Shown here: positions 1 to 64,000 of the stretch, piece after piece
Layout of the letters: each line of letters starts with the position of its first letter
Position numbering within the stretch: the first letter of the stretch is position 1
Assembly: GCF_036588685.1 (NCBI RefSeq)
Contig: NC_086380.1
Coordinates: 8,370,001 to 8,434,000, forward strand
Origin: Mytilus trossulus
Taxonomy: Eukaryota
Length of the DNA stretch: 64,000 nt
Reading direction: 5' to 3'
Notes under the pieces: model-generated
What the model was told of the DNA's origin: nothing
Seen by the model: the letters and a program-made list of their open reading frames with translations, nothing else
Databases searched by the model: none
Position numbers and translations under genes: made by a program

Positions 1-595
1 TATCATTTTGAAACTTCTTACACATGTTTCCTTTGTTAATATCTGTATTATTTGAGTGCCAAATTTAGAGCTTTGACACCAATTTCACTGTTCACTGAGC
101 ATACAAAATGATAGTGTGAGTGGGGCATCCATGTACTTTGGACACACTCTTGTTTTAAAAACTATTAAGGATTTTCAGATTTTACCTCATTGATAAGTAA
201 CACACTGCCTATGAATAATGCATTATCATAATTAAAGGCTAATCATGATTTAATTGAAGATAAAATTTGAAATGTGAGTGCTTGTTTAAAATGCTTAGTT
301 AAACATTTTAGTTAAAAGTTTGAAGATTAACACAAATATGTTTTCTATAGATCATACTGATTTATTAACAAAATTAACTCCAATTACTGAAATGGTCAAC
401 AAATTAAACCATATCCATAATGTTAACTATGAAATTGCAATGAAACAAACTATTTTATTTGTCATATAAACCATAAAAATATAAATTCACAAAAAACAAT
501 TCTTATTGTGACATGATTTTACTGGAAAGTGCACTTATGTGAAAGTCGTCTATAAATAGTGGCATTCACAGATAAGATTGATGTATATTTAATAG

Positions 596-1286
596 ATTGC
601 CTATACAGATGTTGGTTCACCTCTAAGTAACAAGTATTACCTGGGTTTTGACAAAGGTGAGATGTATGGACTTGACCACACAATGCAGAGGTTTTCACCT
701 GAAGTATCTTCAGAACTACGAGCACAGACCGACATTCCAGGCTTGTTTCTTACCGGTAATTAAAATTTGTGTATTAATTTTATTATTTTTATAATGGGTA
801 TTTAAAGCCAAAATGTAAATGGACTGTTCTTTTCTATGACTATTTTGACAGCCACTGAATTCATTACATAAGTCAGATTGAAGCTTTGTCAACAATGTCC
901 ATTTGATTTGTCATTAATATATAAAGCTTATAATTTGAATACCTTCTGAAATTGCAGTTATTAAGCTCACATCGCATTGGTGTCCATTCTACAAGATGGC
1001 AATACTAAATGCATGCAACAAATTCTGAATTAACAGTAGCACATGCAACTTTCATTTTCAAATTACACTTACAAATAATTCAACTATAACATGTTTGTAG
1101 ATTAGCTTTAAACCTTTTTGAATTTATTCTACAGGTCAGGATATATCAACCTGTGGATTTACTGGTGCTATGTTTGGTGGTATGTTCTGTGCTGGTGCTG
1201 TCTTGAATAGGAAACTCCACAATGACCTGGAAACACTCGTTAAAGAGATCAGGAAAAACAATGACACCAAGAAAAAGTCACTCTAA
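596..1286 (+). CDS. RETSAT: All-trans-retinol 13,14-reductase (retinol saturase)-like gene, last two coding exons (596-755, 1135-1286); upstream exons lie outside the window
   Basis: Spliced translation IAYTDVGSPLSNKYYLGFDKGEMYGLDHTMQRFSPEVSSELRAQTDIPGLFLTG|QDISTCGFTGAMFGGMFCAGAVLNRKLHNDL...KKSL* matches the RETSAT C-terminal pattern (GSPL-N-YL...YG-DH...IP-L-LTGQD--TCG). AG/GT sites are phase-compatible; TAA at 1284-1286. Confidence 0.88.
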
Positions 1287-1376
1287 AACCAACATAAAAA
1301 TCCTGGACTTGCGTTAAAGAGATCAGGAAAAACAATGACACCAAGAAAAAGTCACTCTAAAACCAACACAAAAATC
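1238..1376 (+). repeat. Direct duplication (74-bp offset) of the RETSAT-like CDS end including the stop codon
   Basis: cgttaaagagatcaggaaaaacaatgacaccaagaaaaagtcactctaaaaccaaca at 1238 and again at 1312. Confidence 0.9.
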
Positions 1377-1483
1377 AAATCTGTGATTTAACTTATATAG
1401 GGTATTTTATACTTTGTTTACTTAGTTAATGTAATAGGTTCTTTTATACATAAATGACTATGTAGAAAAGTTATGGATATTAA

Positions 1484-1570
1484 TTTAGTTTGAACATATT
1501 TGTTTATAGTGGATTGGGAAACAAGTTATTACAACTTATGTTAATCCATTTCCACTTTGTGGAAGCGAGT
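1484..1570 (-). mobile_element. SINE 3' tail fragment (CR1-like tail)
   Basis: Reverse complement closely matches 22258-22350 (aaagtggaaa...ataagttg.aataa...ttcccaatccactataaa.aaatatg.ttaaactaa). Confidence 0.55.
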
Positions 1571-2905
1571 GAGTAGAGGTTTTTTTATAAAATATGACTG
1601 TAGAAAAATTATAAATGTAAATTTAAACACTACTATTTATAATGATTAAGTTTGTATATGTTTTTAATATATTTATTATTGCCAGTATGAATTTTACATA
1701 TCTTTCTATGTTGTTCTATGTAATCAGTTATTAAGTTACGATCTCAGATATTACAGTTATACATCATAGATAAGTTTTATTTACCAACTATTTTTTCCCT
1801 TTTCAAAGAAATTAAAAAGAAGATTTTGTTCTAGAAGAAGGCGATTGATTGTTTTAAATGTCTTAAATTATTATTGAGAATTTTTTTAATTTGTTAGATT
1901 ACCATGAATGGTTTCAGTATAACATTTTTAACCAAGGGTGTTGTTAGTTTTGTTTTTGGTTTGTATTTTGTTGATTTAAAGGGACGTAACACATTCCTAT
2001 CTAGAAACCAATGAACTGTATGTCATATTAAATTATTTATTCTCTGTACCAGATTGTGTAATCAAATTATTATATATCAAGTTAATGTACTTAAATACTA
2101 TACCAACCAAAAATGTGCTTTATGCACTGTACATTTAATCCTTATGCAAGGTTGTATTTTTTTAAACTGATTTTGTAATGTCAAGTTAATCTGATAAAGG
2201 ATTTAAGTCTAAAGTCAGTCTATTCTTGCCATAAAATATAAAATATTACTAATCATTGTATTACACATTGAATATAGGATCCATGATTTAAGAATACACC
2301 ATTTTTACCAAGATTAATTATTCCTTAGTTGGATTGTGATTTTTTTTGTCATGTTTTTTATTTAAAATATCCTTAGAAGAAAAAAAACTTTAAGTTGACA
2401 AACTTAAATATGGTAATTGATCAGTGTTTCTTTTCACATTAAACTTCAGAGAAAAATACATGTCATAAACATTTTGGTGCAACTTGAACAATCAATTCTA
2501 GTCTTAAAATTTATCATGAATAATATCTGTCACAGTCCCTTGGTTTTTCTCCAGACCAGCTTTAGAGCATGTATAAACAGATATAGACATGTTAATTTCA
2601 TGTTAAAAGGAATTACTATTATTTATTTACTGCCTTTTTTCATGACTTGAAAGTAAACAATATGTTCATTGTTGATATTTAATATTCTTATAAAAATATA
2701 TGATAATGATTTTATAGTCCTCTAAATACTTATATGTACATCACTTTTATGTATACTGCTGTAAGCAAGGTACATCACTTTTATGTATACTGAAACTGTA
2801 ATCTGTAAATTGAAGTTATTTCTCCTTCATTTCGTTATTTAAATCAATGTGTTATTATCAAATTTTCAGATGGTGCAAAAACTTAGATTTTTAATATGTT
2901 AAGTA

Positions 2906-3120
2906 TACTGTGGATTCATTTATTTTCGTGGGTATTAATTTTTTCGTGGAATGCTAAAAACTTGCATATTCGTGGGTACTTGATTTCGTGGTTTTGCCAA
3001 CCTCTGTATACAAGGTCTATTAAAAATATGATATTCGTTGAACATTTCAATTCGTGGTTCACCTGTACCAATGAAACCCACAAAAATTGGTATCCAACGA
3101 ATAATAATGAATCTACAGTA
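2906..3120. mobile_element. ~215-bp MITE of the TACTGT...ACAGTA family (TA target); other copies 28029-28239, 32377-32598, 42624-42840, 48513-48724, 50355-50553, degenerate ~11520-11735
   Basis: Terminal inverted repeats tactgtggattcatt.atttt.gt / ac.aat..taatgaat.cacagta; multiple dispersed homologous copies in the window. Confidence 0.85.
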
Positions 3121-4129
3121 GATAATTATTTAAGTTAGTTCTATTGTGAAAGTCCATCTTATCGATGTAATTAATTGACCAATACATTGTTATACACTGT
3201 CCACAAGGTGAGTTTATTTACAAAATATTTAATATTAATTGTTTATGTTTCATTCACCAAAAAACTTTGTAAATTATGTGCAATTGTATCAAAAGTGCTA
3301 TTTTGTATGTGACAGTGAAATTTCAAATTCTCTGATTTTTATTTTGATGCTAATTTTTCTGCTAAGCACATTCTTAAGTGACATGTTAGAATCTAGGAAA
3401 TATGAAATATGAAAAATAAACAAAGCTTAAATCAATTCTTCAGTCCATCAAAATCAAAATCCACCTAAAATTACACTTTAATTTGTGAAATGTTGTAGTT
3501 AACTACTTAAGACCTCTAATTTAATGAGAATAATAGGTGCAGCTATAAAGTGGTGTTCCTTTAACCTTTTTGGTTTTTAAAAGTATTTTATAAGATTTTT
3601 GTCTTGATGAACTTCACCCCTGTCCAATCTAGGAAAACTTCTCATTGCAATAACTTTTCAATTTTAATACTGAAAAAAAAGAACTACATTCAAATAGAAA
3701 AAAATAAGTCTTTCTTAGTAAGTCATTTATTTAAATAATTATTGTTTATTTAGAAATGTAAGTTTGATAGCATTTTTATAAACCCTTAATTAGCAATTTC
3801 ATGTGATGCTAGACTTAAAAAAAATCTAGATATTTTTTGTTTACTAAATTATAATAACTTTATATTAAAGATTCATATGACTTACTAATGATGATTGGTC
3901 AGGAATTCCAAAAGCTTTATTTAATTGCTGTGTAGAATGCAACTGCACATGCTCAGCCCTCTATGAAAACATTAAACAATACATAAAAAAATACAAATCC
4001 AAGGTTTGATTAAAGTTAGAATTTCATGATTGTGACATTTTTTAAGGAAATTGAAAATTTGCAACAGTAATTTGAGATGTGAGTGCTTGTTAATCATTAT
4101 AATACTTTTTACCTCAATGGATACTTTTG

Positions 4130-4339
4130 TACTGTAAATTTGGAAATTATTGCAAGGTTGTTATAAATGTGAATAATGTGACTGAGTGAGTATTGTAATA
4201 ACTCACATTCTTATACATGTATCTGATACATATATCTGTATGCAGATTTTCCTGACATCACAATAATCAATCTTGCATTTTTGTTTATTTTCAAAAATCA
4301 CAATAATAAATTCATGCAATAATTTTGTAATTTACAGTA
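4130..4339. mobile_element. MITE with TACTGTAAATT...AATTTACAGTA termini
   Basis: Inverted termini tactgtaaatttggaaattattgca / tgcaataattttgtaatttacagta. Confidence 0.7.
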
Positions 4340-6338
4340 GTAAGTCCTTTAGAAAGTTACCAAAAAAAGACCATGACATGTGAATACAAATATTAATTTA
4401 CTTGAGATGTGTTTTTAACATTTCTGTTTATCCAAGTGATTTCATGTGTTCCTACTATTATTTGCTCAGTTATATTAAGTTTCAGTGGGCATTAAATTAA
4501 AATGTGATTCAAAACTTACAAATAAATATAATTTGCATAAATGTTTTTTTTAGTTCTTTTTAATTTGTTATAATTACTTGGAACCATATCTGTCCTTTTG
4601 TCTTTCATTCATAATACAGGAGCCTCTTTAGTCAAGTGTTCTGACATTGTGAGTTGAAACCTTGCTTGTGGCAAGGTTAGATAACTCTGATCCTGATTGA
4701 CTAGGATTGCCAATGATTAAGCAAAAGTGGTGTTAAAACAATACTAACAACCAATCAATTTCACTGAACAGGTTCACATTTTTGTTTAGGGGTCAGATGA
4801 CACCAGCCTCAGGGTGCAGGATTTTCTTGCTGTGTTACCATTGGTCACCTTGGGTTGTTGTCTCTTTTGCACAATCCCCATTTCCATTCTCAATTTTACT
4901 CCATTTTAAATTTTCATTTTTGAGTATTCTCCTCGGAAATCACTGGTCAAGTCAAATCTGGACTTATCAATGAGATCAAATTATCCTGAAATCACTGGTC
5001 CAGGCAAAACTGGACTTGTCAGTGAGATAAAATGTGAAATGATCCTGGAATTCAATAGATCAGTTATCCTCAATATTCATCTAAATTGCTTCTAGTCAAT
5101 TTTTTTTGAAAGTTATTCTTTAAAAATTAGAAATATAAATTCTTATTGTAATCCAAGTTGACCATAGGTATATGTGTTCTTCGAAATATTCTCTAGTAAA
5201 TGATCCTAAAATAGGAATGAATAATTCTAAGATGATGTCCTCCTAAGTTCATATTTGTATAGTGTAGACCTTGATGTTATGTATCAATATGCTTGTAGCC
5301 AGGATGTCATTAAGACAGGTTATATGGCATCACAAGGCCGACTTGAAATTGTCAAACTTCAATCTGAATCTAAATCTTAAGTAAGTTGAGTTTTCAGGGG
5401 AGGGTAGGGAACTGGTTGTTAAAAACCATGGATTTGACAATCAAAAATCATGATGAGGTGGTTAATCCAAGCCACCAGTTGCTGCTTTTTTCATTAGTTT
5501 TCTGATGCCATCTTCAACATATGTGTAGTCTTCCTTTCAGTTGAAAGTTGTAGAAGTTGTTTTCACAAATAGGTAACAACCTTATCCCAACTGCCTTTCC
5601 GCCTGACATGGTCATACTATAAGATGGTGATGGATTTTGTCCCACACATCAAAACCTCAAAATCTAAATGGAGCTTTCTTCTCCAAATTCAATAATCCAT
5701 CATTAAGAAAAACAAATCCATAATACATGTACATGTAGCAGGTGCCATCTTTCACATATGACATTCTATAGGGAAGACTCAGTGATCTGGATTGAAAACT
5801 GTAGATGCTGTTAAGACAAATTAGATACCCTCCCTATCCCTAACTGCCCATTAATACAAACACCTTTGCCTTTCAATGATGTTGGGACAGATGAACAAAG
5901 GTATACCATACATAGTAAAACTGGTGTTTGAAAGGCATACAAAAATGTTTACGTCCCAAGTACAAATGAAGTTAAGGAAGCTTTTAGGAAAACGTTTCCG
6001 AGTAATAGTAAGTTTCAGACAGATGAATGGATGGACAAGACATATTGATTGCTTGATTGTTGTTTGCATTAGCACAGAAAGGTTATATCAGGGCAAGAGC
6101 TAATTTGAATATTTAGACAGGACAAAGAAATCAAGACTAGAAAGTCGGGAACAAAACATAATTTCACATTACATTTTGCAAAAAAATTAAATTCTATTAA
6201 ATATTTCATTTTAATTCAACATAAGGGTTATTAATAATAACCTGATATGAAATTCAAAACTAACAAACAAACACAAACAAGAGACATACAATGTTAAATC
6301 ATAACATCACAGATAAGTCTAACAATGTATATAATTTA

Positions 6339-6580
6339 CAGCTAATTTCTTAATGCATTTAGAGGAAGACTTTGGTTAGCTTGCTTGCTTTGTTTGTATA
6401 TTGTTCAATTATATTGGGATAATGTCCAATTTAATTTAAATATGATATATAAAGGTTAACTATGTCATATATTTTGTTTGGAGATGTTAATCTTAATTTC
6501 AAAGCTTGAATAAACAATAATACAAACAAAGCAAGCACACCAACCAAAGTTTTACTATACAAGCATTAAGAAATTAGCTG
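6339..6580. mobile_element. Tc1/mariner-like MITE with ~70-bp TIRs, flanked by TA
   Basis: TA|cagctaatttcttaatgc...gcttgctttgtttgtat ... atacaaacaaagcaagc...gcattaagaaattagctg|TA. Confidence 0.7.
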
Positions 6581-7305
6581 TAAAAGAAATAAAAAAAAGC
6601 CAATTCAACTGAATCACAATTTTAAGCTTTATAATCAAAATGATTGTTTAAAAAAAAGATTGTCCATAAACAGTTTCATATGTGACATTCCTAAAAATTC
6701 AGCATTAATTCTGTGAAGCCAGTAATAAACTTGGGATATTTCATTGAAACAATTTTTTACAAGTCAATTATTTACAATGATTTCTGAAAAAAAAAAATTA
6801 AGCACTTTGAACAAAGGCACTTTTATTTGAAAACGTTTATATAACTTTATACAAGTATTCGAATTTTATACCTATTATCACTTATATTTGTTTTGTTTTC
6901 TTTATATCTTCAGAACCTTTGTGTGAATGAGGTAAAACAGGTAAATCCAGACTTTTAAAAGGTGGGTTTCAACTTTCAACCCAGGAGAAAATAAAAGGAG
7001 AGTTCCAACATCCGTCCCCCTGAAACACCCCCATGGATCCATAACTGTCAAATTTTTAAGTTTTTGAATTTTCAAAAAGCTAGGTAAACTTCATGCATGT
7101 CCGACAGTTTATCAGACATTTTGTCAGGAAATAACTAACATGAATTTTAAGATGATTGTATAATAGAAACATTATTTTAGCTATTAGTACTGTGCTGCCA
7201 ATTATTCCTAATGTCACACTGGTCATGCTGGACAGCTGTCTAACCACTATTGAACACAGCTAATATTAAAACCAAAATGACCATAATCACATGATAATTG
7301 AGATT

Positions 7306-7545
7306 CTTCTGTGGCCCCACTTTCAAGAAGCACGCCGACAAAAGAAAAAGGCTTTCTTTAAGAGAGACCGGCTATTCATTGACGGGAATGAGTTTTTACC
7401 GAAAAACAACACACACGTTATGGATACAGACGAAAGACAGACGCGTTCACGCCATCCACCAAAAGACCAAGGTGCTCGACCCAAAGAATTCACCCAGCCG
7501 AAAAATCCACAACCCCGTAGAGGACCCCGAAAAGGACAGAACTAG
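7306..7545 (+). CDS. LINE ORF1 protein, C-terminal fragment (5' truncated)
   Basis: LLWPHFQEARRQKKKAFFKRDRLFIDG resembles the A-x-x-x-x-D-K/R-L-x-I-D-G end of invertebrate LINE ORF1 proteins; ends at TAG 7543-7545. Confidence 0.65.
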   Translation, partial: LLWPHFQEARRQKKKAFFKRDRLFIDGNEFLPKNNTHVMDTDERQTRSRHPPKDQGARPKEFTQPKNPQPRRGPRKGQN

Positions 7546-10500
7546 GAATACCGTGGAGGATTAAACAGTACCGTTATAAATGACCAGTGTAAACAAACTA
7601 GCGACCTTCACTCTTGTTCATTACCTGTAAATAAAGATATTGATGTTCAAAATAAAACTATTGAAATCCTTTCATTAAATGTATGTGGTATTAAAACGAA
7701 ACTTTTGTATCCGGAATTTAAGTCATTATTAGATAACCATGACATTTTTTGTTTAACAGAAACGAAACTAGATGATGTAGACGAAATAGATTGTGATAAT
7801 TTTATTTTTCATTATAAAAACAGAAAGAAGCTAGCAAATCACAAATCTGGTGGTATTGCTTTGGGTTTTAAAAAATATTTAGACAAGTATATTAAATATA
7901 TTCAGTCAGACTGCCAATTTGTACTTTGGTTTAGTATAGACAAAAAAGTTTTAGATTTACCAAATGATGCTATTTTTGGAATTATATATATCCCACCGAT
8001 AAATACTTCATATACATCAGAAGATGCATTTACTGAAATTGAATTTGAATTACAAAATTTTTGTAGTAAAACAAACTATATTACTATGCTTGGCGATTTT
8101 AATAGTCGCACGGGAAATTTGTCTGATTTTTATAACACTGATAAAGATAGTTCTTTTGAAAATAATTTCACAGATTATGATGAATTAAGTGATGTTGATG
8201 TTTTAGATGAACTTGGTATACCAAGGCTGAGAAATAGTATAGATACTGTAGTAAATGGGTATGGAAGAAAATTTATTGATTTTTGTAAAAATAACAGAAT
8301 GTTTATTCTTAACGGTAGACTGGAAGAAAACAAAACAGGTAGTCCAACTAGTAGAAATTCTAGCGTTATTGACTATGCGTTGAGTTCTACTCATTTTCTA
8401 TACAACATTTGTAAACTTGAAGTGTTAAATTTTTGTAAACTATTTTCAGATGTACACTCTCCTTTGTCTCTTCAATTGTATACAAATAATGAGATAAAAG
8501 ACAAATTGTTAACAGAAACATTTTGTTGTGGTGACGAAAGAGTAAATAAATGGAAAAATGAAAAATGTAATGAGTATAAGAACAATATAGATAGAAATAA
8601 AGTTGATGATATATGTAATAGATTGTCTGCATATGTAAATGATGTAAAAAATGTTACTAAATATGATATGAATAACATTGTTACTGATATTTGTGATACT
8701 TTAACCGAATCTGCCAAGGCAACATTCGGAACTTCGACATTTAATAAAACTATGTTTAAGTGCTCAAAGAACCAGTGTAGTAAAGACTGGTACAATAAAG
8801 ATTGTAAAAAAGCGCAACGAGAATTTAGAAAATCTAAGAGATTATACAAACATTATGGGTCGAATATTTTTAAAGAACGACTTAGACAAAGTGAATTATA
8901 TTATAAAAAAGTTATGGATGTTAATATTAAGAATCATAATACAGAAATGAGTAAAAAGATGAAGGAAATAAAAACAAAAAATCCAAAAGAATTTTGGAAA
9001 TTGTTTAATAGAGGTAGAAAAAGAGAGAAAAGCAATATTTCACTGCAAAACTTATTTGATTTTTTCAAGGACTTAAACAAAAATAAGTTCGAAAATGAGT
9101 TTTTGATAGAAAACGATGTAAATTCTGATACAGTAAATGACAATTTGAATTGTCAAATAACCCGGGATGAAATTTTGAAAGCTGTAAAAAAAACTAAAAA
9201 TAATAAATCTCCGGGTGAAGACCAAGTTATAAATGAATATATTGCTTCTTCTCTTGATTGTATGGTTGATATTTATGTACATTTATTTAATATTGTATTT
9301 GATACGGGAATCCTGCCTGAGGCTTGGCTTATTGGAAATGTAATACCTATTTTCAAAAACAAGGGGAGTAAATTAGACGCCAAAAATTATAGGCCGATTA
9401 CACTTTTGTCATGTCTAGGGAAAGTTTTCACGTCAATTCTTAACGACAGACTTGGGGATTTTGTTGAAAATTATAACATCTTAAATGAAAACCAAGCAGG
9501 TTTCCGGCAAGGTTATTCTACAACGGATCATGTTTTTTCATTATATACTTTATTTGAATTATTACGGGTGAAAAAGAAGAAATTATTTTGTGTATTTGTC
9601 GACTTCGAAAAAGCTTTTGATTTTATTCATCGAAACTCATTATTTTTCAAACTGATACTAAACCATGTGAATGGAAAATTTCTAAGAATTATTAAAAATA
9701 TGTATGATGATGTCAAATCTAGAATTGTTCATAATTCAGAAGTTTCTGATGTCTTTGCCTGTGAAACAGGAGTTAGACAAGGGGAAAACCTTTCCCCTTT
9801 ACTTTTTTCCTTGTATCTAAATGATTTACAAGAATTTTTAGAAAATTCTAATATTGAAGGAATTCAGTCTGTAACAAAAGACATTGAAAATGAACTTTTT
9901 GTATATTTTAAATTTTTTCTGTTATTGTATGCTGATGATACAATACTACTTGCTGAATCTAGTCATGATTTGCAATGTATGTTGGACAAATTTTCAGAAT
10001 ATTGTAAACAATGGAAATTGAAAATAAATATAAATAAAACGAAAATTATGATATTTTCAAAAGGTAGAATACCTAGAAATTTGTTATTTAATATAGATGG
10101 AAATGAAATTGAGATAGTCAGTAACTATAAATATCTTGGTATTATTTTTTCTAGAAGTGGCTCATTTCTTTCCACCAGAAAATATCTACGTGACCAGGCG
10201 ATTAAAGCAATGTATGCTGTAATTAAAAAATCCAGATTAAATAACTTGTCGATCGAGTGCCAACTCGATATGTTTGATAAGGCTATTGTTCCTATACTAA
10301 CTTATGGGTGTGAGATATGGGGATTTGAAAATTTAGATATTCTTGAGAGAGTTCATTTGCGTTTTTGCAAACATATATTGAGGTTAAAAAATTCAACCCC
10401 CAATTTTATGGTCTATGGGGAACTGGGAAGATACCCGATTTCAGTTACCGTCAAGTCACGTATGATTAATTTCTGGTGTCGTTTACAAGAAGGGAAAGAG

Positions 10501-11115
10501 AGCAAATTATCATGTTTATTATATAAGCTGTTATATGTAAATCTCAATAACTATGGTTATGATAGTAAATGGATATTATATATAAAGAAAATTTTTGATG
10601 ACTGTGGAATGTCAAATATATGGCAAAGTCACAACTTATTTGAGAAACGTTGGGTTGTATTGAGTGTTCAGCAAAGATTAAGAGATCAGTTCATTCAAGA
10701 ATGGTCAACAGAAATAAACAATTCGCCCAAGGGGCTGTGTTATAGATTGTACAAAAATGTTTTTAAATTTGAACACTATTTATCAGTACTACCATTTAAT
10801 TTATTAATAACCTTATGTAAATTTAGATGTGGGAATAACCGTTTGCCCATTGAGACGGGAAGGTGGCGCAACATCCCAAGATCTGAAAGATTGTGTCACC
10901 TTTGCGCCTCAGCTGACATTGGTGATGAATACCATTATATCATGTCATGTAATTATTTCAAAGATGAAAGATGCAAATACTTACCTCATTATTGTAATAA
11001 AAATATAAATGTTATCAAATTCAAACAAGTATGTTCAACCCAAAATATTGTTGAACTTGAGAAACTTTGTAGATTTATTAAATCTATTTCTGTGAAAGTC
11101 TATCCTCCTGGTTAA
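7546..11115 (+). CDS. LINE ORF2: AP endonuclease + reverse transcriptase + C-terminal CCHC zinc finger (open from 7546; track ORF 7705-11115 starts at TTG)
   Basis: Motifs SLNVCG, LTET, GDFN, IDY, SDVH (endonuclease); YRPITLL, FVDFEKAFD, GVRQGENLSP, YADD, YLG (RT); C-x2-C...H...C finger. No stop codon over 1189 codons. Confidence 0.95.
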   Translation, partial: EYRGGLNSTVINDQCKQTSDLHSCSLPVNKDIDVQNKTIEILSLNVCGIKTKLLYPEFKSLLDNHDIFCLTETKLDDVDEIDCDNFIFHYKNRKKLANHKSGGIALGFKKYLDKYIKYIQSDCQFVLWFSIDKKVLDLPNDAIFGIIYIPPINTSYTSEDAFTEIEFELQNFCSKTNYITMLGDFNSRTGNLSDFYNTDKDSSFENNFTDYDELSDVDVLDELGIPRLRNSIDTVVNGYGRKFIDFCKNNRMFILNGRLEENKTGSPTSRNSSVIDYALSSTHFLYNICKLEVLNFCKLFSDVHSPLSLQLYTNNEIKDKLLTETFCCGDERVNKWKNEKCNEYKNNIDRNKVDDICNRLSAYVNDVKNVTKYDMNNIVTDICDTLTESAKATFGTSTFNKTMFKCSKNQCSKDWYNKDCKKAQREFRKSKRLYKHYGSNIFKERLRQSELYYKKVMDVNIKNHNTEMSKKMKEIKTKNPKEFWKLFNRGRKREKSNISLQNLFDFFKDLNKNKFENEFLIENDVNSDTVNDNLNCQITRDEILKAVKKTKNNKSPGEDQVINEYIASSLDCMVDIYVHLFNIVFDTGILPEAWLIGNVIPIFKNKGSKLDAKNYRPITLLSCLGKVFTSILNDRLGDFVENYNILNENQAGFRQGYSTTDHVFSLYTLFELLRVKKKKLFCVFVDFEKAFDFIHRNSLFFKLILNHVNGKFLRIIKNMYDDVKSRIVHNSEVSDVFACETGVRQGENLSPLLFSLYLNDLQEFLENSNIEGIQSVTKDIENELFVYFKFFLLLYADDTILLAESSHDLQCMLDKFSEYCKQWKLKININKTKIMIFSKGRIPRNLLFNIDGNEIEIVSNYKYLGIIFSRSGSFLSTRKYLRDQAIKAMYAVIKKSRLNNLSIECQLDMFDKAIVPILTYGCEIWGFENLDILERVHLRFCKHILRLKNSTPNFMVYGELGRYPISVTVKSRMINFWCRLQEGKESKLSCLLYKLLYVNLNNYGYDSKWILYIKKIFDDCGMSNIWQSHNLFEKRWVVLSVQQRLRDQFIQEWSTEINNSPKGLCYRLYKNVFKFEHYLSVLPFNLLITLCKFRCGNNRLPIETGRWRNIPRSERLCHLCASADIGDEYHYIMSCNYFKDERCKYLPHYCNKNINVIKFKQVCSTQNIVELEKLCRFIKSISVKVYPPG

Positions 11116-12874
11116 TACAACTATGTGTTTATTTGTTATTTGTGTAAATATCATATTAATTTGTATTTCACACATGCTATATCTTATATATGTAATATAT
11201 ATTATTGTAATATCTTCTCTATAACTATGTATTTGGTTTTATGAGAATAAAGATCATTCATTCACATAATGAGTAGTGGACTTTGGCTATATAAGTATGG
11301 ATTTCCTAACATTAGCTAACTAATTCAAATGGATTTCTACATTTAACATACACAATGTACCCTGACCAACAATAAACAAAGGAATGATCAACAATCAATA
11401 ACAAATTATAGTACAATTAATAAATAAAAATTGCCATATATGTAGTCTCAAAATAAAAATCAACGATAAAGTAAATAATTGTCTTCAGAACACACATGTA
11501 CATGTAACATATTTATGCAGAGTAAAGAAATGTTGGTTCAATTACTTTTATTGGTACTAAATTTAATTTTTCATGGATTGAGGAAAAATTGCATTTTCCA
11601 ATAAATTGGGATTCCTGGTTTTGAAAATTTTGGCATATCAAATAATTGGAATAGAAACTTATATTTTCTGGTTTAATAAAATTGATCCACAAAATCCCAG
11701 AAATGCAGTACCCCACTTTAAATAATGAATACACAGTATTCAATACCAAACATACCCAAAAAAATGTGAAGTACATATTTTAAAAGAACTAATCTATAAC
11801 AATTAATGCATTTTAAACAATTTAACAGTTAAAGTTTTTGATCAACATGATCCATTTTTTACTCAGCTGTGAAATTCAGACAGTTTGCCTAGCTAATTAA
11901 AATACTAGTACCTTTTAATACATGTGTTATAAGATTGTGAATTATGCAATTTTGAAATTGTTTAACCTCTAGAGTTCACATGTTCAACTTTCTACAGCTT
12001 TCAAAACTTCACACAAAGGCAGTATAACAATTATTTTATAACACCTCAGAGAAAACCCAATTATCTGTGTTTTTTAAATTTCTAAATGTACTTTAGTATG
12101 CTAGAGAGTATTGTGACACAAAAACAAATTATTGAATTACTCTCTGTTTTATTTATGCAATCTTAAAAAACAAATCTGTGAAATGCATGTATCTTTGGCA
12201 TGTAAGCATGGTAAGGAGCCGAATTTAATCCTTGAAAAAGGCTATTATTTGAACTTGAAATTATTTTTAATTATGGAATTTGCAAGATTTCTTGTTATTG
12301 AAATTTTTAATAAATTCCAGGTTTATTATGTACTGAAATGTTCTGTGCTGTGCACAACACTATCTAACCAAAATACATTGTATGGAAAGTGTTAAATAAA
12401 CCGCTCAAAAGATTATACATGTAATACCAAATAATCATGGAATTTATTAAAAATTTTAAACACAAGAAATTATGCAAATTCCATAATTAAAAACAAATAA
12501 AGAATAGGCAAAAAATACACCTTATCGTTAATCCCGGCTGACCCGGCCGCTTGAAATTTTGATGCATACAACAATCACTTTCCCATTGTGGCGTCAGATA
12601 TTTTGTTTTATGACGTCATGTATGTATGCTTGTTGTGCTATTTATCAGATTCCCAGTATCATGATTATATTATTTAAACATAAAACATGTTATGATTGTA
12701 AATTGTCAAGAATTTAAAAAAAAAAAATTGCAAAAAATGAAAATGTGAGTTTTTAACAATGTGATTTGGCAGTTGTTTTTTTTATACATTTCTTTTGAAT
12801 TTTTTGGCACCATAATCAATGGTTAACTGAAAATTCATCGTTTTCACATTTCACAGCTTCAAATACCCATTATA

Positions 12875-13043
12875 GAGGGGTGTAGGAGGGGTCCTGATCC
12901 CAAAATCCTGGGCTGAAAAACATGAAATCCTGAGGTCCCAAAATTGGAAAAAATGATTTCCTGGATCCTGAAAGGGTTAATCCCAAAATCCTGAACTAAA
13001 AAACACCAAATCCCACAGTCCCAATGAAAGTCCTATCCCCCTC
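12875..13043. mobile_element. MITE with GAGGG...CCCTC termini and 6-bp TSD (ATTATA); homologous copies 27607-27790 (TSD TTGATA) and 52571-52729 (TSD TCCCTT)
   Basis: Shared interior (gaaatcctgaggtccc...cttaaaaacacc...gtcctatcccccctc) and exact 6-bp flanking duplications read at all three copies. Confidence 0.85.
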
Positions 13044-13497
13044 ATTATATTCTGAATTTAGTATTTAAAGATCTTCAAAGGAACAAGACAACAAAGACCA
13101 TTGTCTACTTTAACTCCAGTGGCAAATACATATAATACATGTATATTCTGGACACTGAGAATTGTACCCATTGAATCTTTTACATGTATTTGTTTACAAT
13201 TGCTGTCAAGTAAACAAATTTAAATACTTTGAAGGGAATTAAAAATTTACACTAAATTTCAACCAAGGTTATCTTAAACAGCTTATTTCATTTACTAAAT
13301 TATTTAAGATCAATCGAAGGTCAATGAATCAATAAACAAGTAAATACAGCTGTATCTGATATAATATTACTGGTCAGTTAGTGACCTTTAAACTTGGATG
13401 ACCAGGTCATTATATAAAAAAAATAGGAGAAATTGAAGGCTAAATTAACAGATCTTTAACAATTTTAAGGCTAAATTAAGAGATCTTTAATAACAAT

Positions 13498-13776
13498 GGA
13501 CCTTAAGGCATGGGAGATGGATAAAATTGGGCTAATAAAATTTAAAAAAAAAGTCATATAAAAGAGTTGATGTGGATTTTCAATTAAGCAAGATACATGT
13601 AGCTTTAAAATTGATTGATTTTGAAGTTGGAATTCAAGTAAAAATTACAGATTTATAACAACAAAGGACCTTGAGACATGGGAGATGGATAAAATTGGGC
13701 TAATAAAATTAAAAAAGTCATATAATGGAGTTGATGTGACTTATCAATTAAGCAAGCTATCTTTAAAATTGATTGT
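13498..13776. repeat. Local direct duplication, ~168-bp period
   Basis: ggacctt...catgggagatggataaaattgggctaataaaatt at 13498 and 13666. Confidence 0.8.
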
Positions 13777-14639
13777 TTTAAAAACTAAGATCTGTTTTAA
13801 AAAATTCTAATTGCCAACACTACAGAATTTACAACCCATTAAGCTTATTATAACATTATGTAGAAAGTCTATCACTATGATTATCTAAACTTTAAACATT
13901 GTCAAATATATATGTAAATTGTCAGCCTATGACACTGGAAAATATTTCTTTAAGAAAATTTCAACTTAAGGTTGATGCAAATAATTCTGTAAGCACTTTC
14001 ATGTGAAAGAAAACTTAACTTTTTGTTGTAATAAATGTACAGTGTATAATATTTCTGAGACGGAATTTAACTTTTGGTTGTGAAAAATATTTCTGCAAGC
14101 ATATTCAGATTTTGACAGGTAACAATATAAGAATATGTTCTATGAAAGCCAATGAGACAATTCTCAATCCATATCACAAATTTTTAAAAGTAAACCATTA
14201 ATTATAGGTCAAAGTACGGCCTTAAACACAGAGCATTGAGCTTGTACAATGTTGTATATCCTTTTAATTTAAATCTCGACTTGGGACTCTTTAACCTTTT
14301 TAGGTCTAACATCATTGGAGAAACAAGATAATCTTGAGAGTTAAGCATGTAAAGCACAGCAATCATTAATAGCCCTTGTCCATATGATGACAATTGAATA
14401 CAAGCAAGACTTCCTTATCTATGTGTTATTGCTAATTGAGACACCTTACCACCCAACACCAAATGACATAGAAGTTAACAAAAACATGTATAGGTAAATA
14501 AATGGCCTTCAAAAATGAGCAAAACCCATACCTATGTCTATAGTACATATTTTAAGCATTTCATAGATTCAATCACATTCTCTTACAATCATCAAAATAT
14601 AACTGTGTATATATATAAATAACTGAACTAACAGATAAA

Positions 14640-17629
14640 TCAAAATATAAAAGACAGTTTGTATGTAAATTTTGGACATGTTTGTCCATGATAATAACGA
14701 CATTTTCTTTTTGTTTCATGTGGTTTTAAGTTAAATCCTTCCTCTAAATAATCATTCTCTAGACATCTTATGAACATTTCTTCATCTGTATCACCCTCCC
14801 AAGGTCCAACTTTAATATGAGCTAGTTCCGCAACACATCCATGTTTTGGATTAAAGTTCGGAGCTTTTGCCACAAATTCAGTTTTGAACATATTAATTAT
14901 TATCTCCCCTGTTCTAGAAGTAATAGCATGATCCATTGCTATTTTCACAATATTTTGTTTTACAGCAAAATAATTCGGAAAGAGTTGTCTGTGAGCTTCT
15001 TTAACATGCATGGCGGCAATGTCAGGCTTAAATTGTAACTGCTCAACTAGTTCATGTAAGCCAAAATAGTTGGCATCTTTGAACACACTTACAGCAACCT
15101 CATTAGGTGGAATTGTTCCATTTCTTAAGAAATCTAAAATGTTAGCAAATATATGTCCATTGCTATCTAGAAAATAATTCCCATATTCATCTTTGTCAAC
15201 AATATGTCTTCCGCTAAACATGGCTGCCAGCATTGAATCTTCATATTTTCGCAATGTTGACAATCTAGTTATGTATTTAATGCCGCCAACATTTAATGGA
15301 ATCACAGGGGGAAACATCCTATCTCCATGTTCATGGTTCTTTTGAACATTCTGAAAAAAAATGTGTACGGAAATCAATGTTTTAATAGCTGTATTGAGTA
15401 TAATAGTCCACCCTTAAAAAAATAACTTCAGCAAGTTTTTGATTCCAGATACATGTACATGTAGAACAGTTACTAGAACTAATATGGAGTTTACTACTTA
15501 TAACATATTCAGCCTGGTCATGCTGGTAGATACACTTGTACCTAGAGTTTATTATTTCTCCCATACAAGTAAATGAAATTTATACCATACTGTCTTTGAA
15601 ACTTGATAAAATTATACATGTTATCCATATTTTTTTCCCATTATAAATTCAATTTCTATGAATATCTTGCATGTAGCTCATTTTTTAACATCAATCCTAC
15701 AATTATATGTAGTGGGTCCCATTGGGGTTTTAAAGTGACACAGGATTGACAATTTTTTGAAAGCGTGACACATGAAAGTCAAATTGTTGTGCCATGAAAA
15801 CAGGAAATGAAGTCCAGGGGGATAAATAATTTGGGAGATATCAATCTTTGATTTCTACTGCGATTTATTTTGGTTCACTCAGGGACATAATATTAGTATA
15901 CTTTTCTCAGACTTAATGCTTTTTTATAAAATATCAAGAAGATTACAAAAAAAAATTGTCATTCTTCAAACTTAAGTGCAGTCTTTGTAAGAATCAGGCA
16001 ATTTAGGGAAAAATCAAAACATGATCAGAAAAAACCCACCGAGCTAATCATGCTATTTAATACTAACCATCGTCCTCAAGTTAAAAATAATAGGTCTTTC
16101 TTTTGTGTGTGTCTGGTAATATCAAATAACTTGGTTAGAAAATTGGTTAGAATGATAGCAAATTATAGCAAATTACAGAGTTATCTCCCCTTATTCATTA
16201 ATTTCTAGTGCATTTCAACCAAATTGTATCTTCTTATACCAGAACAGATAATGGAAATAAATGTTATTTTTGTGCATAACTACATTTTATGAACTGAAAT
16301 CAATGTCAAATTGGGTGGGATTTTTTGGTCATGTTTTCACCACTGACTGATTCTTAGGCAGACTGGCACTTAATTGTTAAACAGTGATATTACCATGATT
16401 ACATATTTACAATGTCAACCAATTTCTGAACTTATTCTAAAAGAAAATTTTACCCGTAATCATGATTTCTTACTTAACTGTACTAGATATGCTACATGAC
16501 TCTTAAACTGGAATCTTTTATTACGCTCAGTGGCGGATGCAGATATTTTCGAAAGGGGGGGTGCAAAACATATGTCCCGATTCAAATGCATTGATCGGCC
16601 AAAATAAAGGGGGGGTGCACACCCCCGGAACCCCCCCCCCTCTGGATCCGCCACTGACGCTCCACTCAATGAACAAAGTGTAGCAGTCAGTTGAGCTTAT
16701 ATTTGAACATGACTCTATCAAATCCTGGACAATATGATAAAGCTCAGATGCATACCCAGGGGGTTGGGATGGTTAGCAAAATGGTTGGAACCTACATGTA
16801 CAGGTATCCCTTTTATTACGATCAATGAATGGGGACATATGATTTGAACCCCTTTGAAAAATTATAAAACCGCTTAAGAAGATAGGGCTTGAAAAAAGTG
16901 AACATTTTTTTTTACTAGAAACAATAATCAGCATTTTATCTTTAACTTTAAAAATATTTAAACTCAATGTTCAATCACATTGTCCATGTTGTCTAAACTC
17001 ATCAAAATACAATTAATTTAATAGATATTTTTTTCTTTTTTTTCTTTTTTTCTTTTATAGTCTTTATATTCAAGGTACATGTTGTTTGTACACATGTATT
17101 AAGATGCAATAAATTCATGAAATATATGATTTCAATTAAGAATACCCATTGGAAATTCAATTACTATTAAAATTCTTTTTATAAAGCACAATGTAACAAC
17201 ACTTATGTAAATTGTTTCTAGAAAAGTGATCAAAAGTATCATAAAAATGAAATTCAATAAAAAAACGATTTACATTATACCAGTATGAGGATAAATTATC
17301 AGATTGAATTTTCTATATATTACATCTGAATTTACCATGCTTAAAAATGTACTTTATAAAAATAATTCTAAAATACGAGTATTCACAGAATGTCTGCAGT
17401 TTTATATTTAACTGTATTAACATACCACATTATTTTCATTCATATAATTATTCCGTGTTAAGCTTAATTCAGAAATTTGTCTTGGAATTTCATGTCCCTG
17501 TGTGACAGATCTTCTGACATCTGTGTTGACGATTCTTGAGGGATGCGGTTTAGGTTGGATAGGTTTAAGTTGTATGTCTTCCATTGAGTCAGAAGACTCA
17601 CAGTCACTATTGTTCGCCACACTACTCAT
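14640..17629 (-). CDS. KCTD7: BTB/POZ domain protein, KCTD7/KCTD14-like, 2 coding exons (17629-17426, 15350-14640), ~304 aa
   Basis: FPPVIPLNVGGIKYITRLSTLRKYEDSMLAAMFSGRH...YFLDSNG..F..ILDFLR is the KCTD T1-BTB signature, closest by eye to KCTD7. ATG at 17629, donor GTG|gtatgt, acceptor tttcag|AAT, phase 0. Confidence 0.85.
16528..16656. mobile_element. hAT-like MITE (CAGTGGCGGAT TIR) with 5-bp TSD ACGCT in the KCTD intron; related degenerate copies ~22889-23015, ~25171-25297, ~31097-31184
   Basis: acgct|cagtggcggatgcag...ctggatccgccactg|acgct. Confidence 0.8.
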
Positions 17630-17873
17630 TGTAAGGCATGGCACCCATTCAAGTCCTCAAGAAAGTGAATGTTTGTTATTCCGGAATTCAATAAACAAGC
17701 ACCTGTTATTTACTGGTTCCTTGTCCAATCATAGGTTCTCACTCGCTAACTCTCAAATCGTACCAGTTTATTGACGTTCGAAGATCTCGTACTTTTTCAT
17801 CATAATATATTTGCCCAAGGAAGTAAGTTATCATTTTATGGGCGTTCTCTAGCTTTTACATAAGGATTTGATT
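17630..17873. promoter_or_regulatory. Probable bidirectional promoter/5' UTR region shared by the KCTD7-like and phosphatase genes
   Basis: Divergent ATGs only 244 bp apart; CCAATC at ~17725 and TTCCGG (ETS-like) at ~17679. Confidence 0.6.
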
Positions 17874-20800
17874 ATGGCGTCTGCAAATTCCGATAGGGTG
17901 TGTATTCACAATTGGAGAGTTCTATGTCACGGTAAATCAAAACAAGGAAATGGAAGACACGGCTCAATTTACAGGTCATCTAGGCCTGATCTTATGGACC
18001 CTCTCGACTTAGAAGAATTCAAGAAACATGGTATTAAATGCATTATTGATTTGAGATCGGATAAAGATTATGAAATAGCGTCTGGATCCAAAGTCCTCGA
18101 CAACTATTATAAGCTATACAAAGTGGTTCTACCGAAATCCAACTGTTATAAGCAACAGGAACCTGTAATTTGCCAAGCCATTGAAGGGAAAAAGAAGAAA
18201 AAGGCAAAGGGACCAGCAACCGAAATTTTGGAAAAGAAACATTTTCTTATAAATTTCTTTACTAGTGCATACACATCAACATTATTCAAAAGAGCGCCGT
18301 GGTATATTCAACTAATATCTCTTTTTATTGCAATATTTGACTTCATATTTAGAACGGGCTTTAAAAATTTCGTGCGTTTATTTGCAGTAACTGTTATAAA
18401 TCGTGCAGGGATAGCAGCTTCTTATTTAGATATTGCTGAAATGAGTAAAGGAGGAATATGTGCTGGTAAGTAATGTGTATATCGTGGAATACACAAATAT
18501 CGTTATCGTCCTCCCCATCCTCCTCCTCTTCGTCATCAGGCCTCCTCCTCATCATCGTCGTCGTCATCATCGTTATCATCGTCGTCGTCATCATCGTCAC
18601 TGTCGTTATCATCATCATCCATATCCAACTAAGTTAGACATCACGTGACTTTTGTGACGTATAATAGACGCCATCTTGTATTATATTTCCCCATATAAAA
18701 TGCATATATGCTTCAATAAAGTTTAATTTTATCATAAACCTGATCCGTTTTCTTACTTTTGCAAATCAATCCTTGATATTCAAACATATTTCTATTAAAC
18801 AATGTTGGTCCTAACAGTTTAATTTTTGATTAAATTCGGTCAAATCGGAATCGTAAAACATGCACTTTTTCTCGTCATTTCTCCGTTGACGCAATGCTAA
18901 ATTACCGATACCCATGTCTACATTTACAACAAATAAAGAAATTCTGTAAATAAAACACAAACTTTGCAAATCGATTTAGTATATTCAAACATATAGCTAG
19001 CAAGGAATACTACTTAAAACAGTTTAATTTCAGGGCAACTTCGGTCAAACATCGAATTAAAAAAGGGAATTTTCCGAAATTTTTCAAAATGGCGGCTGAT
19101 GTATCATATGAAAATGTTGCATCCAATGATTTCTATAGGAAGACTTTCCTAGATTATATTTAATTTTTTATAAAGAATCTCTGATGTTTCTGTTATTTTC
19201 TTTTAGTGATATTTCGATATCATTGATTTCAAAATTTCTTAATAAAAAAAATATTTGAAGTGTGACACGGGAACATTTATTTTGACAGATATTCATCCAG
19301 GAGATACTGTTACCAGAAAATAGTTTACAAAATCTATAATAAAAAAATCTCTTCTTTTTTTAAAGGTGTTTTGCAAGTTTTCTGTATATTTTATTTTTCT
19401 TTAGAAATATATTTATACATTCCTTTTAGAACAAAAAATAATTTCATCCTGAGAGAAGAAAAAAACCCAATGACCTATTAAAATAGATAAATATTCTATA
19501 CCTTTAAAATTTCATTCCTTGACCGAACAGGTGAAATCTAACTTGGGTTATAATGTTACATCATAATATATTGTCAGGTAGACGTGCAAACCAAAAGCAA
19601 CCAGGTGACATTCAACATCCTGTCAGTGTGTATACATGTATTACCAGAGTTTAAATTTTGTGATATACAAAAGTTTTCATAAATGTACAAATGAATATCT
19701 TCTCCTTCCCGTGTCAAATCAGAAAAAGTATGTTTTATAATAAACTTTAGGAAAATATAAATATGATAAAAATTTCTTTAAAAAACTATTTTTTGCCTAA
19801 AAGGCATTCAAATATATATATATGTTTCTATAATTATTTCAAAGAAATATTCTGATTCAAATTTTAATTCAAATGAATTTCGATCATTGCATATGATTTA
19901 GTTGTAATTTATTTTTTAATTCAATATTTAAAGATAAATCCAGGCAATGAATCGATATAAAGTTTAAATTGTGTTAAATTTTTTTTTTATTGTATACATT
20001 CCAACAGAGACTTATAATACGATTGGTCTGGTTTTAACAATATTGTATACCCGATAATATCTCTCGACAGAGTTATCGGTCCTGAATAGGACTGATATAG
20101 TTGGGTATGGTTTTCGTAATCGTCATCATTACCGTCTTCAATCATCGTGTTTATTACCATTATCATCGTAGTCGACGTCATCATCGTAATAATTATCGCC
20201 ATCGTCTTCATCATTATCGTCATCTTCACCATCATCATGACCACTCATCATTTTCAGCATCATCGCTGACATCGTATTCATCATATCAGAATTAACTTAT
20301 GCGACCAGTTTCCAATGTTTTTTTCTTCTATTTTACTTGTATTTGGAATCAGTGTAGACTTAATCATAGTGGAGGGGGAGGACAGGGGGTACCCTTCTCC
20401 CACCCCTCTTCTCCTTTCTCCTCAGTACCCCTCTTCTTATTTTTTTTTTTTTCATTTACCGGAAAAAAGAGAGATATTTTATTTTTTCATATTTTATTTT
20501 TTCCTCCAACTTTTTCTTCTTTCTCCCAGCCTTCCTCTCCTTTCTCCTACCCCCTTTCTCCCTGTCTCCCTTACCCCTGTCCTCCCCCTCATAGTGATAT
20601 TATATACATTTATTTCCCGTGTCTGAGGGAGATATGAAGATTTGTTTAACCAAGAAAAATCATATTTCACGATTGGTCCCTAAGTTGTCACACGAGAATA
20701 AGTATCATACACGACTTGGGGACGTTTCTTTGTTAAATGTAGTTTTATATGGTTTGGAGGTTCTCCATTTCGCTTAAATGATGAACTACTCCCATTTTGC

Positions 20801-23557
20801 AGCATAGTGAGTATTCTGCAAATTGTTGTACAGTTGGTACTAAGTCAACAATTCTGGGATACAGGTACATGTATCTCACAATAAACGTTTCTGACATAAC
20901 AAAAAAAATTTGATTTTAATTGGTCCATTTATCATTCTTGAGTTTGCTGCAGTGGATAAATAAGCCCCTGCCTAGGGAACGTTCATATTAACTTTGTTAT
21001 TGTATCAGATCCAAGTCATCTAATGTGACGATTTTTTGTAAGCACTCAGTTTTCTCGTGGATGCAGTTCATTAAGCTGTTACAATCTTAGAACTTTGTGC
21101 CAAGGAACACTGACAATGTACTTTATCGAGTCACTAAGAAGCTGATTTTGCTTCAGTTGTCGTGGAGAAGTTCAAAATGTTATAGAAAATGGAACAACGA
21201 TTGCATGCAGAAGTTCACTGACTTATAGCAATAATAATATGTGGTTTGTCTATGGTATGATTATCAATGATCAGCTCTCCACCAGAAACCAAATACGTTT
21301 GTTATTAAACTAATCGGGACGGATTAACAGGGGAGGGCTGTTATGGGAACAAAAACATAGTCACTGCCTTGGCATGTTCAAATGATTGTCGTGAATGTAC
21401 ACTAAGAAGCTAATTTTGCTTCAGTCATGTCAGTTGTCGTGGAGAAGTTCATAATGTTATAGCACGGGATCGAACTCACGTGGTTTAAAAGGTGCTGTTT
21501 GTTGCAGTATTATTTATGCATATTTTTTTAATTCATAGTCATGTCTTTCATACTGAAAATGAGGTGTTGTTTTTTCGATATTCCAGGACTTAAACTTTTA
21601 ACGGATAAAAACAACATGCCTGCGATGATCAACTGTGCGCATGGCAAAGACAGAACGGGTATTTTGTCAGCAATGGTTTTATCTGTGTTAGGAGAAACTG
21701 AGGAAAATATCATAACAGATTACGCTCTATCACAGGTACATCCTTATGACTAATGTATATATATTAGTAACTAAACGTCCATGGTTCATTAACAAACAGA
21801 CTCGACTGGAAGATGTAAAAAATAGTCATTGGCATTTTGCTAATAAACTTGTGCAATTTGTAAGTAAGTAATACATACTTTGAATCGAGGTTTAAGTTCA
21901 ATGCAAAAATATTGTGTAAACTATCATTCATTGATTGTTGGTTGCTTAACATCTCAGCGGCAAATATTTCATTTTTACCCAGGAAGATTGAAATTAAGAA
22001 TTTCCGATTCGATCTTGGCCAACGCAGAGATAACTACTTCTTGAGGTACGATGATAGTCCATCGGAAGGGGACAAGAATGGCTGGCCCCTGTTAAGAGAG
22101 AGCCACCCATATCTCTAAACTGGTCCGCCGTTCCTTCTATAGCTTTGCACCGAAGTCTTGCGATAAGTGAACACAACAGGGGTCCAGTTTAATACCATAT
22201 CTCTTTCACGTAAAAGACGTCCTTGTAGATTTCGAAAAGGTACAGGCTAAGGTAGCACTCGCACCTGCAAAGTGGAAAATAGATCAGTATAAGTTGCAAT
22301 AAGTTAATTGCTTCCCAATCCACTATAAATAAATATGCTTAAACTAACCAATCCACTTTCAATAAATATGCTTAAACTAACTTAGTAACTTCTGTACAAT
22401 AAATCTGTCATACAAATAATATTTATAATAGCACAGCGTCGATGAACGCAAAATTTCAGTATAGCATATACACGGCATATGCATTTTGACGTGTACCCGA
22501 TATTTGAATTCGCTTACCACATCTTAAATTATTAAGGCATCATGTAGCCTCGGAAAAATATGTGCAGCGAAGAAATATGTATCCAAAATTCTTGTTAACG
22601 AAATAAGCGTATATATATCGTGCATACAACGTTGTCCCCTCATCATTTCAATTGATTGGTATACTTTTATGAATACTTTGTAATTTTGCATTCTGAATCT
22701 TTAGGAAGGACTTCTACCCATCAGAGATCGAGTATTTAAGGAGGTTGTAGAAAAATATTACTGGGATAAATCGTTCTGTGATGCAAACCCAGAGAACATG
22801 AGAATGTTGTTAAATTACTTAAATAAAACGTAAGTTTGCATATATATGTCTCTGTTTTTTGTAACTTTAAATTGGTTTCGTTCTCATGCAGAAGCGGATT
22901 TAGGGGGGGGGGGGGTGCTTTTTGGGAAAACATTTGGTTGCTTATATAGGGAATCACTGAAGCGTGATTGGGGCGGGCCCGGTCTCCACTTATGAAAATT
23001 TCTAGATCCGCCAGTGTCAAGAAATTGATGCTGCAGTAGAAAAACAATGAAATTAGTTTCCTGACTTCTGTAACAATGTTATTACAGCAATGACAATGTA
23101 AAAATGTAATGACATCAGTGACAATGTAAAAATGTTATTACACCAATGCCAATGTAAAAATGTAATTACATCAATGACAATGTCAAAATATTATTACATC
23201 AATGACTATGTAGACAATTTGATTGAAATTAATCATATGACATTAAGAATAAATTAATTTTTTTTAAATATGTTTTTGGGCTTAGCCATTTCCAAATATC
23301 TTAGCATGACTATCCCATTTTGAAATATCAGAAATAGTTGCTATACTCAAAATAATTTGGAGATATTGAATATTATGTCAATATTTTAATGATACTGCAT
23401 GTAAAATATATATATATATATATATACCTCCTTCAAGTATTTTATTATTAAGTTAAACAATTTTAGGTATGGTTCAGTAAAAGATTATTTAGTTTCCATT
23501 GGATTCAGTGAAGAAGAACAAGAAATACTTAGAAAGAACTTACTGGAACATGAATAG
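17874..23557 (+). CDS. PtpB/IphP-like (Y_phosphatase3 family) protein/lipid phosphatase, 4 exons (17874-18465, 21587-21735, 22705-22829, 23467-23557), ~318 aa
   Basis: Motifs NWR, IYRSSRPD, GIKCIIDLRS, P-loop NCAHGKDRTG (CX5R), DYALS, YGSVKDYL..IG. All introns are GT-AG with consistent phases (1,0,2); TAG at 23555-23557. Confidence 0.88.
18500..18618. repeat. Degenerate (CAT/CGT/CCT)n trinucleotide microsatellite; continues at 20111-20285
   Basis: Visible catcatcgtcgtcgtcat runs on both sides of the 18619-20110 insertion. Confidence 0.85.
18619..20110. mobile_element. ~1.5-kb non-autonomous TIR element inserted in the microsatellite of phosphatase intron 1
   Basis: 13-bp TIR ccatatccaacta / tagttgggtatgg (1 mismatch); internal ~205-bp-period direct repeat at ~18757 and ~18962; no coding capacity. 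Confidence 0.65.
20372..20590. mobile_element. MITE with 17-bp perfect TIR (GAGGGGGAGGACAGGGG) and 6-bp TSD ATAGTG
   Basis: atagtg|gagggggaggacagggg...cccctgtcctccccctc|atagtg. Confidence 0.85.
22150..22382 (+). mobile_element. SINE fragment (Meta-like central domain plus CR1-like 3' tail), tail partly duplicated
   Basis: cacgtaaaaga...ttcgaaaag core followed by ttcccaatccactataaataaatatgcttaaactaa; the tail is homologous to 1484-1570. Confidence 0.45.
23070..23215. repeat. ~28-bp minisatellite (caatgacaatgtaaaaatgt(a)attacat) x5
   Basis: Directly visible tandem units. Confidence 0.8.
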
Positions 23558-24103
23558 TGATGTATACTGTATGTTTGCTAGAATATTTCTAGTCATTGTA
23601 TATATATATTAGTAGTATTGTAAAAGCATGTTATTACCTCCATATATGAAGTATATAAATTTTCCACTTTTTTTATCAAATGATCTCGGAGGAGGGTCAT
23701 CCCAAAACAGGGAAATATATGCCTGCAATGCATGAGGATCTGTAAAGGGGTCCTTCAATTCTGTATTCTTAAATTTTGATGCCATTTTTCTCTATTCCTG
23801 ATCTTTTTCATTATTGTTTTGGCCAATTATTTTTAATTAAAGATGACATAGAGAGGTAGCCTTTTTTCATGCCAACAAAGTGCTACCAGAATGTTCCCCC
23901 TTGGCACAGAATAGCTGATATTTATTATTACTTTGTTCCAAAATTATATATGACTGAGATATTTTGTGAAAATATTTGAGAGGTTGGATTTTCCCCCTCA
24001 CTTTTACATTATTTCCTTTTTTTTCATTGAGTTTATCATAAGATTATTTAGAGTGGTTTTATATGAAAGCCATTATAAAATTATTGCTTAAGTTATCACT
24101 TTG

Positions 24104-24871
24104 TAGCTCACCTGGCCCACAGGGCCAAGTGAGCTTTTCTCATCACTTGGCGTCCGTTGTCGTCATCGTTAACTTTTACAAAAATCTTCTCTGAAACTAC
24201 TGGGCCAAACTGAACCAAACTTGGCCACAATCGTCATTGGGGTATCTAGTTTTTAAAATGTGTGGCGTGACCCGGCCAACCAACCAAGATGGCCGCCATG
24301 GCTAAAAATAGAACATAGGGGTAAAATGCAGTTTTTGGCAAATAACTCAAAAACAAAAGCATCTAGAGCAAATCTGACTTGGGGTTAAATTGTTTATCAG
24401 GTCAAGATCTATCTGTCTACAAATTTTCAGATTCCCTGAAATTTTCAGATTAATTGGACAACCCGTTGTTGGGTTGCTGCCCCTGAACTGGTGATTTTAA
24501 GGAAATTTTGCTGCTTTTGGTTATTATCTTGAATATTATTATAGATAGAGATAAACTTTAAAATACAATTAATGTTCGCAAAGAAAGATCTATAAATAAG
24601 TCATCATGACTGAAATGGTCAGTTGACCCCTTTAGGAGTTATTGCCCTTTATAGTCAAGTTTTAACCATTTTTTCGTAAATCTTAGTTATCTTTTACAAC
24701 AATCTTCTCCTCTGAAACTGCTAGGCCAAGTTAATTATAGAGGTTCAGTTAACTAAGATGTATAAACACATCATCACCAAAACACAATTTTGTCATGAAT
24801 CCATCTGCGTCCTTTGTTTAATATTCACATATACCAAGGTGAGCGACACAGGCTCTTTAGAGCCTCTGGTT
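24104..24871 (+). mobile_element. Helentron-associated non-autonomous element (HINE/DINE-1/pearl-like); related fragments at 1-153 and ~54695-54930
   Basis: Sub-terminal inverted repeat gctcacct / aggtgagc, 5' hairpin tggccc...gggcca, cgtc-type microsatellite, 3' hairpin aggctctttagagcct, T-rich ends. Confidence 0.75.
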
Positions 24872-25752
24872 TATTTAGAGAGAAATGAAGAGAATGGTAA
24901 ATTTTATTTGTATTAAACATTACGACGATAAGGGTTCTCTACCTACATGAAACTTCAGATGCATTAGTTCATCAGTCCTTCAATTTCGACAATAGGTAAA
25001 CAAATCTTGATCACCATACAAATTACACGGTACTAATATCCTTTCTGCAACTATCTTTGGAATGCTCAATTCATACTTTTCTCAGCAGCATATTATCAGT
25101 TTTTTTTGTATTTTTTTTGTCAGAAGGCAACAAAGTGAGACGGACAAACAGATCGGTCAAACATTTACACCTAGGGGCGGATCCAGCAACCCATAGTAAA
25201 AGGGGGGGGGGGGGGTTCCAACTATGCTCCTATTCAAATACATTGTCAAAAAAGGGGAAGGGGTTCCAACACCTGGAACCCCCCTGGATCTACCAATGAT
25301 ACCTGCCATGACCATGCTATTTGTTGTGTAATTGAAACACTATATTAACCTTAATGTGATTACAAACTTAATCAAAACTTACTTGTTTATGGTTTATAAA
25401 CTTAATATAAATCCTGGTAAATGATCATGAATGTGTATTTTTATCTACTCTTAGCTCATAGATAACATACCTTGTAAATAGAATGAGCTACTAATTCAAA
25501 AGCTATTGAAACAAATCTTATATTTTTTTATTGAAATATTTGTACATTTCTTTATTTCTCCAACAATAACCTCAGATCATAGATCAGATTAGAGTCTTAA
25601 GCTTTTTTACTGTTCATGAGGTTTTGTTGTATATACCAAATTAATATGCTGTGATATTTTTTATGTTTATTATTATTTGTTTTAGGATTTTTATTGACAA
25701 AGATTGAAACTACTTATAGTCAATAAGGTTTGTTTCACCCATCTTTATATTG

Positions 25753-25999
25753 GGCCTAAAATAAAATATTGTTTGTTTCCCCAATCCCAAACGACCCTGC
25801 AAAAACAGTGCTACTCATAAGATTTTATTGTCAAAACCAAGTCAAATATCATTTTATTCATTTCCAATTTCCTGGCTTGCCAGATTGTACGATATTGTTC
25901 AAGCTTTTTGGAAAAATAAAATTATTTTCCTACCTACCTACCCACACCTGGCTTGGCAGGGTCGGGATTGGGGAAACAAATAATATATTAATTTAGGCC
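25753..25999. mobile_element. Zator-like MITE (GGCC termini, ~35-bp TIR, TWA-like target)
   Basis: ggcctaaaataaaatattgtttgtttccccaatccc / gggattggggaaacaaataatatattaatttaggcc. Confidence 0.7.
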
Positions 26000-26040
26000 T
26001 TATGCCTTTTTTCAAGAGAAGTTCATCTCCATAATACAGG

Positions 26041-26261
26041 TACTGTAAACCAACTTATTTTCGCAAGCGATTTATTTTTTCGAATTTCGCAAGTATAAAA
26101 AATATGCAAATATAAATCATTGCGAATATTTAAAATTTGGATCTATCCTTATTAAACTACACCAAATAAATAAGAATATCGCCAAATTAAATAGCTGCGA
26201 AGTTAATAAAAATAAGTAAAACGGGAAATAAAGTATCCGCAAAATTAAGTTGGTTTACAGT
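26041..26261. mobile_element. MITE with ACTGTAAACCAACTTA TIR
   Basis: tactgtaaaccaacttattttcgc / gcaaaattaagttggtttacagt. Confidence 0.75.
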
Positions 26262-28653
26262 GGTAGCTTTGTTATCTAGCCTAAATTTGGGCTTTATTAC
26301 ATTGCATTATATTTAATTTAATTCATACAAATTACATGTATTCTTTGTTGATATTATCCACCAAGTCCATATCATGTAAATGTCAGCAACTATAGGTCTC
26401 TGTATGACCTTTATCAATGAGCATAACCATGACTCTATAGTCAGCTATATGATGGTCCCGTCATGACAAAATAAATGGACTATCAATCAATGTGTGTGTG
26501 TATAATCAATATGTGTTAGTTTGTCTTGATGTTGTTTTATACTATATATTTAGAGCTATTTTTAATTGTTATGAAATAAAATACTTTAATTATGAACCAA
26601 ATTTATCATAGATTTTAATATATTTCTATTTACAATATGTTGTTGTTTTAAACTGATTATAATTGTTATATGAATAAAAAGTATCAAGAAAATTATCTTC
26701 CTCTTCTGAATGTTAGCAAATGATTAAAATCCCATAGGTATACTAGCAATGTTTTTCATCCAACATACAAATGTCAAATGATTAAATGTTAAATTGATAT
26801 TTATCTTCTAAGAAATAAACAAACAAAACATAGTATAAATGAATCGATTCGACTACATAAAAAAATATAAAATTGACATGAAAAAGAGATGAAAGATAGC
26901 TTAAGTATAGCCAAACTCACAAGTCAATAACAAACTGACAAAACTTGAGCAAAAAAATGAAAAACAACCAGAAAGGAAACAACATATAAAACACAATAGA
27001 CTATTAAAGAATCAGCAACAAAAACCTCACCAAAAACCCTTGTCTTGTGCTGAGAAATTAAAGATCAGACTGATCAATTGGGAGTTACAATAATATGTTA
27101 ACGTATAGTGCACAATTATCTAACCTTCTAAGATATTATGATATTTTCTTATAAGCTAGTAATTTGATTGGATGACAATGCCAGACCAATACAAAGAACA
27201 ACATTGTTATCTTCACAATAAACTACTAACAACCTGGAAATATATGCTATACTTGACAACAGATATTATGATTTTAACACTTCAAATTACTTAAAGGGAC
27301 TTTTTTTCAATTAAAAAGCTCTCTACACATATCTGTTCACATAAAGTAATACAAAGTCTCTTGATGTATCAATTTTAATATTTTACCACAAAACTTAAAA
27401 CAATACATATTATCACAGAATTTAGATACTGGCTGTTTTACTGAAGAAGTAGTACATATATAAGAATCATGCAAAATGGAAATTTTGTGTATGCCACATG
27501 GAAGGCTACAAATCTTTATTCTTTTTCATCAGTTTCAAGATGAATCAAGATTAAAGGAATGAGTAATTTATTCCATTTAATGCCTTAGCAGGACTGATAG
27601 TTGATAGAGGGGGGAAGGGGTCAAGATCCAAAAAATCCTGGGCTTAAAAACATGAAATCCTGAGGTCACAAATTTAAAACAAATTAAATCCTGACATCTC
27701 AAAATTCAAAAAAAAAGAAATCCCAGATCCTGAAACACCAAGCTTAAAAACACCAGATCCTGACGTCCCTAAAAAGGTCCTGCAACCCTCTTGATAACAT
27801 TTTACTATAGATTATATAGGATATTATTGGAGTTATCTCCCTTAGCGTGAATTATATAATGCATTCTATAGAAATTAATACTCTCCATGTAAGAATCTCT
27901 TTAAAAATCATTTACATAAAATTGGAAAATGTGGTATGATTGCCAATGCAGTGAGACAATTATCAAATATAGTTCAATAACATGGATTTAATCAATTATA
28001 GGTCACCTTCAACGATAAACAAAACCCATACTGTAGTTTCATTATTATTCGTTGAATACCAATTTTCATGGGTTTCGTTAGTACAGTTGAATCACAAATT
28101 TTAATGTTAATCGAAATACAAATTTCTATTAGGTTGTATACAGATATTGGCAGAACCACGAAAACACATATCCACGAAAAGGCAAGCTTTCAGCAGTCCA
28201 AGAAAATTAGTACCCATGAAAATAAGTGAATATACAGTACAGGAATCCAAACATACTTTTTATCCTTCCTTCAAAAAAAATGTGTAGGCTTTCCACCCAT
28301 TAATTACATTTTGCATGATTCTTACATTGAACAATTATTTTACAAACAATGCCTGTGTATAAAAAACAAGATTGTCTAAAGTATACAACATTCAGTCACA
28401 ACATTTAAGAGGATATGTGCACATAAGAAATCACAAAATAGAATCTTTCCTTAAACGAAAAGAAATTTTATCTTTTATACACAACAAAATTAAGTTAATT
28501 TATTATGCATAAAACCTCTTGAATAAGTTGCATCTTGGACATCAGTTAGTTAAATAAATAATCAACAATTTACATTGGATACAAATGAACTCGTGATGCA
28601 CTTAGGAAATCAAAATAATTACCCGTACTATAATCAATTATGTCTAATAATAT

Positions 28654-30534
28654 AATTAAGAAATAATTCATGGGGGCTTGAATATATCGTGATTTTACCA
28701 CGGGTTGGCCCTTTATGACAAATATTTTACCCTGAGCGATAGCGAGGGGTAAAATATCGGCATAAAGAGACAACCCGTGGTAAAATATAGATATATTCAA
28801 GCCCCTATGAATTATTTCGATTCCAATAGGACAAATACGGCAAATCTTTTGGATCAAAGCGCTCTAGGTGGAGGCTGATATTTGCCGTTCCCATAAATAA
28901 ATGCACCATTCAATTCGCGTAAAAGAATGGAACACTATGAATAAGTGACATGCTTAAACTGTTTACAATAATGTATTTAGATAGTTTTGGCTGAATTTAA
29001 TGATAATTTACTCAAATGTCTTATATGTTTAAAAAAAAATTGGCTTATATTACATTTTAGCATCGTTTGTTTAAGTTTTCTTGTTGTAATGATTTAGGTT
29101 TCACAAGCGTGTATTTCCCCGTAATATGCTTATGTTCTGACGTTGTTGTTCTATGACGTCGGGTAGCTTATTCATTAAAATACATATGACGTGGGAGTAC
29201 AATAGGAACAGCCCTAGCAATATATTCATATTTTACCATGGGTGTGTACACAAAGCATTTGAATGGCGTCATGTTAGAATTAATAAATAATTCATTGGGG
29301 CTTGAATATATATCGTTATTTTACCACGGGTTGGCCCTTTATGACAAATATTTTACCCTGAGCGATAGCGAGGGGTAAAATATCGGCATAAAGGGACAAC
29401 CAGTGGTAAAATATAGATATATTCAAGCCCCCATGAATTATTTTGATTCTAATAGGACAAATAAGGCAAATCTTTTGGATCAAAGCGCTCTAGGTGGAGG
29501 CTGATATTTGCCGTTCCCATAAATAAATGCACCATTCAATTCGCGTAAAAGAATGGAACACTATGAATAAGTGACATGCTTAAACTGTTTACAATAATGT
29601 ATTTAGATAGTTTTGGCTGAATTTAATGATAATTTACTCAAATGTCTTATATGTTTAAAAAAAAATTGGCTTATATTACATTTTAGCATCGTTTGTTTAA
29701 GTTTTCTTGTTGTAATGATTTAGGTTTCACAAGCGTGTATTTCCCCGTAATATGCTTATGTTCTGACGTCGATGTTCTATGACGTCGGGTAGCTTATTCA
29801 TTAAAATACATATGACGTGGGAGTACAATAGGAACAGCCCTAGCAATATATTCATATTTTACCACGGGTGTGTACACAAAGCATTTGAATGGCGTCATGT
29901 TAGAATTAAGAAATAATTCATTGGGGCTTGAATATATATCGTTATTTTACCACGGGTTGGCCCTTTATGACAAATATTTTACCCTGAGCGATAGCGAGGG
30001 GTAAAATATCGGCATAAAGGGACAACCCGTGGTAAAATATAGATATATTCAAGCCCCCATGAATTATTTTGATTCTAATAGGACAAATACGTCAATTTTT
30101 TTGGATCGAAGCCCTCTAGGTGGAGGCCATTATTTGACGTTCCCATAAATTAACGCACTTTTAGATTGGCATAAAAGAACGGAGCAAACGGAATAAGTGA
30201 CATGCTCAAACTATTCACAAAACTTATTTAGATAGATTTGGATGAATTTTAATGATAATTTACTTATATGGCTTCTATGTATAAAACAAAATAGGCTTAT
30301 ACCCCATTTTAGCATCGTTTGTTTACGTTTCCTTGTTGTGATGATTTTCGGTATCAGAAGCGTTTATTTTCCCGTAAAATGCTTAAATTATAACGTCATC
30401 ATTCTATGACGTCGGGTACTTCATTCATAAAAAAACATACATACGTGGGAGTACAATCGGAACAGCCAATGCAATATATTCATATTTTACCACGGGTGTG
30501 TACTCAAACCGTTTGAAGGACGTCATGTTAGAAT
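28654..30534. repeat. Tandem trimer of a ~625-bp unit, each beginning with a ~160-bp imperfect palindrome (Crypton-like non-autonomous element, tentative)
   Basis: Units start at 28654, 29278, 29904; hairpin gaaataattcatgggggcttgaatatatc...gcgatagc...gatatattcaagcccc.atgaattattt. Confidence 0.85.
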
Positions 30535-31518
30535 CCTTGTTATCTGTTAAACATAAGTGTTTCATAAGAGCAGGGTTGTCTGACTAGAATTGTCTCCTGT
30601 GGCAAGGCAAAAGGTCAAGGACAATTTACTTCAAAAGAACTTTTCTCTGGTGAAGGGTTGACCTTATAAAAGGGAGTTTGTTACTACAACAGTGCATAAG
30701 CAAGATCAAAATGAAAAAAACATGCTTTTTTAGATACTACACATATTACATTTAAATAAGTGTATCTTGATATGCCATTTAAATAAATATTGTGCATAAT
30801 TTTACATACAAAATGAATATAACACGCACAGTTATTAATAAAAATAATCAAAATGCATTTTAATTTAAAATTCATAAATTAAATATGTCATGATTTTTTA
30901 AAAACTTGTGATGGATGCTTTGTTCGTATTAAAACAATTGACAACATATTTACTGATATCACATGATCATAAATAAAGATATATTCAAGTAAATAATAAA
31001 TGATAAAAATCTATATTAAAAAATATCACTTTCAACCTCAAAATTATGTATCAGTTAGTTCAAATCATATTCAAATATGGATTAAATGGCTGCACACCAT
31101 GGCTGAATCTAAGCATAGCAAGGTGAAATTTGTTGGGTCAATTAAGTCTATGCAATCCCGGCCGCTTCCCCAAATCTGCCACTGACATATGGATATATGT
31201 AACAACTTGATCTTTTTATAAATTTTCAAACTGATTTATTTATAGTTTTATATGTTTTCTTTATTAGGTCATGTATATAATTAATTAGGCAAGTAAGAAG
31301 GTGTTTTTCTTGACTCTTGCTGTTGGCCAGGGCATATAGTGATATCTATCTTTCTACCTGTTTTTAAAACATATAATTTAACTTTTGTAAAGGTCATGAT
31401 ACAATTAAGTCCTTTATAAGCTTAATTAAGACTTTTCTGGCATACTACCACTTCAAAAACACATGATATTAAATTAAAAAAAACCAAATGACATTTCTAA
31501 AACTCTGTTCATTTATCA

Positions 31519-34500
31519 TCAACTGCTGTCTTCATTAGTGTCATTGATCGGCTCTGACCTATTACCAGCTGTTAACTGTCGTAATACAAGCTTCTTATAG
31601 ACACCACCTTTAGCTATCAGTTCATCGTGTGTTCCATTCTCTGCTATACTGCCTTTGTCTATTACTATTACCTAAAAAGATATAAATCAATATAATGTGA
31701 ACTATTGTTGCACAAAACTTTATTGTTCAAAAGGAAGTTTAACATGAGAAATTTCTTCCTGTCAAATATGCATGAAATAGGTGTGTTTCAAAAGGGGATG
31801 ATAAATAAAAGAAATGCATGTAGCAAACAGGAGTAAATCAAACCGCCAGGACAGTTTTGATTTAGAATAGTATAAACATGTCGGATGTGATTTCTTCATT
31901 ACAACCCTTGTATGTAAACACATTAAAAATCTCTACTGAAAGTACAATGCAAAGTAATCAATGAATTCATTTGGGAAGATATTGTCAAGAGGAAGAATAG
32001 CAATATGGTCATTGATTTTTCTATATATGATGTAACTGCCTGTACTATTATAGTGGAAGTTCTGAGGAGGTCTAAACCGGAAAGGTAGGCATGGTTAATT
32101 ATGTGTTTTGGTATATACTTTATTTTTTATTTGTCTATACTATATATATGAGTATGAGGTAATGGTATACTTCTTATGAAGGTCTGTGTAAAGGTCAGGC
32201 TATGGATCACAACAGTCCCTGTCAATTTTGTTTTTTGGCATATACAATATTTGTCTTTACTATATATACATGTACAAGTATGTAGTAATGGTATACTTCT
32301 GGTGAAGGTCTTTGAAGGTCTGAACCAGTCAGACTATATATCATAACAGACATTGTTAATTATTTGTTTTGGCATATACTGTGGATTTATTATTATTCAT
32401 TGGTTACCAAATTACATGGGTTTTGTGGGTACAGGTTAACCACAAATTGAAATGTTCAACAAACTACAAATGTTCATTTTGCTTTGTATACTTTGTGTGC
32501 AGTGATGGGCACAAACATTGAAATCAAATATCCATGAAAATGAAAGATCATGCAATCCTTGAAAATTAATACCCATGAAAATAAAAGAATCCACAGTACT
32601 ATATATTTAGTGTGTCTATACTATATATACCTTAGAAGCATTCCTGACAGTAGATAATCTATGTGCTATAACAATTACTGTTCTACTCTTCATAGCTCTA
32701 TCTATAGCTTCTTGTACTAAATGTTCACTCTCAGCATCTAATGCACTGGTAGCCTATGGTATAAACAGAACCAGTTCATATGTGTTTTATATATAAGACA
32801 TGTATTAAGTCAAAATTATGTTATTCAAGGATGTCCTGAAATTGAATTGTGGAGGTCTTGAAATAATTCAGGATTTTTCTAAAGTCCCATCGTTGAGCTT
32901 CTCCGTTTAAAATACAACATTTTATTTTACTAATTTGTGCCTCATAGCTATAAGAATGATTTTAAAAGAATGGTGTATTCATCTCAAAATTTCATTTAAA
33001 TATTTCATATATCTATTTTAATCACCCATGAAAATTGAGAAAAGCATTTGTTTTCAATTCTTCAATCAAGTGTGATGCATAATAAAATGCCAAAACGTTT
33101 TTTTTTTATGTCAACAACAGTTCTCATCAAATTTTTGTTTTATGTTGATTTATTGGTTACAATAACTTATTCCATACCTCATCTAACAAAAGAAGTTTAG
33201 GATTCATTATAAGTGCTCTAGCTATGGCAATTCTTTGTTTCTGTCCTCCTGACAACCTCACTCCTCTCTCTCCTACCAAGGTATCATATCCCTTCTCAAA
33301 TGTCTGTATAAACTCATGGGCATTAGCCTGCTTGGCGGCAGCTTCTACCTAAATAAAAAATAAATATAATACAATTATCCAACATTAAGATCTCTGCATA
33401 AACAAAAGCAACTACAATGATTTCTGTATCAATCCCCCCCTTCAAAAAAAATAAAAAATAGGAGATGGTCAAAAATATAAATTTTGCATTTTAAATTTAG
33501 AGTTTCAAAGATAAAAATGCCAGCCAAAAAACAAACACAACACTATCTTCAATTGTATGAGAAACTGATAATTTAAAGCTTTCAGAATACCAGCAAAACA
33601 TGAACTTTGTAATCGATGGGAGGGGAGAACTGAGTGATTATTGCACCACTTCCCTCTACCCCTTTCTTGAAAAACTTCATTTTTTTTGGATTAAATTGTC
33701 ATACTGTGAAAGTACTTTTATTCGTGGGGTACCAATTTTCATGGTTTTCGTGTGTGACTTTATCCACGAATTTAAGTGTACAACGAAACAAAACAACCAT
33801 TGTCCAAATCAATACATGGAAAGATCCCCATGATGGTTTGACTTGATCTATAGAATATATTGAATAATGCCAAATCTGAGAATACAGTATAAGAAGTCAC
33901 AGAACTACAACTGCATGCAGAATTATACATATTTAATCTTTAATAACCTAAACTGTATAACTTTTGATTAATGAAAGTCAGATTTCAGGTATTGATAAGC
34001 TAGCATGATAAAGTGTTCATTTAATATCCTCATAGTTCTCGTACATATGGGAAATAAAAAATTCTAGCTGGGCTTGATTATTTGACAATTCAAGATACAT
34101 TTATAGCTTTTGTTTATGCTGTTGTCTTTAAGTTACATATTTATGGCCTAATTTACCCCTTTGATGGTATTTAATCTGCTGATTGCTTTATCTTGTGTTA
34201 ATCAGTGTTGTCACTATGATTTGCACGGGTCAATGTTTACTTTGCAATTTCCTTCAATCCAGACTATTTGTAACCTTTGTTTCCAAAGGATTTAATGTTT
34301 CAATATTTTAGTTTTTTTTAGAAAACCAAAATCCACGAATTTAAAAACCCACGAACATGTAAATATTGCTAAAACCACGAAAATTAATACCCACAAATTA
34401 AAATCCTTTCACAGTATGCTTTTCCATTGATGACAATTATATCAACAGATATTACTACATAGGTGTATTAAAGCACTTAATTAGTGAGGTTTTCTCCGAC

Positions 34501-37500
34501 AAATCAACAAATGATCACAATATGTGTTCCACATACCTCACTGATATCAGCATTGACACCAAAGGCAATGTTTTCTTTGATAGAACAGGCAAATAATGTT
34601 GGTTCCTGGCTAACCATAGATATCTTCTTCCTAAACCACTGAGGATCTAACTCTTTCAAGTCATAGTCATCTTTAAATAGAATAACATATTTGTGAATGT
34701 TTTACTAATCTCAAAGTGTACCGTTTAAATAAAATAACGAATTTACAATGGATGTAGCTCAAAAATGCATTAAATTAAACAAATAGAGAATGTGTCCATG
34801 GGACAAAGATAACTATGCTGCGAGGGGCATAAAAAAAGGAATACTGTATTTATAGAAGAAGTAAAATGAAATGGTATTTTAAGATCTTCAAAATTTATAT
34901 TCCCTGTTTTTTTTTATTTCCTGAGATGCCATTTTAAATGAAAATTATGAATTCAATATGTGTATATATGTAACACTCCCAAACGTGTCCTTCCCCCCAA
35001 ACGTGTCCGATTCCCCCAAACGTGTCCGATCCCCCAAACGTGTCCGTAATTATTAAACGTTGCCCAAACGTGTCCGATTTCATAACCCCCAAACGTGTCC
35101 GATAATTGTTATTCGCCCAAACGTGTCGCATCTTTAAGCGCTAAAGTGTCTTTAATGACGTCAATAACGTTGACAGCAATTTTAAAATGGGGGACACAAT
35201 TGAAGATGTCGGGTTTCGTTTAGACTCTAAAAAAAGATCAAAACCGTTATCGAAAGACATTAATGCAGAAGTATTTTGGACACAACTACCGGAAATTAAA
35301 ACAGTGACTGAATTGAAAGAAGAAAATCCAAAATGGGGACCTAGTATTTTTTTGACAAAGAAACCAAACAGGTTTATAGAAGAAGTGAAAGTTTAAATGT
35401 TGGGCATAGAAGATGCGTTACCAAATCAGAGCTGATACAGATTATCAAGAAAAATCACGAAACAGATCACAGAAAAAATGATACCATATATGAGACAATA
35501 AGACATGCTGTTTTCCCTGTAGGAAGAGAGACTATAAAATTTTTATTTAAAAATGAAATTACCTGCACTAGCTGTAATGCAGCTGTTGAACTACCTAAAA
35601 CCACAAGGACTAGAAGGCCAATTCCTGCCACTTATCCAAACAGTAGATGGCAGATCGACTTGAAAAAAATGCCTTGTTACAAAGGATTTAATTACGTATG
35701 CAACATTTTAGACTGCTATTCTAGGTTTGCGTTCGGATGTGCCACAAAAACCAAAACAGCAAAGGAAATTGCTGACGTTGTACTTAAATATATTTACTTG
35801 TATGGTGCACCGCGTATTTTACAATCAGATAATGGCAAAGAATTTACCAATAAGGATCTAGAAGGAGTAGTTGAGGAATTTAAGTCAAAACAAATACATG
35901 GCAGGCCGTACCATCCACAGAGTCAAGGGAGAGTTGAAAGATTTAACCGGACAATGACCACATTTTTTCGTGTAAAAATGAGCACTGTAAAAGATTGGGT
36001 TGAAGAACTTCCACATTTTTATTATACCTACAACAACAGAGTTAACTCAGTTACAAAGCCGCTAACTCCTTATCAAATGTACTTCAAAAGACCAAATTTT
36101 GCAACACCGGTGGAAGAACAGGTTTGTATAATTCTGGAACTTATGTTAATGTTTTCTTTTTTTACTAAAACTTTAAAACAACTTTTATAAAAAAGTATTT
36201 ACATTTAAACACAATTTACATGTTTTAGTAATTATATATTGTAATAATGTAATACACTTTTTATTTTGTATTTAGTTTTAAACTTTTCTATATCTTAAAG
36301 ACACACAAAATATTTTTTATATCTTACACTTTAATTTTTAAAGGTGCAATTTATTTATTTTATGGAAACTATTCCTATAAAACCCATGGCTAGATAACAA
36401 TTGATTGTTGGTTGCTCAACGTTCAGTGACAAATATTACATGCATGTCTAGGACGCAAGATAGTAAACTTTAACAGTTCCCGTCATGATAGAATGATAAA
36501 CTATGATTATATATCCATTACATAAATGAAAATAGTTATAAAGTATTATAATAAAATTGTGTATATTTCAGATACCATACCAAAATTTAACTGAAGAAGA
36601 AAGATTGTTTTTAAGTAACGCCCATCTAGATGTTGACGGTGAAGAAGAAAATGAGTGTGAAAGTAGTGCAGCAAATAATAATCAAGAAAAAATTGTGGAT
36701 ACGGCAACTGACGGGTATGATGAACAGCTATCATTAGAAGGTATTCAACTTAATCCACTATTGCAATTAAATCTACTTGCTTAAATACTTTAAACTTCAA
36801 ATGATGGGATAAAACAAAATTAAAAACTAAATTATCTTAAAATGTATTGATTTCCCTTTTAGTTGTCTTCGTAAAATAAATTTTCATCTGATGTGCACGT
36901 CTTTGCAACTTTTTGTTGGTACTACATTTAATAGTTGTAAAGTAAATCATTACTGGAAGCTACTTAAAGGTAGCAAAGCATAATTATTTATATGCATACA
37001 AGTCTTTTGAAAAGTTCTTCTTGCAAAAAGGGGAACGAAACTAGTGTAAAGCGTTTAGACGGCGATTCTGTGATTTACTTTACTAAAGTGTATAAATTGT
37101 TCTTACCAATACTGAACTAACCTAACTCTTATCTACGTTTACTTAACCCTTGTCTTTATTTAATTCTTATTTAAAAATACATCCTCACGCATTTTACGCG
37201 TAACAATTTAAAAAAAAACTTCTTAAGTTAACACATACACAATAACTTCTTTTATCTTATTTATGTTAAAACTGTTAGAAAAAAAAACCTACCAAACACA
37301 AACCGTATCAAAAATTGCTGGAATCTTTAAAGGAAAAACATATTTATAAATGCCAACGATAATTAGTAAATTATAGAGTAAACTTCTAGTTTTATTGTCT
37401 GTAAAAGTAACTTATAAGTTTTTAATTTTAGAAACTTTACAACTACTAGAAGACATCGCATCGCCTACCAAGGATATAACTGAAGACCAAACCAATGAAG

Positions 37501-40500
37501 TTAACACGCAGCAAGACTGCATAATGAAAGATAAAACACCTGAAAAGAATATAGTATGTTTTCCCCGATTTTATAAACAATAATATTTTTTTTAATAACC
37601 TAACTAATAATAATGTTGTTTTTTTTGCATTTTTACTTTATTTTTAATGATCTAATTATATCTTACCATGCATAAAGCATTTCAATATTTGAACATGTTT
37701 TGGCTTAGTATTATTAAAAATGAAAACTGTTTTTGATCTATATCAGTATAAACTTCATGTATAATTTTAAATCACGCAAGAAGGAATAAAAAAAACCCAA
37801 AAGTATACTGCGGTTGTACACTTGCTTTTAGTTTTAAACTATTAAAAAGCTGATGCAGTATGCATATCAATGAAATACCTCTCCACAAGAGACCAAAATG
37901 ACACAGACATTAACAACTATAGGTTATCGTACGGCCTTCAGCAATAAGCAAAGTCCATACCGCATAGTCAGCTATAAAAAGCCCCTAAATGACTCAAACG
38001 AGAAAACTAACGGCCTTATTCATAGAACCAAATTATAAAACTAATTTGTATAGGTATAGGTATAATCAGTGCATAATGTTGATTTTAAACTAATATGTTA
38101 ATTACTAATATATTTTAGGAAATAAATTTGACAAGTGAAAACGTGCAGAGCTGCCAAGTATTATTGATAGAAGAAAAAGAAAACGAGGTACATATACAAA
38201 CTTACAGTTACCAATTTTTATTTTATGTTTAAAACATTTACTAGTTATTGTACCATTTATTATTTTAGACTAGACAGTAGAAACCTTTTTCTTGTGATAT
38301 AAATACATATCCAATAATTAAGGTGCATATAAATTCGTACAGTTTGGAATGAAATGTTATTTACACGACCAAAATGCAAATTTCGGTCATGCTACTGAAA
38401 GGGTCTTTTAACAATTTTGATATTTTTTTTTATGTTTTGCAAGGTTAACTACCCTTCATTTAGAATTTTATTTATAAAACAAATAGTTTATAAGATTTAT
38501 TATAATATAGAATAATTTTGTATATTTAAAATATGTCTAATCTGTTTTTTCAGGTGATACAAAATAACACAGCTTCTCCTTACTATAGTGAAATGTATAG
38601 AAAAAGATTTGGAAGACCCCCATCTTTAATAAGCTCAGAAAGTCCAAGCAAAAGAATTCATTTACAGGTATTTTGTTACAAAAAATATTAACGATACATG
38701 TACTTAAAAAAAAACACAACAGAAAATTGTTCAGTTGGTTTCAAATTACTCGTGTTAATATAAAAAAGAAGATGTGGTATGATTGCCAATGAGACAACTA
38801 TCCATAAAAGACCAAAATGACAAAAACATTAACAACTAAATCTGTCACCTTACGGCCTTTAACAATGAGCAAAGCCCATACCGCATAGTCAGCTATAAAA
38901 GCTGACGATAAGACAATGTAAAACAATTCAAATTAAGTTTTTATGTAAGCTCGATTGTTTGCATTACTTCAAAAATAGTTTATAAAGAATAATTTTTGTT
39001 TCAAGTAAAGTTTGCAAACACTTATTTATGATTCATTAAACAAACACTTTTTTGGTGTTTATTTTATTTTCTTAATTAATGCTAATGTTTTGTTCCATAA
39101 CATGTATTTAATTTATTTTTAACAGGAAATCAACGGAAACCAGTCCACATTTTTCAACACTGGTATCACTCAGTACTTTGATAGTGAACAAATGTATCCT
39201 GTAGAATTGTTCAGTAAAAACTCTCTAGACGATATAACGAGCTACATTTACTACAATGAAGGTGATATCGTTGATTATAGAACAAATCCTGCTATGAACA
39301 AAGGGACTGCGGTTTTTACTAGCGGTTTTTGGAGAAGAGGCTTAGTGATCAAAATAGACAAATGTCCTAGACGAGGCACGCTTTACACTGTAAAAGATGA
39401 TATTACAGACTTCTGTTTTCAGATAAATAGACACCAAATAAGAATCGCACAATAAAAATGTATTTTACTAGCAATGGTTTTACAAATTCATTTTTATATT
39501 CTTTTTTTATTTACTTTTGATTGCGTATTGTCCAGTTGCAAGTATTTCATGCATATTTAGAGCAAACAAACAAGTTGTCATGTTTTTACATTTGCTGTTT
39601 AAATCGACCCCAGACTGTAAATTGCGTATTGTACAGTTGCAAGTATTTCATGCTTATTCAGAGAGAAGATACAAGTTTCAATGTTTTTACAGTTGTAAAG
39701 GATAAATTACCGTTAAACTGTTGAATGCATATTGTCCAGTTGCCAGTATTTCATGCATATTCACAGAGAACATACCAGTTTCAATGTTTTAACAGTTGTA
39801 CTGGATAAATTACCGTTAAACTGTTGGTTGCGTATTGTCCAGTTACCAGTATTTCATGCATATTTAGAAAGAACATACCAGTTTCAATGTTTTAACAGTT
39901 GTACTGGATAAATTACCGTTAAACTGTTGGTTGTGTATTGTCCAGTTACCAGTATGTCATGCATATTTAGAAAGAACATACCAGTTTTAATGTTTTAACA
40001 TTTTTACGGAATAAATTAATTTTAGATTGTTGATTGCGTATTGTCCAGTTGCCAGTATTTCATGCATTTTTAGATAATTAAAGAGAAAAGTTGTATGGCG
40101 CATAGACAAAGGGACATTTTTAACCAGGTATCTGTACAGTTTAACTAAACATGTTTGCTTACAATTTTTAAGAATGAAACATAGCCGAAATTGCGCTCAT
40201 ACTTTTACCCAGTTTATACTAGTGGCTTAAAAAAGTACAAAATACTTTATTTATACTTTTCAGTAATGAAATGGTAAAATTAGTATACGTTAATGAGATA
40301 GCAATAACGAAATAATGGACACGTTTGGGGAATTGGACACGTTTGAGCGGTATTTGAAAAATTGGACACGTTTGGGAGTCTACAAAAATGACATGCTTTG
40401 GCGCCCTTTAGCATCTAAACAAATTTTGTTGTTCAGTGACGTCATGTGGACACGTTTGGGGGAATCGGACACGTTTGGGGGGAAGGACACGTTTCTGAGT

Positions 40501-43500
40501 GTTACATATATTACAAAACTTCCATCATACTTTCAAGGTTAGTGTTGCTCAGTCTTTAGTTTTTCATTTGTGTTTTGTGTACTGTTGTTTGTGTGTGTCT
40601 TTTTTTAGCCATGGTGTTGTCATTTATTTCCAATTATGACTTTGAATGACCCTTTTTTGCCTCTTTTTTAAGAATAATCAAGTTTGTACAAACTTAGTAT
40701 ATTACTTGGATCATAGAATCTCTCAATAATGTGGACGATGGTAGATTTACCTCCCCCTGATTGTAAAGTTAATTAAGTTTCTACATACCTAAGTATATTG
40801 TTCCTGCACTCGGATCATAAAATCTTTCAATCATGTTGACAATGGTAGATTTACCTCCCCCTGACGGTCCCACTAAAGCTACCATTTCTCCTGGTTCTAC
40901 TGTGAAGCATATACTCTAGAAATTAATAGTAAAATGTGAAGTATTATAGATATACAAACTCTACTGAGTCAAGGCTGCCTGTTGAAGATCAAACTTTGAC
41001 CTACAATTATGTTGGTTTTTTGTAATGGTGACTTGAATGCAGAGTTGTCTCATACAACATCTTAGATCTTCTTATATCTATAACCTACCGTTTGTTACAA
41101 AATGTAGCCAAACAAATAGTTGGGGAAAATTTTGAGAGAGGATAAATATTGTGATCAAATGGGTAAATTGGATGAAAGTGTTTTTCTATTTATTTCAAGG
41201 AAATGGTCAAGTACAATTATCTTAAATAATAGTAATGACATGAAATTACTCACTTCATATTTGATAAAAGTGTGGTGAATCAAAATACATAGAGATTGGT
41301 CAGAACCAGTTTTAATTCATACAGAACAAAACAATGCAATGTAAAATTTAATCTGAAAGTACTATTGAAGTACTATTTTATGCGGAAGTTACATTTAAAT
41401 ATAAATCTTGTTCAAAAATTGGAATGGGTGAACTTGTATAATTGGATGATTTGGTAATATATAATTGTACCAATAAACCAATTTTTCAAGAATGGCTGAC
41501 ATTACATTTGTATTTCCTTTCCAATCATTGAAAAGATGTTGTATTCATTTAGTTCAGAAGAAAAATAAAGAACTGAAGAAGGCCAATGGCCGAAACGTCT
41601 TGAAAAATTGGTTCATTGATACAATTTTAAAAAGTATGTTCCTTATTGGAATTTTATAAAACAATGATTTGATAATGGTCCAGTACACAACTCAGTATTT
41701 GACTCTGTCAATTACAACAAATTGTCAATGTCCACATGATTATCAAAATTTCATTTTGAGAGAACATAAAAACTAACATTACTCCTGTACTTCTGCTGAA
41801 TAATCAAAAAGTATTTACCTTTAGAACCTCTGATTCTGGTCTAGAAGGATATGTAAAACAAACATTCTTGAACTGGACTCCTAAAAAACATACACATATA
41901 GATATTTTAGTAAAGTCATTTCCAAAGGCCACAGGGATATATGTCTAGTTTTACATTAAAGAAACTTGAGTGTTGGACTGGTTATCATCACTTAAAAGAA
42001 TTGCTAAAGGCAATAGACCACTTTCCAGTTCATCTGTCACTGGAAAAAACTTGTCAATTATACGTGCCTTTAAGACGTCATTTACTAAATAGGGTTCGCC
42101 TGTATCCCTGCATTATTTACGTTCATCAAGCGTCTTAGTGATCGTCATTGGGCAGGATAAACTAGAAATAATGGTTGTTCTGTAGGTATTTAATGACAAT
42201 TCCCTAATGACAGCAATGCTGATTGTCAATTTTGAGAATTCAATTTGCCTAACAATTCATACAATATAGAATTATAGTTTTCCTACCACTCGCTCAACAT
42301 TGGAATGGAAGTGACGACGCCCCTAAACGCACAAATGACGTTCACTAAAACCAGAGTTTTTGACGGAAATACATCAAACTCGAAAGTTGTCTATTGATTT
42401 ACCATCATCTATAAAGTTTGTTTCATTGATATTATGTGAAGAAAATATTAGAAATTGATCCATATCGTACATGTAAATGATCATATCAAAATGACTGTAT
42501 AATATTGTCAACTTAATATGATGGCGACCTATAAGTGTTAATTTCTGTGTCATTTGGTCTCATGTGAAGAGTTGACTCATTGGCAATTCTATTACATCCT
42601 CTTATCTTTATAAATACATTGAGTACTGTGGATTCATTTATTTATGTTATTTATATTTTAGTGGATTATTGAAAACTTGCATGTTCGTTGACATTTAATT
42701 TTGTGGTTTTGAAGAAGTGTGCATACAAGCCTTAAGAAAATTTGTTAGTCCTTGAATATTTAATTTACATTGTTCATTTGTACAATACCCACGAAATCCA
42801 TGAAAATTGGTATCCAAGGAATAAAAATGAATCCACAGTAAGTTAGAATATCAAATGACTTACGTCCAGTAAGTTGTGCTGGTACCATTCCATTCTCATT
42901 CTGGATACCAGGTGTCCTTTCTAACAAACCAAATATTCTAGTTGATGCTCCTAAAGCCTGTAAGTCAAAAGAAATGTCTATAAACCAACTGCATTACTTT
43001 ATTGTATAAATTATGCTAACTTTTTTGTAACATAAACCTTTTATTTTGTCATTAATTCTCTTGTGGTTTTTATTAACTGGTCTCTTCTGCTTACAGAGAA
43101 TGCAATATTTGAGCAAGAATCAAGTGATTTAAAAAAATGTCAACCCATATCGGTAATTTGATTAGATGATCTATTCTTAAAACAAAAGTTGATTTCCTAA
43201 AATCACAAAAGTTGATATATGTGGCAAAAATTTACTGAATAAATGGATTAGGAATAAATAACACACTCAACAGTGACTAGAAGGCTAGAGAACAGACAAT
43301 TATGAAATACTATTGAGTTCTCAATTGCATGAATTTGGTTTTTGAATCCAGAAATTGTGAAATAATTTGGGTTTTTTTAGTGTTAAGTTTTTTAAGTAAT
43401 CACTAATACACAGTTTATCTGTAGATCTGAATTAGATTTGGGGCCTTTCAAAGATCACTATACTATATTGCTTTGGCTCATTGTTGAAGGTTGTATGTTG

Positions 43501-46500
43501 ACATGCAGTTGGATAAACCCTTGTTGTCTCACTGGCAATAATTACACAACATTTTATACATGGCGTGTTTTATAATTATTTGAATACTCCACACAATATT
43601 TTAAAACTAAATATTAAGGGAGATGGATTTATATAAGTTTTTTCCTGTTTCCAAATCCCTGTATTGTATAATTATATATTTCATGCACTTTTTGAAAATA
43701 AAATACTGTTTAAAACTAAACTAACCTAAATTCTTTGTATTCCTTAAAATCTTCTCCATAATTGAAATATGCCTTTTTTCATTTATTGTCACTAAATGTC
43801 TTAAAATATCAGTCTATACAACAATACTTACCGACATGAAATCTCCATACAACGAGGACATGAGAGCAAATGCCATGGCTACTTGTAATGTGTACAAAAG
43901 AAATGCTGAAAAATAAAAGAACATCAAGTCAAAAGGTTCAATGATATTGAATACAATTGGTATCTAGAGTGAACTTCAGACTTATTTTAACTTCTATTTC
44001 TATTAATGTATGACTATATAAAACTTGAACCTGGTGATCAATCTTTTAAAATTTTAGTGAAAAAAATTGAAAACAACTTGTTATAAATTCCATGCCTTCA
44101 ATGTGCTTTTCTAGATTTTGAGTAGAGAAACTCCTTTTCATCTGAAGTACATGGAAACACACCAGGAGTTGGTGTAAGAAATACGTATTCAACTGAGAAG
44201 TAATTAGACATAGGTGTAGGAACTTCTATGTAAACAAACAAGGAGTTGAAGGAAGAAGAAATGCATAATGAACCCCTTAGTACTCAAGTGTTAGTATTAT
44301 GCTAGGTTCACACGTAATTCGAATTGGATTCGCATAAACTAATTCGAATTAGTTTAATTCGCATTCGAAACGTTTTACGTCCTAACGTCAATTCTAATTC
44401 GAATTAAAATTCGCGTCAACTTCGCTTTACTGTCCAAAAGACGTTAACTTTTAATTTGTATTAACAAAAACGTATTTCTAATGCTAATTGACTGATTAGT
44501 TAATTCAAATCAATTAAAATTCGAATTAAAAAAGAGCGTGTGAATGCGATAAGCGAATTCGAATTAAATGTCCGTGTGAACGAGGCATAAGATATACTTA
44601 TTTAACTCATTAGTACATAGGAGTAATTGTAAGTACTTACATGTTAGTACATAGGAGTAATTGTAAGAACTTACATGTTAGTACATAGGAGTAATTGTAA
44701 GTACTTACATGTTAGTACACCAGGAGTCAGTCCTGTATGTTTACCATGTGCTTCATCGTAGACCAGTTTACCGCCGTACCACAAACATAAAGCTATAGCA
44801 CCCTGGGCCAATAATCCAATCAGGCCTTGGAAACCACCTGTAACGTAACATTTGGGGATACTTTAATTTACATTTTAAACTTTCTAGTCGACTTTACGAC
44901 CATAAAATTTCACAATATCTAAATTAACTTTGTGCAGTTTGATACAGAAAGTTCTAAGTTTTACAAATTCTTGATGATTTATATTCACTTTATTTTTCTA
45001 CTTGCAAAAGTAGAGAAAAATGAGTTGGTTTACAGTAATAGGGTAATATGTTCATTAGATAATGTAAACAAGATGGTATTTTTTAAACCCACAATAATAT
45101 TAGTAAAATCGTATAAAGGAAAATATTTAAAATGAGATGCATGGCAGCATGTAAATCACCAAGATCACTTCAAAACCATGAATATTAATGATTAAGATTG
45201 GAGGTTTACATGCATCTCATTATCCTACCTGAAGCTAATGCCAGTTTCTTGCCAATGTCATAACTTTCATTAATTTCTTTTCCATAGTTGTTTACAGTTT
45301 TTGCTTCTCCAGAAAATGACCTTACTGTCCTGACACTTGACAATGTCTCCTCAGCAACGGTTCCTGCATCTCCTAACTTGTCCTGAAATTTTTTCTGCAT
45401 TTTCTGCACAAATTTTCCTGAAAGAATGAAACATATTTATATTCAATTATCATTAAATGACCAGTTTATATCAAAACCATTAGTGTTTTTTTTCTTTCGA
45501 TATTTTTTTTCTGCATAAGTCATACCGGATAATACCTGTACAAAAAATAAATTTTATCTAAAAAAACAGTTGATATCTTTAAGAGGTAGAATTATCTCCC
45601 TTAGTCATCCAGAATTATTATTTTATGTGTAACGGTAAGAAAGTTATAGGTAAACAAGTACTATATTCTTCTTTCTTCTTTTCCTTGAATTTCCATGAAT
45701 ATTTGTCACCCATTCTTTAGCTACATAAAAATACTTGTATAAGTTGTTACTTTCATCATATGTAGAATGATGAAAAGGGGGAAAGAATTACTGCAACACA
45801 AAAATCTAAAATGGATTGTTTGCAGATTATGCTTATTAGCCATGAAATAATATCCAACAAAATAACATTTTTTTATAAACAAAATAAATACTGCAGTATA
45901 TTAATTAAAGATTATAATCAATCATCTCAACAAGATTGGTTTTCTCGCTTGAGCAGGGGGGCGAAAGCAAGAAAAGGAATCATGTTGAGATGACCAATGA
46001 TAATCTGTTTATGCTATTTGACATATGATGACAATGTTAATTTCATTAGCAATGGCACATGCTGCCTTAGTTTCTAGCAATTATTTTCATATAACTCAAC
46101 GCCGCTGAGAACGAAAATGATCAGACAGTAAGATCAAGGGGAAATTTTGTGAAATAACAATAATGATAGATAAATACATTTTCTTTACACAACAAATATA
46201 AAATATAGGTCTTACCATATCTGACAGCTGATATAGAAACAAAAGGGACAACAGCTAACAATACACCGGTCAAGGCAGCATTCAGGTAAAACATAAAACC
46301 TAATGACCCAACCAACTGGAAAATATATCTCACCAACATTGATATGTTAACCTGAAAGAAAATAAAATGGAAATCTATGTCTTCACTTTATAGTATATGC
46401 ATCAAGGCTGTATTCAAATGTATGCACAAAGGCTGTATTTAAATATATGAGCTTGTATATTCTGAACACCAATTTTGAAAGTTCTTAAGATAACAATAAT

Positions 46501-49500
46501 ATATGCCCTATTCTGTACTATGCCATATATCTTTTTAAATAACTGTCTTTGCTAATCTGCCTTATAATGGCTTTCTCCATGAAACATTATAATCCTTTAC
46601 ATTTTTTTGGCATATCATATTATCTATAACATTACAGATAATGGATTAGGATATTTAAGGATTATTACAACTGTTTTACTGTACTTGACTTGAAACATTT
46701 TCAATCACACTGTAATATTCATCAGAACAACATGTGAGCTTTTTCACAAATATTTCAGAAACATTAAGCAGACCATTCGTAACTCTTCAAAGAAAGAGAA
46801 TGCTATCAAAAGACAAAACTAATGCTTTATGAAATTGTTTTTAAATTTTATGGAAATTGACATTATATATGATCAAATTCAGTGCCATACTTCACTGTAC
46901 TTACAGTAGCAGCATTCTGTAAAACTTGAGTGTCAGAGGCCAATCTGTTACACAATTCTCCTGTTCTACAATTAAATTATCAAAAATTATACCAAAGCCT
47001 TAATTATTTCTACTAAATCTATATGAAATCTATTACAACACCAAATAAGATTTGTGGTGAAGATAATATATACTGCATCAAATATGATTGAAAGGAGATG
47101 TGGGGTTCATATCCAAGTGTTTTTATTAATCTCTCCAAATCAATATAACTTTTCACTGTCGGTCTATCCTAATGATAGCCTTTTAAATATTTTGTACAAG
47201 ACATTTGAGCTACGTAGGATAGAAATCAACTTCATGCAAATGAATATCTGCCATTATCAATACATCTGTTTACTTATTTTGGGTTGAAATATTTTTAATG
47301 CAAAGTCTGCAACTTTTAAGAAATTGAAATTAAATAGGAACCCTACAATACTGATCAAACTTCATCTTTTATATTGTATTTAAATAGTCCAAAACTAATC
47401 AAAGTCTTAAACATGTACACCTATATGGGTAAACTTGCATAAGGTCAATTTCTATTTGTACAGCTCATTTGTCACTTGTTGGAGACTATGTTGCTCACAA
47501 GATATGTTTTAATTATTTTTTTCTTTTGATGTCTGCTTGCCATCCTAAATCCTTTTAGTGTTTGAACCTTTGTTCCTCAATTTCAATAATTCAGTACATT
47601 TTTTATCATTGATTAAACATTTTCTTAATTTACCATACCTCATACAGCTATTTACTTACATTACATGTACAAAATATTGAATTTTTTGAAATACTAAGGC
47701 TTTTCTGCCTCAGGCATAGATTACCTTAGCTGTATTTGGCAACACTTTTAGGAATTTTGGATCTCAATGCCCTTCAACTTCGTACTTTATTTGGCTTTTT
47801 TTTTTAAATTTTGGATTCGAGCGTCACTGATGAGTCTTTTGTAGACAAAACGCCCGTCTGGAGTATATATAACATTTAGTCCTGGTATCTATGATCAGTT
47901 TATTTACATGATTTTTACTAACCTATTCTCATCAAAGAAAGCTACTTCTTGCTCTATGATCTGTGCAAATAATTTCTTTCTCAACCTGGACACAAAACTT
48001 TGTCCAGCCAATGTAAACAACCATGATCTAAAGAAGGCGAAGATGGAGCCAACCACATATATAATCACAAGAATAATCACAAGTCGGGTAAGCTCAGCTG
48101 CAAAAAAACAAAGTAAAATAAAAACAAACAGTTGACTATGTGGTTTGGGTTTTGTGCATTGTTGAAGGCCATACAGTGACCTATAGTTGTTAATTTCTAT
48201 GTTATTTTGATCACTAGCGGAGAGTTGTCTCATTGGTAAACATACAAAATGTACCACATCTTCTTTTTTCATAGTAAATATTTCAGACAAGAATGTGTCC
48301 ATAGTACAAGGATGACCCACTTGACTATCATTTCCTAAGGTCAGAGAGCTTTAAAAATTGGCATTACAATTAGAAAGATCTTATCATTGGGAACATGTGT
48401 ACCAATATGTGTCTTTATATTCAACGAACTGAAGTGTACTATTCTAATAGTAATGCAACTTCATGCAAGACATTGTTAATGTATCACAAATAGATCTATT
48501 CAAACTACAATGTACTGTGGATTCATTTATTTTTGTGGGTACCAATTTTCGTGGTTTGAGGAAAACTTACATATTCGTGGATATTTAATTTCGTGGTTTT
48601 GGCAAAGTTTACACTCGTTCCTTTGCAAAATTTGTATTTCGTTGAACATTTGAATTCGTGGTTCTCCTGTACCCACGAAATCCACGAAAATTGGTATCCA
48701 ACAAATATTAATGAATCCACAGTAACTAAAACAGAAAATTTAACAATTTTTGGCGACAACAACAAAGATACCTATATGTCTCGTCTTCTCCTATTTTCTT
48801 TGCATTTTTTTTTTAGCTTTAAAAATTCAAGGTTGGTGAAGAAAAAATAAAGAGATGTTCTAAAAATCCAAAACTTAAATAATGTAAATTTAGATGTGTG
48901 CATTTACTATATTGTTAGCCACTTATTCCTGGTAAACATGCAAAACCTTATTAATGCAATATTTTGTGACCATTTTGTGAAGGAAAATAACTACTGAAAT
49001 TTTGAATGCCATTTTTTTTTTGTATTTTGGAACAAGTCATGTCACATTTTCCAAATTAACAAATAAATTTTCAATAGTTTCTGAATTTTAACTAGACTAG
49101 GGCAATGACATATAACTAATATAAGCCATTGACTAGGAGGGTCACTAGTACTTTAGCTATTTGTTGTGACAACTTTCATGTAAAAACACTTTTTTCTATT
49201 CAAAAATGTACACAAAAATCATAATTTCAAAAAAAAGAAGTAAACATATATTTTTTGTCTCGTGCTGAAGAAAAATCCTATGACCTCTGGTACTTACCCA
49301 TATCTGTCTGTGCAGCATCGACGACCTTACCAAAGAACAACGGTGCTGCCATCTGGCTACCACTTGATCCTACTAATGCTATAGTTCCCCCGGCTATAAA
49401 TCCCCATTCCTGTAGAAAATAAACCTTTTACATTCAATTCTATAACTTAGCCTTACATTTACGCACAGAGATTTAGTTCATAAAATATCATAACATTTGA

Positions 49501-51190
49501 CATAAACAATTAAGCATGTATAATGTACATGTACATTTTAGGTAAACATCTTTTTTTTTAATAATAATACACTTATGACTTAATATATATATAACAATAA
49601 AAATAAATTAAATTGCAATACAGAGTCTTCTTTACACAAGATGAGATTTTCTATCCATCTAGATACAGAATATATTCTTTTAGATTTTAAAATTGTTTCC
49701 TTTTTTAGTACAGTTATTGAATTAAGTCTGGAATTTTTTTCTACTCTTAAAAGTTCATTTTTATTGATTTGAGATATTCCATTACAACATGTACAATGAC
49801 TTACAGGTTTAGCTAACAGGAAAAGCCTTTGAAGGCTAACTTTCTTTGGAATGGTTTTCCCTTCTTTATCAATCTCCACACCCTGATCATTAAATCTACG
49901 GGTAATCCGAATCACCTTTAGCGTTCTCATGGCTCCGAAACTAAATACTGACGCAATGAATTCTATCAAACTAAAACACACAGCTGATATGACTAGTGCA
50001 TTGTATTCTGCATGCATTTTACTATACGAGGAATCGTTTATAAATTTGTAAAGTACGAATCCACCTTTAGTCACCGTGAATCCAAAAACTAATAGACTGA
50101 ACACGATCAGTGTCACATGTAAAACTTTTATTTTCTGTAATAAGGCAAAGTCATATGGTTTATCTATCTGTCTGAATGAGTAAGTTTCTAGAAATGCCAG
50201 CACTGTTACGTAAAATATCATTTTACCGGCCGCAACCAATGCTAAGTCAAAGACTGATTCTGTTAGATGGAAATCTGTTATGTTGTCAGTAAAATACTTT
50301 GTATTGCCTCCTGCAAAATCAAAGTACTGTATTTGTAGTCATGATAAATTCAATTACTATGGATTCATCATTATTGTTCCTGGGATATCAATTTTCATGG
50401 ATTTCGTTGGTACAGGAAAACCATGAAATTAGATGTTCAACGAATGACAAATTTTACAAAGGCTTGTATGCAGACTTCAGTAAAACCACGAAATTAAATA
50501 TCCACGAATATGTAAGTTTCCCTGAATCCACGAAAATAAATGAATCTGCAGTATTCTAAAGTTATGTCATTAAAGGCAATCCTTTTCATACTGGTATGTT
50601 AGTTAGTTACAATATTCTATGTGATATTCATTTGTTTTAAAACCCAAATCATTATTTTAGACATTGTAAGGAGACAAAAATGTCAGAAACATAAACTTAT
50701 TAAACCCCACCACATTAAGTGTCTTTACCAAGTTGGCCAAACTTGACTGCAATGTATGTGTTTTTGTTGTTTGTATTTGTTTTAATTAGGCAACATATAA
50801 AAATATTTTTGTTTGCCCAAACCCTACCCAAAGGTAGAGACAGAGTGAAGGTTATTAGATAGGTAAGGCATTTTCTTTTCTATTTTGAGAATGGTTTAAA
50901 AATACTTAATAAACTGATCATGCTGATAGTCCATTTCCAATCAGAGAAAAAGAGGATACATTTCTAACTAATAATTTATACATTTGTAGATAAATCATAA
51001 TTAACAATAAATGTTTACCTGTTACCCATAATGCAATAGAAACAATGGTATCAACAGTAACTATTAGGATTACAATATTGCTGTATCGCATGGTTGGCAG
51101 TTCATACAATTTCTTATATTCTGTATCGTCCTCATTGATTGGCATGGCCTCCTCTCCTGGGACGACTCCATTGGATTTCTTTGAAGTCAT
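31519..51190 (-). CDS. ABC transporter subfamily B half-transporter (extra N-terminal TM domain + TMD + NBD; TAPL/ABCB9- or plant ABCB27-like), 16 coding exons, ~805 aa
   Basis: Exons 51190-51019, 50310-49805, 49409-49298, 48097-47923, 46965-46905, 46351-46216, 45417-45229, 44837-44709, 43905-43832, 42957-42864, 41880-41819, 40915-40789, 34670-34537, 33348-33178, 32753-32631, 31671-31519. All GT-AG and phase-consistent (2418 nt). Motifs FFDENRTGEL, Walker [11 protein letters not shown]-loop VSQEP, LSGGQ, Walker B LLLLDEATSALD, IAHRLST. Confidence 0.93.
33702..34416. mobile_element. Longer (~715 bp) member of the TACTGT MITE family in ABCB intron 13
   Basis: tactgtgaaag...ctttcacagta termini with ttcgtgg/ccacgaa subterminal motifs. 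Confidence 0.7.
35187..39455 (+). CDS. Ginger transposase/integrase (HHCC + DDE + acidic linker + AT-hook-like + Tudor/SH3-like C-terminus), 6 exons (35187-36121, 36572-36740, 37432-37553, 38119-38187, 38554-38667, 39126-39455), ~579 aa, one frameshift at T7 35347-35353
   Basis: H-x3-H...C-x2-C (NHETDH...CTSC), [32 protein letters not shown]. Five GT-AG introns in consistent phase (0,1,0,0,0) with no stops in exons. Confidence 0.82.
39518..40072 (+). repeat. Tandem array of ~103-bp units (~5.5 copies) in the 3' part of the Ginger element
   Basis: ttgcgtattgtccagtt.ccagtatttcatgcatatt recurring at ~103-bp spacing. Confidence 0.85.
40676..40760 (-). pseudogene. Decayed tandem duplicate of the 3' half of ABCB exon 12 (Walker A) plus donor region
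   Basis: Encodes [19 protein letters not shown] versus [19 protein letters not shown] in the real exon; 8-nt deletion and damaged donor. Confidence 0.8.
41573..41599 (+). ncRNA. Hammerhead-like core (CTGAAGA-a-GGCC-aat-GGCC-GAAAC-GTC), Penelope-type minimal motif, inside a 29-bp inverted repeat
   Basis: Conserved CUGANGA and GAAA boxes around a 4-bp helix II; helix I is weak. Confidence 0.4.
42011..42396. mobile_element. ~386-bp MITE with CAATAGAC.ACTTTC.AGTT TIR
   Basis: caatagaccactttccagtt / aactcgaaagttgtctattg. Confidence 0.75.
44300..44587. mobile_element. PIF/Harbinger-like MITE with repeated AATTCGAATT palindromes
   Basis: tta|tgctaggttcacacg ... cgtgtgaacgaggca|taa; TWA flanks. 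Confidence 0.7.
44610..44719 (-). repeat. 34-bp tandem repeat (x3) containing the ABCB exon 8 splice donor
   Basis: ttagtacataggagtaattgtaagtacttacatg repeated at 44610, 44644, 44678. Confidence 0.9.
47822..47863 (+). ncRNA. Minimal type I hammerhead ribozyme motif (probably inactivated) within a ~240-bp retrozyme/PLE-like repeat (~47665-47905)
   Basis: cgtca-CTGATGA-gtct-tttgt-agac-AAAA-c-gccc-GTC-tgga: helix II intact, GAAA box reads AAAA. Confidence 0.6.
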
Positions 51191-51898
51191 ATTGCTTTTA
51201 TTCTAAAATAAAATAAAATGTTTGAATAAATAATAGATTTAGATGTGTTGTATTTTTAGATATATATTATATCATATATACACATGTATGACTATGTGTA
51301 ATTCAGTTTAATAATTTTACAGATAAATGTACAAGTGATGTTTGGAAACTCCCTTTTTCTTTACGCTCTTTCTGGTATTAAATGTTGTTTAAGTACATGT
51401 AAGATGTGTGTTTATTCATGAGCTAGTTCCTAAAACAAAAACTAAAGTTTAAAAAGGCGAGGCCCATAGTCATATCATCACAGATGCTAGAAAAATGGAA
51501 AACTTTTTACTGAGCTAATAAATATTAAAGTAATCATTCTTGTCCTTTCCAATGAGGATCTGTTAAAATTGTTCTTGGCACTATTCATGGCTTTTTAATT
51601 TCATGCCATTGACACAAAATGACACCTTTTACAAAAGTCTCATCCTCGTAATATTTGATTTGATTGTGGACTTCGTGTTTAAGCATGTGAATATTCAATA
51701 AAGATCAAACTAGCTACTAGAATTTTTGATTTATTGAATTCAGTATAATATATAGGTGGTATTGATTATAAATTCAAAAACAGTCATTCAGTGCTACATG
51801 CTACAAACTTATACAACGACGAATGTCATGTACATTTAGCTACTTTATCAAACTGTTAATAGTTTATATTTCTATTCCTTTTTTTATTATTATATTAT

Positions 51899-52019
51899 AG
51901 GGTTATTGCATGAAAATTGGGGAATATTGTCCCAAGTAGAATTTTATATTGCACGAGCTTGTTGGTGCAATATATGTTCTACGAGGGACAATATTCCCAA
52001 ATATTCATGCAATAACCCT
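51899..52019. repeat. ~120-bp imperfect palindrome, structurally like the hairpins of the 625-bp units
   Basis: agggttattgcatgaa...gggaatattgtccc...tattgcac-gagcttgttg-gtgcaata...gggacaatattccc...ttcatgcaataaccct. Confidence 0.75.
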
Positions 52020-52926
52020 TTTATTGTATAGCAATATAATATTTGAAAGTAAAAATTGGTTTAAACTAAGATTTTGGCATTGCATTTTGAAGATTTATTG
52101 CACTAGTATATATATATTAAAATTGAGAATGGAAATGGGGAATGTGTCAAAGACAACAACCCGACCATAGAAAAAACAACAACAGAGGGCCACCAACAGG
52201 TCTTCAATGTAGCGAGAAATTCCCACAACCAGAGGCGTCCTTCAGCTGGCCCCTAAACAATATTAGAATTTATTGCACACTTACTTTTGGTTACTTTCTG
52301 TGGGGAATACTATATTGCTATGCAATAATATTTAATATATTTTCAAAATTATACTGTACTCTTTGCATAATGTTAATTTTGTTCAAACACAATGACTGTA
52401 CATGTACCTATTGCATCAGCACAAACTGCTAGTTATCTTCAGCATTGTGGGATTTTGTTGATCCTTTAAAGGAGAACAAGTGTTTAGAAGCTTATTGAAA
52501 TTTATTTTATTGTTTGTTCATCGTGAAATGGCAATTTTATTTCGCGTCCTTCTGTGCAGATACTTCCCTTGAGGGAGGGTAACAGAGGTCCTGATCCAGA
52601 AATCCTAGCTGGGCTTAAAAACACGAAATCCTGAGGTCCCGAAATTCGAAAAAAGAATTCCTGGATCCCGAAATTCCAAGCTTAAAAACACCCGATCCCG
52701 GAGTTCCAATAAAGGTCCTATCCCCCCTCTCCCTTTACCAGTTTATAACCCTCATCTTAATTAATGAAAACTACATTTGTAAATGCAGAATGTTTATTTT
52801 TGATGATAGACATCAATTTTTATTAAAATAAACATAGTATAGCAAACAACGAGTTCCAAGTACACACTATAACTATCTGTGCACTATCAAATAGAAATAA
52901 ACATTATGCAATCATGAATGTCAACT

Positions 52927-53935
52927 GCTGTTCCTATGTCATATTAATGACTTACCTGAAACTGTTAAATCTCAAGTCAGATTATTCGCAGATGATTGCC
53001 TACTGTATAGGAAAGTCCAAACACAACAGGACCACCAACTACTACAAAACGACCTTGTATCGTTGGAAGAATGGGCCACAAAATGGGGTATGAGATTCAA
53101 TGCCAAAAAATGTTACGTGATGAGTGTCAACAACAAATCATCTCATTTTTATAAACTGGACAATCAGATACTGCAACAGGTACAACAAAATCTGTATCTC
53201 GGTGTAATTATCTCAGATGATCTGAGGTGGGGCGCCCACATCGCTAAAACCGTGAAGAAAGCCAACTCAACTCTAGGCTTCTTGCGACGAAACCTCCGCC
53301 ACTGTCCAAAGGATTGCAGGAAACAGGCATATATAGGACTTATCCGTTCACTTTTAGAATATGCGTCCATAGTCTTGGACCCTTACTTAATGAAGGATAT
53401 TAATGCACTTGAAAAAGTACAGAGACAAGCAGTGCGTTTCATTAGTGGGGATTACACAAGCAGAGAGGAAGGTAGCATAAGGAGACTTATGATTGAACTA
53501 AAACTTCCAACACTGGAAAACAGACGTCGTCACAGTAGACTTACTTTTCTCTACAAGGTGGCCGGGGAGTTGGTACCAGCTATACCGCAAGACTCAGTAT
53601 TAGTCAAAGAGAGACCAAAACGACAAGTTAAACCAAAACAATTTAGTGACTATAAAACAACAAACATTGTAGACAAATTTGCTCAAAACAACAGCCGTTG
53701 CTTTAAAATTCCACCTAGCAAATCAGAACAATACAAACAGTCATTCTTTGTAAGAACAATACCTGATTGGAATAGACTACCAGACAATCTCGTGTGTGCT
53801 AAGACAATTGAGAGCTTTAAAACTTCGGTTGCTCTCACAACGTTGGACTAATTTTTCCAGCGCCTCTCTCCCGTTGCCATTGATGCCATATCCTGGCCCT
53901 GCAACGTATTTATTCAGATTCAGATTCAGATTCAG
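52927..53935 (+). mobile_element. 5'-truncated CR1-group LINE (RT C-terminal part, ORF to 53851) with (ATTCAG)n tail and 13-bp TSD
   Basis: LFLCHINDLPETVKSQVRLFADD...YLGV; tail ttcagattcagattcag; TSD atgaatgtcaact at 52914-52926 and 53936-53948. Confidence 0.92.
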
Positions 53936-55399
53936 ATGAATGTCAACTATAATTGTTTGACGACCTAAAAAATGACCCGAGACAAAAGAAAGGATTATTC
54001 TCAATGCTTCTATCCCCGTACTTACTTTTTCTAATGTATTAGTCGTTATATTGACTGTCCTTCTTTTGAATAAACAAAATATTCACACACACTCAGATAT
54101 ATATTTTAGATATATATGTAGTCTGAGTAAAAAGCATAGCAGTGTTTGTAATGACAAAAAATAGAATATCAATATTATAATCACCGTCCCAACTTCCGAT
54201 GAAGGTTAATTTTCCGTAAATTTACGCACCTTGAAATTTACGCATACTTTTCAAGTTGTGCTTTCAGATTTTCCGACTCTATTAATTTATTATGTTTAAT
54301 AGGACTAATCTTGTAGACTTACATTCTATCCATACGTTCAATTTTAAATTCCCCGGCCATGGTGGCTTCTTAAAAAGGATCCAGCTAACAATTCAGTACA
54401 TTTGTAACTTAACAATAAGTTTCTATCTATACTGAGGTCCTCGCGGAGCTGATAGAAAAACGTTTATGCTTTTGTATTAAACTCTGTTGACCAACTTTTT
54501 TCAATGTTCATGCATTGAGGTTGATTCTTAATAATGAAAATATCAAATAAAGAAGTATATCGAAACATCTGCACTTTTGTTATTATCCTCCTAAATAAAT
54601 CCATCTGCTAAGTCTCGGGTAAGATTGAAAATTGTCCATTAAGAGTTTGGTCACTCCCATTCTACCGTTTTAATTCTCCGTTCAATTATCATGGTTCGTC
54701 CGTTCGTCCGTCCTTCCGTTCGTCCCGCTTCAGATTAAAGTTTTCGGTCGAAGTAGTTTTTGATGAAGTTGAAGTCCAATCAACTTGAAACTTAGTTCAC
54801 ATATTCCCTATGATATGATCTTTCTAATTTTAATGCCAAATTATAGTTTTACCGCTTTTCAGGGTACACTGAACATAGAAAATGATAAAGCGAGTGGGGC
54901 ATCCGTGTACTATAGTTACACATTCTTGTTTAAAGGATATTTTACATTTATTCGTATGGCTTTTTTTGTATTATACAGTACTCAGTAGACCAATCTTAAG
55001 CCAAAAAAACGATACTCAAATATATATTTTTTAAAGTTACCCTCTTCAATACTTCAAGGAAGAAGCAATGTTCTCAATACATCAACATCCTTTCATTTCA
55101 AGTTGTAATAGTGGGCAAGGTTCAAGGGCCCTCCCTCATGGAGCAAGCTGCCAACGTACAAAATTTATACATGTCCAATTGAAACCTTTTTTAAAATCAT
55201 GGCCTGAATTCTCATCTCTAATTTAATAATAAGTTTGAGAAAGAACCAAATTCGAATTATCTGCAAATGATACCATTTTATTAAAAAGCGAAGTATCAGC
55301 CATGACTACGTATGTAACTCTTTTAATTTAAAAATGAATATCAAGGAATATTAAACAGACTGAAACTTCCAGAAAGTTTTAGAAGGGAAGTGGTGCTAA

Positions 55400-56089
55400 G
55401 ACAATAACCACCAAAACCAAGGAGTAAACAAAGACCCACAAAACCAAAGGACACGTAAATCAACAGTTATAAATAATAAATAAGAAACAACACGAACTCC
55501 ACTAAAAACCGGGAGTGAAATCAGGTGCTCCGGAAGGGTAAGCATTTCCTGTACCGTATACGGCACCCGTAGTGTTATTTCTTTGTCAAGTTCAGTTCGG
55601 TAATGATGGAAGGTTATTATGGCTGAGGACGAATATCAGATATATGATTCTGACACACTTTTGCCATAATGGCCAATCAGCTCATGATGGCGACCATAAA
55701 ATTTCTTGAGTGATGACCTTAATTTGATTGATTCATAGCCATGTCTTAGCAACTTTTGAGAAAGCAGTATTCCTCGTTCAACAATATCAACGTACTTTGA
55801 TCTAGCTCGCGTTGGTAATACATTTTGGTATTTAATCTATCATCAGTAGTCATTTCGAGAAAAAAGGTCTAAATATGAAGCAGATATATATGTGTCGGTA
55901 GTATCTTTAATTTCAAGTTCACTTGGATATATTAAAGGTAAGTGATCAGTGCATATATTATTATTAAGAGACAGTACATCATCAATATACCAAAAGGTGA
56001 AATTAAAAGACTGGACTAATTTCTTTTCTCCTTTCTGTACAAGCCCTTGGATGAATTCTGCTTCATAGGATTACAAAAACAAATCGGCA
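55400..56089 (-). mobile_element. Degenerate Penelope-like retroelement fragment (RT core relic plus 3' region)
   Basis: Minus-strand ~56089-55860 translates ADLFL*SYEAEFIQGL...FNFTFWYIDDVLSLNN...IYPSELEIKDTTD...ASYLDL (YIDD-type RT) with an in-frame stop. Confidence 0.7.
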
Positions 56090-56835
56090 TGATGCTAAAT
56101 GATTCCAGCGGGACGGATGGGGATCGGTTTCAAGTCACATTTTTATCGATCTTTACGTCAGTTCACAACATTAAAACACCTTGGGGTCTAGAACCACCAA
56201 AGCGAATCACCTATTATTGTCTAAACACACGACCAGTAAATATTCCTGTAGATTAAGAAATTATTGCATGCCGATTATTGCGAATTTTGAAGAATGGACT
56301 TAAATACTAGATTAGTTATTGCGATTTCAGGAATTCCTGGCAACAGTTATCTGAATACAAGTTTATTTTTGCGATACTCATCCCTTCGCATTATTCGCAT
56401 TTTTAAAACCTCGACGATATATTTTTGTTGGAACAAATGAATCGAGAGAAGTCTGAAGCGTATTCTAAACGTGTAGTTAAGCCATTTTCAACTGATTTTT
56501 ATAATTTGTTCTTTTTTGTGCTGCAACATGTCAGGGGAGAGTTGGGCGCTCACAACCATGTTTATCCCCACCACATTTTGCATGTGCCTGTGCCAATTCA
56601 GGAGACTGTATACGTAGTTAAGTGGTTGTCGTGGGTTCATGTCTGTCTTTTTTGTTTTTCGTGAATTGTTTAAATTGTTTAGTTTTCTAAATTGATGCCT
56701 TTGTTAATGGTATGCGGTTTTCTCATTGTTGAACTGAGGACGTACGATTGACTATAATTGCTGACATATACTTCATTTGAACTTTGTTACATTTATGGTA
56801 GTCGATGTGACAGTTGACTTCACACAAAATAATTA

Positions 56836-57110
56836 TATAAAAAAGAAGATGTGGTATGATTGCCAATGAGACAACTATCCACAAAAGACCAAAATGACAC
56901 AAACATTAACAATTATAGGTCACCGTACGGCCTTCAACAATGAGCAAAGCCCATACCGCATATAGTCAGCTATAAAAGGCCCCGATAAGACAATGTAAAA
57001 CAATTCAAGCGAGAAAACTAACGGCCTTATTTATGTAAAGAAATTAACGAAAAACAAATATGTAACACATAAACAAACGACAACCACTGAATTACAGGCT
57101 CCTGACTTGA
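56836..57110 (+). repeat. Abundant interspersed repeat (aaaaaagaagatgtggtatgattgccaatgagacaact...); other copies ~14130-14240, 14420-14540, 27925-28030, 37850-38020, 38760-38930, and reverse copies ~42520-42610, 48135-48270
   Basis: Many dispersed homologous copies within the window; recognised as a common mussel repeat. Confidence 0.8.
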
Positions 57111-57571
57111 TTAATAACGAACTATGAACGAATACCTTATGTACCGATGATTATGGCCGCATTCAAGTTTAACTTTTTCATACCGAAATTTTAGCGAGAA
57201 ATAAAAAAAAACCAAGTTGATACCAAATTCGAAAATAAAGATTTTTTACTTTTAATAAATCCAAATAGAGTTATCGCTCGTTGTATATAAAATTAAACAT
57301 ACCTGTTAGCCACGCCTCCTGCAGGTAAATCTCAGGTAAAACTAGCAGAACCAGTTTTTTAATATTTGAAAGACTTCCCATTTAAGCTATTGATTAAATT
57401 CTAAATATAAAATGTGAATTTAGCATACGGTTGACTTGGAATAAACTGAATAATTTCATTACACAGGGTAGGGCAACCCCTTAACTGTATTATCATTTAG
57501 GGGTAGGGATCTCCAGCTGAGGGATAATTACTTCGTATGCCGAAGGGCCATTACAAGGCACCTTAATCAAA

Positions 57572-60500
57572 ATGAGGTAAGTTATTAGATCTGATTATAT
57601 CATTCGGATTATACATGAATACGATTTTACTTGTCCCACGATGTCTATGTTTACATCGGGTGTAGCCTTTCAGTTTTGATTAATTTTGAGTTTGTTGAAA
57701 ACAAATTTTGTTTGAAATTTTAAAATATTAATTATCTTTTAATGATCCGATTAATGCATATATGTATAGCTTTATATACTTGTGACCACTCACTCAAGAA
57801 CAGAAGAAGGATATGCATTCACATAAAAAATGTTTGGAATAAAAGGGGTACGATTACAAACTCCAAATATTTATTAGTATGAATAAAATTCAAAACAACA
57901 TTTAGGTATGCAACTACTCTGGGTATGTAATTGTTAATAAGAAAATCGAGACGGAGATGTCATTATAGCACCTTATTCGTCTTTGCAAAGGTCCCAAACA
58001 AGAGTTTAAACATAAAAAAATATGTTCCACCAATCAATTTCTCAACCAAAAAATATATAACATAATAAGCAGATAAAAATAGAAAACAATGATATAAATT
58101 CTTATCATAATATATAATATATAATAACTTGATAGTTAAATTTAAATAGCAATCTAGACACTTTTTCATTCAAACAACTGACAACAATGTTTTATCTTCC
58201 CAGCTGACAACCCCTTCAAAAATAAAAAAACCAACAACAGATGCACTTTAAGTCATATGAAACTTCAAATCACATAAAAAATATGCATTTGTTTTTTTTA
58301 TAACTAACTGGTTAGTTTTCATTATAAAACTAATGAACATATACTGTTTTCTCAAGACAATTCTATGATAGTGTTAAAAATTGCAAAATATATACATCTG
58401 TTCAAGAATTGGATTAACTTTATTTTTCAACAGTCACTCGTTTCATATGACTTTAAAGTTGAGCAATTTGTCTCAATGCCATTTTGACAGTAACTGAAAT
58501 TTAAACTCGCCATAAAATTAAAGTTACTAGATTTCGAGGTATCTTGATCCATTATAACACTTTTAGATGAAGCATTATTAATATCATAGAAGTCCCACAT
58601 CGATGAAATCATTGCAGCTACTCATATATATATATAAAGGTCTGGACAGGGAATCATTACTCTCTCTCTATATATATTTTTTTTATATTTGAAGGAAATT
58701 TGTCGATGTTTAAAAGTAACGTTTAGAAATGATCATGAATTTCAATTGTTTCCTCAATTTCGGATTTCTCTCAAACATTCCCATAAACGTTTCAAAATCC
58801 CCCTATAGCTTTTTACACATTTGATGGCAACAATCTGTTCTGCCTAGACACTGTGAAACATGCTATTTCAAGGATGTTGAAATTGTATTCCTTAACAAAC
58901 TAAATAAAGTTATCCTTATTATTGTATATCCAATCTTTGATAATAGTATTTGAATTTCAGGGTATATATATTGTCGACACTTTTGGTGGCAGCAATATGT
59001 TCTGCCCAGACACTGGTGAGACAGACTTGCTCCGACACACGCTCCTCTGTGGATGTTCAAATGACCGGTGCCAATGCTGTGATTGGTGGACTATTTGAGA
59101 TGAGAACGTCAATTCTTGGTGGATATGCATGTGGAGAACCTCACAAAGGTATTTTTTTAGAACTCAATTATTAATTTTAATTACATGGATACTGTACATG
59201 ATATTAAAATGAATTAACCTGTTCTATATCTTTTTGTGACATTACTTGTACTTATCTAGTTTAAACCCATTTTATTAAACAGAACAACTCTACATCACTT
59301 ATAAAAAACCTGTCTTATTTAGAGAAGCTCTCTCCCAAAACATATGATTATCTAGTATTAAAAATAATTCTTATATTGCTTCATAGTGTAAAAGACACTA
59401 AAAAAAATAGTGAACACAATCTTAGATTAAAGTAAGTGGGACTTTGTTTAATATTAACATATTTCTCCATTTTTCATGATTGATAAATATTAAGGATGAA
59501 TGTTTTATTACCACAACAAAACTATGAGGTGAGCTGTTTGAAATCAATTTGGATTGTTTTTCCTCCTGAACATATTTGTTTTAAGAAATCCGTTTGTTGT
59601 GGGTCATGTGATTCTATTCCGACTAACATTCGTACAAGGGAAAATGAATCTTTGGTTCTGTTTATATTGGGGTCTTCATTATTAATACTAATTCACAAAC
59701 CATAACCCTATATTAATATGACAAACGTATGCGAGCACTAACTACAGGGCAGTCCAATTTTATAAAGAATAAAACATATTTTACATACATGTAGCTGATT
59801 CGTATACAAACTTATTTCCAACAATGCAGTTTGTATCAATCTTTATCATAAAATAATATTACTGACAATCACCCTTAATTTTATTATAACATTTCCCCCC
59901 ACTTCTATAGATATCGCTTAATGAGGTCAACATAGATAAGTATTATAAAGACATTTTTCTTCCTCATCACACACATTTTACCGTTATACCAAAAACGTTT
60001 TTTTTTTAAATTTGCTTTTTTAAATTAAACAAATGAAAGAGGTCTTACCATTTTAACGAAAGTTACCAATCATATATAGTTTGAATGATACATATATTTT
60101 AATGATTTTTACAGAGCTGATTCAAGTTTACGAAGCAGCTAGATGGGCATTACAGAAAGTAAACACCAATGCTATGGTACCTGGTGTCAAATTAGGTAAG
60201 TCTAACAATAATTCATAGGCTGTGCGATGCTTTAAGGTGTTTATGTAGTTTTATGATCTTCGAAAAAGAAATTTGATATGGAAAATTAAATTATAAATTC
60301 GCGATTTCTTTGTTTCACGAAGTTTTATATACTTCACCTTTGTACATATATTGAAATGGCGCTCCGTTGTTGTTTTGTTTGCCCGAATGTTTACCAGAAG
60401 CCAAAGTCTATGTCTGAGTGTAAGTAAAAACAGATTCTGCCCACCAAAAGCATTTCATTACCGAACCAATGACAATTGTCTTTTATTAAGAACGTAAGTG

Positions 60501-60957
60501 GTAACCGCTATTAATTACAATAACACCATATATGGACACGAACAGTAACGGATCACTAAAACAGTAACTTTTGAAAGTTGCTTCAGAAAATGTCATGTTG
60601 AAACTATATTAATCATAGGAAAAAAAATATATATACAATGTATATCAAATGTGTGGAAACATCATTGCATGGTACGTCCGATGTTAGCAATAAAATTGAT
60701 AATAGACACTACTAGTACCTTAATATAACACGTTTTACATTAAAAGGTAGGTTAGAACTATGACAGTCTTAATCTTCTAATATACAAATATATTTCTTCG
60801 TACCATGATTGAGATATTTATCTTTTGTTCACAGGGATGAAAGCCTATGACACTTGTTCATCAGAAGTATTAGCTTTGAAGTATGCCCAAGATTTCTACT
60901 CTCGTCTGACTACTGGTCAGAACGCATGTACTGCACAGACTAGCCAACTTAACCTTG
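57572..60957 (+). CDS. Class C GPCR / Venus-flytrap (ANF receptor) domain protein, first four coding exons (57572-57576, 58961-59148, 60115-60195, 60835-60957); continues beyond the window
   Basis: MR|VYILSTLLVAAICSAQ signal peptide; VIGGLF...C...EAARWALQKVN...VPGVKLGMKAYDTCS...AL matches the mGluR/CaSR N-terminal pattern; phases 2,1,1,1 are consistent. Confidence 0.8.
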
Positions 60958-61304
60958 GTAAGTAAAACATAGAACGTTTACATTACAGCCCGTAACAGAG
61001 AAGTGATCGAATTCGCGTTTCTTTACCTTCAGAATAAGTTACGTTATCGACAAACTTATTTCAGAAGTGACACAATTTAATTCTCTTCATCGACTAAATA
61101 TTTCATGTCCAATGTGTAAGTTTTCATTGTTTAAGTCGAAGTTTTTTCTTTATATCGTCTATAAGCTCTATATACTTTCGTTTCCATGAAAAGGCAAATG
61201 TAGCTTACGTTTACATACAACAAGAACGGATTGGCATTTGCACTGTACATGCTGTAGTTTATACATTGTTTCCTTGAAATTGTTATATTAAAAGAGTTAT
61301 TTAG

Positions 61305-64000
61305 TGTAAACAATATTTTATTCAGAAACAGATAAATACATGCGAACATAAATACAATACAATGGATTGGAAAACAAGTGACAAGTCACTTATACAAATT
61401 CCTCTCCTTTTAAATGGCAAAATAAATTACAATGGACAGAAAATGTACAATTATATAATATGATATCATGGAAAAAGAAATCAAATGTAATGGAAATTAA
61501 AATATAATGCAGATAGTATTTTTAATATTGGGTGACATGTTGTTGGGCCAACAAGAATAATTATGTGAATCTCTTAGTTTTCAATATATAGTCTTGGACA
61601 ATAAGAAAGTTCTTTTTATTGTCTATATCGGTAATGTTCGGATCCCCATATAGTAACGTATCTATGTTAAGTGTACCAACTAGGTTAACAAAAAGGGCTT
61701 CACGAGTTCGATGATAATTGGGACAGTTTAGAAGGAAGTGTTCTGAGGTTTCTATCTGTTTACATTTACAAAATGGGTCTGATTCCAAATTTTTCTGATA
61801 CAAGTGATCCCTAAGACTACTGCTCTCGGTACGGATTCGGGCATGATATATCTGGCCTAGTCTACTGCCTGCATAATAATAATTTGGTATAGAATGATTT
61901 ATCTTTAGAAATGCTTTAAGTGGCGCGATAGAACCAGCATTTTTTATATCTGGGAGGCTATTCCATAGTCGAACTGTTGATGGAAGGAAACTATTCATAT
62001 GATAAGTAGTTCGACAGGGTACTGATGGAAAATTATTTGCAGAACGAGTTCTATACTGATGAATGTTTCTAAACTGATCGGGAAGGATATCATTTAGATA
62101 ACATGGGGTCTTTCCATTCACCATATTATGAAAAAGTAAAAGTTTATGCTTATCTCTTCGCTGTTGAAGAGTCTCCCATCCGCATTCAGCCAAAAGTAAA
62201 CGTAGACTGGTGAGTTTTGTTGCACCAGTAACGATGCGTGCAGCATCGTAATTTACATGTTCAAGCTTCGCTTTTAAGTATTCGGGACAGTTATCCCAGA
62301 CAACATCAACATATTCAAGTAATGGGCGAACACAGCTAAAATACATATTTTCAAGAGATCTTCTGTCTAGCCTAAATTTTAGGCGACGCAGTAAGTTTAG
62401 TCGAGGTAACGTCTTTGAAATTATGTTTTCAATGTGATGATTCCATGTCCCATCACTCGAGAAAGTTAATCCCAAGTGCTTATGAGTTTGAACTCTTTTT
62501 ATAATGACGCCATTCATATTCAAAGGGGGATGATAATCTGGTTCGCTTTTGCGTGAGAAAACGATGGATTCTGTCTTAGACGGGTTAAAATTTACTAACC
62601 ATTTATCCGCCCAGCTATTTATTTTACACAAGTTGTTGTTTAAAGAAATCGACGAAACCAGTGGATTATCTACAACAGCATAAATACATGTATCATCCGC
62701 AAATAGTTTAATCTTACAGCTTACTTCGTTAATAATGTCATTAATATAAATAAGGAACAGCAAGGGCCCGAGAATTGAACACTGGGGTACTCCAGCATTT
62801 ACATCAGCCCATGAAGATTCTACTCCGTTTATGACCACCCTTTGTTTTCTGTTCGACAAGTAATCTTTAAGCCACAGGAGAAGGTCACCAACAATCCCCA
62901 TCATTTGCAACTTATAGAGCAATCCCTTATGCCACACACGGTCGAAGGCTTTACTTATATCGAAAAATATGAACCTGATATCTTTGCCTTCGTCTAAGGC
63001 TTTGCTAAGAACGTTACAAATGTATAAAAGCTGATTTCTGGTCGAATCGTTAGGCATGAAACCAGACTGGTGCTCGGAAATCAAAACTCGTACGAAGTTA
63101 AATACGTGTTTATATACACAACGCTCGAAAACTTTACTCATCACCGATAGAAGAGATATTGGTCGATAATTACTAAGTATGCTTTTATCGTCATTCTTGA
63201 AACAAGGAATTACATTAGCTAGCTTCCATGCGGACGGAAACAACTTCGTTCTAAGACTTAAGTTGAAAATAGCGCGTAGTGGTTTTGCTATAATATCGGC
63301 AACCGGCTTGAGAATACGACCGCTTATAGCATCAGGCCCCGAAGCCTTGTTGACATTTAAAGTTTGAAGAATGTCTTTAACTTCGTACGTTTCGAAAACG
63401 ATACTACTTAATCGTCTATCTGGAGGGGTGTCGTCCCTAGGCAGTAGTTTGTTGCTATCGTCAATATTAGACTGCGACGCAAAATAGTCATTCAATGCCT
63501 CGGTCTTTTGTTTATCGTCCTCAATAATAGAGCTGTTTAAATTGATAGGCGGGATATTCATGTCTCGAGATTTTAGGTTGGTTATGCGGTAGGCTAAATT
63601 CCACCAAATTTTGGTTGAAGACATGGTCGTTCTAAGCTTTCCGATCAGTTTGTCATAGAATTTTGTCTTCTCATTCCGTATTACGTTCACAGTTTTGTTA
63701 CGACTCCTGCGAAATTGTAGCCAGTTTTCGGGACTATTTGCCTTGTTCGCCTTCTTATAAATACGGTTCCTTTTTCTAATAGTCCTGCGTATGTAATTAT
63801 TCATCCACGGAGGATCGGTTTTCCTAACAGTGATAATTTTATTTGGAATAGCTTTCGAAGCAAAATCTATTAATAATTCGGAAAATCTCTCGACGAGCAC
63901 ATCGACGTTATTGCTAGATTCAATAAAATAGTTCCAGTTAACATCTGAAAGCATCCTACGGAAAAGGTCATAGTCGCCTCTGTCGTACAACCATATTTTG
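61305..64000 (-). mobile_element. CR1-group LINE (3' ~2.7 kb) inside a GPCR intron, antisense
   Basis: Long RT ORF; 3' UTR with stem-loop and AATAAA near 61317-61410. Confidence 0.9.
61561..64000 (-). CDS. LINE ORF2 reverse transcriptase (partial, runs off the window)
   Basis: YRPISLL, FFDISKAFD, GVPQCSILGP (G>C substitution in the QGS motif), FADD, HLG, C-terminal C-x-C...H...C. Confidence 0.92.
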   Translation of the reverse strand, partial: KIWLYDRGDYDLFRRMLSDVNWNYFIESSNNVDVLVERFSELLIDFASKAIPNKIITVRKTDPPWMNNYIRRTIRKRNRIYKKANKANSPENWLQFRRSRNKTVNVIRNEKTKFYDKLIGKLRTTMSSTKIWWNLAYRITNLKSRDMNIPPINLNSSIIEDDKQKTEALNDYFASQSNIDDSNKLLPRDDTPPDRRLSSIVFETYEVKDILQTLNVNKASGPDAISGRILKPVADIIAKPLRAIFNLSLRTKLFPSAWKLANVIPCFKNDDKSILSNYRPISLLSVMSKVFERCVYKHVFNFVRVLISEHQSGFMPNDSTRNQLLYICNVLSKALDEGKDIRFIFFDISKAFDRVWHKGLLYKLQMMGIVGDLLLWLKDYLSNRKQRVVINGVESSWADVNAGVPQCSILGPLLFLIYINDIINEVSCKIKLFADDTCIYAVVDNPLVSSISLNNNLCKINSWADKWLVNFNPSKTESIVFSRKSEPDYHPPLNMNGVIIKRVQTHKHLGLTFSSDGTWNHHIENIISKTLPRLNLLRRLKFRLDRRSLENMYFSCVRPLLEYVDVVWDNCPEYLKAKLEHVNYDAARIVTGATKLTSLRLLLAECGWETLQQRRDKHKLLLFHNMVNGKTPCYLNDILPDQFRNIHQYRTRSANNFPSVPCRTTYHMNSFLPSTVRLWNSLPDIKNAGSIAPLKAFLKINHSIPNYYYAGSRLGQIYHARIRTESSSLRDHLYQKNLESDPFCKCKQIETSEHFLLNCPNYHRTREALFVNLVGTLNIDTLLYGDPNITDIDNKKNFLIVQDYILKTKRFT

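What the first reader, a model, noticed from the sequence alone, without database searches (positions are those of the whole stretch)
34969..40506. Complete intron-containing Ginger DNA transposon nested antisense in an ABC-transporter intron
Seen: TGT/ACA ends, 59-bp TIRs with only 2 mismatches, a TATA 4-bp TSD, and an HHCC-DDE integrase. The integrase continues through five further phase-consistent, stop-free exons that the ORF track shows only as fragments. Known: Ginger elements are cut-and-paste transposons using a gypsy-type integrase, and some carry introns; the SDNGxEF/GRPxHPQSQG motifs fit the Ginger2/Tdd-4/KRBA2 branch. Inference: a young, near-autonomous bivalve Ginger2 family with a spliced, host-gene-like transposase, probably polymorphic at this site.
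Basis: partly seen in the sequence, partly recalled or inferred. Interest (0 to 1): 0.85.

Follow-up and report, generated by a model that had tools for sequence, protein, structure and literature searches.

The report
Broken intron-bearing Ginger2 transposon copy
A 5.5-kb jumping gene of the known Ginger2 type, whose enzyme gene has five introns, sits in an intron of a mussel transporter gene; this copy lacks 61 coding bases and likely moves only with enzyme from intact sister copies.

Summary
The element is real: TGT…ACA ends at 34969/40506, 59-bp TIRs, TATA duplication and an HHCC-DD35E integrase, lying antisense in a 6118-bp intron of an ABCB transporter gene. All five introns hold up. Two sister copies give 599-aa spliced proteins identical to public gene models, and contig lengths and depths in one RNA-like run fit all five junctions. 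But this copy is not complete. A 61-bp deletion at 35343/35344 frameshifts exon 1 before the zinc finger, and 28 bp are missing from the 5' subterminal repeats. The family has four long copies (two with intact frames) and 170–190 exact end matches, mostly short non-autonomous elements. TSDs are 4 bp (24 of 31), mainly in RTATAY. Ends, target and domains fit Ginger2/Tdd as defined in PMC2836005, and introns in Ginger2 are already in print. The transposase forms its own clade (mussels to a sponge), outside both the KRBA2-like clade and Gypsy, with a predicted N-terminal helix-turn-helix and a C-terminal SH3/Tudor-type barrel on the last exon. The empty site and polymorphism were not shown. Verdict: a new, young family of a known kind, seen here as a defective copy.

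The parts
34965..34968 (.). left target-site duplication TATA
   Evidence: 4-bp length fixed by three family copies outside TA runs
34969..35027 (+). left TIR, 59 bp, starts TGTAA
34981..35127 (+). seven copies of the 9-mer AAACGTGTC in the TIR and subterminal region; likely transposase binding sites (inferred)
35125..35126 (.). site of a 28-bp deletion relative to the three other long copies, between two similar short repeats
35187..35343 (+). exon 1, 5' part: start codon and first 52 codons; after the break this frame stops at 35394-35396 (69 aa)
35343..35344 (.). site of the 61-bp frameshifting deletion; removes about codons 53-73, predicted helices 2 and 3 of the N-terminal helix-turn-helix
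35344..36121 (+). exon 1, 3' part: HHCC zinc finger (35456-35575) and catalytic D (35657), D (35828), E (35936)
36572..36740 (+). exon 2 (169 nt); its start aligns with the post-core helix of foamy-virus integrase
37432..37553 (+). exon 3 (122 nt), acidic linker
38119..38187 (+). exon 4 (69 nt), acidic linker
38554..38667 (+). exon 5 (114 nt), linker with the SPYY motif shared by sister families
39126..39455 (+). exon 6 coding part (109 aa + TAA): conserved C-terminal domain, predicted SH3/Tudor-type beta-barrel
39513..40074 (+). 103-bp tandem array, 5.5 copies, in the 3' non-coding part; related units occur in the short non-autonomous elements
40318..40494 (-). six inverted copies of the 9-mer at the right end
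40448..40506 (-). right TIR, 59 bp, ends TTACA
40507..40510 (.). right target-site duplication TATA
40789..40917 (-). host ABCB transporter exon with Walker A, upstream of the host intron
   Evidence: (X16 record 17)
34534..34670 (-). next host exon, downstream of the host intron 34671-40788
   Evidence: (X16 record 17)

Best explanation
This is a recent, internally deleted copy of a mussel Ginger2/Tdd-type DNA transposon in an ABCB transporter intron, and it likely depends on transposase from intact sister copies to move. Shown: intact copies carry a six-exon gene for a 599-aa protein, and the family is spliced in at least one RNA-like run; this copy's frame breaks after codon 52. Predicted: the protein has an N-terminal helix-turn-helix, an HHCC zinc finger, a DD35E core, an acidic linker of about 145 aa on four small exons, and a C-terminal SH3/Tudor-type barrel. 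Inferred mechanism: the helix-turn-helix binds the repeated AAACGTGTC 9-mers at both ends, the integrase core cuts at the CA-3' ends, the element is excised and joined across a 4-bp stagger at the centre of an RTATAY site, and repair leaves the TATA duplication. The same enzyme would mobilise this copy and the many 0.9-2 kb non-autonomous elements. The antisense position in an intron likely lets the host gene splice it out.
For: Ends and TSD: (4-bp duplication in 24 of 31 two-ended copies, 5-bp in 0 of 31; RTATAY in 21 of those 24). Copies: four long copies on four contigs; 170 and 190 exact end 22-mers, controls 0. Break: the 61 and 28 bp are present in all three other long copies; contigs of X15, X16 and X1 break at 35344 and carry extra letters there. 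Intact frames: the C3 and C12 models are 1800 nt with one stop and are identical to public models P0408 and P0407; P0406 covers only the last 180 aa of this copy. Splicing: X15 exon-1 bins 57-67 deep against 0.9-5.4 in three intron-only bins; a 903-nt contig equals 3+169+122+69+114+426. Domains: rve E 3.7e-20; best solved relative PFV integrase, E 2.4e-12; barrel pLDDT 85-91 in its strands, Z about 9 to Tudor/chromo barrels, RSV integrase among Foldseek rows at E 0.05; three N-terminal helices at pLDDT above 90. Outside the RT-bearing Gypsy clade.
Against: No excision, empty site or enzyme activity was seen. The splice junctions are deduced from contig lengths, end positions and depths; none of the 15 joint rows shown is one of the five introns (387 rows hidden), X15 is only guessed to be RNA, and its exon-2 variants match the C12/C13 copies, not this one. 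X16 contigs over the element are unspliced, and X21 raw RNA (6% read) shows almost no depth over element exons. The helix-turn-helix rests on weak matches only (Z at most 4.9, Pfam HTH_32 E 0.13-0.2). The barrel has no significant sequence or profile link to any integrase C-terminal domain. No read or contig spanning this copy's deletions was shown, so they rest on the assembly alone. No labelled Tdd-4 or Repbase Ginger2 sequence was in the tree.
Confidence: 0.88

Rival explanations
1. Same element and mechanism, but it is a separate integrase-type TIR lineage that only converges on Ginger2 ends and targets, not a Ginger2 member by descent.
For: Own clade at 100/100 on a 0.93 branch, only 30-37% identical in the core to the KRBA2-like rows and 25-34% to Gypsy rows. 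N- and C-terminal profiles do not match the KRBA2-like proteins significantly, and their Cys-rich tail is absent.
Against: PMC2836005 reports about 30% as the lowest identity within Ginger2 and shows further Ginger2 branches (BF/NV, TDD) that I could not sample. The RTATAY target there comes from Nematostella elements and matches here. A joint clade with KRBA2-like proteins is not rejected (p-AU 0.234).
Confidence: 0.25
2. This copy is itself autonomous: the break is an assembly error, or is bypassed by a -1 ribosomal frameshift on the T run at 35348-35354, or by re-initiation.
For: 99.5% identical to the intact C3 copy; all later exons and splice sites are intact; a run of seven T lies at the frame change; no read spanning the deletion was shown.
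Against: Two separate clean deletions 218 bp apart, each against three other copies. A frameshifted product would lack two of the three predicted N-terminal helices. The first in-frame ATG (35669) follows the first catalytic Asp. The public model matching this copy keeps only 180 C-terminal residues.
Confidence: 0.06
3. A domesticated integrase-derived host gene (KRBA2/SCAND3-like, as public annotations name it) that happens to be flanked by independent MITE ends.
For: Host-like exon structure; public models are named 'SCAN domain-containing protein 3-like' and 'KRAB-A domain-containing protein 2-like'; the same ends occur on many short elements.
Against: The same ends, interior and introns occur together at four unlinked loci, with TATA duplications at three of them. 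Pfam finds no KRAB or SCAN domain. Sister transposases carry their own different paired ends in 13 of 20 loci fetched.
Confidence: 0.02
4. A fragment of a Gypsy LTR retrotransposon or of a Polinton.
For: Integrase fold; many Gypsy polyproteins match at E about 1e-10 to 1e-18.
Against: Inverted, not direct, ends; spliced introns; no other long ORF inside; outside the Gypsy clade. PMC2836005 says Polinton integrases lack the zinc finger and PMC6839031 gives Polintons 6-bp TSDs and AG...TC ends.
Confidence: 0.02

Closest known systems
Ginger2/Tdd DNA transposons (PMC2836005; described as intron-containing in PMC10871703)
   Same: TGTNR termini, TIR within 50-180 bp, 4-bp TSD, RTATAY target, H2C2 + DDE, no GPY/F or YPYY, no RT; size like Ginger2-1_LS, _BF and _HM (6.1-6.7 kb); short non-autonomous partners.
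   Different: Forms its own clade outside the sampled KRBA2-like branch; has a predicted N-terminal helix-turn-helix and a C-terminal barrel about 145 aa past the core helix, neither mentioned in the passages I read.
KRBA2 / SCAND3 and their invertebrate Ginger2 relatives (PMC3575427)
   Same: Same integrase core motifs (QSDNG, GRPxHPQSQG); public pipelines give these names to this family's proteins.
   Different: Not inside that clade; no KRAB or SCAN domain; no Cys-rich C-terminal tail; multi-copy and mobile-type rather than single-copy.
Ginger1 (PMC2836005)
   Same: TGTNR ends, 4-bp TSD, 1-4 introns in some families.
   Different: Ginger1 targets CCGG/CCGT and has YPYY, GPY/F and OTU or Ulp1 domains; none is present here.
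TDD-4 of Dictyostelium
   Same: Integrase-type TIR transposon; six introns (recalled from its 1999 description, which was not held).
   Different: 5-bp TSD and 260-bp TIR in PMC2836005; here 4 bp and 59 bp.
Prototype foamy virus and other retroviral integrases
   Same: Closest solved structures (E 2.4e-12, residues 85-346); HHCC, DD35E and probably the same C-terminal barrel fold.
   Different: Stand-alone spliced transposase between TIRs, with an extra N-terminal helical domain and a long acidic linker.
GingerRoot (PMC6839031)
   Same: Integrase-related TIR DNA transposon, also in marine animals.
   Different: GingerRoot has GC-rich 6-bp TSDs and 100-150 bp TIRs (the TIR range is recalled); here an AT-rich 4-bp TSD.

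Membership tests
Ginger2/Tdd | Termini TGTNR | tested here: met
   TGTAA at both ends; definition
Ginger2/Tdd | TIR about 50-180 bp | tested here: met
   59 bp, 2 mismatches
Ginger2/Tdd | 4-bp TSD (5 bp in TDD-4/5) | tested here: met
   24 of 31 two-ended copies; 5-bp 0 of 31; three copies outside TA runs (TATT, AATA, AATA) exclude 2, 3 and 6 bp. PMC6839031 gives 6 bp for Ginger2, against the 4 bp of PMC2836005.
Ginger2/Tdd | AT-rich RTATAY target | tested here: met
   21 of 24 copies with a TSD
Ginger2/Tdd | H2C2 zinc finger and DDE core | tested here: met
   H111, H115, C147, C150; D178, D235, x35, E271 in the C3 model; rve E 3.7e-20. Pfam's H2C2 models did not score, so the finger rests on spacing and on the PFV alignment.
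Ginger2/Tdd | Lacks GPY/F and YPYY motifs | tested here: met
   No GP[YF] and no [YF]P[YF] in the 599-aa model
Ginger2/Tdd | Groups with named Ginger2/TDD transposases in a tree | tested here: inconclusive
   Own clade; relation to the KRBA2-like clade unresolved, p-AU 0.234.
KRBA2/SCAND3-like branch of Ginger2 | Nested in the clade of KRBA2-like integrases | tested here: not met
   The 13-row clade (8 rows named KRBA2 or KRBA2-like by their sources) is 100/99 without the family. Mammalian KRBA2 and SCAND3 themselves were not in the tree.
Ginger1 | CCGG/CCGT TSD | tested here: not met
   0 of 24 TSDs
Ginger1 | YPYY, GPY/F and C-terminal OTU or Ulp1 domain | tested here: not met
   Motifs absent; no such Pfam hit in P0123 or exon 6
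Gypsy LTR retrotransposon | LTRs and RT/RNase H; integrase in the Gypsy clade | tested here: not met
   Inverted ends, no RT ORF inside; outside the 100/98 Gypsy clade
Polinton/Maverick | AG termini, 6-bp TSD, DNA polymerase gene, integrase without zinc finger | tested here: not met
   TGT ends, 4-bp TSD, single gene, HHCC present; definitions
Autonomous element (this copy) | Uninterrupted transposase frame | tested here: not met
   61-bp frameshift deletion
Active cut-and-paste transposon | Excision or empty orthologous site | tested here: inconclusive
   No joint across the element among the rows shown for one DNA run (most rows hidden)

The most novel reading that the evidence does not exclude
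The family marks an undescribed, still active lineage of integrase-type DNA transposons, found from mussels, clams, oysters and a sea slug to a calcareous sponge, that joins an IS3/Tc1-style helix-turn-helix end-binding module to a full retroviral-type integrase (HHCC, DD35E, SH3-type barrel) and keeps gaining spliceosomal introns, one of them just before the catalytic Glu codon in a sister clade. The intact C3 and C12 copies would give a workable natural model for how an integrase excises a TIR element.
Probability: 0.3. Interest if true: 0.55.

Novelty: new member of a known kind. Interest (0 to 1): 0.35.

Why it matters
Ginger transposases sit between bacterial IS3/IS481 transposases and LTR integrases, and PMC2836005 treats their excision as a theoretical point. 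A young family with two intact, expressed-type copies and about 170-190 trans-mobilised ends is a practical candidate for a first excision and integration assay. The predicted helix-turn-helix with family-specific subterminal repeats suggests how an integrase finds TIR ends. It also shows that 'SCAND3-like' and 'KRBA2-like' gene models in mussel annotations can be transposons. The copy in this window is only a defective insertion, with no shown effect on the host gene.

Tried and rejected
Programmed -1 frameshift at the break: dropped once three other copies showed 61 more bases in frame. TIR identity as a clock: dropped, the two mismatches are family-wide. Empty site: not among the joints shown; X1 record 1 crosses the left junction with only 20 letters inside, under the tool's 31-letter bar, and X1 may be the assembled sample. 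Sequence-level link of the C-terminal barrel to known domains: no Pfam hit; one chance-level PDB hit, ribosomal L21 at E 0.44; hhalign to KRBA2-like and Gypsy C-termini not significant, E 0.21 and 0.06; atlas hits all under 0.9; 32 unnamed representatives at E up to 0.001, not followed up. Histone-reader function for the barrel: Tudor and chromo rows lead the fold lists, but many barrels tie within 1 Z unit and a shared fold shows no function; I did not test for an aromatic cage. N-terminal profile against KRBA2-like proteins: not significant, E 0.12; atlas hits of 0.91-0.92 to unnamed fungal, arthropod and rotifer clusters are a lead only. The first tree (80 rows) finished only as a quick tree and was replaced. 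The wide fold library was unavailable. Literature searches: 'Ginger2, SH3, integrase' 0 papers; 'Ginger, transposon, Mytilus' 19 papers, none on this family by title or abstract start. Repbase and Dfam could not be searched, so the family may already be named there. Earlier scan findings: none.
Full report
1. Observation. The element runs from TGT at 34969 to ACA at 40506 (5538 bp). The first 59 bases match the reverse complement of the last 59 with mismatches at positions 11 and 12, and TATA lies on both sides. Seven copies of AAACGTGTC lie in the left end and six inverted copies in the right end. A 103-bp unit is repeated 5.5 times at 39513-40074. The flanking minus-strand exons 40789-40917 and 34534-34670 join GT-AG into an ABC nucleotide-binding domain across a 6118-bp intron, and one X16 contig joins exactly these two exons (record 17). 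An upstream host exon scores best against ABCB10 and also ABCB9, so the host is an ABCB transporter; I did not resolve the subfamily. Homologous proteins at 97-98% identity are labelled Mytilus by their sources.

2. Exons. My model has exon 1 ending at 36121 and exons at 36572-36740, 37432-37553, 38119-38187, 38554-38667 and 39126-39455. All five introns (450, 691, 565, 366, 458 bp) are GT-AG, and the joined frame has no internal stop (one search was a first try with boundaries off by one or two bases). Three lines support it. First, the same model on the C3 and C12 copies gives 599-aa proteins identical to public models P0408 and P0407, and other Mytilus models repeat the junctions; such models may share ab initio biases with mine. 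Second, in run X15 (RNA is the tool's guess) exon-1 bins are 57-67 deep and three intron-only bins 0.9-5.4. Record 13 is 903 nt, exactly 3+169+122+69+114+426; its listed piece ends at 39122, where the end of exon 5 and the intron-5 acceptor share four letters, and exon-2 variants carry the same depth (85.1) and the matching distance to the contig end. Record 10 leaves the genomic path at 36118 with 30 letters left, and the intron-retaining record 11 (depth 6.5) ends at 36598, as a splice of intron 1 predicts. These are deductions: the joint table shows 15 rows, none an intron, with 387 hidden. Third, the start of exon 2 aligns with the post-core helix of foamy-virus integrase, and the intron-1 site is followed by GT in 11 of 13 sister loci tested. 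Against: X16 contigs over the element are unspliced, and X21 raw RNA (about 6% read) covers host exons but almost no element exon. X15's exon-2 variants are those of the C12/C13 copies, so expression of this copy is not shown.

3. The genome holds four long copies. Against all three others, the window copy lacks 28 bp at 35125/35126 and 61 bp at 35343/35344. The second deletion shifts the frame: from the ATG at 35187 the frame ends after 69 aa, and the first in-frame ATG after the break (35669) follows the first catalytic Asp. The public model that matches this copy's alleles keeps only the last 180 aa (P0406). Otherwise the copy differs from C3 by 24 substitutions and four 1-bp gaps, so it is recent. 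C3 has an intact frame; C12 has an intact frame and a 1.3-kb insert in intron 3; C13 has frameshifts and a 3-kb internal duplication. The deletions rest on the assembly; no read across them was shown.

4. Family and target. Of 38 loci examined, 31 held both ends: 4 long and 27 short (927-2028 bp). The short ones match the long element mainly at the first 170-270 bp (about 80-88%) and the last 700-900 bp (about 71-77%) in the 12 short copies whose rows were printed. A 4-bp duplication is present in 24 of 31, a 5-bp one in 0 of 31; 21 are TATA, and TATT, AATA and AATA fix the length at 4, which the TA run at this site cannot. The 6-bp site is RTATAY in 21 of 24. Exact left and right end 22-mers occur 170 and 190 times, controls 0. 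Sister transposases at 42-68% identity are common in the genome. Of 20 sister loci fetched, 13 have paired TGTAR ends, 11 of them with 4-bp duplications, each family with its own subterminal repeat. In 9 of 17 sister loci with the motif, a GT donor follows HPQSQG; in 5 the protein match resumes at the next residue 370-560 bp on, an extra intron just before the catalytic Glu.

5. Protein. The core is rve (E 3.7e-20) with H111/H115/C147/C150 and D178-D235-x35-E271, without GPY/F or YPYY. Residues 27-73 are predicted as three helices at pLDDT above 90, with an invariant WG. Fold matches are weak (Z at most 4.9) but mostly helix-turn-helix domains, including Pax6, Tc3 transposase and the SETMAR TIR-binding domain; Pfam HTH_32 appears at E 0.13-0.2 in 3 of 13 family proteins. 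The 61-bp deletion removes helices 2 and 3. Exon 6 is conserved at 34-51% in 11 sister loci and as far as sponge proteins. Its last 65 residues are predicted as a beta-barrel matching Tudor, chromo and PWWP domains at Z about 9 (rmsd 1.1-2.5 over 54-61 residues), with RSV integrase among the Foldseek rows at E 0.05; none reached E 0.001. I read it as the integrase C-terminal SH3-type domain moved out on an acidic linker (145 aa, 21% D/E). This is inference: profile comparisons with KRBA2-like and Gypsy C-termini were not significant.

6. Mechanism. Inferred from the anatomy and from established integrase chemistry: the spliced transposase binds the subterminal 9-mers through its helix-turn-helix, the DDE core cuts at the terminal CA, the element is excised and inserted across a 4-bp stagger in RTATAY, and repair duplicates TATA. 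Conserved outer ends with family-specific inner repeats fit a split between catalytic and binding sites. This copy keeps both ends and would be moved in trans. No step of transposition was observed.

7. Comparison. PMC2836005 (read: parts 1-2 of 5, further passages, supplement S2; the FAS supplements S1 and S3, which hold the reference alignments, were unreadable and bear on placement) defines Ginger2 by TGTNR ends, 50-180 bp TIRs, 4-bp TSDs, RTATAY, H2C2 + DDE and no GPY/F or YPYY. All are met. It lists 1-4 introns for Ginger1; PMC10871703 (passages) calls Ginger2 intron-containing and reports (AT/TA)n targeting; six introns in TDD-4 is my recollection, the paper was not held. PMC10294476 (passages) already counts 98 Ginger elements in molluscs. 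PMC3575427 (parts 1-2 of 3) derives KRBA2/SCAND3 from insect-like Ginger2. PMC6839031 and PMC12863088 were seen as passages. In my 43-row tree, chosen from the search hits, the family (9 rows) is one clade at 100/100, separate from a KRBA2-like clade (13 rows, 100/99) and RT-bearing Gypsy (13 rows, 100/98), with the backbone open; holding family and KRBA2-like rows together is not rejected (p-AU 0.234). So it works like Ginger2 and passes every sequence-level test, but it is not in the KRBA2 branch, and descent from named Ginger2 elements is untested. It may belong with the BF/NV branch seen in supplement S2.

8. Verdict. A real, young, intron-containing Ginger2-type family, probably unnamed in the papers searched, seen here as a defective copy. 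Interest 0.35; new member of a known kind. The most novel reading, a distinct lineage with HTH plus full integrase architecture, has probability 0.3 and would deserve 0.55.

Noticed in passing
window 7270-11115 (+): Non-LTR retrotransposon with an open 1189-aa endonuclease + reverse transcriptase frame and a short upstream ORF; looks intact.
   Followed up: partly
window 14640-15413 (-): Single-frame KCTD/BTB-domain gene (BTB_2 + KCTD_C).
   Followed up: partly
window 17853-18473 (+): Exon of a tyrosine-phosphatase family protein (Y_phosphatase3).
   Followed up: partly
window 52901-53851 (+): 5'-truncated LINE fragment, end of RT plus C-terminus.
   Followed up: partly
window 37840-37990 and 38759-38930 (introns 3 and 5), 36400-36460 (intron 1): Fragments of very high-copy host repeats inside the element's introns (X1 summed depth up to millions; pairs D5 and D9): the transposon's introns collect repeats as host introns do.
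   Followed up: partly
L033 (C12 copy) about 3826-5126; window 24100-24874: The 1.3-kb insert in intron 3 of the C12 copy matches a repeat in the window at 79-83%.
   Followed up: partly
L114, L116, L117, L119, L122: Sister clade with an extra phase-1 intron inside the [11 protein letters not shown] catalytic motif; a lineage-specific intron gain or loss in a transposase.
   Followed up: partly
G000:C6:6775560-6781880: Two identical-scoring sister elements head to head, forming a large inverted duplication.
   Followed up: no
P0146: A public Mytilus edulis model fuses this family's exons with fibrinogen C-terminal domain exons; either a gene-prediction chimera or exon capture.
   Followed up: no
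window 40704-40864: 57-bp direct repeat (89%) that duplicates part of the host Walker A exon into the neighbouring intron (D8).
   Followed up: no
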